From contig JAIOZK010000004.1 in NCBI GenBank assembly GCA_021740625.1, positions 100,316-164,315 of the forward strand: a stretch of 64,000 nt of DNA, read 5' to 3'. Below, one piece after another: positions 1 to 64,000 of this stretch; the first letter of the stretch is position 1; the number at the start of each line of letters is the position of its first letter. This DNA comes from Bacteroidales bacterium (lineage in GTDB: Bacteria > Bacteroidota > Bacteroidia > Bacteroidales > JAIOZK01). A program made the translations under genes and the position numbers. The notes under the pieces are model-generated. The model was not told the origin of the DNA. It searched no databases and worked only from the letters and a program-made list of their open reading frames with translations.

Positions 1-506
1 CCCTGCGGCCTGATGTCAATGGTGCTGCCTCCGAAAATTTTGTCGAAAGCCTTGCTTTTTATGTGGATGTCTGGTATGATCCCGTCCCTGCTGTCCTGCC
101 CGGAAGTGATGGAACGCTGGCGCCAATAGTTCTTGAGGGACTGGTCCATGTCATATTCCCGGTATTCATCGCGATCCATGTAGATGGGATCACGGTAGTA
201 GAAATCCCCGATCTTTCTTTTGATGATATACTGATCGGAAATGGGATCGTATTCAACAACAGTTTCAAAATTCGGGGGATCTTTGAGAAAGAGGGCGTTG
301 GTATCTGGAATGCTGTAAGGATCAATGTTTTCATTAGGTAACGGATAGCGCAGCCCGCTAGCTGTTGTGTCTGGAATTGAGTCGGGTGGATTGAATGCAA
401 TAGGACTGTTCAGGAGGGAATTGTCGATAGAGGCATTGGTTCCCAAGAAAAGGACCAGGATAGAAATGAAAAATAATATCTTGAAATATTTGTTAAGCCG
501 CCTCAA
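1..506 (-). CDS. sprA: SprA (T9SS translocon / gliding motility protein), N-terminal fragment; the gene continues beyond the window start
   Basis: Open minus-strand frame, absent from the ORF track because it leaves the window. Translation ...GLRYPLPNENIDPYSIPDTNALFLKDPPNFETVVEYDPISDQYIIKRKIGDFYYRDPIYMDRDEYREYDMDQSLKNYWRQRS...KAFDKIFGGSTIDIRPQG matches my recollection of the conserved SprA N-terminus. A hydrophobic signal segment follows a TTG at 506, and an in-frame stop lies at 519-521. ruvA-sprA adjacency is common in Bacteroidota. Confidence 0.7.
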   Translation of the reverse strand, partial: MRRLNKYFKILFFISILVLFLGTNASIDNSLLNSPIAFNPPDSIPDTTASGLRYPLPNENIDPYSIPDTNALFLKDPPNFETVVEYDPISDQYIIKRKIGDFYYRDPIYMDRDEYREYDMDQSLKNYWRQRSITSGQDSRDGIIPDIHIKSKAFDKIFGGSTIDIRPQ

Positions 507-606
507 TAGAATAATCCTTTAATCCGATAATATTTCCAGAAATAAAAAGATCATTCTAACAAACACGAAAGATTCAATAGAATGATCTCAATTTCTTAAC
601 TGCACA

Positions 607-1191
607 TTATAATAATTTTAATGCTTTTTTTATTATTTCTTCAACAGAAATGGACGCGCCATATTCTTTTAAAACCTTATCAATCGCCTTACCCGCAACA
701 TTTTTATTGAAACCGAGTATGATTAAACCTGATAACGCTTCTTCTTTTTTCGTATTGTGTGTGCTTTCTAATTTTTCTGAGCCCGCGACAGCCTTGCCCA
801 GTTTGTCTTTCAGGTCAATCACGATCCGCTGGGCTGTTTTCCCTCCTATCCCTTTAACTGATTGAAGAACAGAAATATTTCCTGTGATGATGGCGTCCGT
901 AAGTTCCTGCCCGGTCAGGGATGACAAAATGAGCCTTGCCGTATTCGCCCCCACACCCGATACGCTGATCAAATGCCTGAACAATTCTCTTTCCTGTTCA
1001 TCCGCGAAACCATACAGGATCTGTGCATCTTCCCTGACGATCAGATGTGTGAATATGCGGATATTTTCATCACTTCCGAGTTTTGAATAAGTATTCAGTG
1101 AAATATTGATATGGTAACCCACACCACCAGCGTCGATTACAACATGTGTCGGGGATTTTTCAGTGAGCCTGCCTTTGATGTATGCAAACAT
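607..1191 (-). CDS. ruvA: Holliday junction branch migration complex subunit RuvA
   Basis: 194-aa ORF with N-terminus MFAYIKGRL...VIDAGGVGY and helix-hairpin-helix motifs (SGVGANTARLIL, GIGGKTAQRIV). Confidence 0.95.
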   Translation of the reverse strand: MFAYIKGRLTEKSPTHVVIDAGGVGYHINISLNTYSKLGSDENIRIFTHLIVREDAQILYGFADEQERELFRHLISVSGVGANTARLILSSLTGQELTDAIITGNISVLQSVKGIGGKTAQRIVIDLKDKLGKAVAGSEKLESTHNTKKEEALSGLIILGFNKNVAGKAIDKVLKEYGASISVEEIIKKALKLL

Positions 1192-1337
1192 AAGGTTGTG
1201 ATCCTAATAATATCAAAGAGGCAAATATACTTAAATTGTTCATTCCCGATTTTATGAACTCTATTTAAGAAACGTTTTAAATTACAAATGCTTCAAAATT
1301 AAACGACAAAGAGAATTCGACACTCGGAATATATTCG

Positions 1338-1345
1338 TACTTTTG
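1338..1345 (+). promoter_or_regulatory. Bacteroidota-type -7 promoter box (TACTTTTG) upstream of maeB
   Basis: Matches the TAnnTTTG consensus 53 nt upstream of the ATG at 1398. Confidence 0.45.
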
Positions 1346-1397
1346 CCTGTTTACAGTTGTTACAAAATTAACAATTAACCAAATCGGATTTAGCAAA

Positions 1398-3695
1398 ATG
1401 GATAACTTATTCAGAAAAGATGCCCTGGCCTATCATTCGGAAGGAAGACCAGGCAAAATGGAAACAATCCCAACAAAACCCTATTCCACACAAAGAGATC
1501 TTTCTCTGGCTTACACCCCCGGGGTGGCAGATCCCTGCAAAGAGATCGAGAAAAACCCGGAAGATGTATACAAATACACCATGAAGGGCAACCTGGTGGC
1601 GGTAATTTCCAATGGCACAGCGGTACTGGGACTTGGTGACATAGGCGCCGAGGCCGGAAAGCCTGTTATGGAGGGGAAAGGCTTGCTGTTCAAGGTCTTT
1701 GCCGACCTGGATGTTTATGATATTGAAATTCAGGAAAAAGACATCGACAAGCTGGTGGATACCATCCTGGCCATTGCGCCAACATTTGGGGGCATCAATT
1801 TGGAAGACATCAAAGCACCCGAATGTTTTGAAATTGAAGAAAGGGTGAAAAAAGGAACGGATATTCCCGTAATGCATGATGATCAGCACGGGACTGCCAT
1901 CATTACAGCCGCTGGCCTGATCAATGCCCTTGAGATCAATGGGAAAAAAATCGAAAACATTCGCATTGTGGTGAATGGTGCGGGTGCATCGGCAATCTCC
2001 TGCACCAAACTGTATATTGCTCTTGGAGTAAAACCTGAGAATATCATCATGCTCGACAGCAAAGGTGTGTTGCGTAAGGACCGCACCGACATGAACAAGT
2101 ATAAAAAACAGTTTGCCACATCGCGTGATCTTCACACCCTGGAAGAAGCACTCGAAGGAGCTGATATGTTCCTTGGGCTTTCCGTGGCCGGAGCACTCAA
2201 AAAGGAAATGCTGGCCAAAATGGCCAAAGATCCCATTGTTTTTTCCCTTGCCAATCCCGTACCCGAGATACTGCCAGAAGAGGCTTTTAAGGTGCGGGAT
2301 GATATCATCATGGCCACAGGCCGCTCCGACTATCCGAACCAGATCAACAATGTGCTGGGATTTCCCTTTATTTTTCGTGGCGCCATGGATGTAAGAAGCA
2401 CGGCCATCAATGATGAAATGAAACTTGCTGCCTCAAAGGCACTGGCCGAACTGGCCAAAGAGCCTGTACCGGAAGAAGTGAACATTGCATTTCATACTCC
2501 CAACCTGAAGTTTGGAAGGGATTATATCATCCCCAAACCCATGGATCCAAGGCTGATCTCGAAAGTTGCGCCTGCTGTTGCCAAAGCGGCCATGGATAGC
2601 GGTGTTGCCAGAAAACCCATTTTCGACTGGCATAAATACCGGGAGGAGCTGATCAAACGCCTGGGCATCAGCAACCCGATGATCCGGCAGATCAAAGCCC
2701 GCGCAAAAAGAGATCCCAAAAAGATTGTATTTGCGGATGCGGAAAACTATAAAACCCTCAAAGCTGTTGAGATTGTCTTGAACGAAGGACTTGCCAAACC
2801 TGTTCTGCTTGGAAATGAAAGACTGATCAAAGACCTGATCAAAACAAATGATCTTATGATCGGCGATATCGAGATACTGGATCCCAAATCACCCGGTGAA
2901 GAAAAACGCCGCCTTGAGTATGCTGAAAAGTTGTATGAGAAACGACAACGCAGGGGAGTAACCATGCCACTGGCCAAAGAAATGATGTCGCAAAAACAAT
3001 ACTTTGCACCCATGCTGGTGGAGGAGGGATATGTTGACGGAATGGTTTCCGGTCTTACCAGAAACTACCCGGATACCCTGGAACCAGCAGTGAAGATCAT
3101 TGGCATGAAAGATGGATCAAAGCTTGTGAGTGGAATGTATATCATCAATACCAAAGACGGGCCTATTTTCTTTGCGGATTGTACGGTAAATAAAAATCCA
3201 ACAGCAGAACATCTTATCGAGATTACCCAGCAAACTGTTTACGCAGTGAAACAGTTCAAAATTAAGCCCAGGGTGGCATTTGTTTCGTATTCTAATTTTG
3301 GTTCTTATGAAGGAAACATCCCTTCAAAGCAAAGGGAAGCTGTTGAATATCTGCATAAAAACCACCCCGAACTCATTGTGGATGGCGAAATGCAGGCCAA
3401 TGTTGCCCTGAACAGAGAAACCCTGCGTGAGAATTTTCCATTCTCCAAACTGATCGACGGCCCAGCCAATATTTTGATCTTTCCCTACCTCTCAGCAGGT
3501 AATATTGCATACAAGCTGATGCAGGAGATGGGCCATTATGAAGTGATCGGACCAGTGATCAACGGCATGGCAAAGAGTGTTCACGTATTGAATATCGATG
3601 CCAGTGTTACTGATATTGTGAACATGGTTACAATCGCAGTGTTAGATGCACAGTGTGTTTATAAAAGAAACAACGGCGAAGAGGAATGCGAATAA
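1398..3695 (+). CDS. maeB: NADP-dependent malic enzyme (malic enzyme domain fused to a phosphate-acetyltransferase-like domain)
   Basis: 765-aa ORF. The N-terminal malic-enzyme and Rossmann region ([12 protein letters not shown]) plus a C-terminal PTA-like domain give the MaeB architecture. Confidence 0.95.
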
Positions 3696-3736
3696 AATTT
3701 TGGTAAATGGCAAAATTTGCCATTTACCAAAATTTT
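3694..3736 (+). terminator. Long perfect palindrome, probably the intrinsic terminator after maeB
   Basis: AAAATTTTGGTAAATGGCAAA / TTTGCCATTTACCAAAATTTT overlaps the maeB stop codon and is followed by a T-rich tract. Confidence 0.6.
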
Positions 3737-3836
3737 ATCTACATATATAGATTTATTACTATTTTATCACTCAAGTTCTCAGTTGTTTGGGAGTTTTTTG
3801 GGTGTAATTCATTTTGAAGTCCAACCGAATTTATTG

Positions 3837-3844
3837 TATATTTG
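3837..3844 (+). promoter_or_regulatory. -7 promoter box (TATATTTG) upstream of mdh
   Basis: TAnnTTTG match 83 nt upstream of the ATG at 3927. Confidence 0.45.
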
Positions 3845-3926
3845 CCTCACCGGCAGTGTATATCATATTATTTACATATAAAACTTCATTTCTATTAAAA
3901 AGAAAAAGAAACAAAACGACGAGATT

Positions 3927-4868
3927 ATGAATAAAATTACCGTAGTGGGTGCCGGAAATGTAGGCGCCACTGTAGCAAATGTTATTGCCCATAAAGATCT
4001 GGCAAGGGAAGTTGTTCTGGTGGATATCAAAGAAGGCCTGGCCGAAGGCAAAGCCCTCGATATCTGGCAATCCTCATCCATCAATATGTTCAGTACCCGG
4101 GTAACGGGTGTTACCAATGATTACCTGAAAACCAAGGGCTCTGGTGTGGTAGTGATCACCTCTGGCTTGCCCCGTAAACCCGGAATGTCACGCGACGATC
4201 TGATCAAGACCAATGCGAAGATCGTAAAGGATGTCACCGAGAAGGTGGTCAAGTATTCACCCGATGCCATCATCATCATTGTATCCAATCCCCTTGATGT
4301 GATGACTTATTGTGCATACCTGGCTTCGAACAAACCACATGAAAAAGTGTTTGGTATGGCGGGTGTGCTGGATACTGGGCGTTACCGTGCTTTCATTGCC
4401 TCGGCCCTCGACGTATCTCCCAAAGACATCCTTTCACTTTCTCTTGGAGGTCATGGGGATACAATGGTACCGCTGCCCCGGTACACCACTGTGAACGGAA
4501 TCCCCATTGATGAATTGCTTGACCAGGATGAAATTCATAAGATCGTGGAGCGCACCCGTTTTGGCGGAGGTGAACTCGTAAACCTGATGGGCACTTCGGC
4601 CTGGTATGCTCCCGGTGCTGCCGCTGCACAAATGGTAGAAGCCATCGTGGATGACCAGAAACGGATCTTCCCGGTATGTGCATACCTGAATGGTGAATAT
4701 GGACTCAAAGATATATACATGGGTGTACCTGTTAAACTTGGTAAAAATGGCGTCGCTGAAGTATTCGAATTGAAGCTGAACAAAGAGGAAAGTAAAATGC
4801 TCCAGGATTCGGGTAAATCCGTGAAGAGCGTGATGAAGGTGCTGGATGATATGAAGCTTTTTAAATAG
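3927..4868 (+). CDS. mdh: Malate dehydrogenase (LDH-like family)
   Basis: 313-aa ORF with Rossmann motif VVGAGNVGAT and catalytic-region motif GGHGDTMVP. Confidence 0.95.
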   Translation: MNKITVVGAGNVGATVANVIAHKDLAREVVLVDIKEGLAEGKALDIWQSSSINMFSTRVTGVTNDYLKTKGSGVVVITSGLPRKPGMSRDDLIKTNAKIVKDVTEKVVKYSPDAIIIIVSNPLDVMTYCAYLASNKPHEKVFGMAGVLDTGRYRAFIASALDVSPKDILSLSLGGHGDTMVPLPRYTTVNGIPIDELLDQDEIHKIVERTRFGGGELVNLMGTSAWYAPGAAAAQMVEAIVDDQKRIFPVCAYLNGEYGLKDIYMGVPVKLGKNGVAEVFELKLNKEESKMLQDSGKSVKSVMKVLDDMKLFK

Positions 4869-4949
4869 ATAGCTTGATTAACCCCAACGAATGCCGGGTT
4901 TCAGTAAAAAATGCCAAGAAAAGGCACTGAACGCAAATTCTGTTTTACG

Positions 4950-5642
4950 ATGAAGAAAATAGTAGTTCTTACCGGTGCCGGCATCAGCCAGGAAAGTGGA
5001 TTGAAGACTTTCCGGGACGACGGTGGATTGTGGAAAGAGCACAGATTTGAAGAACTGGCAACTCCTGAAGCCTGGTTGAGGGATATGGACCTGGTACTGG
5101 AATTCTATAACTGGCGCCGCAAGCAAATGTATGAGGTGAAACCCAACCCGGCACACCTGGCCCTGGTAAAACTGGAAGAAAAATACGATGTGCAGATCAT
5201 CACACAAAATGTGGATGACTTGCACGAAAGGGCTGGTTCCAAAAATATCCTGCATTTGCATGGTGAACTCGGAAAAGCCAGGAGTACTGTTGATGAAAGT
5301 CTTATTTACGATATCGAGGGCTGGGAATTAAAAAAAGGTGACTGCTGCGAAAAGGGTTCACAGTTGCGGCCCCATATTGTCTGGTTCGGGGAGGCCGTTT
5401 CTAATATCGTTCCCGCCATCCAAATATCCGGTACAGCGGATATATTTCTCGTAATCGGAACTTCCCTGATCGTATATCCTGCCGCGGGTCTGATCAATTA
5501 TGTTCCCGAAGAAAGTATCAAATACCTGGTGGATCCATCGGCGAAACCAACGGGACATGTGAGTAATCTAAACACGATAAGGGAAAAAGCGGGAGTCGGG
5601 GTTCCCCACCTGGTGAAGCAATTGCTCAACGAAGCTGATTGA
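4950..5642 (+). CDS. cobB: NAD-dependent protein deacylase (Sir2 family)
   Basis: Sir2 motifs GAGISQESGLKTFRD and QNVDDLHERAG. The ATG at 4950 (MKKIVVLTGAG) is a more plausible start than the ORF-track start at 4911. Confidence 0.85.
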   Translation: MKKIVVLTGAGISQESGLKTFRDDGGLWKEHRFEELATPEAWLRDMDLVLEFYNWRRKQMYEVKPNPAHLALVKLEEKYDVQIITQNVDDLHERAGSKNILHLHGELGKARSTVDESLIYDIEGWELKKGDCCEKGSQLRPHIVWFGEAVSNIVPAIQISGTADIFLVIGTSLIVYPAAGLINYVPEESIKYLVDPSAKPTGHVSNLNTIREKAGVGVPHLVKQLLNEAD

Positions 5643-5696
5643 AGTTTGTATGAATTCATATAAATTTTGTAATTTCATGCGTTAATTCTGTGCACT

Positions 5697-6158
5697 ATGA
5701 GCCCCGATTTTGAGTTTTTGTATGATAAAATGCAGCATTATTGTTCTTACCAGGAAAGATGCATATTGGATGTGCAAAAAAAACTGCAATCCTGGAATAT
5801 GCAACCCAAAGTAATTGATGACATCATCCGTAAATTAATCCATGAGCGATACATAGACGAAGAAAGATTTGCCAGGGTTTTTGCCGGTGGAAAGTTCAGG
5901 ATCAATAAATGGGGAAAGAACAAAATTTTCAGTGAACTGAGCAGGAAAAAGATCCCGGATATTTATATTCAAATGGCTTTGCAGGAAATAGATGATGAAG
6001 AGTATTTGCAAACGCTGCGGGAAATACTTACCAAAAAGGAAAACTTACTGAAGGTCGATGATCCTCTGAAACGAAAGAACAAATTGATACAATATGCATC
6101 TTCAAAAGGCTACAGCCTGCATGTTATCCTGAAAGCCATGGATGGTATGAATGACTGA
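5697..6158 (+). CDS. recX: Recombination regulator RecX
   Basis: 153-aa ORF with RecX-like helical repeats (YCSYQERC, RYIDEERFARVF, SKGYS). Confidence 0.8.
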   Translation: MSPDFEFLYDKMQHYCSYQERCILDVQKKLQSWNMQPKVIDDIIRKLIHERYIDEERFARVFAGGKFRINKWGKNKIFSELSRKKIPDIYIQMALQEIDDEEYLQTLREILTKKENLLKVDDPLKRKNKLIQYASSKGYSLHVILKAMDGMND

Positions 6159-6165
6159 AAAATTG

Positions 6166-6173
6166 TACCTTTG
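6166..6173 (+). promoter_or_regulatory. -7 promoter box (TACCTTTG) upstream of prfB
   Basis: TAnnTTTG match 24 nt upstream of the ATG at 6197. Confidence 0.45.
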
Positions 6174-6196
6174 CTCAATATTAAATAGTGAAGGCT

Positions 6197-7286
6197 ATGG
6201 TAAACGAAGATATGCTGAAAGACTTGCGCAAGAGGCTCGAAGCCTTGAGGGGGTACCTTTGACATCGATCAAAGAAAAAGTGAAATAAAAGAACTGGAAA
6301 AAGAATCCGCCCAGCCCGATTTCTGGAATGATCCCAAGAATGCCGAGGAAGTTCTCAAAACCATCAAGGAGAAGAAGGAATGGGTCAAAATGTACGACAA
6401 GACCGAAACAGTTTTTGACGACCTGCAGGTAATCCATGAATTCTATGAAATGGAAGAAGCTTCCGAGGAGGAGGTGGATAAGAATTACAAGGAAGCACTG
6501 AAAGCCTTAGAGAACCTGGAATTCTTCCGCATGTTGAGCAATGAGGAAGATAAGTTGCCGGCCATCCTGCAGATCAATGCCGGGGCAGGCGGTACCGAAA
6601 GCCAGGACTGGGCCCAGATGCTGATGCGCATGTACATGCGCTGGGCTGAGAACCACAATTATAAAATAAAAGAACTAGATGTGCAGGAAGGCGAGGTGGC
6701 AGGATTAAAATCTGTAGCACTGGAAATCGTGGGTGACTACGCTTTTGGATTTTTAAAAGGCGAAAATGGTGTGCACCGCCTGGTGCGTTTATCACCTTTC
6801 GATTCCAACAACCGCCGTCATACTTCTTTTGCTTCGGTTTATGTTTATCCCGAGGTGGACGAGAACATTCATATCGAGATCAATCCCTCCGATATTACCT
6901 GGGATACTTTCCGTTCAAGCGGTCCAGGCGGACAAAATGTGAATAAAGTGGAAACCGCCGTCAGGTTGCGTTATGAACCCGAAGACATCGTGATCGAATG
7001 CCAGGAAACCCGTTCCCAGTCACAGAACCGGGAGAAAGCCATGCGCATGCTCAAGTCCCAGTTGTACGAGATGGAGATGCGCAAAAAGCGTGAGGCACAG
7101 GCCGAGATCGAAGGCGCCAAGAAAAAGATCGAGTGGGGTTCCCAGATACGTTCCTATGTGATGCAGCCCTATAAACTGGTAAAAGACAACCGTACAGGTC
7201 TGGAGGTAGGAAATGTACAGGCCGTGATGGATGGCGAAATTGATGCGTTTCTGAAAGCTTATTTGATGCAGTTTGGAGGACAGTAG
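6197..7286 (+). CDS. prfB: Peptide chain release factor 2, made by programmed +1 frameshift (6197-6259 joined to 6261-7286)
   Basis: A short frame-0 ORF (MVNEDMLKDLRKRLEALRGYL) ends at the in-frame TGA 6260-6262. The +1 frame from 6261 continues without stops into the 298-aa ORF-track protein, which has the SPF-type region SPFDSNNRRHTSF and the GGQ motif (SSGPGGQNVNK). Confidence 0.9.
6248..6263 (+). promoter_or_regulatory. RF2 autoregulatory +1 frameshift site (AGG GGG TAC CTT TGA C)
   Basis: Canonical slippery CTT-TGA-C with an internal SD-like AGGGGG 3 nt upstream, as in E. coli prfB. Confidence 0.85.
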
Positions 7287-7358
7287 TGATGATACGAAAG
7301 GTGAGTAAGGGATCAATCAGGAAGTTTGCAAGCAAAGTCCAGGACCAGTATTTTTTAT

Positions 7359-8636
7359 TCAATCATATTTGATTATCCTTGTCCAATTGGGTAAGTGATG
7401 ATATCCTTCGTACTGCGATTTAAATACATTTTTATATATAACATCATCCTCACGGATCACCCATAACAAACCGGGATTTTGTTCTTCAACAAAATAAGTA
7501 TCAGGAGCTATACATTCCATCAATCCTTCGTTGGTAGTAAATATTTTATGGGCTCTGAATATTGAATCGCCAACAAAAGAGTAGCGATCGGTTTTAAAGT
7601 TATAGCGAACTATATTGGAATAAAAATCACCCGCATATACTGTTCGCTCTCTATCTTTGTGTGGTTTTCTGCTATTCCTGGTTTTATCAACATAAGTGTT
7701 GTTATTGAATATTATCAAAGTACTGTCATTCAGAATATCAACATCATGTTGATTAATAAAGGGACCTTCAAGCAGGTTGACAAGTTCATTGGTGGCGGGT
7801 CTGTAGTGTAATATCAATGAAATGTTTCTCAAACTGATAAAAACATCATCCTCCTGAAAGTATCGGCTGTTTTTTAATGCCGGCTGAACATCATTCAGGT
7901 GAATAGGGTCGTCCAGGGCTGTTGATTTTAAAATATAATTGGAAATACCATTTTCCTTTAAAATTTCTGTTATTGATTTATGGAAAAGGATTTTTCCTGA
8001 TTCACTATCAAATTTGGTGATGGTATGATCATGGTAAAATATTTCTCTGCCTTCTAAATTGTATCTGCCTGTCGTCTTCCATCCGGGTATTTGCGTGCAT
8101 GCCCAGATATCCCCATCCTTGTTTAAATTCATTCCATGATGAATTAACAAGGAGTCATTTTTCCAAATGATTTTCCCCGATGGATCAATTTTGTGCAAAC
8201 CGGGCCTTGCCTTATAGTAATAGTTATAAATCAAGGATCCATCCGGCAGAAGTATCGGGTTCACAATTCTTGCTATCTCATCCCAGGGATTGTCGATCTT
8301 CCATTTCTTTAATATGGAATCATTCTTTAGATTTAACAACACCACTGAACGCGAATTAGCTGTGTCAGAATGTGTTGTTAGGACAATTAGGTCTTTTTCA
8401 AGCTTATTAACCGGTTTGAATTTTTCATAAGTTCGAATAAAGGTTCTCGGCAAGGTGTTTACCTCCTCAACAGATTGTTTAAAGAGATCCGGGAAAGTAT
8501 ACATGAATTTTACCGGTTGGGTAAGAAAACCAAACTTTTTGTTTTTATTCGAAATCTGGTCTACCATCCATCCAAAAAGGGAAAGGATGAACAGGAAAAT
8601 TACTGTCGCTGAAAATATTTTAAGCGCTGTTTTCAT
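7359..8636 (-). CDS. Membrane-anchored beta-propeller-like protein, possibly arylsulfotransferase (ASST)-like; function tentative
   Basis: 425-aa ORF with an N-terminal TM anchor (IFSATVIFLFILSLFGW). It is beta-rich with motifs HHGMN, HLNDVQP and NQHDVD that recall the ASST family. Family assignment is by eye only. Confidence 0.6.
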   Translation of the reverse strand: MKTALKIFSATVIFLFILSLFGWMVDQISNKNKKFGFLTQPVKFMYTFPDLFKQSVEEVNTLPRTFIRTYEKFKPVNKLEKDLIVLTTHSDTANSRSVVLLNLKNDSILKKWKIDNPWDEIARIVNPILLPDGSLIYNYYYKARPGLHKIDPSGKIIWKNDSLLIHHGMNLNKDGDIWACTQIPGWKTTGRYNLEGREIFYHDHTITKFDSESGKILFHKSITEILKENGISNYILKSTALDDPIHLNDVQPALKNSRYFQEDDVFISLRNISLILHYRPATNELVNLLEGPFINQHDVDILNDSTLIIFNNNTYVDKTRNSRKPHKDRERTVYAGDFYSNIVRYNFKTDRYSFVGDSIFRAHKIFTTNEGLMECIAPDTYFVEEQNPGLLWVIREDDVIYKNVFKSQYEGYHHLPNWTRIIKYD

Positions 8637-8779
8637 AAACGGTAATTAAAACATAAACAATTTGCAATAGTACTAATTTCTTTCATAGAAAAGAAAATTT
8701 CATCTTTATCTGTAGGGTTCAAATATGGCCGTCATTTGCGTTTTGCTCAGGGTGCACTTTTATTTGCTCTTGGTAATAG

Positions 8780-9640
8780 TTATCGTTTTAATAATTTAGT
8801 TGTATGTCTTTTTCTATCCATTGTAAAGTCGACGATATATAAACCACTCTTTAGATAAGAAACATCAATATTTTTTTGGGTTTTCGATAATTTTCTTTCA
8901 AATATTAAATTGCCTTGCATTGTATATATCCTGATCAAATCGTAAGATTTTTTAAAATTTATTTCTTCCATAGCCGGGTTTGGATATATGCAATGCGTTA
9001 GTAATTCATTTTCATGAATACCCGGATTTTGAGCATTCGTTTTTGCATTCATTAACTCAAGAACTGATCGGTTAGGCACATAAATTTTAAGATAATATAA
9101 ATCCAGATTACTTTTCTCAAATGCAATATAAGATGTATCTCCAAGGAATAAATTAATATTAGAATATACGCATGGTGGATAGTTTCCATAGCTCCAGTCT
9201 AAAAATTCTTCTTCGGTGGCAAGATTGTTCTGTTTATTGTAAATAGTATCGCCCCTGTTATATTTTCTTACAACAGGGGTTATCCTCGAAGTATCACGGA
9301 CCTGTCCGGTAGAATCAATAAATTGATAATTTTCTACATAAGAGGTATCGATATGGATTGAAAAATCATTTAAAGAATTTACGGACATTATATAGTAACT
9401 GCCCATTCCTCCTATGTAGCTAACCAAATAAAATTGTATATCCCATATCGTATCTTGATCTAAATCGATATAGTAATTTACAGTGATGCCAGATCCCCAT
9501 ACCGGATCATAGGAAGTTAATAATGTATCCTGAAATGGAATACTATTTCCACCTGAGCTGGGATGATCAATCACCAAAAATTGGGCATTTATGTGTCCAA
9601 TTAAAATCATTAAAAAGATAAATATCGTAATCCTTTTCAT
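8780..9640 (-). CDS. Secreted protein with a T9SS type A C-terminal sorting domain
   Basis: 286-aa ORF with a signal peptide and C-terminal IYPNPAMEEINF...LKSGLYIVDF...KLLKR, typical of Por/T9SS CTDs. Confidence 0.8.
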   Translation of the reverse strand: MKRITIFIFLMILIGHINAQFLVIDHPSSGGNSIPFQDTLLTSYDPVWGSGITVNYYIDLDQDTIWDIQFYLVSYIGGMGSYYIMSVNSLNDFSIHIDTSYVENYQFIDSTGQVRDTSRITPVVRKYNRGDTIYNKQNNLATEEEFLDWSYGNYPPCVYSNINLFLGDTSYIAFEKSNLDLYYLKIYVPNRSVLELMNAKTNAQNPGIHENELLTHCIYPNPAMEEINFKKSYDLIRIYTMQGNLIFERKLSKTQKNIDVSYLKSGLYIVDFTMDRKRHTTKLLKR

Positions 9641-9701
9641 ATTTTATTTTTTTAATTTACCGGTACATGATGGCAATTAAAATCAAACCGGATCGGTCTT
9701 A

Positions 9702-10931
9702 TTACTTAAAGTGACCCAAAATCAATTTCTTAATTTCATACATTAAATCGTGCATTAATAAATTTTGTTCATTAAAAGGCCCCATGTCATTGGGTCCTTT
9801 GGAAAAATTCCAGCAGTTGGTTAAAACAAAAACTGTAAAGTCGTTTGCCGGATCCGAATAGCATTTAACGGAAATGCCTGTGCCGTCGCCACCATGACCG
9901 TAGCCCAGTTTTTTATAATGGAATAGCCCCATTCCATAGCCGCATGAGTTGATTTGCGAAGTTGGTACACAAGCCATCATATAATTGGTTACATATGACA
10001 TTTTAATACCGGCTTCACCGCTGAGCAGCAGCTTATAAAATTTGCTTAAATCGCGGGGAGAGCTTATGATGTTTCCTTCACCAACATTCGCGGACATGTT
10101 TTGTCTGGTCAAATTAATACACTCTCCCGAAAGCCAGCCCCATGATTCAACAAAAGGTTCTGGAATCGATTGTTCATTGCCCATATCCGGGAAACTGGTT
10201 TCTTTTAATTCAAGGGGGATAATGAATTCATCCTCCATAAACTGACGGTACGGTTTTCCGCTTACCCTTTCAATTATTTTCGCCAGTAGTTGATAGCCGC
10301 TGTTGGAGTATGACCAATCTTCACCAGGCGCAAATTCATACTTTTGATGGTCGCTGATATAAGAAGTCATCAGGTCGATCGTTACTGTAAATTCGGGATC
10401 TTTTGAAAAGATGCTGTCTAGGAATCTGCTACCATCAGGCTGATTTATAAGATCATACACTCCTGCCGTATGGTTAAGCAACTGCCAAATCGTAATTTGG
10501 TCTTTGAAGGGAATATCATAGTCTTCGGTATCTGGCAAGTATGGAATTTCTTTACCAGGGATCGGTTCAATAACCAGAGAATCAAAATGAAGCAGTCCTT
10601 TTTGATAAAGTAAAACAATACCCGCAGCGGTGAAAGATTTTGTGGTGCTTTGTCCGCGAAAATGAGTAGCTTCTGAAAAGTTATCATCAATACCTTTATG
10701 GCCGAATCCGCTTTCATTGCCGTGAATAACCCGAATAGCAAAACCACCGGGAAAACCAGGATATGCTGACAGGTAATCAGAATAAGTCTGGTTTGCTATT
10801 GCCTGTACCTTTTCATTGAATACATTGTTATCAGGTTGAATATCATCCTCATTTTTTTGACATGCTGACAGGATCACAAAAGCAACCAGCAAATTGATTA
10901 ATAAAGATCTAGATAATGGTGTTTTCTTCAT
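9702..10931 (-). CDS. Serine hydrolase of the beta-lactamase / penicillin-binding fold (class C-like), lipoprotein
   Basis: 409-aa ORF with a lipobox (ILSAC), an SxxK motif (QSTTKSF) and a YSN motif (WSYSNSGYQ). Confidence 0.8.
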   Translation of the reverse strand: MKKTPLSRSLLINLLVAFVILSACQKNEDDIQPDNNVFNEKVQAIANQTYSDYLSAYPGFPGGFAIRVIHGNESGFGHKGIDDNFSEATHFRGQSTTKSFTAAGIVLLYQKGLLHFDSLVIEPIPGKEIPYLPDTEDYDIPFKDQITIWQLLNHTAGVYDLINQPDGSRFLDSIFSKDPEFTVTIDLMTSYISDHQKYEFAPGEDWSYSNSGYQLLAKIIERVSGKPYRQFMEDEFIIPLELKETSFPDMGNEQSIPEPFVESWGWLSGECINLTRQNMSANVGEGNIISSPRDLSKFYKLLLSGEAGIKMSYVTNYMMACVPTSQINSCGYGMGLFHYKKLGYGHGGDGTGISVKCYSDPANDFTVFVLTNCWNFSKGPNDMGPFNEQNLLMHDLMYEIKKLILGHFK

Positions 10932-11215
10932 ATTCTTATTTTTTCCCAGGTATCTCCGGAAAGTTTTTCCTGAATTTCAATCGTAATATTCTTAAATGCT
11001 AAACCGAAAATTTCAAATTTGGAGTTCAAAATTTTTAATTTGTTTTTGATAACGACCGTATTGTGTATCTTTCAAAAATACTAAATATCTCCTAAATTAT
11101 CAGCCTGCTATTTTTATTGGAATAATTCATTTTGAGGGCTTCCTCATTGTATACCTTTTTCAGCATGCAGAAAAGTCTTTCCTTATCAGGAAACTAGGTA
11201 TGGATCTTCAGAATA

Positions 11216-11390
11216 TCAGCTATTTTTCGAAACTTCACAACTTCATTTTTTGAAACGGCAAACTTTAAAAGACTGACTTATTATGATCACAATTTATCAC
11301 AATCCAAGATGCAAGAAATCCAGGGCAGGCCTGCAATACCTCGAAGACAAGGGGGTGGATTTTGAAATCAGGCAATACCTGAAAAAGCCC
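11216..11390 (+). repeat. Left copy of a 175-bp direct repeat (173/175 identical to 23062-23236)
   Basis: Base-by-base comparison finds mismatches only at 11230/23076 and 11348/23194. Confidence 0.95.
11283..11390 (+). pseudogene. Orphan 5' fragment (first 36 codons) of the ArsC/Spx-family gene
   Basis: MITIYHNPRCKKSRAGLQYLEDKGVDFEIRQYLKKP is identical to the start of the intact gene at 23129. It then diverges and stops at about 11460. Confidence 0.85.
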
Positions 11391-11622
11391 ATGAAAAGTA
11401 AGAAAATTGATAAGTATCTATTAATGTGCGGGATAGTTATATCCAGGAACATTAAAAAGTAGCGAAAATCGGACTTTTCTACCTCAATGTGTCCGCAAAA
11501 CAAAAAAATCATTTAAATTTGACTGTGCAGGAAATTAGTAACAGTTTTTTGTGACATCTGAAAGCGAAAAATGGTGACTTTATGGACACACTCTAACTTA
11601 TATACTATTGACTAGTTTTTCG

Positions 11623-13629
11623 ATGAGGTGGGTTTCTGGAATATTATTTTTCTTTCTCTTCCTATTGAGTATTGCAGCATATGCACAATATTCAGAACAA
11701 GAAGAAATTGACAGTTTGCAAAAATTGTTGAAAATAGTTCCCGCCGACCTTAAACCAGAAGTACTTATTAAAATCTCAAAAAAACTTGAAAAGGATAGCA
11801 ATCGTCTTGCTGAAGGTTATGTAAGGAAAGCACTTGAAATATCCTTGCATAATGAGAACATTGCTGATATTGCAAGATGCAGATACCAATTGGCACGCAT
11901 TAAAATACTGCAAGATTCAACAGTGATAGCCAAATCGATACTTAACAAATTGATCAGGGAAATAAACTCCCTTATGGTTGATAATGAGTATTTGGAAAAA
12001 ACTCTGAATCATTACCTGGGTTCATCTTACTTAATGCGATCGTATCTTTACTCGCAAAATTCACATGATAGTCTTAAAGCATCGATTTTGGATTTACAAA
12101 AGGCCCTCGCAAAATTGGATAAAAATCAGGACCCTTTTCTTTTTGCCCTGGCCAGTGGGCTTATAGCCGATTACTACTTACAGCTTGATATTTCAGATCA
12201 TGGCATAAAAAACTATAATCTGTCTCTAATGCTTTACGATTCAATTTCCGAAAAGTATTTCCTATTGCCTGTTTTGATTGAAAAAGAAAAAAAAAGATTT
12301 GATATTTTAAAAAACTATCGACAAGAATGCCTGTTTTGTGAGAATATCATAGAAGCTGATTTCAGAAGTAAAATTAAAACAAATTTGGGCTTTGCTCATT
12401 TAAAAGATGGACATCATCAGATCTCGCTTAGCTATTTTAAACAGGTTTTTAAAGATGCCATACAAGATAAAGACCGGCAACTGCGAATTTGCGCCTCAAT
12501 AAATCTGGCTTTATTCCATATGAAAACCGGGCAATATGATGAGGCAGAGAATCATTTATCCAATGCTATAGTCATTGCACGTGAAGAAGGCTTTCACAAT
12601 TTGGAAACACAAGCCAGCTTGAACCTGGTTGATGTATACCTTGCAACACAGAAATACGATCTTGCTCAAAACATGCTAAGCACCATCAATTCAATAATTA
12701 ATACAAATGATTTCAATTGTCTTTTATCGAATTACTATACCAAATTAGGGGATCTGTACTTTGAGCTTGACAATAGGGCAAAAGCACTGGAATGCTACAA
12801 AAAAACATTTGATTCACTTGTGGAAAATAGAAATTTCTATTATCAGGCTTTATTGGCAAACAAAATTCACAGTATTTACGAGCAAAGAGGTGATTACAGC
12901 AAAGCCATGAAATATTACAAGCTGTATATTACTGCAAATGATGCTCTTATTTCCTTTCAGGATAAGACATCCATTATTAAAGAAGAGATCAGGCTGGAAA
13001 TTGATAATGCAGAATCGGAATTGGGAATAATGAGAAAAAATGAGAAACTAGCCAGACTTGAGTTGAAGCGCCGAAATTTTTTAGCTACTGCTTTTTCTAT
13101 TGGTTTTGCCGTATTCTGCCTGCTTTTATTCTTTATCTGGATGTTGCGCACTAGAAAGAAAAAAGCATACAATAAGCTGATGGAAAAAAACATTGCGCTT
13201 TTGAAATCATCAGAAAACAACAAAAAGACCAAAAACGATACCGGAAAGAATTCTGATATAAATCCTGAACTGGCTTCAGAGCTAAAAAAAGGCTTCGAAA
13301 AATTCATCTACCAGCAAAAGATCTATCTTAAACCAAATATTTCTCTTGATTCATTGGCAAAAAAACTTAACACAAACTCAAACTATTTGTCCAGATATAT
13401 TAATCAAACTTATCAAACAAACTTTACCGGATACCTCAATCAACTCAGGATCAGGTATGCACAAAATTTGGTGACAAAGAAGGAGTTCCAAAATTTCTCC
13501 ATAGAAGGTTTGGCCAAAGAAGTAGGTTACAAATCAAAATCAGTTTTCAATGTTGCTTTTAAGAAATATACAGGTGTAACACCCTCATTTTATATTAATT
13601 ATATCAAAGATAAAGAAGCAAAGAAATGA
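11623..13629 (+). CDS. Transmembrane one-component regulator: N-terminal signal/anchor, TPR-like repeats, coiled coil, TM helix, C-terminal AraC-type HTH (module A, regulator 1)
   Basis: The ORF runs 11608-13629; the likely start is ATG 11623 (MRWVSGILFFFLFLLSIAAYAQ). There is a TM segment FLATAFSIGFAVFCLLLFFIWML. The C-terminus LSRYINQTYQTNFTGYLNQLRIRYAQNLV...GYKSKSVFNVAFKKYTGVTPSFY is an AraC/XylS HTH. Confidence 0.85.
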   Translation: MRWVSGILFFFLFLLSIAAYAQYSEQEEIDSLQKLLKIVPADLKPEVLIKISKKLEKDSNRLAEGYVRKALEISLHNENIADIARCRYQLARIKILQDSTVIAKSILNKLIREINSLMVDNEYLEKTLNHYLGSSYLMRSYLYSQNSHDSLKASILDLQKALAKLDKNQDPFLFALASGLIADYYLQLDISDHGIKNYNLSLMLYDSISEKYFLLPVLIEKEKKRFDILKNYRQECLFCENIIEADFRSKIKTNLGFAHLKDGHHQISLSYFKQVFKDAIQDKDRQLRICASINLALFHMKTGQYDEAENHLSNAIVIAREEGFHNLETQASLNLVDVYLATQKYDLAQNMLSTINSIINTNDFNCLLSNYYTKLGDLYFELDNRAKALECYKKTFDSLVENRNFYYQALLANKIHSIYEQRGDYSKAMKYYKLYITANDALISFQDKTSIIKEEIRLEIDNAESELGIMRKNEKLARLELKRRNFLATAFSIGFAVFCLLLFFIWMLRTRKKKAYNKLMEKNIALLKSSENNKKTKNDTGKNSDINPELASELKKGFEKFIYQQKIYLKPNISLDSLAKKLNTNSNYLSRYINQTYQTNFTGYLNQLRIRYAQNLVTKKEFQNFSIEGLAKEVGYKSKSVFNVAFKKYTGVTPSFYINYIKDKEAKK

Positions 13630-15644
13630 AGATTGCTTTCAGGCTTTCGTTTATTAAAAAACTTTTATGCAATGTTCTTTGTGTAATGATTATTTCATTG
13701 CTGTCTGGAAAAACACAAAATAACAAAAGTCTGCAATATACTTCGGATAGTTTACTCAGACTTTCCAACCTGGTTCAGAATGATCTCAAGCCTGAAGTTT
13801 ACATTGAACTATCTGACCTTTTTCTCGACTCTGATCCGGCCAGGAGTGACAGCTTTGCACTACTGGCTATGGATTGGGCCCAATATAACAAAAACCTTCA
13901 TGATCAATTAAAAAGCCAATTTCAATTAGGCAAAATAAAATACAGGCAGCAAAATTTTATGGCGTCGAAAGATATTTTCAGGGAATGGATTGTACGATTT
14001 GGTTCTGCAAACAAAGAATTAAGGAAATCAACATTATTAATGAAAAAGCATGCAGAAGCAAACATATATCTGGCTGACATTCTTGGTAGAAATTCTGACA
14101 GTCTTTCAACTGCCATTGGGTACTCATTTTCATGCAATGAAATAGCAAAGAATATTCAGGATTCCTTTCTAATTGCAAGAAGTTGCTATTCCATTGGTGA
14201 GATTTCACGTAAATTATTTATGGTTGAAAGGGCCAATAAATACTTTATTAAATCAGCAGAAATATTTGAGAACCTTAAGTTGGAAGAGTATTTAACTAAG
14301 GCATATTATGGTTTGGCCTTAAATGACCGAGAAAATCTGGAGTATATTTACAAAACCTTACGGCAATATGAGAAGCTTGGAGACTCCGCCGGTATGGGAA
14401 ATTTCCTTGTTAGTATTGCCTATATTTCAGCATCGGTAGTAAGTTTTGAGGAAGCTGTTGCTTATTATGAAAAGGCATTTGAAATCTTCAGAAAAATCAA
14501 AAACACAAGAGGCCAGGCCCATGCCAGATTCAATCTGGCCGGGCATTATCACCGCAATGGATATTTAGAAAAGGCATTGAACCTAAACGAGGAAAATGTT
14601 AAGTTTTGCCTGGAAAATAATGATAAGCTTTTTTTGGCCTATAGCCTGAAAGATCTTGCAAACGAGCATAATTTACTTGGCAGAAGAGATTCGGCCTACT
14701 ATTACTATTCAATTCTCGACACTGTTTCCAATAAGCTTGGAAATCGCACTCCTTATGTGAGATATTTATGTGGTTATGCACGTTTGCGATGGTTCGACGG
14801 CAAACATAAAGAAGCCTTAAAGTATCTCGATAAAGCAAGCCAGGAAATTGAAAAACATGGTGTTTATTATTTCAGAAGAAAAGTTGCGAGCTACCGGTCT
14901 AAAGCATATGCCGGATTGGGAGATTACGAAAATGCACTCAAATTTTACAAAAGGAGTATACATGTAAGAGATTCATTTTTTAGCCGAACCAGAATGGATA
15001 AATTAACATCACAGCAAATTAGGTATGAGGCAGAAGAAATACTAAGCGAGCTGGAAATGCTGGAAAAAGATCAAGCTTTGAAAAAGGCTGAAATAAAACA
15101 AAAGAAACAATTTGCTTCTTTTTTGGGATTGGGTATGATAATGGTACTCTTGCTTGGACTTTATGTGGTATCTCAATATAGAAAAACCAGGCTTGCATAT
15201 AACAGTCTTATGGAAAAGAACTTGAAACAGCTTGATGAAAAAAAACCCCGGCATATAAACGGGATTAATAATGGGTTGAATGAAAAAATCTTTAGGGAAA
15301 TCCAGGAATCTCTAAAAAAATGTATCAGGCAAAAAGTTTTTCTCCAACCTGATATCAGTTTAAAAAAATTAGCAAAGCTGATGAAAACCAACTCAGCCTA
15401 TTTATCAAAATTCATTAATTTGAAATATGCCAAAAACTTTACAGCCTTTATAAATGAACTTAGAATAGCTGAAGCGCAGAAACTTCTGAATAAGGATGAG
15501 TTTCAGAATTATACTGTTGAAGGAATAGCACAAGAGGTAGGCTTTAAAACAAAATCTGTCTTTAATACGGCTTTTAAAAAGAATACTGGTGTTACACCTT
15601 CATTTTATTTCAATTATCTGAAAGAAAAAAAGACAAAAACTTGA
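13626..15644 (+). CDS. Transmembrane TPR-AraC one-component regulator (module A, regulator 2)
   Basis: 672-aa ORF whose start overlaps the upstream stop (ATGA). It has a TM segment FASFLGLGMIMVLLLGLYVV and a C-terminal AraC HTH (GFKTKSVFNTAFKKNTGVTPSFY). Confidence 0.85.
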   Translation: MKIAFRLSFIKKLLCNVLCVMIISLLSGKTQNNKSLQYTSDSLLRLSNLVQNDLKPEVYIELSDLFLDSDPARSDSFALLAMDWAQYNKNLHDQLKSQFQLGKIKYRQQNFMASKDIFREWIVRFGSANKELRKSTLLMKKHAEANIYLADILGRNSDSLSTAIGYSFSCNEIAKNIQDSFLIARSCYSIGEISRKLFMVERANKYFIKSAEIFENLKLEEYLTKAYYGLALNDRENLEYIYKTLRQYEKLGDSAGMGNFLVSIAYISASVVSFEEAVAYYEKAFEIFRKIKNTRGQAHARFNLAGHYHRNGYLEKALNLNEENVKFCLENNDKLFLAYSLKDLANEHNLLGRRDSAYYYYSILDTVSNKLGNRTPYVRYLCGYARLRWFDGKHKEALKYLDKASQEIEKHGVYYFRRKVASYRSKAYAGLGDYENALKFYKRSIHVRDSFFSRTRMDKLTSQQIRYEAEEILSELEMLEKDQALKKAEIKQKKQFASFLGLGMIMVLLLGLYVVSQYRKTRLAYNSLMEKNLKQLDEKKPRHINGINNGLNEKIFREIQESLKKCIRQKVFLQPDISLKKLAKLMKTNSAYLSKFINLKYAKNFTAFINELRIAEAQKLLNKDEFQNYTVEGIAQEVGFKTKSVFNTAFKKNTGVTPSFYFNYLKEKKTKT

Positions 15645-15750
15645 TCCCGACGCTTTATCAACGGATCATTAGAGTTTTTCTTGTTGGCTGGACCATATTG
15701 TTTAACGGTATAATATACGGTCAGTCCGAAACAAAGGAAAGCTTTTCTCA

Positions 15751-15861
15751 TTTGCTCATGAAGTAGGATACAAAAGCAAATCGGTTTTCAATTCAGCTTT
15801 TAAAAAATATACCGGTCTCACACCTTCGTTTTACCTAAATTATTTGAAAGAAAACCAATGA
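15751..15861 (+). pseudogene. Remnant of a third AraC-type regulator (last 36 codons only)
   Basis: Translates to FAHEVGYKSKSVFNSAFKKYTGLTPSFYLNYLKENQ*, matching the C-termini of the four neighbouring regulators. No upstream ORF precedes it. Confidence 0.8.
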
Positions 15862-15929
15862 ATTTTTCACCAATTTTCCGTCAGGTGAGCACACATTGAT
15901 ATCTATTGTATGTTATTGTTATACTGGAA

Positions 15930-15978
15930 TTTACGCCTGTTTAAATTCATAAATCCATACATCAAAAACTTGATTTTG
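15930..15978 (+). promoter_or_regulatory. Conserved promoter-proximal motif, copy 1 (candidate operator)
   Basis: TTTACGCCTGTTTAAATTCATAAATCCATACATCAAAAACTTGATTTTG is shared with 22298-22340 (-) and 30899-30938 (-). Confidence 0.6.
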
Positions 15979-15993
15979 CACATTTCAGTATCC

Positions 15994-16001
15994 TACTTTT
16001 A
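15994..16001 (+). promoter_or_regulatory. -7-like box (TACTTTTA) for the module A structural operon
   Basis: Near match to TAnnTTTG, about 21 nt downstream of the TTG inside the conserved motif and 43 nt upstream of the ATG at 16044. Confidence 0.4.
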
Positions 16002-16043
16002 CCTCAGGAATTAAACAAATGAAAAACTAAACCAAATATAAGA

Positions 16044-16613
16044 ATGCAGAATCACAAGTACATATTTCTACTTTTCATTGTAGCAACGATATGTGCTTGT
16101 GATCTGCATTTAATACCTGAAAACAAATACCTTGGGAAATTACCAGGAATTGCAGCACGATATAAGCATGAAATAAATCAGCTTAAGAACGAAGCCGAAG
16201 CCACAGACGACTTGAACAAGGCATACAAACTGATGAAGCATGCAGAAAAAAAAGAAAAACAGGCAAACCGGGAAATTGAACAAAACTGGGAATTAATGTC
16301 AAAACCTGTCAACTTGGCTTTTGAGCAAAAATCAATGGGTGAATTTGAAATTACCGGTTTAAAAATTTCTGAAGCGAAATACAATTACCTGGTTCTTGTA
16401 GCCACAGCCATTATTAAAAAAGGTAATACTCGTTTATTTGCCAATATAGTTGCCATCGATAAAAACGGAAAAACCCTGGGTGAATCATCGGTACTAATTT
16501 CAGAAAGAAATCCAAAAAAAGGAAAAGAGTGCAGTTTTTATGGGAGTTTGAAAAACCTTGATCAATTAAGTAATTTCAGAAAAATCAGATTCTTTAAAAA
16601 GCAAAAGCCCTGA
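16044..16613 (+). CDS. Hypothetical lipoprotein (189 aa); no counterpart in module B
   Basis: Lipobox-like VATICAC, a charged coiled-coil-like N-terminal half and a beta-rich C-terminal half. Confidence 0.7.
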   Translation: MQNHKYIFLLFIVATICACDLHLIPENKYLGKLPGIAARYKHEINQLKNEAEATDDLNKAYKLMKHAEKKEKQANREIEQNWELMSKPVNLAFEQKSMGEFEITGLKISEAKYNYLVLVATAIIKKGNTRLFANIVAIDKNGKTLGESSVLISERNPKKGKECSFYGSLKNLDQLSNFRKIRFFKKQKP

Positions 16614-16671
16614 AATCATGAAAAATAACCAAAACCAATATTAATATAAATCAAACTAAAATTTTAAAATT

Positions 16672-17082
16672 ATGAAAAAATTAAACATTTTATTCGGGAC
16701 ATTAATTGCAATTTCAATCCTTTTTTTTGCTGCCTGTGGCGGTGGCGGAGCCTCAGGAAATTCTCCCTCGGGAGTGGTAGACGAATATTATGATGCATTC
16801 CAATCAGGTGACTATGAAGGCATGGTTATGCTGTTTGAAGGCAGTGAATCCTTATCAGCCGACAAAATCAAAAAGAATGCTGAGATGTTCAAAATGGGTG
16901 AATCCCAGTTAGAAGCCAGGGGAGGTATCAAAAAATTCACAGTAACTGAAGAAGAAATCAATGATGCCGGTGATGCCGCCACATTAAAAATTAAAACCAT
17001 TTATGGAAATGGAGATGAAGCTGATTCGGAAATGAATCTGGTGAAAGTGAATGGCAAATGGAAATTTAAAAAGATGTTCTAA
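16672..17082 (+). CDS. Small lipoprotein, DUF4878-like (NTF2-like fold suspected)
   Basis: 136 aa with lipobox FFAACGGGG, GVVDEYYDAFQSGDYEGM near the N-terminus and VKVNGKWKF at the C-terminus. It is roughly 70 percent identical, by eye, to the product of 30418-30828. Confidence 0.8.
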   Translation: MKKLNILFGTLIAISILFFAACGGGGASGNSPSGVVDEYYDAFQSGDYEGMVMLFEGSESLSADKIKKNAEMFKMGESQLEARGGIKKFTVTEEEINDAGDAATLKIKTIYGNGDEADSEMNLVKVNGKWKFKKMF

Positions 17083-17100
17083 GCATTGCTTTGTTATAAA

Positions 17101-17134
17101 AGGGTGCGGGAAATTCTATTCTGCACCCTCTTTT
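17101..17134 (+). terminator. Hairpin plus T-tract after the DUF4878-like gene (possible attenuating terminator within the operon)
   Basis: AGGGTGC...GCACCCT followed by CTTTTAAA. Confidence 0.4.
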
Positions 17135-17147
17135 AAACAATAATTTT

Positions 17148-19034
17148 ATGCTGAAAAAGAAACATTACATATTATTTTTGAGTTTTATCCTTTGTGCATT
17201 TCTACCTCTGACGCAAAACAAAGCACAAAATATATGCTCTTACCGGGTTAACACCAACTTACACATTTATCAGATTGAAGGCTATGCTGCCAAAATCGAT
17301 CTTTCCCTAAATCCGCTTACTTACCCCGACACCATGAAAATAAACATCGTACAACACGATCCGGATGGAGAAGAATTGCTTGTAAAATCCTGGATCATTT
17401 ATCAAAAAGAAGAAATTAATGAATTCAATAAATCCACCCAAATACTGGTTTTTGAGGATATTGGTGGATCATTGAAAGCTTACGATAGCTGGAGGGCTTA
17501 TCAAAGCGGACTAAATGGAAAACAATTAATCAGGTGGGAAAAAAAGTCTTTCAGTGTGGAACTCAACATGACGGGTTATTTTACTGCCGACCTCTACCTG
17601 CTCAAAAATAACTCCTCATATAAAATTGCCGACAACTGGTTTCGCATTATCAGAAACAGCAATGGAACCGAAAAAAAGCCCTTGCTGGTGTCGAGCCAAT
17701 ATCTTTATATGATCGGAGATAGTGTAAAAGTTCATTATGCGTATTCTGATATGCCAAAGAACGCCATCATCAGGGTATACAAATACAATAAAGATGGCAA
17801 TGTTAAATATTACAAACGTGTAGCAAAAGGAAACAATTCATTCGAACTTTACAAGACGAATGTATCAGGAAGCGGTGATGGGACTTTCACCTTTTATCAG
17901 GCCGGCAACTTCGAAATCCGAGCTTACTTTTATAGTGATGATCCAAAAACAGTAGTGGCCGGTGAAAGATTTTACATCATGGAAAATCATCTTGCAGGAC
18001 ATGATATTCCGTACATTTCAACTTGTAAATATGTGAATACCATCACAGATGAGGACAATAGAATTAGGGTGATTTATAAAGGTTTTTCCGAAAATCCACT
18101 TGCAACTGTCCAAATGCAAAAATCAAAAGGGAATGGCGACAGTAAAACACTTGCCCATCAATTGCTTGGTGGAAAAGGAAAAACATATTTTAATTTACAT
18201 GGACCCGGAATTTACGAACTCAAAGTGTATTTTGAACAGGATAAAAAATACATAAGGACTGGTTGCAGGTTCTATGTTGAGCCTATACCAGGAACCCACA
18301 CTCCAAAGCCACGGGAAGACAAAAACGAGATTCCGAATTATACAGAGGCAATTCCAATTATTGAACCGGATTTTCCAACTTACTGTTTAAACGATGTAAT
18401 CAGAATGAATTACCACAGCCTTCCTCCCGGAAATAAGACAATTGAGCTTTTTTCGGGTCCGGATAGAGTTCAACTAAAATCTATCATTGAAAAAAATGGA
18501 TCCATCAGGTATTTAAACCTTAAGGAAGGGGTTTATAAAATGAATATTGTCGATTATAAAGGAAATCATATTACCCACAAAGAATTCAAAGTTTTTGATT
18601 GTAACAACGCACCTGAAAAGATAATTGAAACAAATCCAAAACAAAAACCCGAAATACCGGCATTTGATTGTCCTATGGTACACGACAACCAAATTCCTGC
18701 AAAAAGCTTTGCCAAAGAATTCATGCATTATTTTTATAATGATCACATTTGCTATTTGCAGGCAGGAATGGGCTTTGAGGCGTACAACAAGCTTTCAGAC
18801 AAAGAAAAGGAGCAATCACTTCAAATGGTCAAATTGCTGACACATAAAGTAAACACAAAATGGGGCGGACTGGATGAAATTATCAAAGTAAAAACATTGG
18901 AATCATCCAAAAACAAATATGTTTTTGAAATTATTATACGCTATAAGAATGGAAATACCGAAAAATTTGATGAGATAAGCGTTGAAAGGTATGGAAATTA
19001 TTGGCGGGGAAGCATGAATATAAAAGCATTTTAG
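17148..19034 (+). CDS. Secreted protein with about four Ig-like repeats and a C-terminal NTF2/DUF4878-like domain (628 aa); no counterpart in module B
   Basis: A signal peptide is followed by repeated blocks of about 90-110 aa that end in similar strands (FRIIRN, RFYIMEN, RFYVEP, FKVFD). The C-terminal 130 aa resemble the neighbouring small lipoprotein in pattern. Confidence 0.75.
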   Translation: MLKKKHYILFLSFILCAFLPLTQNKAQNICSYRVNTNLHIYQIEGYAAKIDLSLNPLTYPDTMKINIVQHDPDGEELLVKSWIIYQKEEINEFNKSTQILVFEDIGGSLKAYDSWRAYQSGLNGKQLIRWEKKSFSVELNMTGYFTADLYLLKNNSSYKIADNWFRIIRNSNGTEKKPLLVSSQYLYMIGDSVKVHYAYSDMPKNAIIRVYKYNKDGNVKYYKRVAKGNNSFELYKTNVSGSGDGTFTFYQAGNFEIRAYFYSDDPKTVVAGERFYIMENHLAGHDIPYISTCKYVNTITDEDNRIRVIYKGFSENPLATVQMQKSKGNGDSKTLAHQLLGGKGKTYFNLHGPGIYELKVYFEQDKKYIRTGCRFYVEPIPGTHTPKPREDKNEIPNYTEAIPIIEPDFPTYCLNDVIRMNYHSLPPGNKTIELFSGPDRVQLKSIIEKNGSIRYLNLKEGVYKMNIVDYKGNHITHKEFKVFDCNNAPEKIIETNPKQKPEIPAFDCPMVHDNQIPAKSFAKEFMHYFYNDHICYLQAGMGFEAYNKLSDKEKEQSLQMVKLLTHKVNTKWGGLDEIIKVKTLESSKNKYVFEIIIRYKNGNTEKFDEISVERYGNYWRGSMNIKAF

Positions 19035-19092
19035 CAGAATATAATATGGAAACGAAATACAATTTAATCATTAATCCCTAAAATCAATAATT

Positions 19093-19593
19093 ATGAAAAA
19101 ACATGCATTATTAAGTCTATCACTAATCGTTGTGTTTTGCTTTGCTTTCCTGGGCAGCGAAGCTATGCCGGAAAACGACAAACAGGTTCAGGTAAAGATC
19201 ACAAAAGTGGAAAGAAATGGAAAAGAGGTTATCGTCCATTTCCAATTAAAAAACACCGGAGATCCAATTGATCTGGCACTCAAGAACAATGATGGAAGCT
19301 ATGCTCTTGGAAAAAACGGTCGCAAGTACAAACTTAAAAAGCTGGTTATTGGAAACCAGAAATCGAGCAGGCTTGTGGGCAAAAGAAGCCAAAAACTAGA
19401 TAAAAACAAATCAATTAATGGTATGGCAATTTTTGACGTTCCGGATGAAACAAATGATTTTAAAGAGATAAAGATCTCAAGCAAAAACAAGTTTTCAGCC
19501 AAATTTAAAAATGTTAAAACCAAGGACAAAAAGCCTTCGCCTTCAAAGCGATTTAAACCCAGTTCAAAAAAGCTGGAAAAACCAAGAAAATAA
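19093..19593 (+). CDS. Small secreted/lipid-anchored beta-sandwich protein (DUF4352-like, tentative) with a lysine-rich tail
   Basis: 166 aa with a signal peptide, VQVKITKVERNGKEVIVHFQLKNTG and a C-terminal K/P/S-rich tail. Paralog of 29717-30217. Confidence 0.75.
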   Translation: MKKHALLSLSLIVVFCFAFLGSEAMPENDKQVQVKITKVERNGKEVIVHFQLKNTGDPIDLALKNNDGSYALGKNGRKYKLKKLVIGNQKSSRLVGKRSQKLDKNKSINGMAIFDVPDETNDFKEIKISSKNKFSAKFKNVKTKDKKPSPSKRFKPSSKKLEKPRK

Positions 19594-19620
19594 TTTAATA
19601 TTAACCTAAACCAAATTTCA

Positions 19621-20142
19621 ATGGAAAAAAATGAAACAATTAAATCGGTAACAATGATTTTATCCGGATCGCTCCTTCAGATGTTTAACGGGATTGGTAA
19701 TGGATGGATTTCAACGCTAACTGCCATATTCGGCTTAATACTGCTGTTTATGGGATTAAGTAAACTTAAAAGAGGCATTGATGAAGCCGGGCAGGGTGCT
19801 GTAAAATTGCTTATCATTGCGGCAGTGCTTGGTATCATCGGTTTGATCCTTGATCTGATCCCATTGGTAGGCATCGTGGCCTCAATCGTCTTTATCGTCG
19901 CATTTATTGTACAATTAATTGGTGTATTAAAGCTGAAAAAATCAGAAACCATCGGTGAATCGGGTAAAAGTGGTGTAACCTTACTCCTAATTGCCATGAT
20001 ATTGGCAATTTTACAAAGTATAGTGGGCTTTGTTCCTTTTGCCGGTGGAATAGTGGCTGGAATTATTTCGCTGGTGGCCCTCATACTTTTGTTTTTCGGG
20101 TGGCTCAGAATTCAGGATGGAATTATCATCAATAATCCCTAA
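19621..20142 (+). CDS. Small polytopic membrane protein (173 aa, about 5 TM) with an internal two-helix duplication
   Basis: Roughly 85 percent aa identity, by eye, to the product of 29167-29688 despite heavy synonymous divergence. Internal repeat: LSKLKRGIDEAGQGAVKLL... versus VLKLKKSETIGESGKSGVTLL... Confidence 0.85.
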   Translation: MEKNETIKSVTMILSGSLLQMFNGIGNGWISTLTAIFGLILLFMGLSKLKRGIDEAGQGAVKLLIIAAVLGIIGLILDLIPLVGIVASIVFIVAFIVQLIGVLKLKKSETIGESGKSGVTLLLIAMILAILQSIVGFVPFAGGIVAGIISLVALILLFFGWLRIQDGIIINNP

Positions 20143-20163
20143 TTGAAATTTTCTCACTAAAAG

Positions 20164-20196
20164 AAGGCTAGCTTATTATAAGGTAGCCTTTTTTTT
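20164..20196 (+). terminator. Bidirectional hairpin terminator between convergent genes
   Basis: AAGGCTA...TAGCCTT followed by a T-run. Confidence 0.6.
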
Positions 20197-20210
20197 AAGC
20201 AATCCAGAAA

Positions 20211-21101
20211 TTAAAAACCAAGTTCTTTTATGAGTTTCTTGGCACCACTATCTTCCAGAGAAATGCATATCAATTCTTTCCCCGCTTCAAAAGATTGAAA
20301 TATTTCTTTTTCACCGTCATTTACTTTACAATTTGAAAAATTTTCACCTTCAACATTCAATACGGTAACTTTCCCAATTTCTTTTTCGCGCCTCATTCCG
20401 GCCAAAATTGAAACTTCCACAACTTTAAATTTATCACCTTTGTTAATTCCAAATTTTTCTCCAGCGGCAATCAGAACCTCTCTCGCTTTATCTCTTTTCT
20501 CATCGGTTATTTCAACAAGCAAAATGTCCAAAGGAAAATATCTTTGGATAAATATTTCCACTTTGTAATCCAGCGATTTTAAATAATCAAGCAAAGCTTC
20601 ATTGTATGATTTTTCGCTGTAGCCGGTTTCTTTAATGACCTCTGTTCCGATTATGCTACTATCGGCGACATTTATTGCGGTAATGACAAACTGCATACCA
20701 ACCTGATATTGGGTATACGTTCGTTCTCCTCCGCCGATTTGTTTGGAAGTAACGTTTTTACTATCTGTAATGATCCCTGTAATATCGCCCTTAATAATGT
20801 AATCAGCTCCCAAAGATTTTAAAACCTCATACCGGCTAAAGGTATTTACTTCCAGAGTGTCATTCTCTTTCTGAGCCAGAGCATTCTCTAGCGCATCTTC
20901 CATGACCTTTTTTTCAATCACATTGAATCTGTTGGTTTTGATAAAGGCATTGTAAACTGCTTCCCGCAGTTTCTGTCCAACCTCTGCCGGAATATTTTCA
21001 TCCCACCCAAACTTATCGATTGCGAGGTTTTCTTTTTGAGTTTGGGCATTCAGGGGAACAATGAAAAAAATCACCCATGTAAATAATAATAACTTTCTCA
21101 T
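20211..21101 (-). CDS. Periplasmic protein with a CsgG/LpoB-like N-terminal domain (tentative)
   Basis: 296 aa with a signal peptide. The pattern IDKFGW...LREAVYNAFIKTNRFNVIEKKVMEDALE resembles CsgG/LpoB-type domains. The C-terminal half is beta-rich. Confidence 0.65.
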   Translation of the reverse strand: MRKLLLFTWVIFFIVPLNAQTQKENLAIDKFGWDENIPAEVGQKLREAVYNAFIKTNRFNVIEKKVMEDALENALAQKENDTLEVNTFSRYEVLKSLGADYIIKGDITGIITDSKNVTSKQIGGGERTYTQYQVGMQFVITAINVADSSIIGTEVIKETGYSEKSYNEALLDYLKSLDYKVEIFIQRYFPLDILLVEITDEKRDKAREVLIAAGEKFGINKGDKFKVVEVSILAGMRREKEIGKVTVLNVEGENFSNCKVNDGEKEIFQSFEAGKELICISLEDSGAKKLIKELGF

Positions 21102-21142
21102 AATGTTATGTTTTGGTTTTGGTTATTTTGGATCTCAATTCA

Positions 21143-22225
21143 TTAATAGAAATAGTTTCTCCAAATATAAGTGAATATTGTGGAGATAAAGTGCTCAGAT
21201 GCATCAAAATCTGAGGTCAATCGAAGGCTGATGTCCGGATCAACAAATTCCTGACTTTGTTGATCTTTAATATATACTTTGCAAGTCCTGACACCCATTG
21301 CGTCATCGGATTTCAACTCCTGCATTTTAACCACCACCAGAACATCTTCTTTCTCAATATTTCCAGGTTTAACCGGATTTGGAACATTGGGGTTGGTCAT
21401 ACCTTGTTCTACCATCTCGATTTCATTAAGAATAGCGGCAATATTTTCACGCTCCAACACCTTCAAACCGGGAATTTTAGAAAACATGCGTGTTAATTTT
21501 GCTTGAATTCCCTTCAAAAGACTTTGGCATCTATTATCATCCTCACATCCATCTATGATTACGGCAACTGCATCCCGTTCAGGCTTTTCAGCAGTATAGT
21601 GTGTTGGTGTAATATTTACATGTATGCATTGAGTCCTGTTGTTAAATTTATCTCTATCAACCCCAACCATATGTTGTACAGTGGTTTTGCTAACTGCCCG
21701 CCAAACAAGATGTTCAAGTTTGTCCCAGGTTACACTGTTTATTATGGTTTCCTCGGGATTTGAGCGGTATCGTCCTCCCTTATACGGGATATTCTCAAAG
21801 CTGCAGGAAGCAATTTTCATTTCCTCTACATGTGCTTTTTCCCTGTTTGGAACACTGTATCTTACATAGGAATAATCGATATCGATGTTATTAATGCTTT
21901 TGCGGTCTTCTGAAAGCGTACCATAAAAAGAAGCAATCTCCTCTGCTACTGACTGCTTATTTATTTTCATTCCACTAAAATCATTGCCATCAAGACGCAT
22001 GTCATTCACACTAAAATAAAAGCCAAGGACTGTATTATATTCATCCCGAATTTTCCTGACATTTCCGTTACTGAACTTTTTTGTCTTAACTATTTCTTTC
22101 ACTTTTGACGGTACACTAACCGTAATATAACATTTTCGAAATTCAGCTTGAGCGAATCCATAGATTTGAAAAAAAAATGCATTTAAGAAAATCAAAGTGA
22201 ATAAAAATCGGAATTGTGTTTTCAT
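21143..22225 (-). CDS. Secreted hypothetical protein with a C-terminal CsgG-like segment (tentative)
   Basis: 360 aa with a signal peptide. AVAVIIDGCED...KIPGLKVLERENIAAILNEIEMVEQG resembles the CsgG-family core motif. Confidence 0.65.
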   Translation of the reverse strand: MKTQFRFLFTLIFLNAFFFQIYGFAQAEFRKCYITVSVPSKVKEIVKTKKFSNGNVRKIRDEYNTVLGFYFSVNDMRLDGNDFSGMKINKQSVAEEIASFYGTLSEDRKSINNIDIDYSYVRYSVPNREKAHVEEMKIASCSFENIPYKGGRYRSNPEETIINSVTWDKLEHLVWRAVSKTTVQHMVGVDRDKFNNRTQCIHVNITPTHYTAEKPERDAVAVIIDGCEDDNRCQSLLKGIQAKLTRMFSKIPGLKVLERENIAAILNEIEMVEQGMTNPNVPNPVKPGNIEKEDVLVVVKMQELKSDDAMGVRTCKVYIKDQQSQEFVDPDISLRLTSDFDASEHFISTIFTYIWRNYFY

Positions 22226-22268
22226 TATGATTATTGGTTTTTATTTATAAAATTGTGTTTGATGATTC

Positions 22269-22276
22269 CAAAATTA
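22269..22276 (-). promoter_or_regulatory. -7 promoter box (TAATTTTG on the minus strand) for the 22225-20211 operon
   Basis: Exact TAnnTTTG match 43 nt upstream of the start at 22225, downstream of conserved motif copy 2. Confidence 0.5.
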
Positions 22277-22297
22277 CATATTCAGAAAGCTTCAATA

Positions 22298-22340
22298 CAA
22301 ATATTTGTTGTATGAATTTATGAATTTAAACAAGCGTAAA
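22298..22340 (-). promoter_or_regulatory. Conserved promoter-proximal motif, copy 2
   Basis: The minus strand reads TTTACGCTTGTTTAAATTCATAAATTCATACAACAAATATTTG, matching copy 1 at most positions. Confidence 0.6.
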
Positions 22341-22569
22341 CAGTTGATTTTATTCTTTTTGAGAATAATATACAATAAGTCGACTTTTGAAAGTATAATT
22401 AACATAAAAATGACTTAACTTAGAAACTTTTATCTTGTATATGGGTTTTATCATTTAAACAAACTAAAATCAAAGAACCAATGGTTTTCGCGGTATATGG
22501 AGGCATAGCAATGATTTGCGACTTTATAATATTACTGTTTTTTTAACAAAATTTGTTGTAACCACATGC

Positions 22570-22606
22570 AATTAAAACAAAAACACACCCTTGCTGGCGT
22601 GTGTTT
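22570..22606 (-). terminator. Intrinsic terminator downstream of the acyltransferase remnant
   Basis: The minus strand reads AAACACAC-loop-GTGTGTTT followed by TTGTTTTAATT. Confidence 0.55.
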
Positions 22607-22688
22607 GTGCCTAAATTCCGTAAGTCTCGGGGTAACTTATTCATTTATCAAAAATCAAAAAAAAGTAACCCCAACTCAAACTTTAGTT

Positions 22689-22929
22689 TTAAGTTAAGCC
22701 CGTTCCGTTTTCAACATTTTTCACAAGCTCATAAATATACCTGGCCATATCCGCACCGTCAACAACATCATGATCCATTAAAACTGTCATGTTCATGATA
22801 TCTCTTATCTGGATTTGTTTGCCAATTACCCTGGGTTTTTGAATGAACCGGTTCCAGAAAACTGCTCACATGATGTTTGCGCTTACCCATTTCGCAAACA
22901 TCAATGCTTACAATGCGGGAGGCAGGGAA
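22689..22929 (-). pseudogene. 3' remnant of a 2-oxoacid dehydrogenase E2-type acyltransferase-like gene, frameshifted
   Basis: The minus strand encodes ...VIGKQIQIRDIMNMTVLMDHDVVDGADMARYIYELVKNVENGTGLT*, which carries the DHxxxDG catalytic motif context. The upstream part (VSIDVCEMGKRKHHV) is in another frame, and no N-terminal two thirds is present. Confidence 0.5.
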
Positions 22930-23061
22930 TAAGTTCGTATTAAGTATTTATTAACCGCAAAGCGCGCAACCTACTTGCAAAGAGCGAAAAGAATTTGATT
23001 TGCTTATAACCTTATTACAACTCCAGGGATCAATTCGTGATATTTGCGGTGGAGTCTTTTT

Positions 23062-23236
23062 TCAGCTATTTTTCGTAACTTCACAACTTCATTTTTTGAA
23101 ACGGCAAACTTTAAAAGACTGACTTATTATGATCACAATTTATCACAATCCAAGATGCAAGAAATCCAGGGCAGGCCTGCAATACCTCGAAGATAAGGGG
23201 GTGGATTTTGAAATCAGGCAATACCTGAAAAAGCCC
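23062..23236 (+). repeat. Right copy of the 175-bp direct repeat
   Basis: See 11216-11390. Confidence 0.95.
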
Positions 23237-23470
23237 CTGAGCAAAGATGAATTGAAAAGCTTGCTGACCAAAATGAACAAAAAACCCCATGACATCATCC
23301 GCACGCAGGAGGAAAAGTACCGCAAGGAGTTGAAAGGAAAGAATTTTTCGGATGAGGAATGGATCAGCATCCTGGTGGAGAACCCCAAACTGATGCAACG
23401 ACCCATCGTGGAAAAAGAATACAAGGCTGTCCTTGCCCAGCCACCCGAAAATATTGACGAACTTCTATAA
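23129..23470 (+). CDS. ArsC/Spx/YffB-family protein (arsenate reductase-like thioredoxin fold)
   Basis: 113 aa. The N-terminal IYHNPRCKKSR carries the conserved Cys context, and PKLMQRPIV is also present. Confidence 0.85.
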   Translation: MITIYHNPRCKKSRAGLQYLEDKGVDFEIRQYLKKPLSKDELKSLLTKMNKKPHDIIRTQEEKYRKELKGKNFSDEEWISILVENPKLMQRPIVEKEYKAVLAQPPENIDELL

Positions 23471-23481
23471 GATCAAAGATC

Positions 23482-23877
23482 ATGTTATCAGAAAAAAGTT
23501 TTGATAATTTCAGTGTTTGGACCGACAGTATTGCTTTTGTAAAAGAAATGTACGTGCTGACCAACATTTTCCCTGAGGAGGAAAAGCAGGGACTGGTCCC
23601 CAAGCTGCGCAATGCGGCCATAGAAATTGCCACAAAGATCTCCAAAAGCCTGTCGAATCTGAAAGCAAAGAAAGAAGACGATTATCTGTTGCAGGCCATC
23701 GACCTGATCAACGAAATCGAGACCCTGCTCACTATTGCAAAAGAGCTTTCTTACATCAGTTCCGACGATCTTGAACGATATAAAACCAAAACCGAGGACC
23801 TGGGCATGCAGCTTTTCAATCTTTCGAGAAAATTGAACCGTGACCGGGAAATCAAAGAAGCCCAAAATAAATTTTAA
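23482..23877 (+). CDS. Four-helix-bundle protein (23S rRNA intervening-sequence protein family)
   Basis: 131 aa. The pattern [27 protein letters not shown] is typical of this family. Confidence 0.75.
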
Positions 23878-23882
23878 CAGCG

Positions 23883-25274
23883 ATGGAATACAGAACAGAA
23901 AAAGACACCATGGGGGCGGTAAAAGTTCCCGCAGACAAGTATTGGGGTGCACAAACCCAGCGTTCAAAGCAGAACTTTCAAATTGGTGAATCAGGCAGCA
24001 TGCCCGTGGAGATCATCCGGGCATTTGCCTACCTAAAAAAAGCGGCAGCCCTTAGCAACAATGAACTCGGCGTTCTGGCAGAGGAAAAAGCCGAACTGAT
24101 CGCCCGTGTGTGTGATGAGATCCTGGAAGGAAAGCTGGATGACAATTTCCCGCTTGTGGTATGGCAGACCGGTTCGGGTACCCAATCGAATATGAACATG
24201 AACGAAGTGGTTGCCAACAGGGCGCATGTATTGCGTGGCGGAAAGCTTGGGGAGGGGGATCGTTTTATTCACCCCAATGACGATGTGAATAAATCACAAT
24301 CTTCCAATGATACTTTTCCAACGGCCATGCACATTGCGGCCTATAAAATGATCGTTGAAACGACCATTCCCGGGATAGAAATGCTGCGGGATACTTTGGA
24401 GAAAAAGGCCAGGGATCTTGACGAGGTTGTGAAGATCGGGCGCACCCACTTGATGGATGCCACACCACTCACACTTGGACAGGAATTTTCCGGCTATGTA
24501 TCGCAGTTGAACCACGGATTGAAAGCCCTGAAGTCGACACTCGACCATTTAAGCGAGCTGGCTTTGGGCGGAACAGCCGTTGGAACAGGAATTAATACTC
24601 CGCAAGGTTACGCCGAGCTGGTTGCCAATAAGATTGCAGAACTTACCGGACTTCCTTTCAGAACGGCGGATAATAAGTTCGAAGCCCTTTCGGCCCATGA
24701 TGCCATCGTTGAGACATCGGGCGCTTTGAAAACTCTGGCAGTAAGCTTGATGCATATCGGCAACAATATGCGCCTGCTGGCATCCGGTCCACGTTGCGGC
24801 ATTGGCGAGATCGTGTTCCCGGCCAATGAGCCCGGATCTTCTATTATGCCGGGTAAGGTTAATCCCACACAGGCTGAAGCCCTAACCATGGTTTGTGCCC
24901 AGGTTATCGGGAACGATGCCGCTGTTGCAGCCGGAGGCATGCAGGGGCATTTCCAGTTGAACGTTTTCAAACCGGTCATGATTTATAATCTCCTGATGGC
25001 GGCACGTCTGCTTGGGGATGCATGTGTTTCTTTCAACAACAACTGCGCGATTGGTGTAGAAGCTCACAAGGGAAATATCCTCGGTAATCTGAACAATTCC
25101 CTGATGCTGGTAACAGCACTGAATACGCATATCGGTTATGAAAAAGCTGCCGAGATCGCCAAGAAGGCACACAAGGAGGGATCAACCCTGAAGGAAGCTG
25201 CCATCGAACTGGGCTTCCTGACCGAAGAAGAGTTCGATGAGAAAGTGGATCCGAAGAAGATGATCGGGCGGTAG
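23883..25274 (+). CDS. fumC: Class II fumarate hydratase
   Basis: 463 aa with signature [17 protein letters not shown]. Confidence 0.97.
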
Positions 25275-25286
25275 GCTTTTACATTG

Positions 25287-25343
25287 GCAGTCGGCAATAG
25301 GCAGTAAGCAGTCGGCAGTTATCAGCAGGTAGTTGACTGCAGC
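25287..25343 (+). repeat. GCAGT-rich low-complexity repeat immediately after the fumC stop
   Basis: GGCAGTCGGCAATAGGCAGTAAGCAGTCGGCAGTTATCAGCAGGTAGTTGACTGCAGC. It is an imperfect inverted partner of 26108-26162. Confidence 0.7.
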
Positions 25344-25466
25344 AAGGGCTGGATTTGAGGCTCTCGCTTTAAGCGTGGGTTTCGACTTCGCTCGACCTTT
25401 AATAGACAGGTCTTTTAGCTTCGTTTAAGATGACCAGAAGAAAAATTTTAAGAATCTCATTTATAA

Positions 25467-25988
25467 ATGCCAAAGCATCATTATTTAAGTATTGACTTCA
25501 GAAGAGAAAGCTTGACACATATTCTTTACTCCCTTGAATATGGCATTCAAAGTTTAAGGTTATTTAATAAAGAGTTTAAATATTATGATGGATTATGGCT
25601 GTTGGAGGAATCTGAACCAATGTTTGGTTTGGCATTTATTGCCTTGCAAAACTATGTTAACGGAAGCATATATGACAGGTACAGAGATTTAAAGGAGCAA
25701 AACTTATTTTATAAAGAAGGTAGGATCGTCAAAGACTCTGGAAGGACTGATATTGAGCTTATAGTTGCCCTTGCAAATTATTATAAGCATAGAGATCACC
25801 CAAATGAACTGTTTGAAGCAACAAGATCAGTTCTTGATGATTTTGATTTTCGATATGATAAATTTGATGACATAACTATGTCTCCCTTAATAAAAGGTAT
25901 CGAATTATTTTCTAATACCTGGAGTCTGCCTGCAATGATTGAAGTTGTCTCAACTTGGAGAAAATCATTATGGGATAATTCTTCTTAG
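25467..25988 (+). CDS. Orphan hypothetical protein (173 aa), AT-rich
   Basis: Clean ORF in an 890-bp gap between convergent genes. I recognise no motif. Confidence 0.5.
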   Translation: MPKHHYLSIDFRRESLTHILYSLEYGIQSLRLFNKEFKYYDGLWLLEESEPMFGLAFIALQNYVNGSIYDRYRDLKEQNLFYKEGRIVKDSGRTDIELIVALANYYKHRDHPNELFEATRSVLDDFDFRYDKFDDITMSPLIKGIELFSNTWSLPAMIEVVSTWRKSLWDNSS

Positions 25989-26107
25989 GATTTGCAGCCA
26001 GAGATGACTTGTAAAATTGTTATATTATCATTGGTATCGACTTGACCGGATTACCACAATTTGTATATAGTTAACCCAAGTCCCGGAATGACCTTTTCCT
26101 AAATACC

Positions 26108-26162
26108 TACTGCAACTGCAACTGCTAGTGCTGCTACTGCAACTGTCGATACCACTGCAACC
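26108..26162 (+). repeat. ACTGC-rich low-complexity repeat immediately after the glycosyltransferase stop
   Basis: TACTGCAACTGCAACTGCTAGTGCTGCTACTGCAACTGTCGATACCACTGCAACC. Its reverse complement is GCAGT-rich like 25287-25343. Confidence 0.7.
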
Positions 26163-26163
26163 A

Positions 26164-27732
26164 TCACTCAATAGCCAGCGAATCCGGCACCTCTTTCTTA
26201 AGTCCTTTCAAGTGGTAAACAAAAACATACTTCACTACCTCACCGCCTCTTTCAATGGCAATGGTATCAGCTGGTATGATCTCCGTGAAATAATCATGAT
26301 ACAGATCTTCGGGATCTTTGAAGTCCCTGCTGGAGGTCAGGAAATAAGCATCCATGCCCTGCCGGAAACCACCCCGGATCCTGTTGATCCAGGCATATTT
26401 GTGAATACGTTCCAGTTCGCCAATGGCCAGCATGCGGATCTTCAAAGGCCGGGCAACATAATAATCCAGGTTGGCTGCAGGGAACCACCTGAAAGAGATC
26501 ATCACGGCATTTGAATCCATGCGGCCTTCTTTTAGATCGCTTTCATAGATCGGTTCAAATTTTTTCCTGAGTTGATCCCAGCCATACATATCCAAGGTCA
26601 CGTCATCTTTGCCCAGTTCAATGTCTTCGCTTACTTTTGGAGGCAAAAACCAGCCACCTTTGATTTGGGCTGTTCCGACAAACAAAATAATCAACAATAA
26701 ATACAAAGGAAGCTGCAAGGGCCAGGGGAATAGGCTCCCCTTCTTTTCCAGACGGGAGGCAAAATAGGTGGCAGCAATGATGATCAGTCCCAGATAGCCG
26801 GGGCCTGTCCAGTGGGGGAGGGTTCTACGAAAAAGAGCAAAAACAAGGAAAAGCAGGATGAGCGGCAGGCTGTTCCACAGTAAAAATCTTTTGTATTTGG
26901 ATGGGATGAAATTGCGTCCGGCTATCAAAGCCACCAGGGCAATCATGATTAAAACAAAGTTGATGGGATTGTTATATAGGATCTGTCCACCCAGTTCCTG
27001 GAAGAAATAATCTGGCTTTATACCCGATTCACTCATATTAACACGCTCGCTCTGGAAACTAAAACTGATGAAATCATTTTGAAAGTTCCAAACGATCACA
27101 GGAATAAAAATGAACAGTGAAATGAGCATAGATATATAAAGCTCTTTGGTTTTCAGCCAGCGGCGGTTGTATAGCAAAATGAATGCGATGGTTCCAAACC
27201 ACAGGAAAACCGTGGTATATTTGCTGAGCATGCCCAGCCCCAAGGTGAGCCCGGCCAGGAGGAGGTTGGTCTTTGTAAAACGGTTGGCCACTTTATAGGT
27301 AACCGAAGTGGTGAGAAAATAAAGACTCAGCAGCCAGAAAAGCAATTGCGGGGTGTCGGGCAAAATGAAGGTCCCTGCAATGATAAAACAATAAATAGAA
27401 GCCGTGAACAGAACCGCAGCATAAAAACCTGCCAGGGAATTCTTTATACGCGTGGTGATCACATAGATAAGCCAGGTATTCATGGCTCCGAACAATATGG
27501 AAGCCAGCCGCAAAAAGAATTCATTTTCAAAAATGAGGTTGAGGGTAAATGCCTGTATGATAAAACCCACCATGGGTGGATGGTCGAAATGGCTCAGGTC
27601 GGGGTAGAGGGCATAGGTCCAGTAATATACCTCATCGTTTCCCAGCTCCAGAAAGCCTGCCAGGAAAGCCCTGACCAGCGTGGAAATCAGGATCAGGTAA
27701 AAAAGGTTTACGTATATCTTTTTTTCATCCAA
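26164..27732 (-). CDS. ArnT/PMT-like membrane glycosyltransferase (GT39/GT83-like)
   Basis: 522-aa polytopic protein with N-terminal ELGNDEVYYW and DHPPMVGF motifs. Confidence 0.8.
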   Translation of the reverse strand: MDEKKIYVNLFYLILISTLVRAFLAGFLELGNDEVYYWTYALYPDLSHFDHPPMVGFIIQAFTLNLIFENEFFLRLASILFGAMNTWLIYVITTRIKNSLAGFYAAVLFTASIYCFIIAGTFILPDTPQLLFWLLSLYFLTTSVTYKVANRFTKTNLLLAGLTLGLGMLSKYTTVFLWFGTIAFILLYNRRWLKTKELYISMLISLFIFIPVIVWNFQNDFISFSFQSERVNMSESGIKPDYFFQELGGQILYNNPINFVLIMIALVALIAGRNFIPSKYKRFLLWNSLPLILLFLVFALFRRTLPHWTGPGYLGLIIIAATYFASRLEKKGSLFPWPLQLPLYLLLIILFVGTAQIKGGWFLPPKVSEDIELGKDDVTLDMYGWDQLRKKFEPIYESDLKEGRMDSNAVMISFRWFPAANLDYYVARPLKIRMLAIGELERIHKYAWINRIRGGFRQGMDAYFLTSSRDFKDPEDLYHDYFTEIIPADTIAIERGGEVVKYVFVYHLKGLKKEVPDSLAIE

Positions 27733-27764
27733 TATGAAAGTCCTTTTTTATATTCAGGATAAAA

Positions 27765-28964
27765 CTAAGCTTTTTTCAAGGATTTCCAGCCCCATCGGAT
27801 CAAAAGAAATGCAAGGAAAAGGTAAATCATGATGGCAAACATCCTGTATATCCAGGTCTTGGTATAGTTTATTTTTGCCTTTACTTCACTTCCTGGTGTG
27901 TGCGTTTCGTATCTCACCACCGGGTTCAGGTAGAATACATTCATGTTGGGAAAATGGATTTCGGTCCTGATATAGGTATCTTCCGCTTGTATGATATAAG
28001 ATCCTATTTCCTGATCCATAACTTCTTTTTTGATCTCCCCCTCCTGTCCGATGAATTTGATGCGGCTGGCTTTCCTGTCGAGAGTGATTTTCAGGGTATC
28101 TCCGTATAGCCTGGCTTCCTCAAGCCGTCCAATGTTGTTGTGTTTTTCTTTCCTGGTTTCCCAGTCATCGCCCAGGTAACGAAAAACATTCACAGCATAG
28201 GTCCTGTTCCTGTCAATGGCGTCCACCACACTATCGCCATGCAGGCTGGCCGTATTGATGTAGGTACAATACTGTCCCACCTCATCCGGGTTGGTGATGT
28301 CGTGTACATCATCATTCCCGATGGCTGCTACATAATGACCACTGGAAAGGGCCGTATCCCAGTGATAGACAGACTCACAATAAAAATTCAGGATCTCCAT
28401 GGCATTATATCCACTGAGCTTTTTTAAGTCTGATGTTTCGTAACCGTTCCGCAGGCAAGGGTGTGCCAAAATGACTACATCCGCTTCTTTCCGGAGGGTG
28501 TTGATCACTTTCTGTTTTTGATTGGGCGTTTGCCAGAAAAAATAGTCCAGCCAGTTCACTTCATCCGCACCCAGCACGATCTGGTGGACTTTAAAAATAC
28601 TCCATCCATGTTCATAGATGGAGATGAATGTTGGTTTATTCTCATGATACAAATTGATCTGCATATAATCCGAAGTACCGATAATATCGTAGTCCAGGAA
28701 TTTATATGTGCTGTCGATCATTTCATTGGTGTTTTTCCTGCCATCTGTAATGCCGCCCCAGATACGCGATTGCACCTGGAAGTTCCCTTTTTGCCAGTGA
28801 GTGGGATTCAGATTCTGGTATGGGTTGTAAAGCTTCCCACCTGTAAAAGGTTCAGGTTCAGGAAAATCATACACAGGGTTAAACAAATAAGGGATCAGCA
28901 GCAGCATGATCACGATTGTAAACACCCATAAAAAGGCCTTAACAAGTATTCTGAAAAATTTCAT
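27765..28964 (-). CDS. Hypothetical protein with TM segments at both ends; possible PHP-type metal-dependent phosphoesterase-like core (weak)
   Basis: 399 aa. ADVVILAHPC...AAIGNDDVHD resembles PHP-domain motifs. It probably shares an operon with the glycosyltransferase. Confidence 0.6.
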   Translation of the reverse strand: MKFFRILVKAFLWVFTIVIMLLLIPYLFNPVYDFPEPEPFTGGKLYNPYQNLNPTHWQKGNFQVQSRIWGGITDGRKNTNEMIDSTYKFLDYDIIGTSDYMQINLYHENKPTFISIYEHGWSIFKVHQIVLGADEVNWLDYFFWQTPNQKQKVINTLRKEADVVILAHPCLRNGYETSDLKKLSGYNAMEILNFYCESVYHWDTALSSGHYVAAIGNDDVHDITNPDEVGQYCTYINTASLHGDSVVDAIDRNRTYAVNVFRYLGDDWETRKEKHNNIGRLEEARLYGDTLKITLDRKASRIKFIGQEGEIKKEVMDQEIGSYIIQAEDTYIRTEIHFPNMNVFYLNPVVRYETHTPGSEVKAKINYTKTWIYRMFAIMIYLFLAFLLIRWGWKSLKKA

Positions 28965-29109
28965 CCAATCAAATATTGAGGCAAAATTAGTATCTTTTTT
29001 GTAAGCCGGAATATATTATATTTCCCCTGGGACAAATCAAATGAGGATTCCTACTTGATACTCACCGCAGACTTGCCTGGGTTTAGGTCATTTCCTTCAA
29101 TGGAAGATC

Positions 29110-29143
29110 AAAAAAAAACGGCTGCTTATTCAAAAACAGCCGT
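29110..29143 (-). terminator. Intrinsic terminator ending the module B operon
   Basis: The minus strand reads ACGGCTG-loop-CAGCCGT followed by a T8 run. Confidence 0.7.
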
Positions 29144-29166
29144 ATTGCTTATTTGTTAGGTTTGTG

Positions 29167-29688
29167 TTATGAATTATTGATGATAATACCATCCTGGATT
29201 TTTAGCCATCCGAAAAATACCAGGATCAGGGCTATGAATGAAATAATTCCGGCAATAATACCACCTGCCAGGGGAACAAAACCGAAAATACTCTGAATAA
29301 TTGCCAGGATCATGGCAATGAGTAGCAGGGTTACCCCACTTTTTCCGCTTTCGCCGATGCTTTCGGAACTTTTCAGCTTTATCACACCTATCAATTGAAC
29401 GATGAAAGCAGCGATAAATACGATAGAAGCCACAATGCCAATCAGCGGGATCAGATCGAGGACGAGGCCAATGAGACCCAAGATAGCAGCTATGATCAGC
29501 ATCTTAACCGCAGCTTGTCCTTTTTCATCGATGCCCTTTTTGAGTTTACTCAGACCCATGAAAAACAGAATCAATCCGAAAATGGCTGTCAAGGTGGAAA
29601 TCCATCCGTTACCAATGCCATTGAACATTTGTAAGAGCGAACCCGATAAAATAAAGGTTACTGATGTAATTGTTTCTTTTTTTTCCAT
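29167..29688 (-). CDS. Small polytopic membrane protein, paralog of 19621-20142 (module B)
   Basis: 173 aa, same length as its paralog, with roughly 85 percent aa identity by eye. Confidence 0.85.
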   Translation of the reverse strand: MEKKETITSVTFILSGSLLQMFNGIGNGWISTLTAIFGLILFFMGLSKLKKGIDEKGQAAVKMLIIAAILGLIGLVLDLIPLIGIVASIVFIAAFIVQLIGVIKLKSSESIGESGKSGVTLLLIAMILAIIQSIFGFVPLAGGIIAGIISFIALILVFFGWLKIQDGIIINNS

Positions 29689-29716
29689 TGTAAATTTGGT
29701 TTAGGTTAATATTAAG

Positions 29717-30217
29717 TTATTTTGTCGATTTATCCACTTTGGTTGAACTGGGTTTGATTTGTTTTTTAGGCACAGGTGTTTTATTATGTGTTTTTACATT
29801 TTTAAACTGGGCAGTAAATTTATCCTTACTATATATCCTGACCAGTTTAAACTCGTTGATGTCGTCGGGAACGTCAAAAATAGCTTTGCAAGATACTTCC
29901 GCGTTTTTGGCTATTTTATTACTGCTTCGACCCACAAGCCTGCTCGACTTTTTGTGCCCCACTTCAATTTTTTTGGTTTTGTACTTTTTGCCGTTTTTCC
30001 CAATCAGATAGCTCTGATCGTTCAGCGGAATCTTTAGCTCAGCCGGTTCACCGGTATTTTTAACCTTGAAATGAACAATGACTTCTTTGCCATGTCGTTC
30101 AACTTTTGTTACCTTAACCTGGAAATTTTTATCATTGTCCGGTTTGTCTGCATTGGCAAATAAGGACAAACAAATCATTACAGCAAGTACACTGACTAAT
30201 AATGCATGTTTTTTCAT
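29717..30217 (-). CDS. Small beta-sandwich (DUF4352-like, tentative) protein with a K-rich tail, paralog of 19093-19593
   Basis: The likely start is MKKHALLVSV at 30217 (the ORF track extends to 30259). FQVKVTKVERHGKEVIVHFKVKNTG parallels the module A copy. Confidence 0.75.
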   Translation of the reverse strand: MKKHALLVSVLAVMICLSLFANADKPDNDKNFQVKVTKVERHGKEVIVHFKVKNTGEPAELKIPLNDQSYLIGKNGKKYKTKKIEVGHKKSSRLVGRSSNKIAKNAEVSCKAIFDVPDDINEFKLVRIYSKDKFTAQFKNVKTHNKTPVPKKQIKPSSTKVDKSTK

Positions 30218-30417
30218 AATACTGGTTTTAAAATTAATAAAATTAATATATATTGACACCCATAATATTTTTTTTCTCTGAATTTTTTACATTGCTTTCA
30301 TATCCAGACTTCCCCTTCAAAATTCCTACATTTGATTATTTATGTTTTTAAATGTCTCAGGATCAAAGCAATGGCAGGCTGAAAAAGAGATATATCCGTT
30401 TCAACCTGCCTGGATTA

Positions 30418-30828
30418 TTAAAATAACTTTTTGAACATCCATTTGCCGTTCACCTTTACCAGCTCCATTTCCGACTCTTCCTCACTATCGTCTTTATAGA
30501 CCGTTTTGATTTTCACGATTGCGGCATCACCAGCATCATCAATGTTTTCTTCAATTACACTGAATTTCTTGATGCCACCGGTTGCTTTTTTCTGGGCTTC
30601 AACACCCATTTTGAGCATTTCAGCATTCTTCTTTACTTTATCGGCTGAATAGTTTTCAGAGCCTTCGAAAAGCATGATCATACCTTCGTAATCACCTGAT
30701 TGGAAGGCATCATAATAAGCCTCAACAACTCCGGAAGGGGAGCTACTGCTGCTTCCGCCTCCACAGGCTGCAAAAAATAAGATTGTAACTGCTACAGTTA
30801 GTCCCAGTAAAATGTTTACTTTTTTCAT
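30418..30828 (-). CDS. DUF4878-like small lipoprotein, paralog of 16672-17082
   Basis: 136 aa with lipobox FFAACGGGS, YYDAFQSGDYEGM and VKVNGKWMF. Confidence 0.8.
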   Translation of the reverse strand: MKKVNILLGLTVAVTILFFAACGGGSSSSSPSGVVEAYYDAFQSGDYEGMIMLFEGSENYSADKVKKNAEMLKMGVEAQKKATGGIKKFSVIEENIDDAGDAAIVKIKTVYKDDSEEESEMELVKVNGKWMFKKLF

Positions 30829-30876
30829 AATGTTTTTGATTTGATTAAATTTTGATTTTGTTTGATTTTGCGATGA

Positions 30877-30884
30877 TAAATGTA
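30877..30884 (-). promoter_or_regulatory. -7-like box (TACATTTA on the minus strand) for the module B structural operon
   Basis: Near match to TAnnTTTG, about 20 nt downstream of the TTG in motif copy 3. Confidence 0.4.
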
Positions 30885-30898
30885 GGTCCGCAGGAAAG

Positions 30899-30938
30899 CC
30901 AAATCAAGTTTTCCACGTTCGGATTTATAAATCTGTAC
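30899..30938 (-). promoter_or_regulatory. Conserved promoter-proximal motif, copy 3
   Basis: The minus strand reads GTACAGATTTATAAATCCGAACGTGGAAAACTTGATTTGG and shares ATAAATCC..AC.T..AAAACTTGATTT with copy 1. Confidence 0.55.
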
Positions 30939-31003
30939 GACTTTAAGTATATTGAAAAACAGTTTGTTATGCCTTGTATTCAAGGCTGTAGTTGATTGAG
31001 GTA

Positions 31004-33022
31004 TTATTGCCTGTTGTCGGGGTTTTCTTGCAGAAATTTTATATAATAAGATGGTGTTAATCCTGTATATTTTTTAAAAGATGTATTAAATACTGACTTG
31101 CTTTTAAAACCTACTTCCTTTGCAAAACCTTCAATGCTGTAGTGTTGGTATTCCGGTAATCTCATTAGATTCTGTGCTTCCCTGATCCGCAATTCATTGA
31201 TAAAATTTGTAAAATTGGAGCCATGCATTTGATTGATGGCTTTTGACAAGTATGCCGAGTTGGTTTTAAGTTTTTTTGCCAGGATATCAAGACCGATCTC
31301 CGGGTTGAGAAATGTCTTTTCTTCAATCACGTATTTCTCCACTTTCTTTTGGATTTTTTGCCTGGTTTCTTGGTCCAGATCTGAGTGGTTATTTTTCCTG
31401 CGTCCCCCTTTGTTTTTATCGATTAGGACAAGGTTTTTCTCCATAAGCTTGTGATAGGCTTCCCGGGATTTTCGGTATTGATGTATAAAATAGATTGCCA
31501 GAAAGCTAACCAGAAAGATGCCCAGTCCGAATACCTGTGCATATTGTTGATTCTTTTTGATCTTTGCGTTTTTCAATTCCTCCTCTTTCTGGAGTATTTT
31601 GATCTTGTTTTCTATATTTTTCAATTCATATTTCAACTGATCCCTGGCATAACGCTTTCTCCTGGCTTCATTGTATACTGCCTCCCGTTCTGCAATGTAT
31701 TGTTTGTAATACCGCAGTTCTTCTTTATAATCACCTCTCCTCTTGTAAATCATCGACATATACCAGAGGAATCTGGATTTATAGGAGAAATTTTTTCTCA
31801 GATGGTGAAGTTTCATCGCCTCTCTGAGCATTTCTTCCGCAGCATCGAGTCTGTTGTCCTGTATCAATGTGTTGGAAAGTCCCAGGAAATACCTGATTCT
31901 GGGGATCTTGCTTTCCAGTTTTTGAGAAACGGTGTCCAATAAGCTAAAATAGTAATAGGCTGAGTCTCTGTTGCCATGCATGTTATGAAATGTTGCCATG
32001 TTTTTCAGTGAATGTGCCAGGTAGTTGGTTTGGCCGTTTCTCCTGCTGTATTCAATGGCCTGTAAAGTTATTTTATAGGATTCATCCAGCCTGTTTGTAT
32101 TCTCATAAAATCCGCTTAGAATAAACAAAGCATAAGCTTGTCCGTAAGGGTAATTGTGCCGCTTGAATATTTGATAGGCCTTTTTATAATAAGCTTCTGT
32201 TTTTTCTATTCCAAGGATACTCTTGCTTTCATAAGCCATGTTGATCAGATTAAGAGCCAGTTTCATGGAGTCACCAAGCCTGGCATATACTTCAATGGTC
32301 TTATGAATGTATTCAAGTGTTTGGGAGTTATTGGCATACATACTTAACAAGCGATAGTTAATTGCCAGGTTTTTATTGTCCTTTGTATTCTCAAATATCC
32401 TGAGCGAGCGGTTCAGTTCGTTTAATCCTTCCTCACGGAGTTCCAGTTTAAAATACTGCATTCCAAGAAACCTGTGCAAAATACCTGCAAATGCAGAATC
32501 CTTGCGCTGTTCTGCAAGCCTCAGAGAATGTTTTGTCCATTGGATAGCTTTCAGGATACTGTCGTGATCCTTTTCGCATATTTGTGCCAGGAAGTAAAAG
32601 GAAAAGCTTCTCGTGTTGAGGAGTGTATTGTTAAGGATCTTTTCATTATCCGTGTTGTTGATCACTTTATTGAAATAGTCTCTGGCCCGGTCCAGGGAAT
32701 CTTTTTCAAAATTCACTTTACCCAGTTGATATAAACTTAAAAGAATATCGAATGGATTTTCTTTACATTCTGCCCAGTCATTGGCCAGTTGAGCGAAACT
32801 ATCACTTTTGTTAAGATTGGAATCTAAGTAAAGATCAGAAAGTCCAATCAATGATCCGACTTTCAAATCATTCTCTGCAAGTTCGTTAAGCCTGATCAGG
32901 CTGTCCTCCATTTGCCCGAATGTGTACGTGTCTTGTGCCGAAAAAGGCCTTGCCTGGATGATCAAAACCAAAATCAAAATAACTGGCAAATACACTGAAC
33001 CGGTGAGGAATTCCTTATTCAT
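31004..33022 (-). CDS. Transmembrane TPR-AraC regulator (module B, regulator 2; paralog of 13626-15644)
   Basis: 672 aa, the same length as its paralog. It shares blocks (LSDLYLDS, YQLGK, DSAYYYFSLLDTVS) and has an AraC HTH C-terminus. Confidence 0.85.
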   Translation of the reverse strand: MNKEFLTGSVYLPVILILVLIIQARPFSAQDTYTFGQMEDSLIRLNELAENDLKVGSLIGLSDLYLDSNLNKSDSFAQLANDWAECKENPFDILLSLYQLGKVNFEKDSLDRARDYFNKVINNTDNEKILNNTLLNTRSFSFYFLAQICEKDHDSILKAIQWTKHSLRLAEQRKDSAFAGILHRFLGMQYFKLELREEGLNELNRSLRIFENTKDNKNLAINYRLLSMYANNSQTLEYIHKTIEVYARLGDSMKLALNLINMAYESKSILGIEKTEAYYKKAYQIFKRHNYPYGQAYALFILSGFYENTNRLDESYKITLQAIEYSRRNGQTNYLAHSLKNMATFHNMHGNRDSAYYYFSLLDTVSQKLESKIPRIRYFLGLSNTLIQDNRLDAAEEMLREAMKLHHLRKNFSYKSRFLWYMSMIYKRRGDYKEELRYYKQYIAEREAVYNEARRKRYARDQLKYELKNIENKIKILQKEEELKNAKIKKNQQYAQVFGLGIFLVSFLAIYFIHQYRKSREAYHKLMEKNLVLIDKNKGGRRKNNHSDLDQETRQKIQKKVEKYVIEEKTFLNPEIGLDILAKKLKTNSAYLSKAINQMHGSNFTNFINELRIREAQNLMRLPEYQHYSIEGFAKEVGFKSKSVFNTSFKKYTGLTPSYYIKFLQENPDNRQ

Positions 33023-35058
33023 TTTTTGTTTTTATTTGCTCTGATGTAATTCATGTAAAAGGATGGAGTAACTCCTGTATATTTTTTAAATGCGGGATTG
33101 AATACCGATTTTGACCTGAATCCCACTTGCATGGCAATTCCTTCGATGGACAAATATTGACCACTTTTCTCAGTCATCAGTTTTTGAGCTTCAAGGATCC
33201 GGTGTTCATTGATAAAAGCTGTAAAATTTGTATGATAAGTCTGGTTAATGACATGGGATAAATAACTGGAGTTTGTATTTAGTTTCTTAGCCAGCTTTTT
33301 GAGTGAAATATTCGGATCTAAAAATATTTTCTGATCATCGATGAGTTTATTCAGTCGGACTACGAGATTATTAATCTTTTGTCTGTCCGGACCATGTGAT
33401 TCCCTTGTTTTATTTTTCCGGGTGGTTTTTTTTGAATGCTCTTTGACAAGAGCCAGGTTTTTCTCCATCAATCTTGAATAAGCATGTTTTTTCCTATTGT
33501 GAACAACAAATATGGATAGGGTGAAAATGAGCAAAATAATGAAGCCTGATGCAGAAGACACTACAATGACCTGTTTTCTTCTCATCTCTATATTTTTTAA
33601 AATTTTATTTTTTTCCAGGATGTCCATTTCAGATTCTACTTTGTCGATGTCAAGATTCAGTTTCGTAACATTCAAAAGGATTTTATCATCCATAGTGCGC
33701 AGAGAATCATTGAATATCCGATATTGTTTGTAAAACCGGATGGCATCCTGATAATTTCCCAAGGAATCCTGGGCCTTGTATATATGATGACTCAGTTTAT
33801 GTAAATAAGGAACATCATTGATGGCAAGGCATGAATCGTAATACTGCTTAAAATATTTTACGGCCCGCTCGTACTCACCCTGTTCGAAAAAAAGTTTTCC
33901 TTTTTCCAGTGCAAAACCCACCTGCAAATTGAAAGGAATAGATGCAGACGCGGAAGAACCAGCGGTTTTTAGATACTGATGGGCCCTTTGATAGTCTTTT
34001 TTCAGGCGATAAAGTTTGGAAAGCTGGATCGCGTTGCTGCAGATAAAATTTTGCAAATGTCGGTTGCGAGAGATTTGCAAGGCATGTTCAAGATAATCTT
34101 TTGCTTTTTCAAAATTTTTCATCTCCAAATACAAGCTACCCAGCCTGGACAGTATGCAAACCTGCGCTTCGGTATTGTATGTTAATTTAGCAATTTCCAG
34201 GGCTTTATCAAAATTAGCTTTTGCTGAACTGAAGGATTTAATCCTGTTGTTTGCATACCCCAGTTTTATATACAGAGCGGTGAGCAGGTTGGCCTTGGTG
34301 AATGAATGATTGACATTGCAATTTACGTTTGTGAAATTCTGTTTGCCGGTTTCATCCAAAAGTGAGAACAGCTTGAAAAAAAATAAATTCTGGTTTGGTC
34401 CAAAATTATGCAGTTTGATGATAGACAATGATTTTTTATAAAACGCCAGGCCCTGATGATACAATCCCAGGTAGAAGTAAAGATTGCCCAACATCAGGTA
34501 AGAATGTGCCAGGTAAAGTTTTTCGTTGTTGCTTTTGAGGTAGAACAATGCATTTTGCACATTGAGAATGGCATTTTTAACTGAATCGGGCGAATTGTAG
34601 AAACACAGAAGGGTGTTTAAAAATTCAGCTTTTGCCTTTACAATTTTAAAATCTTCTGAAAGTGAGTCATTTCCTGGTGCCTCTTCAGGGTAGGAGATAA
34701 TATCTTTTAATACATCTCGGGCTGATTTGAGTGAATCCTGTAGTATCTTGATCCTGGCGATTTGAAGATTGCATTTCAGGATATTGTTAATATTATCCAG
34801 TTGAATTGCAATGTTCAGGGCACTTTTAGAGCATTCATATGCCTCAACCAGATTTTCTCCCTCAAGTGATTGTGAAATTTTGATAAGCAGGTCCGGCCTT
34901 AGTTTTTTGCTAACTTTATCCACGAAAAGTTCCAGGCTGTCCAACGAACCTGAGTATGTTTTACTGTTGGCAGATTTCCCATGATTAAAATTTGATGAAA
35001 ACATCATCAGGATGATGAAAACAAAAGTTCTGCTTGCAGATGGATATGGTCTGATCAA
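33019..35058 (-). CDS. Transmembrane TPR-AraC regulator (module B, regulator 1; paralog of 11623-13629)
   Basis: 679 aa from a TTG start, with a 4-nt overlap onto the downstream gene. It shares the QIARIKILQDS block and has an AraC HTH C-terminus. Confidence 0.8.
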   Translation of the reverse strand: MIRPYPSASRTFVFIILMMFSSNFNHGKSANSKTYSGSLDSLELFVDKVSKKLRPDLLIKISQSLEGENLVEAYECSKSALNIAIQLDNINNILKCNLQIARIKILQDSLKSARDVLKDIISYPEEAPGNDSLSEDFKIVKAKAEFLNTLLCFYNSPDSVKNAILNVQNALFYLKSNNEKLYLAHSYLMLGNLYFYLGLYHQGLAFYKKSLSIIKLHNFGPNQNLFFFKLFSLLDETGKQNFTNVNCNVNHSFTKANLLTALYIKLGYANNRIKSFSSAKANFDKALEIAKLTYNTEAQVCILSRLGSLYLEMKNFEKAKDYLEHALQISRNRHLQNFICSNAIQLSKLYRLKKDYQRAHQYLKTAGSSASASIPFNLQVGFALEKGKLFFEQGEYERAVKYFKQYYDSCLAINDVPYLHKLSHHIYKAQDSLGNYQDAIRFYKQYRIFNDSLRTMDDKILLNVTKLNLDIDKVESEMDILEKNKILKNIEMRRKQVIVVSSASGFIILLIFTLSIFVVHNRKKHAYSRLMEKNLALVKEHSKKTTRKNKTRESHGPDRQKINNLVVRLNKLIDDQKIFLDPNISLKKLAKKLNTNSSYLSHVINQTYHTNFTAFINEHRILEAQKLMTEKSGQYLSIEGIAMQVGFRSKSVFNPAFKKYTGVTPSFYMNYIRANKNKK

Positions 35059-35078
35059 TTTGGTTTATTTGGTATTTT

Positions 35079-35086
35079 CAAAGATA
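35079..35086 (-). promoter_or_regulatory. -7 box (TATCTTTG on the minus strand) for the module B regulator pair
   Basis: Exact TAnnTTTG match about 20 nt upstream of the TTG start at 35058. Confidence 0.4.
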
Positions 35087-35133
35087 AAAATAATAAGCGT
35101 ACATATATTGTAATGTCTTAAGTCAAATTTCAT

Positions 35134-35141
35134 TAATTTTG
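35134..35141 (+). promoter_or_regulatory. -7 box (TAATTTTG) upstream of fba
   Basis: TAnnTTTG match 33 nt upstream of the ATG at 35174. Confidence 0.45.
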
Positions 35142-35173
35142 CATATATTCAATCAACAAAAAATCAAAGGAAT

Positions 35174-36253
35174 ATGTCCGAGAAATTATTCAATATTGTA
35201 AAACCCGGTGTTGCAACGGGAGATGATGTTCAGAAAATTTTCAAACATGCCAGAGATCATCAGTATGCCCTGCCCGCAGTAAATGTGGTGGGAACTGATT
35301 CCATCAATGCCACACTGGAAGCTGCCCGTATGGTGAATTCACCTGTAATGATACAATTTTCCAATGGTGGTGCAACCTTTTACGCTGGAAAAGGATGCCC
35401 GAACGACGACAATCAGGCCGCCATTGCCGGTTCCATTTCAGGAGCATGGCATGTTCACCGCATGGCAGAGATTTATGGTGTACCGGTAATTTTGCATACC
35501 GACCACGCTGCCCGCAAATTACTACCCTGGATAGATGGTTTACTCCAGGCAGGGGAAAAGCATTTCAAAGAATTCGGCAAACCCCTTTATAGCTCCCACA
35601 TGCTGGATCTTTCAGAGGAACCCATAGAGGAGAATATTGCTACCTGCAAGGAATACCTGGAAAGAATGAGCAAGATTGGGATGACCCTTGAGATAGAGCT
35701 GGGTGTAACCGGTGGAGAAGAAGATGGTGTTGACAATACCGGTATCGACAGTTCGAAGCTTTATACCCAGCCTGAAGAAGTTGGTTATGCTTATGAAGAA
35801 CTCAGCAAGATCAGCAAAAAGTTTACGGTGGCGGCGGCTTTCGGCAATGTTCATGGTGTTTACAAACCCGGAAATGTAAAGCTTCAGCCGGTGATCCTGA
35901 AAAACTCACAGGAATATATTGAGGAGAAATACAATACTGCTCCCAAGCCGCTGAACTTCGTATTCCATGGTGGATCAGGATCGAGCCAGGCTGAGATCCG
36001 GGAAGCCATCTCCTATGGAGTTATCAAAATGAATATTGATACCGACACCCAGTGGGCTTTCTGGAAAGGAGTGAAAGAATACGAAGCAAAAAACCATGAT
36101 TATTTGCAAGAGCAGATCGGTAACCCGGAAGGGGAGGACAAACCCAACAAGAAATTTTATGACCCCCGCAAATGGTTGCGTGAAGGCGAAAAATCAATGG
36201 TTGAGCGATTGAAAACAGCTTTCGACGACTTGAACTGTATTGACAGGTGTTAA
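35174..36253 (+). CDS. fbaA: Class II fructose-bisphosphate aldolase
   Basis: 359 aa with typical class IIa FBA motifs (PVILHTDHA, HGGSGS). Confidence 0.95.
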   Translation: MSEKLFNIVKPGVATGDDVQKIFKHARDHQYALPAVNVVGTDSINATLEAARMVNSPVMIQFSNGGATFYAGKGCPNDDNQAAIAGSISGAWHVHRMAEIYGVPVILHTDHAARKLLPWIDGLLQAGEKHFKEFGKPLYSSHMLDLSEEPIEENIATCKEYLERMSKIGMTLEIELGVTGGEEDGVDNTGIDSSKLYTQPEEVGYAYEELSKISKKFTVAAAFGNVHGVYKPGNVKLQPVILKNSQEYIEEKYNTAPKPLNFVFHGGSGSSQAEIREAISYGVIKMNIDTDTQWAFWKGVKEYEAKNHDYLQEQIGNPEGEDKPNKKFYDPRKWLREGEKSMVERLKTAFDDLNCIDRC

Positions 36254-36279
36254 AAAAATCTCAGTACGGAGATTTTTTT
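36252..36279 (+). terminator. Bidirectional terminator between fba and the usp gene
   Basis: AAAAAAATCTC-AGTACG-GAGATTTTTTT. Confidence 0.7.
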
Positions 36280-37123
36280 ATTTATAGATATTTGTATTCG
36301 TCGAATGTATTGTCAGTACAGGGATAGGACTGTGATTAACCGTTTGCTGAGCATAGGGGCCCATCACCCAGTTCATGGGTGATTTTTCCTGCTCATCGGT
36401 AATGGAGATCAGGTTTGCATTTACTTTAACAGCATAATCAATCATAGCCCTGGAAACATTGTCTGCATCACTTTTTACCAGCTTGCATTTTACTTTATCT
36501 TCTTTCAAATGGCTGATGGCCTGTTTGGCATACTGGTCGATCTGGTATTGCACGGTTTTCACCGAGGTGGTATGCAAGGCCAGTACATGAACTTCGGCAT
36601 TGAAGCATTTGGCGAGTTGCACAGTAAAGGGTACTTTCTGACGTGTTTCCGGAGTACTGTCGATGGGTAGTACGATCAGCTTCAACTCACGTCCAATATC
36701 TACACCACCGCGGATGGTGATCACAGGAATGCTGGTTGAACTCACGATCTTCATCGCATTGCTGCCTACCCAGAACTCCTCAAACCCGGATGCTCCGTGC
36801 GTCCCGACTATGATCATGTCGGCACCCCATTCATTGGCTTCTGCCACAACCTCTTTGTAAACCTTCCCATCCCTGACTTTGGTCAGCAATTTGCCTCCGC
36901 CAAGGACAGATCGATATTTGTTCTTCAAATTGTTGAAGCGTTTATTTACTTCATACTGCAAATTTTCAGGTTTGCCTTCGTTGATCTCTTTGGCGCTTTC
37001 GGGTTTATTAACCCAAACCATCAAAATATCTGCCTTTGCTTTCTCTGCAATGGTAATTGCATGTTCCAGTGCATTTACAGAACAATCTGAAAAATCAATC
37101 GCAACTAAAATCTTCTTTATCAT
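36278..37123 (-). CDS. Tandem-domain universal stress protein
   Basis: 281 aa with two Usp domains (ILVAIDFSD, IIVGTHGASG). Confidence 0.85.
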   Translation of the reverse strand: MIKKILVAIDFSDCSVNALEHAITIAEKAKADILMVWVNKPESAKEINEGKPENLQYEVNKRFNNLKNKYRSVLGGGKLLTKVRDGKVYKEVVAEANEWGADMIIVGTHGASGFEEFWVGSNAMKIVSSTSIPVITIRGGVDIGRELKLIVLPIDSTPETRQKVPFTVQLAKCFNAEVHVLALHTTSVKTVQYQIDQYAKQAISHLKEDKVKCKLVKSDADNVSRAMIDYAVKVNANLISITDEQEKSPMNWVMGPYAQQTVNHSPIPVLTIHSTNTNIYK

Positions 37124-37144
37124 ATTTCTTTGTTTTTGTTTTAC

Positions 37145-37567
37145 TTATTCCGGGAAATTGATCTTGTCTTTGATGATCCAGGCATTTGGATACTTTCGCT
37201 TAATTTTATCCAGAAATCCAAGGGCTTCGATCTTTCTCCTGAAATCTCCAACACGTACCCTGTAAAAAGGTTCACCAAATGTCAGGTAGGCACCCGTGTC
37301 GGGATATTCCTCTGTGAATTCTTCAATTACTTCCATTGCCCTTGACTTGGAGTTGTTCCCTGAATCGAAAAAAATTTGTATACGGTAACCCGTAATTCCA
37401 TCATGATTTGGGTAAGCAGAATTTATTTTATTAATCTCAATATGTTTCTTTATCAGGGTATCGATCCTGCTGTCCTGATGAATTATAAGATTCCCGGATT
37501 CACCGTTTTGCGCATAAAGCGCAGTTGTAATCAGGCATGTGATTATGGTATTCAATACGACTCTCAT
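37145..37567 (-). CDS. SPOR domain protein
   Basis: 140 aa with a signal peptide and C-terminal GYRIQIF...YRVRVGDF, a SPOR peptidoglycan-binding pattern. Confidence 0.8.
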   Translation of the reverse strand: MRVVLNTIITCLITTALYAQNGESGNLIIHQDSRIDTLIKKHIEINKINSAYPNHDGITGYRIQIFFDSGNNSKSRAMEVIEEFTEEYPDTGAYLTFGEPFYRVRVGDFRRKIEALGFLDKIKRKYPNAWIIKDKINFPE

Positions 37568-37579
37568 CCAGATTCAGGT

Positions 37580-38425
37580 TTAGTTTTTATTACTAATGCT
37601 TTTGGGTCTCAGGCTTAAAATGGGAATATGCGAGTGACTGATCAACTGCTCAGCGTTGGGTCCCAGAAAAACATTGGCCTTTGTACCTTCCTGTTCTGTC
37701 ATAATGGTTATCAGTTCTGCTTTTTGATTTTTTGCATACTCCCTGATAAAGCGTGTGATATTATCTGGCTTTGTTCTTTCTTCTATAAATGAGACATTAT
37801 TTTCTTTCAAATAGTTGGCAGCATGTTCAAGATGGGTGTCAATTCTTTTCTGTACGGTTTTCAGGGAAGTTGAATACAAGCCCAGTAAATGAATGCTGGC
37901 ATCGAACATTTTTGCAAATTCAACCGTGAAGGGCAGTTTTTGCTTGGTCTCGATTGTGCTGTCGACAGGAAACACAATATTGCGAATCCCATTTTTAAAG
38001 TTGAAATCCTGCCGCAGGGTGATCACCGGGCAGGGGGCATAAGTCACGATACGGTATGCATTGCTTCCAATCCAGTATTCTTCGAAACCCGTAATCCCAT
38101 GGGTGCCGGCAATGATCAGATCTGCATTCTTCTGTGCGGCCAGTTTTGAAATTTCCAGGTGGACTTTCCCCTTTCTCAGGTAGTGTTGTAATTTCCCGTC
38201 TTTTAATTTCGGTGTGATTTTTTTGCTGAGCTTCTGGAAATTCTTCTTATGCTCCAGCCGGTCTTCATTGGTGAAATGCGAATACACGATTTCTTCTGTG
38301 CTGATGTTGTCAACCCAGATCATGTGAATATTCGCACCGGCTCTGTTGGCTACGTCGATGGCATAATTTAAAGCGTGGATGGAACCTTTTGAGAAATCTA
38401 TGGCTACTACGATATTCTTCATCAC
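37580..38425 (-). CDS. Tandem-domain universal stress protein (paralog of 36278-37123)
   Basis: 281 aa with IVVAIDFSKGS and LIIAGTHGITG. Confidence 0.85.
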   Translation of the reverse strand: MMKNIVVAIDFSKGSIHALNYAIDVANRAGANIHMIWVDNISTEEIVYSHFTNEDRLEHKKNFQKLSKKITPKLKDGKLQHYLRKGKVHLEISKLAAQKNADLIIAGTHGITGFEEYWIGSNAYRIVTYAPCPVITLRQDFNFKNGIRNIVFPVDSTIETKQKLPFTVEFAKMFDASIHLLGLYSTSLKTVQKRIDTHLEHAANYLKENNVSFIEERTKPDNITRFIREYAKNQKAELITIMTEQEGTKANVFLGPNAEQLISHSHIPILSLRPKSISNKN

Positions 38426-38558
38426 TTGTGCATTTAGGTTCGGCCTTACCTGGATTCAGGTCTTGCTGAATGCCAAGTTTTACATAAAGTTAATACAAAA
38501 TTCGGAATTCTTTGCCTCATTAATTTCATTTCAAACGAAAAGATTATGCGTGAATTGT

Positions 38559-38566
38559 TACTTTTG
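38559..38566 (+). promoter_or_regulatory. -7 box (TACTTTTG) upstream of ruvB
   Basis: TAnnTTTG match 23 nt upstream of the ATG at 38589. Confidence 0.4.
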
Positions 38567-38588
38567 TTAAAATATACAGCTTGTTAGC

Positions 38589-39614
38589 ATGAATGAGAAT
38601 CTTGATCCAAGCGGCGAAAGTTTATCCCAGGCAGAAAAGGAAATTGAAAAAGTTCTGCGGCCCAGTCACTTTGGCGAATTTTCCGGTCAGCCCAAGGTGC
38701 TCGAAAATCTGAAGATCTTTGTTGAGGCTGCCAAACAAAGGGAAGAAGCACTGGATCATGTCCTACTGCATGGGCCTCCCGGTTTGGGTAAAACCACACT
38801 GTCCTATATCATAGCCAATGAAATGAATGTCGGTATCAAGGTGACTTCGGGACCCGTGCTGGATAAGCCGGGAGATCTTGCTGGTTTGCTTACCAACCTC
38901 GAAAGAAATGATGTACTGTTTATTGATGAAATTCACAGGTTGAGTCCGGTAATAGAAGAGTACCTGTATTCGGCCATGGAGGACTACCGCATTGATATCA
39001 TGATTGAAACCGGGCCCAATGCCAGGAGCATACAGATCAACCTGGAACCTTTTACATTGATCGGTGCCACCACCCGCTCGGGATTGCTTACTTCTCCTTT
39101 GCGGTCCAGGTTTGGAATAAATTCAAGGTTGTCATATTACGATGCCGATACCCTGAAAATGATCCTGAAAAGATCATCCGGGATACTCAATGTTGAGATC
39201 ATGGAAGATGCCGCCACTGAACTTGCCCGCAGGAGTCGTGGTACTCCCAGGATTGCAAACCTGCTGCTGCGCCGGGTACGCGACTTTGCGCAGATCAAAG
39301 GTAGTGGTAAGATCGACATCGACATCTCGAGGGTGGCCCTCAAAGCTTTGAATGTTGACCAGAACGGCCTGGATGAAATGGATAACCGCATCCTCCAGAC
39401 CATCATCCAGAAATTCAAAGGTGGACCGGTAGGGATTAATACCATCGCAACTGCCGTGGGAGAAGAGCCTGGCACCATTGAAGAAGTTTATGAACCCTTT
39501 CTGATACAGGAAGGCTACCTGATGCGCACGCCCAGGGGTCGCGAAATCACACAGCTTGCCTACAGACACCTCGGAATGAAACGCCCGGAAGACCAGGGAT
39601 CTCTTTTTGATTGA
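38589..39614 (+). CDS. ruvB: Holliday junction DNA helicase RuvB
   Basis: 341 aa with Walker [10 protein letters not shown] and Walker B LFIDEIHR. Confidence 0.97.
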
Positions 39615-40567
39615 TCATGCATTTGCAAGAGAAACATCCAAAAGCGACATTATCGGACTTCATTAAAAACTGGTCAGAAGAAAATGGATTCCTTGCCTGT
39701 GGTATTGCCCGGGTTCATCAACCTGATGTTGAAACAGAAAGGCTCAAAGCATGGTTGAAAGAGGGGAAACATGCCGATATGGAATACATGGAAAGAAACC
39801 TGGAAAAGCGTTGTAACCCAAAGAAGTTGGTAAAAAATGCACGATCGGTCATTTCTTTGCTGTATAATTATTATCCTGTAAAACAACTGCCCAAAGATCA
39901 GCATTATAAAATATCCAAATATGCCTATGGTCGTGATTACCACAAGGTGATCAAAAAGAAACTAAAACCCCTGTTGCAAAAATTGAGAGAAGAGTCCGGT
40001 ACTCAGCACAGCAGGGCTTTTGTTGATTCTGCTCCGGTCATGGATAAGGTATGGGCCATGAAAAGCGGACTGGGATGGATCGGGAAAAATACCATGCTGC
40101 TCAACCGCAAATTTGGTTCTTTCTTTTTTGTTGGGGAAGTGATCACCGATCTGGAACTGGAATATGATGATGCCGAACACAAAGACCTTTGCGGAAGTTG
40201 CAGCAGATGCATGAGGGCCTGTCCGACGGGAGCACTTAGCAAAGCATACGTGATCGATGCCCGCAAATGCATTTCTTACCATACCATCGAAAATAAAAGC
40301 AGTGATCTCCCCGATGCATTGAGATCAAAATTTGAAAACTGGATCTTCGGTTGTGACATTTGCCAGGATGTTTGCCCGTGGAATCGCATTGCGAAACCGC
40401 ACCAGGAAAAGGATTTTACCCCCTCGGAAACCCTGGTGAAAATGAACAAAGCCGACTGGGAAAATCTTAAACAGGATGATTTTGAAATGCTCTTTGAGGG
40501 ATCGGCCGTGAAAAGGGCAAAATATAGCGGTCTGAAACGAAACATTCATTTTGTGCAAAAACACTAA
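39611..40567 (+). CDS. queG: Epoxyqueuosine reductase
   Basis: 318 aa with 4Fe-4S motifs [12 protein letters not shown] and [11 protein letters not shown]. Confidence 0.9.
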
Positions 40568-40640
40568 CATTTGATTTTCCATATTGAAAAGATATGGCAG
40601 AATCACCATCGGAAAAATTCAAATGGAAATAAGGAATTGA

Positions 40641-41252
40641 TCACAGGGTAACCTGTAAGCCTATGCTCAACAAGTCGCTGTACTGCCCCTCATCAAACAA
40701 ACGGTGAGGCAGATCAATATTGTTGGTATGCGGCCGTATCGGAAGGATGGAATTGTTGGTGCGTATGTTTACACGCCAGGTTTCGTTGAAATGGTAATAC
40801 AAACCCACTATTCCACTGAGGGTAAAACGGTTAAAATCTTCATCCCTGACCTGGGGTATATAATCATATTCTTCTTTCTTGGCAATAAAGACGCCCAGTG
40901 CCAGTCCGGCTTCCACGGAGAAGCGGTCATTAATGATGTATTCGTATAGCAGTGGCATTTCAGCATAATGGATGTTCAATTTGTAGGTAACAATCTCATT
41001 CTCATCAGGGATTTCGCGACTGCCCTTTTGAATATAATCAAGTTCCAGTTTTGCCACGGAATGCTTACTGAACTGGTAAGCTACATAGGCACCTGCATAC
41101 AGCCCGGCTTTGTTATAACCGGAAAAATTGTCGCCCTGAACCTGGCTGGCACAAATCCCGAGGTGAACTCCACCTTCAAATTCCTGGGCACTGGCAAACA
41201 ATGTAAAGAAGATGAGTGTAAAGCTGAGCAGATGTTTCTTTATCATAATCAT
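40641..41252 (-). CDS. Small outer-membrane beta-barrel (porin-family) protein
   Basis: 203 aa with a signal peptide and alternating beta-strand pattern. Confidence 0.7.
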   Translation of the reverse strand: MIMIKKHLLSFTLIFFTLFASAQEFEGGVHLGICASQVQGDNFSGYNKAGLYAGAYVAYQFSKHSVAKLELDYIQKGSREIPDENEIVTYKLNIHYAEMPLLYEYIINDRFSVEAGLALGVFIAKKEEYDYIPQVRDEDFNRFTLSGIVGLYYHFNETWRVNIRTNNSILPIRPHTNNIDLPHRLFDEGQYSDLLSIGLQVTL

Positions 41253-41455
41253 TTCTTTTAATCAATCACAAATAACGGGATTATATCCTTAAACCAATGG
41301 TAAAATTAAATATTTTGTGGAAACAGAGCTTGCTGAATCACGAGCATGGAGATAGCTCTTGCTGACCCATGTTTAGGTTAATCTGTAAAAGTCCGAATAC
41401 CAATAACATATAATAAAAAGTTGTATGTAAGAGCGTATTTTTGGCCAATTATGCA

Positions 41456-41463
41456 TAAATTTG
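41456..41463 (+). promoter_or_regulatory. -7 box (TAAATTTG) upstream of the two-component operon
   Basis: TAnnTTTG match 42 nt upstream of the ATG at 41505. Confidence 0.45.
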
Positions 41464-41504
41464 GGCTTCATTAGGACTTGTAATCATTTTTTAAATATTT
41501 AAGA

Positions 41505-42191
41505 ATGAGTAACGAAAAGTATAAGATCCTTCTAGTTGATGATGAGAAAGATGTTCTTGAGTTCTTGAGTTATAATATTAAAAGAGAGGGATACAAGGTG
41601 TTTACCGCATCCAACGGAAAGGATGCTATTGAAAGTGCGAAGAAAATTCAGCCTCACCTGATCATCCTGGATGTGATGATGCCCGGCATCGATGGAATTG
41701 AAACATGCAATGAAATTAAGGAGCTTCCCGAAATGCAAAAAACCATTATTGTTTTTCTGACGGCCCGCGGGGAAGATTACTCTCAAATTGCCGGTTTCGA
41801 GGCAGGTGCGGATGATTATATCACCAAACCAATCAAGCCCAAAGTGCTGATAAGCAGGATCAAGGCTTTGTTGAGAAGATACAAGGAAAGTGATCAGGAA
41901 CAGGAAGGACAGGTGGCATTGAAGGATTTTACCATCGACAAGGAAAAATACCTCATCATGAAAGACGACAAAGAAATCAGCCTGCCCAAAAAGGAATTTG
42001 AACTTTTGTTGCTGCTGACATCAAAACCCAACAAAGTTTTTTCAAGAGAGGAAATCTTTGCCAAAGTATGGGGAACAAATGTTATTGTGGGTGATCGTAC
42101 GATTGATGTGCATGTGCGAAAAATCAGGGAGAAAATTGGTCTTCAAAATATCAAGACCGTAAAGGGCGTTGGTTATAAATACGAATCCTAA
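41505..42191 (+). CDS. OmpR/PhoB-family response regulator
   Basis: 228 aa with a receiver domain (LILDVMMPGIDG) and a winged-helix C-terminus (TIDVHVRKIREK...GVGYKY). Confidence 0.9.
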   Translation: MSNEKYKILLVDDEKDVLEFLSYNIKREGYKVFTASNGKDAIESAKKIQPHLIILDVMMPGIDGIETCNEIKELPEMQKTIIVFLTARGEDYSQIAGFEAGADDYITKPIKPKVLISRIKALLRRYKESDQEQEGQVALKDFTIDKEKYLIMKDDKEISLPKKEFELLLLLTSKPNKVFSREEIFAKVWGTNVIVGDRTIDVHVRKIREKIGLQNIKTVKGVGYKYES

Positions 42192-42194
42192 GCC

Positions 42195-43250
42195 TTGGCA
42201 CTGAATCTGCGCAATACCGATCCCAAAAACCTGGCGCTCACGAATGCATTGTTTGTGACCCTTTTCTTCTCCATAGTTTATGTGATATTCAGTTATATTT
42301 TCTTTTCTTTCAAACTCCTGCCGCTTATACTGATCGATATACTGCTATATACTTTCAGTTACTTTGTTTACCGCTATACGCTCGAAAATTTTATTTACGA
42401 CAAGATCAAACTTATTTATAAAACTATTCATAAACTTAAAATGCCCCAGGGGGCCGGTAAACATCTTGAAATTAAAGCGGATACGCTGGACAAGGTCAAC
42501 CTGGAAGTACAGAAATGGGGTGAGGTTCAGCAGAAGGAAATACAACATCTCAAGGAAATGGCAAGATACCGCAGGGAATTCCTGGGAAATATTTCACATG
42601 AACTTAAAACCCCGATCTTTAATATCCAGGGCTATGTTTTAACCTTGCTGGATGGCGGCCTGGAAGATCCCAATATTAACAAGAAATACCTGTTGAAAAC
42701 AGAAAAAAGCATCAACAGGATGATTGCCATTGTTGAAGATTTGGAGGAGATCTCGCAGCTTGAATCCGGTGAATTGCAACTGAATTATTCCCGTTTTGAT
42801 CTTGTTCAACTGTGTGGAGAAATTGTGGAGTTTCTTGAAATCAAAGCTAAAAAGAAAAGCAACAGGGTGTATTTTGCGCAAAATTATGAAAAGCCCATCT
42901 GGGTGATGGCTGATAAGAAAAGGATTCGTCAGGTGATGATCAACCTGATCGATAATGCCATCAAGTATGGTAAGGATGATGACGGCAAAACAAAAGTCAG
43001 CTTTTTTGACATGGATGAGAATATCCTGGTTGAGGTAACCGATGACGGCATCGGGATCCCTTCTGAAAGTATTCCGAGGCTTTTTGAGAGGTTTTATCGT
43101 ACAGACAAGGGTCGTTCGCGGGAGCAGGGCGGAACTGGACTTGGCCTTGCCATTGTGAAGCATATCATTGAGGCACACAAACAAACCATCAACGTGAGAA
43201 GCACTGTTGGCGTGGGTACCACCTTTGCATTTACCCTGAAAAAAGCATGA
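42195..43250 (+). CDS. Sensor histidine kinase (PhoR-like)
   Basis: 351 aa from a TTG start, with two N-terminal TM segments, H-box SHELKTP and G-box GTGLGLAIVKH. Confidence 0.9.
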   Translation: MALNLRNTDPKNLALTNALFVTLFFSIVYVIFSYIFFSFKLLPLILIDILLYTFSYFVYRYTLENFIYDKIKLIYKTIHKLKMPQGAGKHLEIKADTLDKVNLEVQKWGEVQQKEIQHLKEMARYRREFLGNISHELKTPIFNIQGYVLTLLDGGLEDPNINKKYLLKTEKSINRMIAIVEDLEEISQLESGELQLNYSRFDLVQLCGEIVEFLEIKAKKKSNRVYFAQNYEKPIWVMADKKRIRQVMINLIDNAIKYGKDDDGKTKVSFFDMDENILVEVTDDGIGIPSESIPRLFERFYRTDKGRSREQGGTGLGLAIVKHIIEAHKQTINVRSTVGVGTTFAFTLKKA

Positions 43251-44225
43251 TTATTTTTTTCGCTCCGTAGTAAATATCACCAGTTTTTCGAGGCTTGCCC
43301 TGGCAGGTGATTCAGGAAATTCATTCAGCAATTCTATGGCCCGCTTTCGATAAGCGATCATTTTTTCCTTGGCATATTCTATGCCTCCGCTTTTGTTAAC
43401 TTTGTTGATCACCTCGCTTACTTTGTCAGGTTCATCGTTGTGGTTTTTGATGATGTTGATGATCCTTCTCTTTTCAAGGGTACCCGCGTGATCCAGCATA
43501 TGGATCAGGGGCAGGGTCATTTTTTGTTCCTTGATGTCGATGCCATTGGGCTTGCCGGTAGTATTATGCTTTTCATAATCGAAAAGGTCATCCTTGATCT
43601 GGAAAGCAATGCCAACATTTTCACCAAATTTCTTCAATCGCTCATTCATTTCCCGGGATGAACCAGCCGAAACGGCCCCACACGTGCAGCAGGCAGAGAT
43701 CAGGCTGGCAGTCTTCTTTTTGATAATATCGAAATAAATACGTTCTTCGATGTCGAGACGTCTTGCTTTTTCAATCTGAAGCAATTCACCTTCACTCATT
43801 TCCCGGACCGCTTCCGAAACAATCTTTAAAAGCTCAAAATCATCATTATCAAGTGAAAGCAATAAACCCCGCGAAAGCAGGTAGTCCCCAACCAGAACAG
43901 CTATTTTGTTTTTCCAGAGTGCGTTCAGTGAAAAAAAACCTCTTCTTTCGTTTGAATCATCAACCACATCATCATGAACCAGTGTTGCAGTGTGCAACAA
44001 TTCTATCAGTGATGCAGCCCGGTATGATTTCTCATTCACATTTCCACAAAGTTTGGCAGAAAGAAAAACAAGCATGGGCCTGATCTGTTTTCCCTTTCGT
44101 TTTAGAATATATCGGGTAATCTTATCCAATAAAGGGACATTGCTTTGCATGGACGACCTGAACTGCTTTTCAAAAGCTTTCAGGTGTTCTTTTACCGGTT
44201 CTTTTATCAGTTCAAGGGTGTTCAT
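43251..44225 (-). CDS. ispB: Polyprenyl diphosphate synthase (octaprenyl/solanesyl type)
   Basis: 324 aa with DDxxD motifs (LVHDDVVDDS, FQIKDDLFDY). Confidence 0.9.
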   Translation of the reverse strand: MNTLELIKEPVKEHLKAFEKQFRSSMQSNVPLLDKITRYILKRKGKQIRPMLVFLSAKLCGNVNEKSYRAASLIELLHTATLVHDDVVDDSNERRGFFSLNALWKNKIAVLVGDYLLSRGLLLSLDNDDFELLKIVSEAVREMSEGELLQIEKARRLDIEERIYFDIIKKKTASLISACCTCGAVSAGSSREMNERLKKFGENVGIAFQIKDDLFDYEKHNTTGKPNGIDIKEQKMTLPLIHMLDHAGTLEKRRIINIIKNHNDEPDKVSEVINKVNKSGGIEYAKEKMIAYRKRAIELLNEFPESPARASLEKLVIFTTERKK

Positions 44226-44604
44226 TTTGCGGTTTCAAAAGTACGATTTATTCCGTAAAGTCTAAAAATAAAAGCTTTATATACATTCAGGTATGGATGC
44301 AATCCGTAGAGGATTGGATATTCTTCTTATTTTTGGCATGTAAAACGAAATTAATGGGTGGTTCCTGTTTTATGAAATTATTTTCGGTCCGGTTCAAAGT
44401 AGGCATCTTGCCAACTCATTGGGGATTATTCCCTTGCCGAAAAGCAACAAATTGTACACATTCGATTTCATTTACAGCGAATGTTGATGGACTGAGGATC
44501 GCAGGATCAGCAAAAGTGAATCATCTGGGCATCGCAAACAGGGTTCATGAATAAGCAGGAACAGTTCTTGCGGGACAGGTCATAAATACAAAAAGAAAAA
44601 CATT

Positions 44605-44841
44605 ATGTGGAAAGAAGAGCACGATACATTGACACGCGAGTTTAAATTTGATAACTTTATAGAAGCTTTTTCATTCATGACAAAAGTGGCCATGGTTGCC
44701 GAAAAAATGGGTCATCATCCCGACTGGCAAAATGTGTACAATACAGTTACGATTAATTTATCGACCCATGATGCCGGGGATGTGATTACTGATAAGGACC
44801 GTGAACTTGCAAAAAAGATTGACGAAATCCATAAAGGATGA
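44605..44841 (+). CDS. phhB: 4a-hydroxytetrahydrobiopterin dehydratase (pterin-4-alpha-carbinolamine dehydratase)
   Basis: 78 aa with the HHPDW motif and typical PCD length. Confidence 0.85.
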   Translation: MWKEEHDTLTREFKFDNFIEAFSFMTKVAMVAEKMGHHPDWQNVYNTVTINLSTHDAGDVITDKDRELAKKIDEIHKG

Positions 44842-45236
44842 TAAATTATGATGTAAGGGTGTTGATTGCTTTTGGGGAGGCTGTGAAGGGAAATGAAAAG
44901 ATGATCAAATATTTCCTGGAAGACGGTTTTCCTGAACTGGCTGCTTTGGCTCATGCGATCAGGGGTAGCGAGGAAGCATTCAAATGGTTGCTGAAAAACG
45001 GATACCCGCATCTGGCTGCCCTGGATTCAGCCATCGACAATAAAGCCACAGCCATGGCCTGGCTGCTGAAAAATGATTACAAAGTTATGGCTGTCTTTGC
45101 CGAAGCCTGCAACAAAAAGCCACAGGCTTTGCAGTGGCTGGCCAAAAAAAGGCTTGATGTTTTCATCCACCTTGCACAGATCATTCATGATCTGCGGGAG
45201 AACAAGACCTTTGATTATCATAAGATCCATTTTTAG
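44838..45236 (+). CDS. Hypothetical helical-repeat protein (about five 25-aa repeats)
   Basis: 132 aa. Its start overlaps the phhB stop (ATGA). Repeats: FPELAALAHAIRGSEEAFKWLLKNG / YPHLAALDSAIDNKATAMAWLLKND / YKVMAVFAEACNKKPQALQWLAKKR. Confidence 0.6.
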   Translation: MINYDVRVLIAFGEAVKGNEKMIKYFLEDGFPELAALAHAIRGSEEAFKWLLKNGYPHLAALDSAIDNKATAMAWLLKNDYKVMAVFAEACNKKPQALQWLAKKRLDVFIHLAQIIHDLRENKTFDYHKIHF

Positions 45237-45249
45237 GGAAAGTAGGTTT

Positions 45250-45818
45250 GGGGCTGAAGCCCCCGCGGTTTAGCGGGTGGAAGACCATTAACTCCCACGC
45301 TGAAGTGTGGGGAAAGTATTCGGTCATCATTCAAAGAAAGATTTTTATAATGGGGCTGAAGCCCCCGCGGTACAGTGGGTGGAAGATCATTAACCCCCAC
45401 GCTGAAGCGTGGGGAAAGTATTCGGTCATCATTCAAAGAAAGATTTAATAATGGGGCTGAAGCCCCCGCGGTACAGTGGGTGAAAGATCATTAACCCCCA
45501 CGCTGAAGCGTGGGGAAAGTATTCGGTCATCATTCAAAGAAAGATTTAATAATGGGGCTGAAGCCCCCGCGGTACAGTGGGTGAAAGATCATTAACTCCC
45601 ACGCTGAAGTGTGGGGAAAGTATTCGGTCATCATTCAAAGAAAGATTTAATAATGGGGCTGAAGCCCCCGCGGTTTAGTGGGTGAAAGATCATTAACCCC
45701 CACGCTGAAGTGTGGGGAAAGTATTCGGTCATCATTCAAAGAAAGATTTTTATGATGGGGCTGAAGCCCCCGCGGTACAGTGGGTGAAAGATCATTAACC
45801 CCCACGCTGAAGCGTGGG
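45250..45818 (+). repeat. Tandem array of six REP-type units (period 101-102 bp), each with two hairpins
   Basis: Units start at 45250, 45352, 45453, 45554, 45655 and 45757. Each holds GGGGC-TGAA-GCCCC and CCCCACGC-TGAA-GCGTGGGG hairpins. Confidence 0.9.
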
Positions 45819-46125
45819 AAAAGTGACTGGTTATGACATTTTTGAAAGTATTGAAATATTGGTAATGATGAGTTTTGCTAAAAAAGAAATGCTACCACCA
45901 AAACCATACGATGAAGCATGAGTAATTGATCGGACCCAACAGCTATGAAAAATTGTGGATTGTGTATGTCTGGAACCCTGCTAAAACGGGAGGGATCACA
46001 CCACCGCCATCAAGAAAAATGGTTAATGCAAGATTTGCCAATGCCTGAAAACTCCATTACTTTCCCCACGCTTCAGCGTGGGGGCAATTGGGGCACATAA
46101 TATTGCAAACAGGGGCTTTAGCCCC
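45819..46125 (+). repeat. Terminal module T, ending in an inverted-orientation REP hairpin (46064-46083) and the GGGGCTTTAGCCCC hairpin (46112-46125)
   Basis: Homologous to 47600-47904 and nearly identical over the last 145 bp or so. Confidence 0.85.
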
Positions 46126-46552
46126 TTATCAATCTAAATCCATATTTTTCCATAAATTCATCCACCTCTTCATTAAAACTTTTTCTCCTGTGATGCTCAG
46201 GCTGGTTTGCAATATATTTACGAACTGGCCCAACCATTGATTGACCTATAGAAACAGCATAATACTCCTTCTGCCACTGAAACTTGTTATTCAAAAGTTT
46301 TTGATTATTGATCCATCTTGAAGACTCCCCCTTTATATTTTGCATTACCCAGGCAATGCTTTGAGTAGCATTTAAGGATATCAAGCCATGCATATGTTGT
46401 TTGTGACCGTGAATTGAATCAAGGTAGATCTTATTTCTTGCTGTATTTTCCTTAATATGTGTGTTAAGCAGTGATATAATTTCATTGCTTAGCACAGGTG
46501 CTCTTTTTTTTGTGACCCATACAAAGTGAATCCAGATTTTAATATAGCCCAT
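46118..46552 (-). CDS. IS200/IS605-family Y1 (HUH) transposase-like protein, REP-associated (RAYT-type)
   Basis: 144 aa with IHFVWVTKKRAPVL, an HUH motif (HKQHMHGL), the catalytic Tyr region (KEYYAVSIG) and YIANQPEHH. REP hairpins of opposite orientation flank it. Confidence 0.85.
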   Translation of the reverse strand: MGYIKIWIHFVWVTKKRAPVLSNEIISLLNTHIKENTARNKIYLDSIHGHKQHMHGLISLNATQSIAWVMQNIKGESSRWINNQKLLNNKFQWQKEYYAVSIGQSMVGPVRKYIANQPEHHRRKSFNEEVDEFMEKYGFRLIRG

Positions 46553-46612
46553 CCTTTTTAATGATTAATACCTTTTGAGAGAGAAAAGTCACGGAATATT
46601 CGAAAAAAATTT

Positions 46613-47599
46613 GGGGGCTGAAGCCCCCCGGTGAAATGGAAAGCCCCCCCAACACCCCCACGCTGAAGCGTGGGGAAAGTATTCGGCTTCAGCGTTTATG
46701 AAAAAAATAGAATTAGTAGTAGCTACAGTCTCCGGAGGAACAGGTAGAGTTACCCGCAATCCCCATGCTGAAGTATGGATAAATTGTCCTGGATTTCCAG
46801 TTTCGTGGGAGAATGAGGAATTGGGGCTGAAGCCCCCGGCGAAATGGAAAGCCCCCAACACCCCCACGCTGAAGCGTGGGGAAAGTGTTCGGATCATCAT
46901 TCAAAAAAAGATTTGATAATGGGGCTGAAGCCCCTTGGTATAGCGGGTGGAAGACCATTAACCCCCACGCTGAAGCGTGGGGAAAGTATTCGGCTTCAGC
47001 GTATATGAAAAAAATAGAATTAGTGGTAGCTACAGTCTCCGGAGGAACAGGTAGAGTTACCCGCAATCCCTATGCTGAAGTATGGATAAATTGTCCTGGA
47101 ATTCCAGTTTCGTGGGAGAATGAGGAATTGGGGCTGAAGCCCCCCGGCGAAATGGAAAGCCCCCCAACACTCCCACGCTGAAGCGTGGGGAAAGTGTTCG
47201 GCTTCAGCGTTTATGAAAAAAATAGAATTAGTGGTAGCTACAGTCTCCGGAGGAACAGGTAGAGTTACCCGCAATCCCTATGCTGAAGTATGGATAAATT
47301 GTCCTGGATTTCCAGTTTCGTGGGAGAATGAGGAATTGGGGCTGAAGCCCCCCGGCGAAATGGAAAGCCCCCATCACCCCCACGCTGAAGCGTGGGGAAA
47401 GTGTTCGGATCATCATTCAAAAAAAGATTTGATAATGGGGCTGAAGCCCCTTGGTATAGCGGGTGGAAGACCATTAACCCCCACGCTGAAGCGTGGGGAA
47501 AGTATTCGGTCATCATTCAAAGAAAGATTTAATAATGGAGCTGAAGTCCCCGCGAAGCAAGGGGTATAATGCCATTAACCCCCACGCTAAAGCATGGGG
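46613..47599 (+). repeat. Mosaic REP array of seven units with two spacer variants and short or long tails; higher-order period about 516 bp
   Basis: Hairpin pairs start near 46614, 46823, 46921, 47130, 47338, 47437 and 47538. The long tail (about 160 bp) occurs three times. Confidence 0.9.
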
Positions 47600-47904
47600 A
47601 AAGTGAGCGGTTTTGACATTTTTGAAAGTATTGAATTATTGGGGCTGATGAGTTTTGCTGAAAATGAAATGCCACCACCCAACCCCAACGTTGAATCAGG
47701 AGAAATTAATCGGACTCAATAATTTTGAAAAATTGGTGATTGTGAATGTCTATAACCATGCTAAAACGGGAGGGATCACACCACCGCCATCAAGAAAAAT
47801 GCGTAATGCAAGATTTGCCAATGCCTGAAAACTCCATTACTTTCCCCACGCTTCAGCGTGGGGCAATTGGGGCACACAATAATAAATACAGGGGCTTTAG
47901 CCCC
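47600..47904 (+). repeat. Terminal module T' (second copy), with the inverted REP hairpin at 47844-47863 and GGGGCTTTAGCCCC at 47891-47904
   Basis: Aligned by eye to 45819-46125. Confidence 0.85.
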
Positions 47905-47912
47905 TCCGGCTT

Positions 47913-47946
47913 CAAAAAAAAGCTGCCTCCAGTGCAGGAAACAGCT
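47913..47946 (-). terminator. Intrinsic terminator of the T9SS cargo gene
   Basis: The minus strand has an AGCTG...CAGCT stem with an internal CCT/AGG pairing, followed by a T8 run. Confidence 0.65.
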
Positions 47947-47974
47947 TATTATTCCGGAAGCTTTTGTCGCAAAC

Positions 47975-50284
47975 CTAGTTCTTGATGAGTCTCTGTGTTA
48001 ACTTACCTGCTTCTTTACTGCTGAGTTCGATAGCGTAAAGCCCCTTCTGTAAGTTGGATGTGCTTATCCTGATCAATCCGTTTTGAGCTGTTTCCTGATA
48101 AATCTCAAGGGTCTTTCCGGTCAGATCCATGATCCTGATCGTATAGGAATCAGAAATATGCCTGTCAAATTCAATATACAACTCATCTTTAACCGGATTG
48201 GGGTACATATGTATGTTTTGCATACTCATTTCTTCTATTTCGGTACAATCATCAATCGTCACCATATAATCTTCAGTTGTCTTCTCACAGCCTTCAGGAG
48301 TAACTTCTGTAACCCTGGTCCAAGCTGTTCCTGCAGCACCCCAGTCAACTGTGATTTCATGCGTGCCGGTGCCATTGGTGATCGTGCCACCTTCAATTTC
48401 CCAGTCGTAGGTATTATCCGGGTTGTTTGACGTTGTGTAAACAATACCTTCCCAGAATTCACATACCAGTGTTTCACCGCTGATCGCCGGATTCGGCACT
48501 GCATGTACATTCACCTCTATATTGTCTGAAACCGGTCCGTCACCACATTCATTGGTTCCCATCACATTGATCTCTGCCAGTCCTGAGAAATTGTTATCCC
48601 AGTCAACCCAGGCATCCACATCTGTTCCATGAATAACTCCGGCATCTTCGGGTACAAGCGTCCAGGTGTAATAATTGGCATCAGTAGCGCCAGAAGTGTG
48701 ATAAGCAGTGCTGTCATTATCACTGCAAACAGCAGTTGAGCCACTTGGTGTGCCGGGTGTTCCGGGAACACTGATCATATGTACCCAGATACTTCCCGAC
48801 ATATCCATGTTGCAATAATCATTGCTGCCGGTTGAGGTATATATCCCTTCAGGCGACTGAACACCAAAGCTGATGGAGTCACCGGTTCCTGTTACAACAA
48901 TACCAGTGGATACATCATCCAGGAATAGTTCATAATCAATACCTGTTTCGGAACCGTCAAGGAGAAGTTCCGTTCCGGAAGTGCCTTCACAATAAGCCCC
49001 TGTACCCTGACTTGTTAAGTTAAAAATAACCGGATTCGGTCTTACCGTAGCAGAATATACATTCGACCAAACTCCGCTGCCACATTCATTTTCTGCCCTG
49101 ACTTTAATACTGATCGAACCTGTAAAAGCCTGCGAAAGATTCAGTGTGGCAGATGTTCCTGTGCCACTGAAACTTCCAGCGCCTGAGGGTTCAACCGACC
49201 AGTTGTAACTTGATGCATATGCAACCGGATCCGTTGAATATTGTGGTGATGAATTCTGGCATGGATCGCTTGAGCCAGTCGGGGTATTGGCCTGGGATGG
49301 AATTGACTTGGTTGTGATATAATCTGACATTTCCAGGGTATCCGTCACGGTTCCGTCGGATACAATTTGGGTTACATCATATACCCCGTGGTTGTTGTAG
49401 GTGACCGTCGGATTTGCATTTGTGGATGTGGCAGGTGTTCCGCCTTCAAAATGCCATTCATAGGAGGTGATGATTCCGAGGGAGCCATCATAAAAATCAA
49501 TTGATCCTCCTTCGCAGGTAGTCGTATCACTGCTTGTAAAACCTGCTGTGGCCTGCATAGGTTCCAGGTTGTCAAGTTCTACCATAGAACCCTGTAAAAT
49601 TTCCTTGGTATCATTATCCTGTATAAAGGCAACCAGTTCACAATGTGCAGTTACCCAGGAGGCGTCAATGCTGAAATTGTATGTCAGATGTTGCTGGGAA
49701 TTTCCTGAGAAACTCACGCTGGTGCCGTTTTCATCCGGATACATTTCACGGAATACATAATTCAGCTCCGACATGCCTTGCCATGAGTAGGCTATTTCAG
49801 ATTCTGTGATTACCAGATGCGCAACGAGGTTGCTGCCTGTATAAGATCCAACTTCTTCAAGCATCAGGTCGATGCTGTAGTTCAAACCATTATTGGTGCC
49901 GTAAATGTCAACTGTAAACTCCGAAGGGATGGCAATGCGGGTATTGTAAAGCGGGAGATAATTTGAGTACATACTCTGTGTATGGCTTCCTCCGGAATAT
50001 TCTTCAACACCATCAAAATGAGCAGTTGGATAACCGGAAATGTTATAGTAGCTGTTTCTGGCATTGGATTGATTTGTGGCATAGGGATCGCCATTATGAT
50101 ATTCAATGTTGGCAACGTCACAACCATTGGCTACCAGGTCGTCTGCGCCCATGGCAGCACCGGGACAATAATAACACCAGGCGCCGGTTGCTATTTCAAC
50201 GATAACACGTTCGCGGGGAACTTGTTGTGAGAATACAGCAAGAGCTAATAAAGTGGCAGTAAGGCCAAGTAAAAGTTTCTTCAT
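47975..50284 (-). CDS. Large secreted protein: thioredoxin-like/Omp28-related N-terminal region, PKD/Ig-like repeats, T9SS type A sorting domain
   Basis: 769 aa with a signal peptide and IATGAWCYYCPGA near the N-terminus. Repeated blocks recur with CEG / CGSG / CGDG motifs. The C-terminus is MYPNPVKDELYIEF...GLYAIEL...LIKN. Confidence 0.85.
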   Translation of the reverse strand: MKKLLLGLTATLLALAVFSQQVPRERVIVEIATGAWCYYCPGAAMGADDLVANGCDVANIEYHNGDPYATNQSNARNSYYNISGYPTAHFDGVEEYSGGSHTQSMYSNYLPLYNTRIAIPSEFTVDIYGTNNGLNYSIDLMLEEVGSYTGSNLVAHLVITESEIAYSWQGMSELNYVFREMYPDENGTSVSFSGNSQQHLTYNFSIDASWVTAHCELVAFIQDNDTKEILQGSMVELDNLEPMQATAGFTSSDTTTCEGGSIDFYDGSLGIITSYEWHFEGGTPATSTNANPTVTYNNHGVYDVTQIVSDGTVTDTLEMSDYITTKSIPSQANTPTGSSDPCQNSSPQYSTDPVAYASSYNWSVEPSGAGSFSGTGTSATLNLSQAFTGSISIKVRAENECGSGVWSNVYSATVRPNPVIFNLTSQGTGAYCEGTSGTELLLDGSETGIDYELFLDDVSTGIVVTGTGDSISFGVQSPEGIYTSTGSNDYCNMDMSGSIWVHMISVPGTPGTPSGSTAVCSDNDSTAYHTSGATDANYYTWTLVPEDAGVIHGTDVDAWVDWDNNFSGLAEINVMGTNECGDGPVSDNIEVNVHAVPNPAISGETLVCEFWEGIVYTTSNNPDNTYDWEIEGGTITNGTGTHEITVDWGAAGTAWTRVTEVTPEGCEKTTEDYMVTIDDCTEIEEMSMQNIHMYPNPVKDELYIEFDRHISDSYTIRIMDLTGKTLEIYQETAQNGLIRISTSNLQKGLYAIELSSKEAGKLTQRLIKN

Positions 50285-50420
50285 CTTTATTGGAATTTCA
50301 GTTCATAAAAACGCAAAAATAAAGGCATAGGCATATACATATATAATTAATTACCTCTCTTTACCTCTACAAGGTCCTGATTTATAACGATTATAAATAG
50401 TTGCAATAATCTTAATTTCA

Positions 50421-50428
50421 TATATTTG
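50421..50428 (+). promoter_or_regulatory. -7 box (TATATTTG) upstream of the ECF sigma gene
   Basis: TAnnTTTG match 68 nt upstream of the ATG at 50496. Confidence 0.4.
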
Positions 50429-50495
50429 AAAGAAATGTTTTTTGATTTCACACAGACAACTTTTCTACAGGGTCCTTCGTCAATTAAATTAGGAG

Positions 50496-51035
50496 ATGAA
50501 CATAAACAAGAAAAAGTTAGTTGACGGATGCATTGAAAAGAAGAATTGGGCCTATAAGGAGATGTATCGTCGCTATCAACCCATGCTTCTTGGAATTTGT
50601 TATCGGTATGCCAAAGAAAAATCTGAGGCGGAAGATATTCTTTTGAAAGGTTTTATGAATATCTTTCAGAAGATTCACATGTGCAATTCACCCGAATCCC
50701 TGGAAGCTTGGTTAAGGAAATCTATGATCAATACAGCGATTGATCATTATCGCAAATACCATAAAAGGGCAAAGCATGAAGACATTCTGGATCATGAAAA
50801 TAATATGATAATAAACAGTGACCAATTGAGTCAATTAACTGAAAAGGAAATTCTAAAGTTGATTCAGCAATTACCTGACGGCTATCGCATGGTTTTGAAT
50901 TTATTCGTATTTGAAGGATATAGCCACCAGGAGATTGCTCAAAAATTGAATATTTCTGAAAATACATCCAAAACCCAGCTACGGAAAGCCAGGAAACACA
51001 TAGCGCTTAAACTTACAGACTATTACAGACAATGA
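50496..51035 (+). CDS. ECF-type RNA polymerase sigma-70 family factor
   Basis: 179 aa with region 2 (YAKEKSEAEDILLKGFMNIF) and the region 4 HTH (GYSHQEIAQKLNISENTSKTQLRKAR). Confidence 0.9.
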   Translation: MNINKKKLVDGCIEKKNWAYKEMYRRYQPMLLGICYRYAKEKSEAEDILLKGFMNIFQKIHMCNSPESLEAWLRKSMINTAIDHYRKYHKRAKHEDILDHENNMIINSDQLSQLTEKEILKLIQQLPDGYRMVLNLFVFEGYSHQEIAQKLNISENTSKTQLRKARKHIALKLTDYYRQ

Positions 51036-52318
51036 AGGAACAAGAAAAAAATATTGATAAGATTCTTAAATCAAAACTAAATGGTTTTGAAGTAAAGGAT
51101 AATCCGGCACTGAGAATCCGGTTTTTCTGGTTCATGCACAGGAAGAGATTGGTCGGAGTCCTGGTAGGACTGATCGTTCTGGGTCTGCTTGCTTTTCTGT
51201 TCATCCCCTCTGCTTCAAACAACTCTAATCAGGAAAATAGAAACTCCTTCGCCACACGAAATCATGAAACAGTTGCAGATCCCAGTGAAATCAACAAACC
51301 CTCATTTGAGCCTAATGAGAAATCATCTGAAAATAATGAAGCCAATAAACATCAACCGAACAATAAGGAGTTCGTGGAAGAAACTTTTGCAACAGTAAGA
51401 AAATCAAGCAACAATGAATTGAAGGGTCATAAACAGGAAGCTTCGGTAGTGTTGGTTTCGCATCCTGAAGATATACTCCACCAGATGCTTTCCATTCAAC
51501 ACACATTAACCTGGGAAAAATTTAGCAATAAAATATCAACCAGGGACAGTTCCATTCTGCTTGATTATTATTTTCCTCCTTCGGATCGTGAGGAAAAATT
51601 CAGCCTGACCATCGGTGCCGGGCCTGTATATGATATCAGTTATACCAAAATGAATAAAGAGTACCCTGATACATATTATACGAAATCCTTTCAGGAACCT
51701 GGTTTCAAATTCGGGCTGGGTGCGGAAATGAGAATCTGGAATTTCTATGCAAGAACCGGACTTGACTTCATATATCATCAGGAGTATTTGAAACTTAACA
51801 CATTTAAAAAAGTAGTCGATCCAAACGGTGGATATTATGATATGGATACCGTTTGGGGACATATCTACAACAACCCTGTGACAGGCGAACCCGTAGTTCT
51901 GGGAGTCGATTCATCATGGAAGGATACCTATATGAATGAAGCGGCTGCATACGCCCTGAAAAACAAAGTATTTTATTTAAGCATTCCCTTGACCATAGGT
52001 TATGAGCTCGAACATAAAAAAATAAGCTGCATGCCCTATCTGGGTGTAAGTTTTAATATTTTGAACAACTCCGGCATTAAGATACCGCTGGCACAACAAG
52101 AGGGGGGATTTGCCGTAAGTTCATCGGGCGATCATGTAAGAAGTATTTTCACAAAAGTCCATCTGGGGTTTGAACTGTCCTGGCAAGTCAAAGCGAAAAA
52201 TAGTATCTTTATCAATGCTGGTTACGAACAGAATTTGAATTCGGTTTATCTTGATTTACCGATGGAGAAAAAGAGTCGGCTTATCAGTATTTTATTCGGA
52301 TATAAAATAGGATTCTAA
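51032..52318 (+). CDS. Membrane protein coupled to the sigma factor (anti-sigma-like position) with a C-terminal beta-barrel-like domain
   Basis: 428 aa with a 4-nt overlap onto the sigma gene. It has a single TM (LVGVLVGLIVLGLLAFLFI), a low-complexity linker, and a beta-rich C-terminus ending ...GYKIGF. Confidence 0.65.
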   Translation: MKEQEKNIDKILKSKLNGFEVKDNPALRIRFFWFMHRKRLVGVLVGLIVLGLLAFLFIPSASNNSNQENRNSFATRNHETVADPSEINKPSFEPNEKSSENNEANKHQPNNKEFVEETFATVRKSSNNELKGHKQEASVVLVSHPEDILHQMLSIQHTLTWEKFSNKISTRDSSILLDYYFPPSDREEKFSLTIGAGPVYDISYTKMNKEYPDTYYTKSFQEPGFKFGLGAEMRIWNFYARTGLDFIYHQEYLKLNTFKKVVDPNGGYYDMDTVWGHIYNNPVTGEPVVLGVDSSWKDTYMNEAAAYALKNKVFYLSIPLTIGYELEHKKISCMPYLGVSFNILNNSGIKIPLAQQEGGFAVSSSGDHVRSIFTKVHLGFELSWQVKAKNSIFINAGYEQNLNSVYLDLPMEKKSRLISILFGYKIGF

Positions 52319-52319
52319 A

Positions 52320-54146
52320 TTGGAAAAGAGACGGGCTTTCATCTTATTCCTGCTGATTTTTGCTTCTGTTCTGCTTCATTCGCAGAATCAGGCTACATGC
52401 TGGCATTTTGGTGAAGGCTGTAGCCTGAACTTTGGGAGCGTTCCTCCTCTTGCGCAGAGCAATCCGAATATTAATTCCCTCTCAGCCTGCGCAAGCATAT
52501 CGGATAAATCAGGTAATCTAATGTTTTATACTGATGGCGTATCATTGTGGAATGCAGATCATGAAATCGTACCCGGAGATTATCAACTCCGGGGTTCGCA
52601 GAATATCAATGCCAATTCGATCTTTGTACCCTTTCCTGAAAACGACAGCCTGTACCTGCTGTTTACCATTGGAAAACAAGAGGACAGCCTGAACCTTTAT
52701 TATCATCTGATCAATTCCAATCTAAACAACTACAAAGGGGGAATTGTATATGGTAAAATGTTGCATAAACAGGTCATGAACCGGATCACCGGATATTTCA
52801 ATTGCAACAATGGTTCTTACAGAATTATCACGCAATCGGCAGATACCGCTTTGTTCTATACTTATGAGATTGATCTGTACGGACTGGATACAAATTGTAT
52901 TAGATCCATCGCTCCCGGAAATCTATTGCCGAATATTGGATACATGAAGGCTTCCCCCGACGGGAAAAAACTGCTTGTTCCTGTTAACAAAGCAAATATA
53001 CTGGCGTCTGTTTATGATATCGATTCCGAAAGCGGACAATTAAGTAAGCTGTTTGATCTGTATCGTGAAAACCTGACCTATGCTTTCGGTTGCGAGTTCT
53101 CTCCCGACGGAAGGTTCCTTTATATAAGCACCGGCGGTGAGAATTATGAGTTGTTGCAGTTCGATCTATCTTCAAAAAACGAGATAAAGGTCAATGAATC
53201 TAAAACAAAAATCACCGAAGGGAATGTTTATGGTTTGCAACTTTCCATCGATGGCAAAATATACATAAATTGTTTAAACACCCCTTTTTTACATGTAATC
53301 CATCAACCCTGGAAGAAGGGGCCGGACTGTGAATACGAATCAAAAGCCATTGAACTTAAAGGAGGAACATCACAAATGGGGCTTCCGGTCTTTATACAAA
53401 CCTGGTTTTACAAGCCTTTATTCAGAATGAATGGTTTTTGCCTGGGAGATACAACGGATTTTCAATATGAAACTGTGATCGATCATGACTCATTGTTGTG
53501 GAAAATCTTTGGATCAAACGGTGAAATTGTTTCTTATAAAAATAAATGGAAATTCTCACATATTTTTGAAGATACCGGACGTTACCATGCAAGCCTGGAA
53601 GTATACCATTGCCAGCATACATTCCGCAGCGAAGAAAACTTTTTTGTCCATCCCATTCCCCAAATTGATCTTTTTACTGATACCATGGTTTATACCGGCC
53701 AGTTTGAGATCACATTAAATGCATCTTATGATTCCATTTACTGGTGGATTGGATCATTTGGAAATACAGTGGAACTGCCGGTACCCGGTGAGTATGGTGT
53801 TACAGTTTATAAAAATGCCTGTCAGGCCAGCAGGGAGTTTCGCTTAGACTTCAAAGGAAGTCAAGTGTTTTTCCCAACAGCATTTTCACCCAACAACGAT
53901 GGAGTGAATGATGTATTCAAGCCGGTTGTTTCCGGGCAGATCGATTGTTATCAGTTGCTGATCTTTTCAAGAAACGGTACACAGGTGTTTGAGAGCAATA
54001 ACATACAAGATGGCTGGGATGGCAACATGAACGGCCATATAGGCAAAAACAATACATATTGCTGGATTGCCAGATATTGTATTGATGACGGCCGGGAAAG
54101 AAATAAGGAAATGGTCAAAAAGGGTGTCGTGTATTTATCAAGATAG
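52320..54146 (+). CDS. Secreted protein with a T9SS type B (gliding-motility-associated, CHU_C-like) C-terminal domain
   Basis: 608 aa from a TTG start. The C-terminus is VFFPTAFSPNNDGVNDVFKPV...IFSRNGTQVFES...GWDG. Confidence 0.85.
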   Translation: MEKRRAFILFLLIFASVLLHSQNQATCWHFGEGCSLNFGSVPPLAQSNPNINSLSACASISDKSGNLMFYTDGVSLWNADHEIVPGDYQLRGSQNINANSIFVPFPENDSLYLLFTIGKQEDSLNLYYHLINSNLNNYKGGIVYGKMLHKQVMNRITGYFNCNNGSYRIITQSADTALFYTYEIDLYGLDTNCIRSIAPGNLLPNIGYMKASPDGKKLLVPVNKANILASVYDIDSESGQLSKLFDLYRENLTYAFGCEFSPDGRFLYISTGGENYELLQFDLSSKNEIKVNESKTKITEGNVYGLQLSIDGKIYINCLNTPFLHVIHQPWKKGPDCEYESKAIELKGGTSQMGLPVFIQTWFYKPLFRMNGFCLGDTTDFQYETVIDHDSLLWKIFGSNGEIVSYKNKWKFSHIFEDTGRYHASLEVYHCQHTFRSEENFFVHPIPQIDLFTDTMVYTGQFEITLNASYDSIYWWIGSFGNTVELPVPGEYGVTVYKNACQASREFRLDFKGSQVFFPTAFSPNNDGVNDVFKPVVSGQIDCYQLLIFSRNGTQVFESNNIQDGWDGNMNGHIGKNNTYCWIARYCIDDGRERNKEMVKKGVVYLSR

Positions 54147-54229
54147 GGAAAGTGCACGGACAACTTTCATCAAAAGCATTTCGTCTCTTATAGAAACAAT
54201 TCACATATGTTTCACTAAAAGATTTACCC

Positions 54230-56281
54230 ATGAAAAGTAAAGTTTTATTTTTTGTCACTATTCTTCTAAGTTCGGCTTTATTCGCTCAGAATAGCCCGCC
54301 GGTTGCGGTCAACGACACTGTCATCACCAAGCCCGGAAAGAGAATTACCGTTCCCGTTGTATCTAATGATTACGACCCTGAAGGAGACAGTTTTAAAGTT
54401 TTTCTTGCACCGGATTCGGATTCTTTCACTGATTCAACAATTACCTATACAATACCCTATGATTATGTGTTGAATCAGGAAGGTGTTATCTCTTTTAATT
54501 ATACACTGGTTGATGAAACCTTTAATACCGGCCCTGAATCAAAGGCCAAAGTAATTATTCATGTCGAGGATAAATTTTATGATTATCTCGATATCAATAA
54601 TATCAATGCACGCATTAACTCATTCGGAAATCAGTTTTTGAATCCTCATAATTATGCTGATTCTATCCATTATGAGTTTCCAAAAGGAAGCGGAATCAAT
54701 TCTGTTTATTGCTCATCACTTTGGATTGGTGGAGTTACGGACGAAGATACCTTGGTTGCTGCAGATCGTTATCATTTTTCGGGCGGCGACTTCTGGAGCG
54801 GTCCCTTATCGGTAAACAATGGTACCTACATTGATACCGTCACCGTTGAGAACTGGAGAAAAGTTTGGAAAGTTAACAGGGAGGAAGTGATCTATCATGC
54901 GAATCACTGGAATGAACCGGGCTACGAGGCTCCTGCCTCCATCACCGCCTGGCCTGCCCATGGTGATACAACATTGCATCAGAGCTTCTATCTGGCTCCC
55001 TTTGTTGATACTGACCAGGATGGTATTTACCAACCTTCCCAGGGTGATTTTCCGCTGGTGAGGGGAGATCAGTGCATATTTTTTATTTTCAATGATCAAA
55101 AGGAAAATAAATTCACCGGATCGGAACCCATCGGACTTGAAGTTCATGGCATGGCCTGGGCATTTCATGAGCCCGCCCTACCGGAAGCTTCCATGGAAGA
55201 CTTCCCGAGCTTGAATAATACCGTCTTTCTGAGTTATAAAGTTTTCAATCATTCCTCATCAACATTGACGGATGCCTATATCGGGGTATTTTCCGATTTT
55301 GACCTGGGATATGCATTCGATGATTATGTAGGATGTGATGTGGAAAGAGGTGCTTTTTACGGTTATAATGGTGATGACTATGATGAAAGCGTGCCCGGTA
55401 ATGCCGGATACGGAGATGTCATTCCTGCCCAGGCGATCGTAATATTGGGAGGACCTGATTTGGATTCTGACGGGCTGGACAATCCTGATGACAACTGTGA
55501 TGCCAGCGTGAACGGAATTGGCTTTGGCGACGGTATTGCCGACAATGAACGTTATGGCATGAGCAGTTTTATATATTTCAACAATGCCACAGGATCTCAA
55601 AGTGATCCCCAGAACGCACACGAGTATTACAACTATATGAAAGCCATCTGGAGGGATGGAACTGTTATGGAATATGGGGGTAACGGGCATGTATCTTCAG
55701 GAGCATACGGCCCTGAGTGCCGTTTTATGTTTCCCGGCCTGTCCGATTCATGCAACTGGGGAACCAATGGTATAGAACCTTTCGGACCGAAAAACTGGAC
55801 CGAAGAATTGGCGGATAATATACCGGGTGACCGGCGTGGTTTATCTGCCATGGGGCCTTTTACTTTCAATCCCGGAGAGGTTCAAAAAATTGATGTGGCT
55901 TTTGTGACGGCTATTGATGGCACCGAACCACCGGTAGAATTGTTGAAACATTATATTGATACGGTGAAATCTTTTTACTACAGCAATCCCGACAACTTCG
56001 GATATGAATGGCTCGATGTAGAAGAAACGACCGAAAAACACCCACAATTGGGTATCTATCCAAATCCCGCAATAGATTTTATTTACGTAAAGCTTGATAA
56101 ACAATTCAAAACTGATGGTGAATATTTTGTTTACAATCTAGTAGGCAAAAATGTTATGCATAAAAGCTTTGCCGGAACAGGGGAGTTTTCCATCGATATT
56201 TCCAATCTCGAACCGGGTTTTTACCTGCTCAGTGTTCTGGTAGAAGAGTATCAAACAACTGGTAAATTCATCAGGAAATAA
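54230..56281 (+). CDS. Secreted protein with an N-terminal cadherin-like/VCBS-type motif and a T9SS type A sorting domain
   Basis: 683 aa with AVNDTVITKPGKRITVPVVSNDYDPEGDSF and C-terminal IYPNPAIDFIYVKL...GFYLLSV...FIRK. Confidence 0.85.
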   Translation: MKSKVLFFVTILLSSALFAQNSPPVAVNDTVITKPGKRITVPVVSNDYDPEGDSFKVFLAPDSDSFTDSTITYTIPYDYVLNQEGVISFNYTLVDETFNTGPESKAKVIIHVEDKFYDYLDINNINARINSFGNQFLNPHNYADSIHYEFPKGSGINSVYCSSLWIGGVTDEDTLVAADRYHFSGGDFWSGPLSVNNGTYIDTVTVENWRKVWKVNREEVIYHANHWNEPGYEAPASITAWPAHGDTTLHQSFYLAPFVDTDQDGIYQPSQGDFPLVRGDQCIFFIFNDQKENKFTGSEPIGLEVHGMAWAFHEPALPEASMEDFPSLNNTVFLSYKVFNHSSSTLTDAYIGVFSDFDLGYAFDDYVGCDVERGAFYGYNGDDYDESVPGNAGYGDVIPAQAIVILGGPDLDSDGLDNPDDNCDASVNGIGFGDGIADNERYGMSSFIYFNNATGSQSDPQNAHEYYNYMKAIWRDGTVMEYGGNGHVSSGAYGPECRFMFPGLSDSCNWGTNGIEPFGPKNWTEELADNIPGDRRGLSAMGPFTFNPGEVQKIDVAFVTAIDGTEPPVELLKHYIDTVKSFYYSNPDNFGYEWLDVEETTEKHPQLGIYPNPAIDFIYVKLDKQFKTDGEYFVYNLVGKNVMHKSFAGTGEFSIDISNLEPGFYLLSVLVEEYQTTGKFIRK

Positions 56282-56321
56282 TATCCCAGATTGAATAGCC
56301 AAATGATTCCCATGAGACCAG

Positions 56322-56473
56322 CCCCCGGATTCATCCGGGGGTTGCTGGATATGCCTTTTTTCTTTTGTTAGCCCGTTTTAACGGGCTTTTACATCCATGT
56401 CTTAAAGCCCGCTCAAGCGGGCTCAGGAAGAGAAAATGGAACATTTACCCATCCCCCCGGATGAATCCGGGGG
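56322..56473 (+). repeat. REP doublet of a second family: outer hairpins in inverted orientation plus two inner hairpins
   Basis: CCCCCGGA-TTCA-TCCGGGGG (56322-56341) and CCCCCGGA-TGAA-TCCGGGGG (56454-56473) are reverse complements of each other. Inner hairpins are AGCCCGTTTTAACGGGCT (56370-56387) and AGCCCGCTCAAGCGGGCT (56406-56423). Confidence 0.8.
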
Positions 56474-56678
56474 CTATCCTCATGAATGGATTATCTCACA
56501 CAATTGATCTTCAATCTCCTGCAAAAACAAAATTATCCTATCAAACTATGTTAATTAATTAACAATCAGGGGTATAAAAAATTGTCTATATTTACACCCT
56601 CAAATTTACCGGCAAAAAAACATGCGAATTTTCATAAAATGCTCATTGTGAGCTTGCGTGAATTATAATTCGAATTGT

Positions 56679-58187
56679 ATGATAAAAAAGATATTGATTG
56701 CAAACCGCGGAGAGATCGCCCTGAGGATCATGCGTTCGTGCCGTGAGATGGGCATCAAATCCGTTGCGGTCTTTTCTGAAGCAGACCGCACAGCCATGCA
56801 CGTGAGGTATGCAGATGAAGCCTATTTTATCGGTCCGGCCGCTTCCAGCGAAAGTTACCTGAACATCGGCAAAATCATCGATACGGCAATAAAATGCAAG
56901 GCCGATGCCATACATCCTGGCTACGGCTTCCTCTCGGAAAATGCAAAATTTTCGGCGCGATGTGAGAAAGAAGGGATCATCTTTATCGGTCCCAGACCTT
57001 TCGCCATAGAGACCATGGGAGATAAGCTGACGGCCCGCAAAAGCATGATCGAAGCAGGTGTCCCGGTTGTGCCCGGCACAAAAGGTGAGATCCGGGATGA
57101 AAAGGAAGCTATGAGGATGATGGAAGAGATTGGTCTGCCCCTCATGGTAAAAGCATCCGCAGGTGGTGGAGGAAAAGGCATGCGCCTGGTCAAGGAAGAA
57201 AAGGAATTCATACCGGCCCTCAACATGGCCAAATCCGAGGCCCGCAACGCCTTCGGAAATGATGCGGTTTACATCGAAAAATACATTGAGTCACCCCACC
57301 ATATCGAATTCCAGATTCTGGCCGATCAGCATGGCAATGTGATCCACCTATTCGAAAGAGAATGCTCCGTGCAGCGACGCCACCAGAAAGTGGTGGAGGA
57401 AACCCCTTCACCCATCATGACCCCGGAAGTGAGAAAAGAAATGGGAGAAAAGGCCGTGGCTGCCGCGAAAGCTGTGGATTACCAGGGTGCGGGAACCGTT
57501 GAATTCATTGTGGATGACAAGCTGAACTATTATTTCCTGGAGATGAACACCCGACTGCAGGTGGAACATCCCATCACCGAAAGGGTAGTAGGTGTTGACC
57601 TGGTGAAGGAAATGGTGCGCATTGCACAGGGAGAAAAACTATCCTATAAACAGGAAGACCTTTTCCAGCATGGGCACGCAATTGAAGTGCGTATCTATGC
57701 CGAAGATCCTGACGAGAATTTCATGCCAAGCCCTGGAGTGATCAGGCACCTGACAGAACCCCTTGGCCTGGGTGTGCGTCATGATGGTTATGTGTACGAA
57801 GGTTATGAGATCCCCATGGATTACGATCCCATGATCTCAAAGTTGATCGTATGGGGAAATACCAGGGAAGAAGCCATCAGCCGCTTGAAAAGAGCACTTT
57901 ACAATTATAAAATCACCGGTGTGAAAACCAGCATTAAATTCCTGGAGCGTATCCTGGATGTACCGGATTTTGTTGAAGGCAAATACAATACTCACTTCAT
58001 TGAGAAAAACGCCGATATACTGATGACACCCAAAAAGAGCGTAGGTGAATTCGAGGATATCGCGGTGATCGCTGCCAGTTTCGATTTTCTGAGCAAGGTA
58101 GAAAGTCTGAAAGACTGCAAGCCCAAACATGTGCTTGGAAACAACTGGAAAGATTTCGGACGGAAAAAAGCTGTATTACGGTTCTAA
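56679..58187 (+). CDS. accC: Biotin carboxylase subunit of an acyl-CoA carboxylase
   Basis: The likely start is MIKKILIANRGEIA at 56679 (the ORF track starts at 56658). An ATP-grasp motif is present (GGGGKGMRLV). Confidence 0.95.
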   Translation: MIKKILIANRGEIALRIMRSCREMGIKSVAVFSEADRTAMHVRYADEAYFIGPAASSESYLNIGKIIDTAIKCKADAIHPGYGFLSENAKFSARCEKEGIIFIGPRPFAIETMGDKLTARKSMIEAGVPVVPGTKGEIRDEKEAMRMMEEIGLPLMVKASAGGGGKGMRLVKEEKEFIPALNMAKSEARNAFGNDAVYIEKYIESPHHIEFQILADQHGNVIHLFERECSVQRRHQKVVEETPSPIMTPEVRKEMGEKAVAAAKAVDYQGAGTVEFIVDDKLNYYFLEMNTRLQVEHPITERVVGVDLVKEMVRIAQGEKLSYKQEDLFQHGHAIEVRIYAEDPDENFMPSPGVIRHLTEPLGLGVRHDGYVYEGYEIPMDYDPMISKLIVWGNTREEAISRLKRALYNYKITGVKTSIKFLERILDVPDFVEGKYNTHFIEKNADILMTPKKSVGEFEDIAVIAASFDFLSKVESLKDCKPKHVLGNNWKDFGRKKAVLRF

Positions 58188-58198
58188 ATAATTGAAAT

Positions 58199-58705
58199 AT
58201 GTCGCTTGAAGTTAATATCAACGGAAAAACCAGGGAGGTTGAAATTGAGCAAAGACAGGACAACAAAGCCTGCATCAACCTCGATGGTAAACATTTTGAA
58301 GTGGACATTGTGGAAGTGGAACCCGGTATTTATTCCATCATTCACAATGATATCAGTTATAACGTGGAGTTATTTCAAAATGGAAATGGGAAAAAGTACA
58401 CTGTCAATACGCTTTATAAAACCTATGATGTGGAGATCTTCGATGCGGAGGCCAAATACCTGAAATACCGCAAAAAGGATTTCAGCGATGACGGACGCAC
58501 CATTGCCTCGCCCATGCCGGGCAAGGTGGTGAAGATCCCGGTGAAAGTCGGAGATAAACTGAAAGCCGGTGATACCGCCATCATCGTTTCTGCCATGAAA
58601 ATGGAAAGCGAATACAAAGTGAAAAAAGACAGGGTGGTGACAGATATCCTGGTAAAAGAAGGCCAGACCATTACTGCCAACCAGCCCCTTGTTGTAATTG
58701 AATAA
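58199..58705 (+). CDS. Biotin carboxyl carrier protein (biotinyl/lipoyl domain)
   Basis: 168 aa with the C-terminal biotinylation motif SAMKMES. Confidence 0.85.
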   Translation: MSLEVNINGKTREVEIEQRQDNKACINLDGKHFEVDIVEVEPGIYSIIHNDISYNVELFQNGNGKKYTVNTLYKTYDVEIFDAEAKYLKYRKKDFSDDGRTIASPMPGKVVKIPVKVGDKLKAGDTAIIVSAMKMESEYKVKKDRVVTDILVKEGQTITANQPLVVIE

Positions 58706-58728
58706 TCTGAACATCCAAAACCTTATAT

Positions 58729-60267
58729 ATGTCAACACTTGAAGAAAAATTTAAGTTATTCGAGGACAAAAACAGCAAAGCCGAACTGGGTGGAGGCAAA
58801 GAAAGAATTGAACGCCAGCACAAGGCTGGGCGTTTGACAGCGCGTGAAAGGGTCAGCTTGCTGCTTGATCCGGGGACTTTCGTGGAAATGGACAAATTCG
58901 TTACACACAAAGCCACCGACTTCGATATGGACAAGAAGAAAATCCCGGGCGATGGTGTGGTGACAGGTTACGGCAAAATCGACGACCGCCTGGTGTATGT
59001 TTTTGCCCAGGATTTTACGGTATTTGGGGGCACCATGAGCCGCACCAATGCCAACAAGATCGTGAAAGTAATGGACCTGGCCATGCGCATGGGGGCACCC
59101 ATCATCGGGCTGAACGATTCTGGTGGCGCCCGCATACAGGAGGGCGTTGAAAGCCTCGCAGGATATGCCGATGTATTTTACCGCAACACCATGGCATCTG
59201 GTGTGGTCCCACAGATTTCTGTGATCCTGGGTCCCTGTGCCGGTGGCGCCGTGTATTCCCCGGCCATCACAGATTTCATCTGCATGGTAAAAGAAACTTC
59301 CTATATGTTCATTACCGGCCCGGATGTGATCAAAACCGTTACCCACGAAGAAGTGAGTAAGGAAGAACTGGGAGGTGCCATGTCACATAACTCCAAAAGC
59401 GGTGTGGCCCATTTCATGGCAGAAGATGATGAACAGGCATTGATGATGATGCGTGAACTGATGAGCTTTCTGCCTTCCAACAATATGGAAGATCCTCCCC
59501 TGAAGCATAATACGGATGATGTCCACAGGGAAGATGAAAAACTGCAGACCATTGTTCCCGATGATCCCAACAGACCCTATGATATAAAAGATATTATCAC
59601 CACAGTGGTTGATGATCAAAACTTCCTGGAAGTACAACCACATTATGCCGAAAATATGGTTGTCGGTTTTGGCCGCATGGATGGAAAACCAGTAGGCATT
59701 GTAGCCAATCAGCCGGCGCACCTTGCCGGTGTGCTCGACATTAACTCTTCAACCAAAGGAGCCCGCTTTGTTCGTTTTTGCGATGCGTTCAATATTCCCC
59801 TGATCACCTTTGTGGACGTTCCGGGATTTCTTCCGGGCACTGAACAGGAATTCGGCGGTATCATCAAACACGGGGCAAAACTGCTGTATGCATTCTCAGA
59901 AGCTACCGTTCCCAAAATAACCCTGATCACCAGAAAAGCTTATGGAGGTGCTTATGATGTGATGTCAAGCAAACACATCGGCGCCGATGTCAACTTTGCT
60001 TATCCCACGGCCGAAGTTGCTGTCATGGGGCCCGATGGTGCCGTGAATATTATCTTCAGGAATGCCCTCTCGGATGAAGAAAAGAAAAAGGCTGTGGAAG
60101 ATTATAAAGAAACATTTGCCAGTCCTTACAAAGCAGCCGAACTGGGTTATGTTGACGAGATCATTTACCCGAAACAAACCCGTTTCAAACTGATACAGGC
60201 GCTGGAAATGGCACAGAACAAGAGCAAGTCAAATCCGCCGAAAAAGCACGGGAATATCCCACTCTAA
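58729..60267 (+). CDS. Acyl-CoA carboxylase carboxyltransferase subunit (PccB / methylmalonyl-CoA carboxyltransferase-like)
   Basis: 512 aa with typical carboxyl-transferase N- and C-domains ([14 protein letters not shown]). Confidence 0.92.
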
Positions 60268-60404
60268 GCTTCAGGTGTAAGGTTGACCTGCATTCCCAGA
60301 AATCAAGACCGGCTTCTTTTCTAAATTGAGCCAGGCAGATTATTCATATATTTGCATTCCTGGACCATCAGTCTTTTTAGCCTGGTTTAATCATGATCAC
60401 GAAG

Positions 60405-61700
60405 ATGAAAAAAAGATTATCCGGTATACTTTTGCTTATCCTGATCATCGGTATAACGCTGGAGTTTTCTCCCTACCTGATGGCCCCGGTATTACTGGAT
60501 CATGCCTTCAGCAGAAAGGAATACAGACAGCAACTAAAATCAGAATGGCAGAGTCTTCAGGCCGAACAAAGTGATAATAAAAATGAGGATCAATACAGGA
60601 AGGGCCTGCATGTCATTCATCCTTACCTTGGATTTGTTCACAGGCCAGGCAATGCCTACAATGAACTTGGATTTCTGGGCCCCAACCCTTTGGAGTCAGC
60701 CTCTGAAGATGTTTTGAATGTTTGTCTGACAGGCGGATCCGTGGCAAAACTGGTTTTTGAGCTGAAAGGTGAATATCTTTCTGAAAAGCTTCAACAACTG
60801 GCATCAGCCAATAATAAGATTATAAGGCTGTATTCGCTTGCACTCGGGGGGTTCAAGCAACCCCAGCAATTGATAACCATCAATTACCTGCTGTCATTGA
60901 ATGCGCATTTTGACATGGTGATCAATCTGGATGGATTTAATGAGGTAGTATTGCCCTATTCGGATAATATGCAGGCAAAAATACATCCCTCCTTTCCCAG
61001 GAATTGGAATATCATTTCAAGAAAAAGCCTTGATTTCGAGCAGCAGATCCTCCTGGCCGAGCAGGCCATGGCACGAGAGGAGAAAAAAGAGGTGCTCTCC
61101 GCATTTATCAGTTCTCCCCTGAAATATAGTAATCTGGCTTTGCTTTTCTGGAAAGTTATTGACAACAACAAAAACAAACAGATCATCTCGGCAGATGAAA
61201 AACTGAGAAAAGCACTCCGGGATAAAAATACGGATTACCAGTTAACCGGACCGGATTTTCCCTATGCAGATACAAACGAATATTTTGAAAATGAAGTTAG
61301 CATCTGGGGGAATGCCTCGCGACAACTGAATAAACTGTCGCAGGCAAAAGAGTTTGATTATTTTCATTTCCTTCAACCCAACCAGTATGTACCCGGTTCC
61401 AAAAAACTAACACGAAGGGAACTGGAAATAGCCTATATCAAAGGGCCTTCCAAGTATAAGGATGGAGTGCAAAAAGGATATCCCGTATTACGAAAAATGG
61501 GAACTGAACTAATTCGGGAGGGAATTCCCTTTGCAGACCTGAGCATGATGTTTAAAAATACAGAAGCAAGTGTTTACAATGATCAATGTTGTCATTTTAA
61601 CGATTACGGATATGAAATGATAATTGACACCATGGTTTCCTACATTGAAAGCTATTATTTAAGTGGAAAAATCAAGGATGAAAAGAATGAGATGCTTTAG
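60405..61700 (+). CDS. Hypothetical membrane-anchored protein upstream of the carbamoyltransferase triad
   Basis: The ORF runs 60393-61700; the likely start is MKKRLSGILLLILIIGITL. I recognise no family. Confidence 0.6.
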   Translation: MKKRLSGILLLILIIGITLEFSPYLMAPVLLDHAFSRKEYRQQLKSEWQSLQAEQSDNKNEDQYRKGLHVIHPYLGFVHRPGNAYNELGFLGPNPLESASEDVLNVCLTGGSVAKLVFELKGEYLSEKLQQLASANNKIIRLYSLALGGFKQPQQLITINYLLSLNAHFDMVINLDGFNEVVLPYSDNMQAKIHPSFPRNWNIISRKSLDFEQQILLAEQAMAREEKKEVLSAFISSPLKYSNLALLFWKVIDNNKNKQIISADEKLRKALRDKNTDYQLTGPDFPYADTNEYFENEVSIWGNASRQLNKLSQAKEFDYFHFLQPNQYVPGSKKLTRRELEIAYIKGPSKYKDGVQKGYPVLRKMGTELIREGIPFADLSMMFKNTEASVYNDQCCHFNDYGYEMIIDTMVSYIESYYLSGKIKDEKNEML

Positions 61701-61701
61701 C

Positions 61702-62076
61702 ATGAAAATATCCAGGAAGCAATGCTCCGACAGTGGTATGGCATTGATTCTCCTCATGCTTTTGCTGGGGTATTTCCTGGAAAAGACAATCTTTTACGAA
61801 TTGAGCATCCCGCTGGTAGTTCTCCTGATGGTAGTACCCAGGGCTTTCTATCCCTTTGCATTTGTATGGCTCGGATTTTCCTGCCTGCTGGGCAGCTTCG
61901 TCCCGAAAATAATTCTCAGCCTGATCTTTTTTATGCTGGTATTGCCAGTGGGCTTGATCAGGAGAATGCTGGGGAAAGATGACCTGGATTTGAAAAAGTT
62001 TGGAAAGGATAAATCTTCGGTCTTCCATCGAAGAAATAAAACTTATGAACTGGATGATATACGCAAACCTTATTAA
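61702..62076 (+). CDS. SxtJ-family small membrane protein
   Basis: The likely start is the ATG at 61702, directly after the upstream stop. It has about 3 TM segments and the conserved position upstream of DUF5989 and the carbamoyltransferase. Confidence 0.6.
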   Translation: MKISRKQCSDSGMALILLMLLLGYFLEKTIFYELSIPLVVLLMVVPRAFYPFAFVWLGFSCLLGSFVPKIILSLIFFMLVLPVGLIRRMLGKDDLDLKKFGKDKSSVFHRRNKTYELDDIRKPY

Positions 62077-62085
62077 TTGATCGTT

Positions 62086-62235
62086 ATGGAATTTTTGAAA
62101 GACCTCTGGTCGTTCCTGAAAATAAGAAAAAAATTCTGGCTCCTTCCCCTGATCCTGTTTCTTTTGATATTCGGGATCCTGATCGTATTATCGGGAGGAA
62201 GTGCAATTGCACCTTTCATCTATACTTTGTTTTAA
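62086..62235 (+). CDS. DUF5989 (SxtK-like) 49-aa membrane peptide
   Basis: Not in the ORF track (under 60 aa). MEFLKDLWSFLKIRKKFWLLPLILFLLIFGILIVLSGGSAIAPFIYTLF matches the family pattern from memory. Confidence 0.7.
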   Translation: MEFLKDLWSFLKIRKKFWLLPLILFLLIFGILIVLSGGSAIAPFIYTLF

Positions 62236-62261
62236 GGTAGTTGGAGAAATGAAAAACTAAT

Positions 62262-64000
62262 ATGCCGGAAATAAACCTAGGAATATCAGCATTTTATCAT
62301 GACAGCGCCGCTGCCCTTGTGATCGACGGGGAGATCATGGCTGCTGCCCAGGAAGAAAGGTTCAGCAGGAAAAAGCATGATGCCTCTTTTCCCTTTCATG
62401 CCATTGAATTTGTGATGCAGGAAGCTGCTGTGAAAACGGAAGATGTCAACAACATTGTTTTTTACGAAAAGCCTTTTATCAAATTCGAACGCCTGCTTGA
62501 AACTTACCATGCTTTTGTACCCCGGGGATTGAATAGTTTTGTTACTGCCATTCCCGTATGGATCAAAGAAAAGCTTTTCCTGAAATCAAAATTGAAAAAA
62601 GACCTGCGTAAACTGGGCTTCGAAAAACCATTGTTGTATTTCCCTGAGCACCACCTTTCGCATGCAGCCAGCGCTTATTATCCCTCTCCCTTCGAAGAGG
62701 CAGCCATCCTTACCCTGGATGGGGTCGGTGAATGGGCCACAGCGACCATCGGGCATGGAAAGGAAAACAAGATCAGTATTCTCAGGGAAATGAAATTTCC
62801 CCATTCACTGGGGCTCCTTTATTCGGCATTTACTTATTATACGGGTTTTCGTGTCAACAGCGGTGAATACAAACTCATGGGGTTGGCACCTTATGGCAAT
62901 CCTGCCGCCGGGCGGTACAAAGAATATTGCCGCCTCATCCGGGAACATCTTGTAGATATAAGGGAAGATGGTTCCATGCTTCTGAACATGGATTATTTCA
63001 GTTTTGCCACCGGGCTCAGGATGACCCGTGATAAAAAATGGGAGTCCTTGTTCGGCATTCCGCCCAGGAATCCTAAAGAAAACCTCAAAGGGGAATATAC
63101 CGATCTCGCCCTGGCCATTCAGACGATTACAGAAGAGATCATATTGAAACTGGCCCGTACGGCCCGGGAAATCACGGGTAGCAATAAGCTTGTTCTTTCA
63201 GGTGGTGTGGCACTCAACAGCGTTGCCAATGGAAAGATCCTGCAGTCAGCTATGTTCGATGATATCTGGATACAGCCGGCGGCGGGAGATGCCGGTGGTG
63301 CCCTGGGAGCTGCCCTGCTTCCTTATTATTTGAAAGAAGGCAGAAAATGCCTCAATCCCGGTCAAAGAGATGCTATGAAAGGTGCCTACCTGGGACCAGC
63401 ATTCGGGAACAACCTGTTGGAAAGCTTTGTAAAGAAACTGGATATCCCGCATGTAAGAATGGAAGATACCGGCAAGCTCTGTGCCTTTGCAGCAAAAAGG
63501 ATCAGCGAAGGTTCTGTTCTGGGATGGTTTCAGGGCAGGATGGAATTTGGTCCGCGTGCCCTGGGCAACAGGAGTATACTGGGTGATGCCAGAAATCCCG
63601 AAATGCAGAAAAAGCTGAACCTGAAGATCAAATACAGGGAAGGATTCAGGCCCTTTGCACCTTCCGTGCTGGAGGAAGATATCCAGGAATACTTTGATCT
63701 CGACAGGGCTTCCCCGTACATGTTGCTGGTTGTACCGGTGAAACAGGACAGGCGCAATGCCCTGCCGGAAGATTATTACCAGCGGGAGTTGTATGACAGA
63801 CTTTATTTCCAGCGTTCCGACATTCCTGCCGTTACCCATATTGATTTCAGCGCCCGACTGCAAAGTGTGAGTCGTAATGATAATCCATTGTACTGGAAAC
63901 TGATACATGCCTTTAAAGAACTGACCGGCTATGGTGTGTTGATCAATACAAGTTTTAATGTGCGGGGAGAACCCATCGTATGCACTCCGGAAGAAGCTTT
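62262..64000 (+). CDS. Carbamoyltransferase (NodU/CmcH/SxtI family), 3'-truncated by the window end
   Basis: The open frame runs from the ATG at 62262 to the window end. MPEINLGISAFYHDSAAALVIDGEIMAAAQEERFSRKKHD... and ...GVALNSVANGKI...IQPAAGDAGGALGAA are hallmark motifs. Confidence 0.9.
   Translation, partial: MPEINLGISAFYHDSAAALVIDGEIMAAAQEERFSRKKHDASFPFHAIEFVMQEAAVKTEDVNNIVFYEKPFIKFERLLETYHAFVPRGLNSFVTAIPVWIKEKLFLKSKLKKDLRKLGFEKPLLYFPEHHLSHAASAYYPSPFEEAAILTLDGVGEWATATIGHGKENKISILREMKFPHSLGLLYSAFTYYTGFRVNSGEYKLMGLAPYGNPAAGRYKEYCRLIREHLVDIREDGSMLLNMDYFSFATGLRMTRDKKWESLFGIPPRNPKENLKGEYTDLALAIQTITEEIILKLARTAREITGSNKLVLSGGVALNSVANGKILQSAMFDDIWIQPAAGDAGGALGAALLPYYLKEGRKCLNPGQRDAMKGAYLGPAFGNNLLESFVKKLDIPHVRMEDTGKLCAFAAKRISEGSVLGWFQGRMEFGPRALGNRSILGDARNPEMQKKLNLKIKYREGFRPFAPSVLEEDIQEYFDLDRASPYMLLVVPVKQDRRNALPEDYYQRELYDRLYFQRSDIPAVTHIDFSARLQSVSRNDNPLYWKLIHAFKELTGYGVLINTSFNVRGEPIVCTPEEA

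Follow-up and report, generated by a model that had tools for sequence, protein, structure and literature searches.

How did an 11.7-kb block of AT-rich DNA come to lie at the start of an arsC-family gene, between two nearly identical direct repeats? The question is raised by a chromosomal locus of an uncultured Bacteroidales bacterium, analysed here in a window of 64,000 nt (assembly GCA_021740625.1, contig JAIOZK010000004.1). An earlier, sequence-only reading of the window had taken the block for inserted foreign DNA or for a duplication-mediated capture, with three options for its present state: decayed, mobilised in trans, or excisable by recombination between the repeats.

The left copy of the repeat (11216..11390, + strand) and the right copy (23062..23236, + strand) are identical at 173 of 175 positions and differ at 11230 (A/T) and 11348 (C/T). 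The ungapped match extends to 179 nt with three mismatches. Each copy comprises 67 nt from upstream of arsC, including its promoter region, and codons 1–36. The orthologous region of the two closest species is only 81% and 73% identical to the repeat, so the likeness of the two copies lies beyond chance. The duplication is real, and it takes in part of the locus: the arsC promoter and the first 36 codons. The left copy has the derived alleles A11230 and C11348. The right copy keeps T23076, the state found in the outgroups L007 and L008, while the derived state of the left copy is shared by the sister strain L087. At strain-level divergence, the probability of two or more differences in 175 nt is 0.17–0.25; the number is also compatible with a resident duplication followed by drift.

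The right copy runs on into the intact arsC-family gene (23129..23470, + strand), which encodes 113 aa of the glutaredoxin-type arsenate reductase family. This ORF matches NCBIfam TIGR00014 (arsC) at 121.2 bits, against a cut-off of 106.05, and Pfam ArsC at E = 1.2e-14. The family match is full-length and the N-terminal catalytic Cys motif HNPRCKKSR is present. The interrupted gene is assigned to the ArsC family on these matches, and arsenate reductase activity is predicted. The left copy ends in a truncated arsC' ORF of 59 codons (11283..11462, + strand), consisting of 36 arsC codons and 23 unrelated ones, with no arsC likeness beyond 11390. The earlier description of two 175-bp copies with two differences, each of 67 bp plus 36 codons, the right one leading into an intact 113-aa gene and the left one diverging after codon 36 and soon reaching a stop, is thus borne out in every part, the differing positions included.

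The two edges of the repeat are unlike each other. The right edge is abrupt: in local alignment, the DNA 3' of 11390 scores 21 against arsC, compared with 17.9 ± 2.3 for shuffled sequences. An old full-length arsC paralogue homogenised by gene conversion was rejected as a candidate, as residual arsC homology to the right of the left copy does not rise above the shuffles. The left edge is the point where the arsC promoter stops aligning with L007 and L008, and some 20 nt of weaker similarity persist upstream of it in the window and in both outgroups. This pattern would fit two alleles of one promoter and not a random staggered cut. The right copy has an L007-like upstream patch, which the resident allele, that of the left copy and L087, lacks. 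A possible TGA microhomology lies 1 nt beyond the joint 11390/11391.

Both repeat copies are spanned by an independent NCBI MAG contig, JAIOZP010000017.1, with 99.985% identity to the window, and ENA contigs of other samples have the same structure. Logan unitigs (k = 31) end or start at 11260, 11361, 23106 and 23207, which are the positions of the SNPs or boundaries ± 30 nt, or exactly k-1 from each. In the ENA sample ERZ10759773, contigs break at the 55-mer just 5' of the SNP at 11348. Every one of these sources is a metagenome assembly, assessed at the level of contigs and unitigs, and this is the argument for a mis-join of one repeat copy or in the placement of the segment. The unitigs nevertheless break exactly as a true repeat predicts and an independent contig spans the structure, and the assembly artefact that the sequence-only reading had named as its refutation is therefore essentially refuted.

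A sister strain shows the locus in its single-copy state. Its ENA contig, L087, matches the window from 2784 to 11394 at 99.57% and then continues with 135 nt identical to 23237–23371. The gene order is prfB, ASST, T9SS protein, beta-lactamase-fold gene, a single repeat copy, and intact arsC, and no bases besides strain SNPs are lost or gained relative to the window flanks. This is the empty site that had been proposed as a check, with the beta-lactamase-fold gene adjoining an intact arsC. It is represented by one contig, with a coverage of 4.35x, which ends 135 nt beyond the repeat. The C allele at 11348 lies 43 nt from the point of divergence in L087, and the L087 path could therefore not have come out of a k = 55 graph built from the occupied state only. 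Both repeat SNPs of L087 are of the left-copy type, and the crossover, whether in integration or deletion, is therefore confined to the last 42 of the 175 nt; the prior probability of this is about 24%, which counts against the explanation preferred below. The 11.7-kb block thus appears to be carried by some strains of the species, with at least one strain lacking it.

Lineage L097, which is 0.55% diverged, is also occupied and has an identical left junction. The segment with this junction is hence present in two lineages about 0.5% apart, and L087 shares 13 of 17–18 SNPs with the occupied sister lineage. Because of this shared junction and this grouping, the single-copy state of L087 suggests a secondary deletion as likelier than a pre-insertion condition.

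The AT-rich DNA is not confined to the space between the repeats, as had been assumed, although its AT-richness itself holds. It begins at 7287, just after prfB. An older accessory block (7287..11215, - strand), present in occupied and empty strains alike, contains an ASST-like gene (7359–8636), a gene for a T9SS-sorted protein (8780–9640), and a beta-lactamase-fold/AmpH-like gene (9702–10931). The GC content of this block is 0.354 and that of the segment 0.350, compared with 0.43–0.44. In GC and tetranucleotide usage, a comparison that the earlier reading had suggested, the segment matches other accessory stretches. Among 42 relatives with prfB upstream of arsC, the gap between the two is at most 300 bp in 33; the other nine have unrelated genes there. 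Since prfB normally lies within 300 bp of arsC across Bacteroidota, the whole of 7287–23061 is, on synteny, lineage-specific AT-rich cargo at a variable spot, with the left repeat inside it. By the same comparison, prfB and arsC were ancestrally adjacent, and the ASST, T9SS and beta-lactamase-fold genes were likewise inserted between them. In many Bacteroidota lineages, this spacer takes up unrelated cargo. Orthologues of the beta-lactamase-fold gene (77% identity) were also considered as evidence on the site; their contexts are unrelated and therefore uninformative.

The strain-variable segment between the repeats (11391..23061) is 11,671 nt long and is absent from L087. Its first genes are regulator A1 (11608..13629, + strand), which has a signal peptide, TPR, one transmembrane helix, and an AraC HTH, and regulator A2 (13626..15644, + strand) with the same architecture. 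They are paralogues of B1 (34% aa) and B2 (38% aa), respectively. The 3'-end remnant of a third AraC-HTH gene follows (~15706..15861, + strand), with 76–79% nt identity to the ends of A1, A2, B1, and B2. The + strand then carries genes for a predicted lipoprotein of 189 aa with no family match (16044..16613), a DUF4878 lipoprotein of 136 aa (16672..17082), a near-orphan secreted protein of 628 aa (17148..19034), a lysine-rich secreted protein of 166 aa (19093..19593), and a multi-pass membrane protein of 173 aa (19621..20142). The 628-aa protein has only four distant relatives among 1.84 billion representatives. The - strand carries genes for a secreted protein of 296 aa with a weak LpoB/CsgG-like N-terminal domain (20211..21101) and a secreted protein of 360 aa with no family match (21143..22225), which has a premature stop in an ENA sister strain. 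Two copies of a 43-nt element, 88% identical to each other, lie upstream of the 189-aa lipoprotein gene (15930..15972, + strand) and of the 360-aa gene (22298..22340, - strand). The last feature is the frameshifted 3' remnant of a 2-oxoacid dehydrogenase acyltransferase-type gene (2-oxoacid_dh; 22692..22947, - strand), after which a terminator-like hairpin is found at 22583–22602. This remnant and that of the AraC-HTH gene are the two gene remnants that had been noticed from the letters.

Five genes of the segment recur in the same order in cluster B (29167..35058, - strand), an inverted old paralogue 6 kb downstream with about 72% nt identity. At the protein level, the cluster B copies are 69% identical to the DUF4878 lipoprotein, 57% to the lysine-rich protein, and 86% to the multi-pass membrane protein. 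The genes for the 189-, 628-, 296- and 360-aa proteins and the dehydrogenase remnant have no counterpart in cluster B. Cluster B is absent at this position in L007, and no flanking repeats were found around it. Support for distantly foreign DNA or a decayed mobile element is lacking: five genes are same-order paralogues of a resident cluster, the composition is like that of accessory DNA, and the segment has no terminal inverted repeats.

A search for mobility functions bears out the earlier statement that the block lacks an integrase, a transposase and a tRNA. Among all ORFs of at least 100 aa in 7287–23470, scanned against Pfam, NCBIfam, and PHROGs, there is no integrase or recombinase of the tyrosine, serine or DDE type, and no transposase, relaxase, excisionase, oriT-type, or transfer/mobilisation gene. 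Stop-to-stop ORFs of the three longest intergenic gaps (11391–11680, 15600–16080, and 22200–23140) contain AraC and 2-oxoacid_dh fragments only, and no recombinase fragments. No tRNA or Rfam element occurs across 6–36 kb, defence and phage searches (PADLOC, PHROGs) gave just generic TPR and HTH matches, and neither terminal inverted repeats nor further repeats occur at the segment ends. Insertion of a transposon or IS was rejected, given the lack of a transposase and of inverted repeats at the ends, and a duplication of 175 nt against the short 2–14 bp expected.

The donor of the segment was also sought. Among 80 arsC loci of relatives, the 2-oxoacid_dh remnant has no match; comparison of the segment ends and upstream flanks with all loci turned up chance matches only. 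A donor-type arrangement, with the segment upstream of arsC and no bla-arsC' block, is found in no assembly. Among contigs carrying the arsC' ORF or regulator A1, none has a circle junction; each either has the left junction of the integrated state or breaks off within the repeat. A search of 5.8 billion proteins gave close relatives of the 628-aa protein and of regulator A1 in this species only, and neither the 628-aa protein nor a 42-nt repeat sequence had a match when metagenomes were scanned.

The structure is best explained by general recombination, and not by a site-specific recombinase: a Campbell-type single crossover in the promoter and 5' end of arsC, together with one illegitimate joint at 11390/11391. 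The chance that this explanation is correct is put at somewhat better than even. The starting material would be a fragment from a closely related strain with different cargo upstream of arsC, running from 11391 through the regulator and envelope cluster and the dehydrogenase remnant to codon 36 of arsC. The fragment would have been circularised by one illegitimate joint, which is seen in the sequence as 11390/11391. The circle would then have integrated by a single homologous crossover within approximately 175 nt common to it and to the promoter and 5' end of the resident arsC. Such an event necessarily gives direct repeats, an intact promoter-bearing arsC at the right, and a truncated arsC' at the left, and all three are seen. 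The repeat duplicates the target locus, the target is otherwise unchanged relative to L087, and the repeat, with 98.9% identity over its 175 nt, is of sufficient length for RecA-type recombination between hybrid-compatible copies. The left promoter copy now points into the first regulator gene, so that a duplicate of the arsC promoter faces two membrane-anchored AraC regulators, and it could rewire their expression. No terminator-like site was found between the arsC' ORF and the next gene, and a sigma-70 promoter scan is uninformative for Bacteroidota promoters. On this model, the insertion predates the split of at least two lineages that are about 0.5% apart. Recombination between the repeats could later delete the segment, and L087 has the single-copy state with an intact arsC. 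Excision by recombination between the repeats is the one of the three earlier options that fits best. Points against the explanation are that neither a donor-type arrangement nor a circle junction was found in the assemblies, and that a single low-coverage contig represents the empty site.

The same structure is predicted by a circle with a single crossover and by one-sided homologous and illegitimate recombination. The latter could also have acted with the roles reversed, on a resident that already had the cluster upstream of arsC. An incoming linear prfB-ASST-T9SS-bla-arsC'(1–36) piece from an L087-like strain would have crossed over homologously in or to the left of prfB, and its broken right end, at arsC codon 36/37, would have been joined illegitimately at 11391, so that the repeat would represent two strain alleles of the arsC start. 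This gives the final structure with a single illegitimate joint and no circle, and accounts for the exact L087 alleles of the left copy and for the coincidence of the left repeat edge with the end of promoter conservation. However, no strain has been seen with prfB directly before the cluster and without bla-arsC', the SNPs that L087 shares with the occupied sister lineage are easier to explain if L087 arose by deletion, and reports describe homology-facilitated illegitimate recombination (HFIR) as very rare, with demonstrations for inserts of about 1 kb. These points make the reversed course unlikely.

A decayed or satellite integrative island, with a replacement arsC promoter and 5' end as the sequence-only reading had proposed, and a tyrosine or serine recombinase that was lost or is encoded elsewhere and acts inside the repeat, seems rather improbable. 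End repeats at a gene end, a single-copy empty site in a sister strain, AT-rich cargo, and two pseudogene remnants are what such an island would show, and the integrase-less 13-kb H47 island of E. coli, mobilised by host functions, is a precedent (PMC3191183, PMC5426353). Against it, recombinase, excisionase, relaxase, oriT-type, transfer, and phage genes are all lacking, as are recombinase fragments in the three longest gaps. No related element was found in the protein and metagenome searches and no spread to other genomes was seen, the cargo is paralogous to a neighbouring resident cluster, and the cargo of relatives at this site also lacks integrases. The paralogy itself, with five genes ordered as in cluster B, would favour an origin within the genome, by insertion of a cluster B copy into arsC with a long target duplication left by replication-based repair or staggered breaks; drift following a resident duplication could also account for two differences in 175 nt. 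The identity of about 72% between the clusters, compared with 98.9% between the repeats, means that the two events were not contemporaneous. The segment also has four genes and a dehydrogenase remnant that cluster B lacks, and the right copy has the outgroup allele and the L007-like patch that are missing from the resident allele. An intragenomic origin is thus quite improbable.

The preferred reading, Campbell-type integration, has known counterparts. When linear DNA is circularised in E. coli, a single crossover that depends on RecA integrates it, with duplication of 109–950 bp of the homologous locus (PMC3240628). Campbell-type integration of suicide plasmids and circularised DNA shares with the present locus the flanking duplication, the lack of target loss, the lack of an element recombinase, and reversibility (PMC3240628). 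In contrast, the insert of the present case occurs naturally in the chromosome of an uncultured Bacteroidales and is 11.7 kb long; the circle and a role of RecA would be presumed for it, and the homologous stretch includes a promoter and gene start, so the target gene stays functional. HFIR is known from S. pneumoniae, A. baylyi, and P. stutzeri (reviewed in PMC3240628). It resembles this locus in having one homologous anchor, one illegitimate joint, and no mobility genes, and in acting between related genomes that differ locally. In classical HFIR, an insertion goes together with a deletion of about 1 kb and the joint has 3–10 bp of microhomology, whereas the segment here measures 11.7 kb and no resident DNA is lost relative to L087.

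The H47 island is 13 kb in size, its repeats are att-like sites present in many E. coli strains, and its excision was experimentally RecA-independent (PMC3191183, PMC5426353). The similar size, the extensive imperfect direct repeats, and the lack of an encoded recombinase are common to both. H47 is excised by host functions, leaving hybrid single-copy sites, whereas excision here is suggested by L087 alone. The repeat here differs in being part of a housekeeping-type gene and its promoter, and no spread to other sites or species was seen. Integrase-encoding islands, ICEs, and IMEs likewise have AT-rich cargo, vary in presence between strains, and have direct repeats at a gene end, with the element-proximal copy restoring the target. 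Unlike them, the segment has no integrase, excisionase, transfer or mobilisation gene, or tRNA, its repeat is long and near-identical instead of a short core, and its cargo is paralogous to neighbours.

The locus is a clean natural case in which strains of an uncultured Bacteroidales lineage gain and lose a gene block without mobile-element machinery; the occupied and single-copy states were both recovered from public assemblies. It represents tidy but ordinary genome flux, most likely by homologous recombination, and opens no long-standing question. Several cautions follow for similar loci. Direct repeats, AT-rich cargo, and an empty site do not alone indicate an integrative element. Repeat-bounded "islands" are to be checked against deeper synteny, as the true variable region here is the whole prfB-arsC spacer. 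Unitigs of k = 31 are blind to such deletion junctions if the diagnostic SNP is more than k from the breakpoint.

A bolder reading, considered unlikely, is that of an active, recombinase-free hitch-hiking island, which would use the 175-nt arsC start as a portable homology arm, exit as a circle, and integrate anew at arsC in any strain of the species while leaving that gene unharmed. If it were true, two transmembrane TPR-AraC regulators would fall under the duplicated arsC promoter.

The two repeat copies, at 11216-11390 and 23062-23236, share 173 of their 175 positions and differ at 11230 (A/T) and 11348 (C/T); the ungapped match between them reaches 179 nt. Each copy comprises 67 nt 5' of the ATG and 36 codons. 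The right copy reads on into a 113-aa protein, which passes the NCBIfam arsC equivalog (121 bits versus a cut-off of 106) and also matches Pfam ArsC. The left copy enters unrelated sequence and reaches a stop after 59 codons (the truncated ORF arsC', 11283-11462). No residual arsC similarity is present to the right of 11390 (local score 21 versus 17.9 +/- 2.3 for shuffles), so the right edge of the left copy is a true breakpoint. Against the two nearest species the 175-nt repeat has just 81% and 73% identity, and the 98.9% between the copies thus reflects a recent within-lineage relationship, not conservation. The repeat pair, including its two SNPs and the intact 113-aa gene on the right, is as the sequence-only reading described it.

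An assembly artefact is ruled out as the source of the repeat by a MAG contig, Logan unitig ends, and ENA contig breaks. The MAG contig JAIOZP010000017.1 (GCA_021740545.1; 26,962 bp) contains both copies and everything between them at 99.985% identity to the window. In the Logan (k=31) unitigs of SRR12088349 and SRR12088348, those of the left copy end at 11260 (SNP 11230 + 30) and start at 11361 (11391 - 30), and those of the right copy end at 23106 (SNP 23076 + 30) and start at 23207 (23237 - 30), which is the pattern that a real two-copy repeat with both SNPs must give. The ENA assembly ERZ10759773 has a contig that ends at 11347 and a second one that begins at 11293; together these mark the 55-mer node immediately preceding the C/T SNP.

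An empty site with a single repeat copy and the beta-lactamase-fold gene (bla) directly beside arsC had been predicted, and was found in L087 (ENA contig NODE_12012 of ERZ10759774, 8,742 bp, coverage 4.35). L087 matches window 2784-11394 at 99.57% identity with 37 mismatches, followed by 135 nt identical to 23237-23371. The contig carries, in order, prfB, an arylsulfotransferase-like gene (ASST), a T9SS-sorted protein gene, bla, a single repeat copy, and intact arsC, with zero bases lost or gained; the repeat alleles are of the left-copy type (A, C). The distance from C11348 to the point of divergence is only 43 nt, and k=55 edges are seen in the sister assembly, so a path with C and then the arsC continuation is impossible in a graph of the occupied haplotype only. 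L087 is one low-coverage contig ending soon after the repeat, and is probably a genuine empty site.

The occupied state, with an identical left junction, is also found in ERZ10759773, in contigs covering window 7250-11347 (L106), 11293-14554 (L097, 99.45% identity), and 18934-21502 (L103). Fragments of the segment between the repeats (11391-23061) also occur in ERZ10759799 and ERR6290779. Of the 17-18 sites at which L106, from this occupied-state sample, and the empty L087 each differ from the window, 13 are common to both; the two contigs differ from each other at 9 of 4,098 sites. Between-lineage divergence is 0.55% in the segment, similar to the 0.42% of the backbone. Most simply, under a rough clock, the segment would already have been present in the common ancestor, and L087 would represent a secondary, precise deletion between the repeats. 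It is also possible that either state moved between lineages via flanking homology. Loss of the segment by recombination between the repeats, as earlier proposed, holds with the single-copy L087.

The proposal that the repeats bound the AT-rich accessory island does not stand, as AT-rich lineage-specific DNA already begins after prfB at 7287. GC content is 0.350 between the repeats, 0.354 in 7287-11215, and 0.371 in 28965-35173, versus 0.43-0.44 elsewhere, and tetranucleotide deviation is equal in degree across these three stretches. The DNA left of the repeat contains the ASST, T9SS-sorted protein, and beta-lactamase-fold/AmpH-like genes, all on the minus strand. An ArsC scan of the genome collection returned 80 loci of relatives; prfB lies upstream of arsC on the same strand in 42, with a gap of <=300 bp in 33 of these. 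The close spacing is seen from Bacteroidales through to Flavobacteriales, and fumC usually follows arsC. Within the window, 15.8 kb separate the end of prfB (7286) from the start of arsC (23129); all of it is therefore lineage-specific, and it includes the left repeat copy. Unrelated cargo occupies the same spacer in several Bacteroidota lineages (L027 6325-10001, L011, L015, L023, L028, L053, L067), including a conserved 475-aa protein of unknown function, glnK-amt-NrtR, and a HAD hydrolase; that of the outgroup L008 (866-10000) comprises a TPR histidine kinase, a LytTR regulator, and an 1806-aa PMP-repeat protein. No integrase was found beside the spacer cargo of these other lineages. The pattern suggests that insertions recur at this spot without integrases. 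The window's prfB has the canonical programmed +1 frameshift site CTTTGAC at 6257-6263, preceded by AGGGGG, and the 298-aa ORF at 6390-7286 is merely the second frame of release factor 2.

The segment of this uncultured Bacteroidales encodes two regulators, each combining a signal peptide with TPR repeats, a single transmembrane helix, and an AraC HTH, and retains the 3' remnant of a third TPR-AraC-type regulator gene. It also encodes a 189-aa lipoprotein, a DUF4878 lipoprotein, a 628-aa secreted near-orphan (17148-19034), a 166-aa lysine-rich protein, and a 173-aa multi-pass membrane protein. The strand opposite to the regulators carries genes for a 296-aa LpoB/CsgG-like protein and a secreted 360-aa protein, and a 2-oxoacid dehydrogenase acyltransferase-type gene remains as a frameshifted 3' remnant followed by a terminator-like hairpin. 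Genes for an integrase, transposase, or relaxase, proteins of phage or defence type, tRNAs, Rfam families, and terminal inverted repeats are all absent. The earlier description of envelope and regulatory genes with two remnants, and without integrase, transposase, or tRNA, was correct. Among 1.84 billion representative proteins the 628-aa protein has just four relatives, all of them distant, and its last ~130 residues form a separate module common to a 399-aa and a 1000-aa protein. A 43-nt element occurs at 15930-15972 (+) and 22298-22340 (-), upstream of the 189-aa and 360-aa genes and in like orientation relative to each; its copies are 88% identical and the only two in the window, with zero expected by chance. 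The neighbouring AraC regulators may use it as a common promoter or operator. In the sister strain the 360-aa gene has a premature TAG (TAT to TAG; L103 ~225-232, window ~21275, ~4.9x coverage), which is either cargo decay or a low-coverage error. The segment is in decay, with two remnants and, in one strain, this premature stop.

Five segment genes are paralogues, in kept order, of an inverted cluster at 29167-35058 (34-86% aa, ~72% nt). This cluster B (28965-35173, minus strand) contains two TPR-AraC regulators, a DUF4878 protein, a 180-aa protein, and a 173-aa protein. It is missing at the equivalent position in L007, the closest complete genome, in which its flanking genes lie directly side by side in divergent orientation, and no flanking repeats surround it. 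Cluster B is a second lineage-specific insertion of the same cluster family. Given the same-order paralogy and similar composition, the cargo looks like a fast-evolving native gene-cluster family and not distant-donor DNA. A foreign mobile element as its source is thus not upheld, the composition being like that of other accessory stretches.

Further features lie to the right of the repeats. A PF05635 gene ('23S rRNA intervening sequence protein', four-helix bundle) at 23482-23877 separates arsC from fumC in the window, and does so otherwise only in L007 (80% aa) and L008 (41% aa); no match to it was found in the 40-odd other relatives with fumC downstream of arsC. A 173-aa ORF (25467-25988) between fumC and a PMT-family gene has no family match, is missing in L007, and is unrelated to the window's two other 173-aa proteins. 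Two 281-aa paralogues (42% aa; 36278-37123 and 37580-38425) lie on either side of a 140-aa gene, an arrangement kept in L007 and in the relative L011. The strongest tetranucleotide outlier of the window is ~44000-48000 (correlation with the core 0.65-0.79), which has normal GC.

The left repeat edge is the point where the arsC promoter regions of L007 and L008 also cease to align with the window. Beyond that edge, ~20 nt of weaker similarity are still found on the upstream side of both copies and of L007. The right copy has T23076 and a TTT patch in common with L007; at these positions the left copy and L087 read A and CAGAATA. The 1% divergence within the repeat versus heavy divergence just outside suggests that the two repeats are alleles of a single promoter, derived from haplotypes that carried different cargo upstream; this mosaic does not point to a random staggered-cut duplication. 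The right edge of the repeat is a single illegitimate joint. A circularised fragment could have integrated through a single crossover (Campbell-type), which would place the insert between duplicated target stretches, leave the target sequence complete, and need no recombinase. In E. coli such integration is RecA-dependent, with a homologous-locus duplication of 109-950 bp (PMC3240628), and Campbell-type integration is the known process yielding exactly the product seen here, with duplicated target flanks, no target loss, and no recombinase.

Possibly, an incoming prfB...bla-arsC'(1-36) fragment was instead anchored by left-side homology and illegitimately joined at 11391, in one step, which yields the same structure as the circle. 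By either route, divergent haplotypes would have undergone general recombination at a variable spot. Action in trans by a site-specific recombinase is possible and has a precedent in the E. coli H47 island (PMC3191183, PMC5426353), but the data here lack specific support for it. The sequence-only interpretation stands in part: the empty site, the lack of mobility genes, and loss via the repeats are retained, and the island boundaries and the foreign mobile element are not. The event is a further example of an already known type.

After the insertion, arsC would retain a promoter and its full reading frame. The left promoter copy faces the first TPR-AraC regulator, which lies 145 nt past the arsC' stop, with no terminator-like hairpin between the two. 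This makes it plausible that the first TPR-AraC regulator has captured the arsC promoter.

Follow-up and report, generated by a model that had tools for sequence, protein, structure and literature searches.

In the window examined here, a 64,000-nt stretch of DNA from an uncultured Bacteroidales bacterium, two related gene sets (modules A and B) combine putative membrane-bound regulators with genes for exported or membrane proteins. We consider it somewhat probable that both are clade-restricted local regulons, in which membrane-tethered one-component activators act on neighbouring promoters.

Island A, module B and their relatives

Module A is located on an island of 35% GC (island A, 11395-23061), and the initial annotation was right in describing it as repeat-bounded: a 179-nt direct repeat is present at both ends (11216-11394 and 23062-23240, both plus strand), the two copies being 98% identical. 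The repeat consists of the promoter of an ArsC/Spx-family gene along with its first ~45 codons; the gene is truncated in the left copy, forming the left island boundary, whereas the right copy is the 5' part of an intact ArsC-family gene (23129-23470). The island is possibly an integrative one, for which flanking direct repeats formed at the target gene and an integrase or recombinase would be expected: the 5' end of this gene is present in duplicate through the repeat, and no ORF between 7359 and 23061 showed a Pfam match to an integrase or transposase. The right island end carries decayed cargo, namely what is left of the C-terminal part of a 2-oxoacid dehydrogenase acyltransferase (22689-22796, minus strand; annotated in locus L013).

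All nine island ORFs were found where the initial annotation had placed them: two TPR-TM-AraC regulator genes that overlap, and seven others that encode exported or membrane proteins. The expectation that every product is exported or membrane-embedded was borne out, as they possess lipoboxes or, for the remaining products, N-terminal signal-like hydrophobic segments or a polytopic structure. The same is true for the lack of an assignable function, as Pfam, NCBIfam, PADLOC, PHROGs, a PDB sequence search and Foldseek gave no specific assignment.

Module B (29167-35058) is a diverged five-gene copy of the core of module A with the same gene order, as had been noticed before. Protein identities between A and B are 34% for reg1, 38% for reg2, 69% for the DUF4878 lipoprotein, 57% for the beta-sandwich protein and 86% for the membrane protein tm173. 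On the minus strand it encodes the paralogues of tm173 (29167-29688, followed by a terminator hairpin at 29118-29143), of the beta-sandwich protein (29717-30217; 166 aa counted from the ATG) and of the DUF4878 lipoprotein (30418-30828), as well as B_reg2 (31004-33022) and B_reg1 (33019-35058), both TPR-TM-AraC proteins.

The NTF2-like lipoprotein of module A (136 aa, 16672-17082, plus strand), previously called DUF4878-like, carries a lipobox with Cys22 and matches PDB 3K7C (E 4.9e-5). Judged by their profile scores against PF12870 (30.3 bits for A and 31.4 for B, gathering threshold 24.1), both copies qualify as true DUF4878 members. A hairpin after the A gene (17101-17129, plus strand; -19.8 kcal/mol, z = -4.0) has an equivalent in module B (30373-30410, minus strand) and is possibly an attenuator or partial terminator. 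The exported beta-sandwich-like protein (166 aa, 19093-19593, plus strand) does have the lysine-rich tail ascribed to it, which is rich in both Lys and Pro, but its similarity to DUF4352 stays below threshold: against PF11611 (threshold 25.9) the B copy reaches 20.8 bits (E 5e-4), and the A copy matches DUF5067 only, with 15.4 bits. This family has three members among 1.84 billion representatives. The most conserved component, tm173 (173 aa, 19621-20142, plus strand), is polytopic as described, but its model (pLDDT 92.8) shows six helices instead of four. The model has no significant structural neighbour in the PDB, and with DUF4870 (PF09685, threshold 25) the A copy reaches 17.0 bits and the B copy 20.4.

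The remaining genes, encoding lip189, a 628-aa protein and the CsgG-like proteins, are add-ons specific to module A and lie outside the core. The 189-aa lip189 (16044-16613, plus strand) is a lipoprotein, as had been proposed, with lipobox Cys19 and a helical N-terminal part; it matches no family, and a homologue with 27% identity follows a regulator in locus L018. The exported, beta-rich 628-aa protein (17148-19034, plus strand) matches itself alone among 5.8 billion proteins. Of the about four Ig-like repeats suggested for it, a significant resemblance was seen only between R2 and R3 (z = 7.8). The N-terminal ~480 residues occur in this species only, whereas the C-terminal ~146 residues form an alpha+beta domain conserved in loci L016 and L017; the NTF2-like nature claimed for this domain is weakly reflected in a DUF4878 score of 19.2 bits, below the threshold of 24.1.

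Two further exported proteins, of 296 aa (20211-21101) and 360 aa (21143-22225), had been described as a convergent CsgG/LpoB-like pair. Both genes are located on the minus strand, converging on the plus-strand operon and not on each other. Between the convergent operons lies a hairpin (20159-20195) that resembles a terminator, including a U-run, on the plus strand (-17.5 kcal/mol, z = -2.85) and weaker on the minus strand (z = -1.54). The family label holds for the 296-aa protein, in which a CsgG/LpoB/TolB_N-like domain (residues 35-116) passes the Pfam thresholds within the N-terminal ~80 residues only (CsgG 22.8 bits, LpoB 25.3 bits). It is less secure for the 360-aa protein, whose CsgG-like signature (residues 225-280) scores 13.3 bits (threshold 20.8), and the two proteins show no BLAST similarity to each other. 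A CsgG curli secretion channel was rejected, as the 296-aa match is partial (profile positions 30-103 of 210), a lipobox and partner genes (csgE/F/A/B) are missing and the 360-aa protein remains below threshold. An LpoB-type PBP activator was rejected for the 296-aa protein in spite of the Pfam score, because it has no lipobox Cys and reaches 16.4 bits with TIGR02722 (cut-off 110).

The architecture recurs in other uncultured Bacteroidales, so the genes do co-occur outside this genome, the contrary of which would, according to the initial annotation, have refuted its reading. L017, from another species, contains the whole core in order (reg1-reg2-DUF4878-(NTF2-tail protein)-beta-sandwich-tm173), and four of its five core proteins are 67-87% identical to those of module B, the beta-sandwich protein about 49%. 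In L016 the NTF2-tail protein, the beta-sandwich protein and tm173 are found along with the downstream neighbour of module B, and L018 combines a regulator and the operator described below with the lip189 homologue. In L064 a solo tm173 is preceded at a distance of 82 nt by a perfect operator, and in L005 an operator half-site precedes a solo tm173 adjoining a TPR-AraC gene. Going by these sequence comparisons the unit does not extend beyond a very narrow clade, the multi-gene module being present in three lineages only. In most other relatives tm173 is a solo gene, which was seen in eight other lineages. At least six other lineages have a solo tm173 that lacks the operator, and its link to the regulators is therefore not universal.

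The regulators and their putative operator

The overlapping genes A_reg1 (11608-13629) and A_reg2 (13626-15644) on the plus strand encode proteins of the same architecture, with a signal peptide, a periplasmic TPR domain, a coiled coil, one TM helix and a cytoplasmic AraC double HTH. A_reg1 starts either with TTG at 11608 or with ATG at 11623. The stop codon of reg1 and the start codon of reg2 overlap by ATGA in A, B and L017. In both A proteins the TPR and HTH_18/HTH_AraC domains exceed the Pfam thresholds, and all four regulators score 51-64 bits with HTH_18 (threshold 33.6); with a C-terminal double helix-turn-helix of ~100 residues they can all be placed in the AraC/XylS family. Their topology, predicted by hydropathy only, consists of hydrophobic segments at residues ~8-26 and ~492-516 (the TM helix at ~492-515) with basic residues after them and the HTH at the C-terminus. 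This predicted succession of extracytoplasmic sensor, TM helix and cytoplasmic DNA-binding domain fits the membrane-bound one-component class, to which the first two had already been assigned. Pairwise, the periplasmic domains of the four regulators are 19-34% identical, compared to 58-67% for the HTH domains. The last ~62 codons of a third AraC HTH (15673-15858, plus strand) remain as a stub directly upstream of the lip189 promoter.

Two known families were considered and rejected. The TPR/TM region of A_reg2 resembles the FimS sensor (NF053520, E 2.6e-17), but at 62.3 bits with a family cut-off of 600, in this region only and without kinase domains it is no FimS histidine kinase. Membership in the ToxR/CadC family was rejected as there is no Trans_reg_C-type match and DNA binding is assigned to an AraC-type domain at the C-terminus.

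The promoter motif that the structural operons had been said to share could be resolved into a near-palindromic 24-mer operator, TGTnnRRATTYATRAATYYnnACA, which precedes three operons in the window (15938-15961, plus strand; 22309-22332 and 30916-30939, minus strand), always with 8 nt between it and a Bacteroidetes -33 TTG and at a distance of 66-89 nt from the start codon. In the lip189 promoter (15938-16001, plus strand) the operator TGTTTAAATTCATAAATCCATACA (15938-15961) is followed after 8 nt by the -33 TTG (15970-15972) and after another 21 nt by the -7 element TACTTTTA (15994-16001). The promoter of the 360/296 operon (22269-22332, minus strand) is composed of the operator TGTTTAAATTCATAAATTCATACA (22332-22309), the -33 TTG (22300-22298) and the -7 element TAATTTTG (22276-22269), and the module B promoter (30868-30939, minus strand) of the operator CGTACAGATTTATAAATCCGAACG (30939-30916), a -33 TTG and the -7 element TACATTTA with the spacing of module A. 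The two A sites are not independent, because part of their likeness goes back to a recent duplication, a 43-nt stretch of the 360/296 promoter being 88% identical to the lip189 promoter.

Over five promoters from three species the arrangement is operator, 8 nt, TTG, 20-21 nt and TAnnTTT, and in these and in L064 the operator lies 66-89 nt before the ATG. When the otherwise unalignable intergenic DNA is aligned, the invariant columns fall exactly on operator, -33 and -7. A 22-nt pattern drawn from both A sites themselves was found twice in the window with none expected in shuffles, and the 24-mer consensus, derived from the very sites it counts, occurs in 1.06 Mb four times perfectly and ten times with up to two mismatches (0 and 1.2 in Markov simulations). 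A stricter 16-mer is confined to module loci among 63 loci. All operators have a regulator of this subfamily no more than 7 kb away, and they usually follow directly, on the 3' side, a regulator stop codon or stub. Their flanks differ between an A-type, seen at both A promoters, and a B-type, seen at B and its L017 orthologue; no clean covariation was found between these variants and the HTH recognition helices, and the operator could belong to another factor.

Relatives of the regulators from Flavobacteriia are 25-45% identical to them, mostly in the HTH region. In 28 of 59 cases a gene for a small exported peptide is present within ~600 nt after the regulator gene, and palindromes lie between the two in most of the ten loci read. 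The ORFs directly downstream resemble lanthipeptide precursors with the leader LxLxKx5L...GG, which is the class I LanA leader motif of Bacteroidetes (PMC7268733). In 755 kb, 28 of 35 such ORFs are located in the stretches immediately following a regulator, which make up ~2.5% of the sequence searched, and 11 of 44 loci contain Lant_dehydr_C, LANC_like or Peptidase_S8 genes. This neighbourhood hints at peptide sensing. A class I lanthipeptide gene cluster was rejected for the DNA studied here, as such genes are found only near the distant Flavobacteriia relatives: neither the window nor the Bacteroidales loci contain a precursor-like ORF, and the Pfam-scanned ORFs between 3927 and 37123 encode no LanB or LanC domain.

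Proposed mechanism and alternatives

In the local regulon that we propose, each module would express two translationally coupled one-component regulators with a cleavable signal peptide, a periplasmic TPR domain of ~450 residues, a coiled coil, one TM helix and a cytoplasmic AraC-type double HTH. As the DNA-binding domain would be tethered to the inner membrane, they should act on nearby DNA only. They are predicted from linkage and position to bind the 24-bp operator, which lies right next to the -33 element of a sigma-A-type Bacteroidetes promoter in the position of a class-II activator, and from there they would switch on the adjoining operons. The common output would be the DUF4878 NTF2-like lipoprotein, the small cationic-tailed beta-sandwich protein and the six-helix inner-membrane protein, to which module A may add another lipoprotein, the large beta-rich protein of the periplasm and a pair of periplasmic proteins bearing CsgG/LpoB-type domains, this pair apparently recruited through promoter duplication. 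The paired sensors would probably function as a heteromer; as monomeric binding to asymmetric sites is common among AraC domains, the palindrome is no proof of a dimer or heteromer. Since the periplasmic domains have diverged so much further than the HTH domains, A and B may read different periplasmic peptide or protein cues with nearly the same DNA-binding logic. We infer an envelope response to such a cue, with envelope remodelling or protection as the presumable physiological output.

Alternatively, the modules might be peptide-sensing immunity or resistance cassettes, by analogy to orphan LanI/LanFEG- or Bce-type modules of Firmicutes, in which the TPR domain detects an exported antimicrobial peptide, e.g. 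a lanthipeptide of neighbouring bacteria, and induces proteins that bind this peptide or keep it out, namely lipoproteins and a small polytopic membrane protein. The LanA-leader ORFs and lanthipeptide-type genes next to the Flavobacteriia regulators would fit this, as would the fast-diverging sensors with their conserved HTH, the GC content of the cassettes, lower than that of the host in two species, and the island position of module A. Bacteriocin immunity proteins are usually lipoproteins or small multi-helix membrane proteins, as are the outputs here. For NTF2-like DUF4878 and for DUF4352, extracytoplasmic ligand binding has been proposed (PMC3924330). We nevertheless regard immunity as unlikely: neither the window nor the Bacteroidales loci yielded a lanthipeptide precursor-like ORF or a biosynthetic gene, an ABC transporter is missing, the outputs show no homology to known immunity proteins and do not occur in the Flavobacteriia clusters, and the similarity to the Flavobacteriia regulators is low and mostly limited to the HTH.

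It is more doubtful still that there is no functional unit at all but a fast-evolving, AT-rich accessory patch, in which segmental duplication created the paralogues and the motif is a relic of common descent. The orphan or near-orphan components, the decayed fragments on the island (regulator stub and dehydrogenase remnant), tm173 occurring alone elsewhere and the recent duplication common to both A promoters could all be explained this way. Mere descent, however, hardly accounts for a gene order and ATGA overlap that are kept despite regulator identities down to 27-38%, for the orthologous module in other species, for operator, -33 and -7 alone surviving at fixed spacing, or for the L064 operator before a solo tm173 at the same 82-nt distance. 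The single co-regulated unit originally postulated is supported in silico by the operator common to three operon promoters and the syntenic core in L017, and has to be restricted with respect to the very narrow clade, the often solitary tm173 and the add-ons found in A only.

Surface-layer or matrix assembly had also been suggested initially; a curli-like or other surface-matrix assembly system around CsgG-type secretion proteins gained no support and appears very improbable: the 296-aa protein passes the Pfam thresholds and all partners are exported, but the partial match without lipobox, a TIGR02722 LpoB score of about 16 bits (cut-off 110), the subthreshold 360-aa protein, the lack of amyloid-subunit-like or CsgE/F-like genes and the absence of the pair from module B, L016 and L017 speak against it. 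The likewise suggested phage or contact defence, which would rest on an analogy to DUF4352 as part of Mpr-mediated resistance in mycobacteria (PMC12596739) and on the low-GC island, deserves hardly any credence, as the DUF4352/DUF5067 matches are weak and below threshold, the PADLOC matches (TPR-repeat, PDC-M13A with E 0.02, 'putative invertase' with E 0.0013) were weak and judged non-specific, PHROGs gave no informative match, tm173 and the 296-aa protein have no relatives in viral contigs, and neither a nuclease or NTPase domain nor nearby defence genes are present.

Comparison with known systems

The local regulon resembles ToxR/TcpP (and CadC, PsaE) in combining an extracytoplasmic sensor, one TM helix and a DNA-binding domain, and in the proposed action on nearby promoters; ToxR and TcpP are also paired membrane regulators at one promoter (PMC8546550, PMC11323476). 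In contrast to them the topology is reversed, with the sensor N-terminal and the DNA-binding domain C-terminal, an AraC double HTH replaces the OmpR-type winged helix, and the sensor is a large TPR array, with no sequence relationship. FimS-type kinases of Porphyromonas gingivalis (NF053520), from the same phylum, have a similar periplasmic TPR array and TM region but differ in the output, which is a fused AraC HTH here instead of a histidine kinase. TPR sensing coupled to an HTH output is analogous to the RRNPP receptors (Rap/NprR/PlcR/PrgX), and the Flavobacteriia regulator genes adjoining secreted-peptide precursor genes are analogous to LanRK autoinduction of lantibiotic operons. RRNPP proteins, however, are cytoplasmic, carry an N-terminal HTH_3 and sense re-imported peptides, while the TPR domain here is periplasmic; LanRK are two-component systems, and different from both the window holds no peptide gene.

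DUF4352 has been reported fused to DUF4878 and linked to TPR, with a proposed joint recognition of extracellular ligands (PMC3924330); here the DUF4878 lipoprotein is a true family member, but the genes are separate and the DUF4352 assignment is below threshold. Compared to VtrA/VtrC-type co-component systems, which belong to a different phylum and have different folds, both partners here are complete regulators with their own HTH and there is no lipocalin-like VtrC partner, but both systems have overlapping genes for two membrane proteins proposed as an obligate pair, fast-evolving periplasmic parts, narrowly distributed cassettes and a control, here proposed, of the adjoining genes (PMC9214523).

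Regulators and their putative operator

All nine open reading frames that the initial annotation had assigned to module A were found at their positions. The first two, A_reg1 (11608-13629) and A_reg2 (13626-15644), code for regulators in which TPR repeats and an AraC-type double HTH both score over the Pfam thresholds. Each shows an N-terminal hydrophobic segment and one transmembrane (TM) segment at about residues 492-515 with basic residues after it, so that the TPR array of about 450 residues is predicted to be periplasmic and the HTH cytoplasmic. In the Porphyromonas FimS kinase, the sensor part is similar to the TPR/TM part of A_reg2 (E 2.6e-17), with an A_reg2 score against the FimS family model far under the family cut-off. 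Relatives of these TPR-TM-AraC regulators were found in many Bacteroidota genomes, and no characterized one was found in the literature searched. The stop codon of reg1 and the start codon of reg2 overlap as ATGA in module A, in its paralogue module B and in the orthologous locus L017 of another species. When the four regulators of both modules are compared, their periplasmic parts share 19–34% identity and their HTH domains 58–67%. Between A_reg2 and the promoter of the lipoprotein gene lip189, immediately 5' of the latter, lies a fragment of a third regulator gene comprising its final ~62 codons (15673-15858). This suggests a mosaic structure of module A, made up of cassettes with a regulator plus its target.

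The promoter motif said to be common to the structural operons could be defined as a near-palindromic 24-mer, the putative operator, at three operons of the window: the lip189 operon of module A (15938-15961, plus strand, TGTTTAAATTCATAAATCCATACA), the minus-strand operon of the 360-aa and 296-aa proteins (22332-22309, TGTTTAAATTCATAAATTCATACA) and module B (30939-30916, minus strand, CGTACAGATTTATAAATCCGAACG). At all three sites 8 nt lead to a TTG and a further 20–21 nt to a TAnnTTT box, which together correspond to the Bacteroidetes -33/-7 promoter type, and the start codon follows at 83–88 nt from the operator. In 1.06 Mb, made up of the window and the non-redundant comparison loci, the consensus, itself derived from these sites, occurs four times perfectly and ten times with up to two mismatches, compared to 0 and 1.2 occurrences in Markov-chain simulations. 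When five promoter regions of three species were aligned, the columns without variation fell mainly on operator, TTG and -7 box. The two module A promoters have a stretch of 43 nt in common (88% identity), so their operator sites are not independent and the 360/296 operon was probably recruited by promoter duplication. No clear covariation was seen between the HTH recognition helices and the operator variants. A scan of the window for sigma-70 promoters and terminators, whose models do not include Bacteroidetes promoters, gave no enrichment over shuffled sequences, and no Rfam family matched in the window.

The island, module B and related modules

As proposed in the initial annotation, module A lies on a repeat-bounded island, with a 179-nt direct repeat (98% identity) on both sides of 11395-23061. 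The repeat comprises the promoter of an ArsC/Spx-family gene together with its first ~45 codons; on the left (11283-11394) the gene is cut short and goes out of frame, and on the right (23129-23470) it is intact. A decayed remnant of a 2-oxoacid dehydrogenase gene (22689-22796) is located inside the island. An integrase-mediated origin was not adopted, because a Pfam search of the ORFs in or beside the island revealed no integrase or recombinase. The GC content is 35.0% for the island and 37.5% for module B compared to 43.5% in the window, and 43.5% is also the rest-of-window reference for the island.

The recurrence of the core also held, as module B (29167-35058, minus strand) repeats reg1, reg2, DUF4878, beta-sandwich and tm173 in the order of module A, with identities of 34%, 38%, 69%, 57% and 86%, respectively. 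The same module is present in an uncultured Bacteroidales species (L017, a GTDB representative), where reg1 and reg2 show 67% and 71% identity to those of module B and DUF4878 shows 80%. There DUF4878 is followed by a 399-aa protein, which over its last 146 residues resembles the C-terminus of the module A 628-aa protein (41%), and beyond it by the beta-sandwich protein (49–51%) and tm173 (87%), with operator and promoter boxes spaced as in the window modules. This module (8720-15757) has 39.3% GC compared to 51.6% for its host, and the modules are thus markedly AT-rich relative to the host in two species. Another organism (L016) carries the NTF2-tail protein, the beta-sandwich protein, tm173 and the downstream neighbour of module B. 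The module content of these two loci and the neighbour common to L016 and module B indicate that module B is the ancestral chromosomal locus, from which the NTF2-tail gene has been lost in the window organism, and that module A is its diverged and expanded copy.

More distantly, a Lentimicrobiaceae metagenome-assembled genome (L018) combines a regulator and operator with a lip189 homologue of 27% identity, and has a second operator, which is perfectly palindromic, and a third site 5' of the regulator gene. This regulator (1115-3164) is broken into two ORFs (1115-2695 and 2700-3164), either as a pseudogene with a frameshift or through an error of the assembly. A search of 1.84 billion representative proteins gave three members of the beta-sandwich family, and among 5.8 billion proteins the 628-aa protein matched nothing but itself. 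For tm173 there are 63 clusters, every one from uncultured Bacteroidales or Bacteroidota, and it also stands alone in unrelated gene contexts in eight other lineages. One such solo gene (L064) has a perfect 24-bp operator at 1868-1891, 82 nt 5' of its start codon, and another (L005) an operator half-site at 9800-9817, 185 nt 5', with a convergent TPR-AraC gene adjoining. In L010 (717-783), and also in L011, a tm173 homologue is immediately preceded by the Rfam DUF805 RNA motif (RF03081, 72.9 bits), so that tm173 may be under the control of this uncharacterized cis-regulatory RNA in some lineages; in L005 the motif was found 5' of a TM2-domain gene.

Some further features were recorded. The release factor 2 gene of the window (6188-7286) contains the classic signal for programmed +1 frameshifting, CTT TGA C, at 6257-6263, where the in-frame TGA closes a 24-codon ORF and the +1 frame goes on to code for the PCRF/RF-1 domains. 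Between the genes for a fumarase and a PMT-type glycosyltransferase lies an ORF of 173 aa (25467-25988) with neither a Pfam or PADLOC match nor a signal peptide, and the gene calls of three other contigs of the same organism (L012, L013, L015) show an ORF of the same size at this position. Cobalamin riboswitches precede clusters of TonB-dependent receptor, DUF4465 and T9SS-cargo genes that by chance adjoin the studied loci in L017 (6148-6336) and L003 (2356-2573).

Putative output proteins of module A

The plus-strand operon starts with lip189 (16044-16613), a lipoprotein with its lipobox cysteine at position 19 and no assigned family, followed by a bona fide DUF4878 NTF2-like lipoprotein (16672-17082; PDB 3K7C, E 4.9e-5). 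Directly after the DUF4878 gene both modules have a hairpin (17101-17129 in module A), which suggests that more of this lipoprotein is made than of the downstream products; more speculatively, such an excess would be in keeping with a role as feedback partner for the TPR domain in the periplasm. A metagenome scan with the DUF4878 alignment, whose peptide patterns are unspecific, gave one irrelevant locus among the matches listed.

The exported, beta-rich 628-aa protein (17148-19034) had been described with about four Ig-like repeats and an NTF2-like end. Only two segments proved significantly alike, residues 177-288 and 291-388 (z = 7.8), a similarity seen solely by shuffle-calibrated alignment, as BLAST of the protein against itself gave no repeat matches. 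Its end is a C-terminal alpha+beta domain with a weak resemblance to DUF4878 (19.2 bits), and an AlphaFold2 model built without an alignment (pLDDT 35.6) was unusable for a fold search. For the exported beta-sandwich protein (19093-19593, 166 aa, Lys/Pro-rich tail) the domain assignments, DUF4352-like in the initial annotation, fall under threshold. The membrane protein tm173 (19621-20142, 173 aa), which had been read as a 4-TM protein, is modelled from 58 homologues as six helices in three hairpins (pLDDT 92.8). Foldseek found no match to this model in the PDB at E <= 0.001, and the best TM-score of ~0.5, to rhodopsin-like bundles, is uninformative.

From the opposite side the minus-strand operon of the exported 360-aa and 296-aa proteins (20211-22225) converges on a terminator-like hairpin (20159-20195) that separates the two operons. 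The CsgG/LpoB-like label for this pair stands in part: the 296-aa protein passes both thresholds, over ~80 N-terminal residues only and with no lipobox, while the 360-aa protein remains sub-threshold. BLAST detected no similarity between the two, and PDB sequence searches with both, lip189 and the beta-sandwich protein gave no matches.

Proposed function and relation to known systems

Envelope module A is a real, non-random arrangement, and the best-supported reading is a local regulon in which membrane-tethered activators, probably acting as a reg1/reg2 heteromer, would bind the operator abutting the -33 box and switch on a limited number of proteins of the periplasm and inner membrane. Modules A and B would respond to different cues in the periplasm, via DNA-binding domains that are alike and operators that differ slightly in their flanks. 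Of this reading, the architecture, the promoter geometry and the synteny are shown, and the binding, activation, heteromer formation, signal and physiological output are inferred.

The most interesting alternative, peptide sensing, comes from Flavobacteriia, where 28 of 59 regulator relatives are followed, within ~600 nt (distances of ~100–600 nt), by a small ORF whose product combines an LxLxKx5L...GG leader with a core rich in Cys, Ser and Thr (loci L019, L024-L027, L032-L036, L039, L041, L042, L044, L046, L047, L052, L053, L055 and L059). Class I lanthipeptide precursors of Bacteroidetes are reported to carry this leader (PMC7268733). In 755 kb, 28 of the 35 precursor-like ORFs sit just 3' of a regulator, and an uncultured Aquimarina (L025, 6013-20390) has seven tandem regulators, six of them each with its own precursor-like ORF after it. 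Lant_dehydr_C, LANC_like or S8 protease genes occur within 10 kb at 11 of 44 loci, and most of ten loci read have a palindrome of 20–26 bp between regulator stop and precursor. The operator core itself is not enriched 3' of the distant Flavobacteriia regulators (2/46), where other palindromes are found. The pairing suggests that the periplasmic TPR domain senses exported peptides, and the Bacteroidales cassette could then be an orphan sense-and-protect module. Against this, neither a lanthipeptide-precursor-like ORF nor a biosynthetic gene was found in the window and the Bacteroidales loci, and the output proteins are unlike any known immunity protein. Taken further, the TPR-TM-AraC proteins would form a class of periplasmic receptors for peptides or proteins, spread throughout Bacteroidota and directly fused to a transcription factor, and would be the extracytoplasmic equivalent of RRNPP/LanRK signalling in Gram-negative bacteria. 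Each flavobacterial regulator would autoinduce the lanthipeptide precursor that belongs to it, hence the arrays with one precursor per regulator. In the Bacteroidales clade studied here this sensor type would have been rewired to an orphan sense-and-protect cassette of NTF2 lipoprotein, cationic beta-sandwich and six-helix membrane protein conferring immunity to competitors' peptides, with two diverged copies recognizing different ones. We regard this combined scenario as rather unlikely.

That the genes form no functional unit at all is difficult to reconcile with the synteny and the conservation of the operator geometry. The proposed co-regulation as one unit is supported in silico, albeit within a narrow clade. 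The suggested role in phage defence has as its sole basis the sub-threshold DUF4352 resemblance of the beta-sandwich protein to Mpr (PMC12596739) and finds no support, as scans of the module proteins with PADLOC, PHROGs and viral contigs gave nothing specific. Against curli-like secretion or matrix assembly, the pair does not qualify as CsgG and is missing from module B, L016 and L017, outside the conserved core.

The local regulon offers a compact test case with a defined 24-bp operator, a fixed promoter geometry and a small output set, and with modules A and B as natural variants that differ in their sensors and barely in their DNA-binding domains. If the wiring is confirmed, it would provide the first regulon and operator for the TPR-TM-AraC family and a handle on three uncharacterized envelope protein families; if not, the locus is merely another clade-specific patch of hypothetical envelope genes. 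The one-to-one pairing in Flavobacteriia could also indicate how lanthipeptides are regulated in Bacteroidota. Functionally, the locus belongs to an already known kind, membrane-bound one-component regulators with a local regulon, and ToxR/TcpP, CadC and the VtrA/VtrC co-component cassettes are the closest systems (PMC8546550, PMC9214523), although it is not a member of any of them.

Follow-up and report, generated by a model that had tools for sequence, protein, structure and literature searches.

AraC at araI (I1-I2) and RhaS/RhaR at the E. coli rha promoters activate transcription through a pair of DNA-binding domains that covers ~40-50 bp reaching to or over the -35 element. These regulators are soluble, with 17-bp half-sites lying 21-33 bp apart (centre to centre), and the half-sites of RhaS and of RhaR are inverted. 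ToxT and Rns bring AraC-family domains to short, AT-rich, degenerate boxes that are arranged as direct or inverted repeats upstream of -35.

The hybrid two-component systems (HTCS) of Bacteroides are membrane-tethered, dimeric regulators with a C-terminal AraC-type domain that are encoded beside their target operons, and paired HTCS paralogs within one locus have been proposed to share a motif (PMC3878776; PMC11253607). The motifs predicted for HTCS are direct repeats with a period of ~21 bp (PMC3878776). In SusR-like regulators, a periplasmic sensor is joined through one TM helix to a cytoplasmic DNA-binding domain, by which adjacent operons are activated; the DNA-binding domain of SusR is reported to be unrelated to known families, and its predicted motifs consist of direct repeats with a spacing of 67 or 77 bp (PMC3878776).

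Here, we describe a Bacteroidales locus that shares features with each of these systems. The window (the whole 64-kb stretch of DNA that was analysed, from a genome that we call W) holds two paralogous modules that face each other, A on the (+) strand and B on the (-) strand, each with a pair of sensor genes and an operon of structural genes. Three intergenic regions preceding structural operons carry a common block of sequence (sites 1 to 3). Scans of genome and metagenome collections found the module in only two further species, X (L001) and Y (L006/L007/L009-11), and it is of the B type in both. The genes of the two modules are:

11608-13629 and 13626-15644, (+) strand: sensor pair A1 and A2, with an ATGA overlap
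16044-20142, (+) strand: operon A, encoding a 189-aa lipoprotein, a DUF4878 lipoprotein, a 628-aa protein with a DUF4878-like C-terminus, a DUF4352-like protein and a 173-aa membrane protein
20211-22225, (-) strand: convergent operon, encoding a 360-aa protein and a 296-aa LpoB/CsgG-like lipoprotein, and preceded by site 2
29167-30828, (-) strand: operon B, encoding a DUF4878 lipoprotein, a DUF4352-like protein and a 173-aa membrane protein
35058-33019 and 33022-31004, (-) strand: sensor pair B1 and B2, with an ATGA overlap

All four sensors have an N-terminal signal/anchor segment (which in B1 falls under the hydropathy threshold and was read by eye from FVFIILMMF), a TPR region of ~470 aa, one TM at about residues 492-516 and, at the C-terminus, an HTH_18 domain of AraC type (E 1e-13 to 2e-17, with scores that exceed the Pfam gathering threshold). 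TPR families and HTH_18/HTH_AraC are the only Pfam domains in them, and each protein is predicted to consist of a periplasmic TPR sensor, a single TM and a cytoplasmic DNA-binding domain. In a comparison with the PDB, the closest solved structures are AraC domains of response regulators, a hybrid two-component system protein, ToxT and Rns. Proteins of this TPR-TM-AraC architecture (550-700 aa) are numerous in public data (139 clusters at E<=1e-30 in an exhaustive HMMER search, and at weaker scores thousands), and include seven independent full-length sensor relatives at 30-34% identity (P0009-P0015; HMMER). A literature search found no characterised TPR-TM-AraC member or operator.

How does this locus compare with the systems above? 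The position and extent of the block are like those at AraC araI and RhaS rhaBAD; unlike AraC, RhaS and RhaR, the regulators here are membrane-anchored, the promoter is of the Bacteroidota -33/-7 kind and the symmetry is that of a compact 22-26 nt dyad. The sensors are also like the Bacteroides HTCS in being membrane-tethered, having an AraC-type domain and adjoining their candidate targets, but they have a TPR sensor in place of Y_Y_Y/COG3292 and a dyad in place of a direct repeat, and HTCS membership was ruled out because the histidine-kinase and receiver domains are absent (Pfam). As judged from their sequence, the sensors have the one-component topology of SusR, and the distant sensor relative P0006 carries a faint TPR_SusR match; unlike SusR, they are of AraC type and the targets are not polysaccharide utilisation loci, and SusR membership was ruled out on the different DNA-binding domain and motif layout. 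The TPR and TM part of A2 aligns with FimS of Porphyromonas gingivalis (NCBIfam NF053520) at E 2.6e-17, although at 62 bits against a family cut-off of 600 and with an AraC HTH, not a histidine kinase, as the output domain. Unlike here, ToxT and Rns are soluble virulence regulators of Proteobacteria, and their site sequences share no similarity with the block. An AraC-type (HTH_18/HTH_AraC) regulator is encoded together with the candidate target operons, as the assignment of the block to the AraC/XylS sites requires.

We propose that the block is an operator bound by the adjacent, coupled pair of TPR-AraC sensors, upstream of -33 at three sigma-A-type promoters, a reading that we regard as evenly balanced. 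Binding by these sensors is the most likely role of the block, which would make it an ordinary kind of regulatory element serving a type of regulator that is unstudied.

The dyad element and the predicted promoters below it

The earlier note on this DNA had placed the same block at 15930-15978 (+), 22340-22298 (-) and 30938-30899 (-), and all three strings read exactly as it gave them. A repeat search recovered the copies independently, with 88% identity between sites 1 and 2 over 43 nt and 80% between sites 1 and 3 over 35 nt. The sites and the promoters predicted beside them are:

15930-15969, (+) strand: 40-nt block of the A type at site 1, adjoining the -33 TTG; dyad core 15939-15960 (halves GTTTAAATTCA and TAAATCCATAC), centre between 15949 and 15950
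15970-16001, (+) strand: predicted operon A promoter; TTG 15970-72, 21-nt spacer, TACTTTTA 15994-16001; predicted start ~16006; ATG 16044
22301-22340, (-) strand: 40-nt block of the A type at site 2, with its dyad core at 22331-22310 and the centre between 22321 and 22320
22269-22300, (-) strand: predicted convergent-operon promoter; TTG 22300-298, 21-nt spacer, TAATTTTG 22276-269; predicted start ~22264; ATG 22225
30908-30939, (-) strand: site 3, B-type conserved block; dyad core 30938-30917 (halves GTACAGATTTA and TAAATCCGAAC), centre between 30928 and 30927
30877-30907, (-) strand: predicted operon B promoter; TTG 30907-905, 20-nt spacer, TACATTTA 30884-877; predicted start ~30872; ATG 30828

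What is common to all copies is an imperfect 22-nt palindrome, GTNNNRATTYA/TRAATYNNNAC (the slash marking the centre). The core had been described as a tandem octamer, and this description matches sites 1 and 2 (7/8 and 8/8) but only 3/8 positions of site 3 (AGATTTAT / AAATCCGA); since the symmetry is present in every copy and the octamer repeat is poor in module B, the core is better called a dyad. The distal third of the block, TTTACGCYTGTTTAA, is common to sites 1 and 2 only, where the 40-nt block is symmetric about the dyad centre and its last base directly precedes the TTG. Two further regularities were considered and dropped, both being weak by eye: a continuation of the palindrome into the outermost 8 nt at either end of the block, and a 21-nt direct repeat within it (the 21-nt halves of site 1 share about 7/21 matches).

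By three measures, the sites match better than chance predicts. The palindromic pattern GTNNNRATTYATRAATYNNNAC, with at most 1 mismatch, has 3 matches in 64 kb, all of them the three sites, where 0.05 are expected, and it matches once per module-B locus in every related contig. An 18-nt core pattern with at most 2 mismatches has 8 matches in the window against 0.96 expected; six of the eight are the three sites on both strands, each site being matched with an 8-nt offset between the strands. Finally, a weight matrix built from five sequences (sites 1, 2 and 3 and the orthologous sites in X and Y) scores the three sites at 31-38 bits, the next-best match in the window at 10.9 and the best among 20 shuffles at 15.2; the reverse strand of each site, at 16.8-25.2 bits, is also above the shuffle maximum. 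In the weight-matrix and pattern scans of the 64 kb, the motif is limited to the three intergenic regions preceding structural operons and, as had been stated earlier, it does not occur upstream of the regulator genes. Within the 64 kb and the four metagenome assemblies described below, the block is not a dispersed repeat: there are three copies in the window, all at predicted promoters, and the assemblies add none at 80% identity or above.

The consensus promoter of Bacteroidota is -33 TTTG / -7 TAnnTTTG (PMC7366714, PMC9723704), and the Bacteroidales origin of the DNA makes this the right frame for the locus. The block precedes a TTG and a TAnnTTT(G/A) box at 3/3 sites, as had been claimed, with spacers of 20-21 nt. 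From the presence at all three of the elements of a sigma-A promoter (a TAnnTTTG box, a TTG ~20 nt upstream and a sensible distance to the ATG), we infer a promoter at each; the box is an exact TAATTTTG at site 2 and TAnnTTTA at sites 1 and 3, and that of site 3 is kept in X and Y. With the box set at -12 to -5 (after PMC9723704), the 5'UTRs would be 38-44 nt long, the start sites being predictions because the locus appears in no RNA run searched. Over the whole window, the composite pattern occurs about as often as expected by chance (9 occurrences against 8.9), the three sites making up 3/9 of these, and this counts against the proposed reading. A sigma-70 promoter scan of the window was set aside as inapplicable to Bacteroidota and unenriched, and an ECF-type promoter at site 3 (GAAC...CGT) was ruled out since it is not conserved in X or Y.

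The position of the dyad is fixed relative to these elements. In 5/5 sequences (sites 1-3, X and Y), the best or joint-best dyad centre precedes the first base of the TTG by 20 nt, and the last base of the 40-nt block directly precedes the TTG in all copies, the TTG itself being predicted from the consensus. The dyad centre would then be about 56 nt upstream of the predicted start, with the block at ~-76 to -37. The earlier note had put the core immediately upstream of the -33 region, where class II activators bind. This holds for the 40-nt block as a whole, which abuts the predicted TTG, but the dyad core stops 9 nt short of it, and for that reason the label 'class II' is only approximate. 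We conclude that the block is a genuine, conserved, promoter-proximal dyad element and a candidate operator.

Farther upstream of site 2 on the same strand are a terminator-like hairpin at 22583-22602 (-) and a second promoter-like pattern at 22732-22762 (-), and a related assembly annotates an ORF for a 51-aa 2-oxoacid_dh fragment at about 22689-22844.

Conservation, copy number and genomic context

Between W and X, identity is 77-86% in coding sequence, 42% in the intergenic sequence farther upstream than the block, and 10% in the -33/-7 spacer, as compared with 84% for the block, 25/25 for its 25-nt core and 81% from the -7 box to the ATG. In species Y, the core has two changes. This pattern indicates purifying selection on the block in the module-B orthologs, in a footprint of only three species, two of which are close. 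Site 2 is without a cross-species comparator because the first gene after it (21143-22225, (-) strand), which encodes the 360-aa protein, is confined to this species: a search of 5.8 billion clustered proteins with the product found only itself. Protein searches returned 3 homologs of the DUF4878 lipoprotein and, for sensor B2, one ortholog and one relative at 26%. Nor is there a within-species footprint, as the sequence does not vary among the contigs of eight DNA runs.

In species Y, the sensors, motif and structural genes occur together while the genomic neighbourhood is different on both sides, and so the three move as one cassette. At every locus, the motif lies 66-110 nt past the stop codon of a sensor gene or of a sensor relic. 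The relic is a remnant of a third gene of the TPR-AraC sensor type between A2 and site 1, and a further element is found upstream of sites 1 and 2:

15751-15861, (+) strand: relic, the remains of a third sensor gene's 3' end (...EVGYKSKSVFNSAFKKYTGLTPSFYLNYLKENQ*), lacking an intact ORF
15903-15917, (+) strand: second element TTATTGTATRTTATT, at site 1
22378-22364, (-) strand: partner of the second element, at site 2

The relic comprises the last ~36 codons (~110 nt), with in-frame stops upstream, and is 76-77% identical in nucleotide sequence to the 3' ends of A1, A2 and B2; as it is equally close to all three, the label 'B2-type' was rejected. Site 1 lies ~109 nt past the relic stop codon, and the equivalent distance in module B is 96 nt. 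The second element, which is present at sites 1 and 2 only, could be a second binding site or residual homology; its distance from the dyad is shorter at site 1 by 11 nt, or about one helical turn. Within it is a 10-nt-period repeat of TTATTGT.

Could the likeness of the sites be mainly historical, the product of duplication or gene conversion, with generic AT-rich, UP-like or curved DNA being conserved and not a specific operator? The modules are paralogous and the block is AT-rich, the relic shows that site 1 derived from a module-type promoter, and the extra upstream sequence of sites 1 and 2, with its 11-nt indel, resembles residual homology, such that recent duplication or gene conversion could account for the likeness of these two sites. 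However, that likeness stops sharply at the edges of the block, and the -33/-7 spacer and 5'UTR cannot be aligned. Flanks at 10-42% identity between W and X against a 25/25 core, together with a dyad in which the substitutions between A and B are symmetric, are not what neutral descent explains. We therefore judge a historical origin improbable and retain the operator as the preferred reading.

Module A and the convergent operon lie within a stretch of 11.8 kb that is bracketed by a 179-nt direct repeat (11216-11394 and 23062-23240, 98% identical). In the right copy of the repeat, an ArsC-family gene (23129-23470) has its promoter and its first 37 codons, and the left copy is a truncated duplicate that points into sensor A1. 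The stretch looks like an inserted island, since it is missing from species X, where a syntenic contig carries the ArsC-family gene without the 11.8 kb beside it. In one metagenome, it was assembled as a separate contig of 11,746 bp, at a depth of 43.6 against 44.6 for module B.

Sites 1 and 2 are 43-nt inverted repeats around a 6.4-kb segment, and might be recombination sites for an inversion or the ends of a mobile cassette: the inverted copies bracket exactly the two convergent operons, and the surrounding 11.8 kb behaves like an inserted island. We consider this very improbable. The island has no integrase, recombinase or transposase gene, site 3 has no partner and is nevertheless at the same promoter position in three species, and an inversion would change little, as each promoter would stay with the genes that it precedes. 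In four metagenomes, the contigs (from which rare variants may escape) show the arrangement of the window only, and one contig of 11.7 kb has both copies in it.

Copy number was also assessed in four metagenome assemblies in which the organism is present at 5-44x. A 60-mer of site 1 recovers only sites 1 and 2, and a 60-mer of site 3 recovers only itself, at a threshold of at least 80% identity, which more diverged copies would escape. The locus of the distant sensor relative P0006 (L012) has no comparable motif, its best score being 10 bits and within the noise.

Candidate operator variants, sensor pairs and a proposed mechanism

The candidate operator occurs as two variants. The A-type variant (sites 1 and 2, which are identical at 21/22 core positions) has the left arm GT.T..ATT.A and the right arm T.AAT..A.AC, and the B-type variant (site 3) has GT.C.GATTTA and TAAATC.G.AC. 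Written as half-sites, module A has GTTTAAATTCA on the left and GTATG(G/A)ATTTA on the right, and module B has GTACAGATTTA on the left and GTTCGGATTTA on the right. At half-site position 4, the two arms agree, with T in the A type and C in the B type, and at position 5 the left arm has A and the right arm G in 5/5 sequences. The A type is found inside the 11.8-kb island that encodes the A sensors, and the B type beside the B sensors in three species.

One regulon across both modules had been proposed earlier, with the convergent operon as a member. The convergent LpoB/CsgG-like operon is indeed tied to module A, but there are two variants, A and B, and these argue for module-specific recognition and not for a single regulon. 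The modules are probably insulated from each other, given that each operator variant adjoins its own sensor pair. Overall identity between the A and B sensors is only 34-38%, with 27-33% for the periplasmic part and 60-67% for the DNA-binding domain; their recognition helices are very similar, which counts against a clear specificity for one variant.

What, then, might bind the dyad? We favour the sensors, because of the fixed geometry, the footprint, the restriction to promoters, the co-inheritance, the match between variant and sensor, and the lack of any other regulator gene in either module (Pfam). The link between sensor and operator is partly supported, by adjacency, co-inheritance and the variant-sensor match. 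Counting against binding by the sensors are the small number of comparators and the dyad itself, as a compact 22-nt dyad is atypical for AraC domains.

The dyad also fits another explanation, in which the dyad is the operator of a different, unlinked dimeric factor (a repressor or an activator) and the TPR-AraC sensors bind elsewhere or have other targets. A compact 22-nt palindrome with an AT-rich centre has the classical geometry of a dimeric HTH site, and is unlike the ~21-bp-period direct repeats predicted for the AraC-type HTCS of Bacteroides. Against this, the motif travels with the sensor genes both into the 11.8-kb island and into a new context in Y, the variant present agrees with the type of sensor, and the modules themselves contain no gene for such a regulator. 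With no more copies at 80% identity or above in the metagenome assemblies, an unlinked factor would serve these promoters only. On balance we find such a factor unlikely, and continue with the sensors as the preferred binders.

If the sensors bind the dyad, the TPR domains would sense a periplasmic signal, and the cytoplasmic AraC-type domains of the tethered pair (S1/S2), probably as a dimer, would then occupy the pseudo-palindrome centred at ~-56. The bound domains would recruit or stabilise RNA polymerase, and so may switch on, as opposed to repress, a small set of genes for envelope lipoproteins and a membrane protein. It is a matter of speculation that S1 and S2 form a heterodimer, which would fit both the asymmetry at position 5 and the coupled genes.

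More tentatively, and as a proposal that we would not yet favour, TPR-TM-AraC pairs of the S1/S2 type may represent an uncharacterised class of heterodimeric, membrane-anchored, one-component regulators of Bacteroidota that bind a dyad at ~-56, with operator variants that co-evolve with the sensor pair and so insulate duplicated or acquired modules driving near-identical cassettes of envelope proteins. Confirmation of binding at this locus would provide the first recognition rule for the TPR-TM-AraC architecture, and would illustrate how signalling modules can stay free of cross-talk after duplication. The locus is a compact and testable case, with two sensor pairs, three promoters and two variants that differ at symmetric positions. 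For now the wider impact is limited, as the genes served would be those for lipoproteins of the envelope and for a membrane protein of unknown function, in a rarely sampled lake and sediment lineage of Bacteroidales.

Structural genes and their surroundings

Between modules A and B, the structural proteins share 57-86% identity, which is comparable to W-X orthologs (50-89%). Operon B ends at a strong terminator-like hairpin (29143-29118). Within module B of W there is a 200-nt gap (30218-30417) where X (L001 10477-11676) and Y hold a gene for a 399-aa protein. The C-terminus of this protein shows homology with the module A protein of 628 aa (59/125 identical), and the gene looks to have been lost in the window genome.

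Past the module B terminator are genes for a membrane protein with a CehA/McbA-like metallohydrolase domain (27765-28964, (-) strand) and a PMT_2 glycosyltransferase (26164-27732, (-) strand). Both are kept in X but not in Y, and for this reason are probably outside the module.

Elsewhere in the window, 45249-47604 is occupied by non-coding tandem arrays. Rfam has no match anywhere in the window, these arrays included; they are built of 101-nt (and 208-nt) units that match at 85-97%, and each unit carries two GC-rich hairpins (GGGGCTGAAGCCCC, CCCCACGCTGAAGCGTGGGG).
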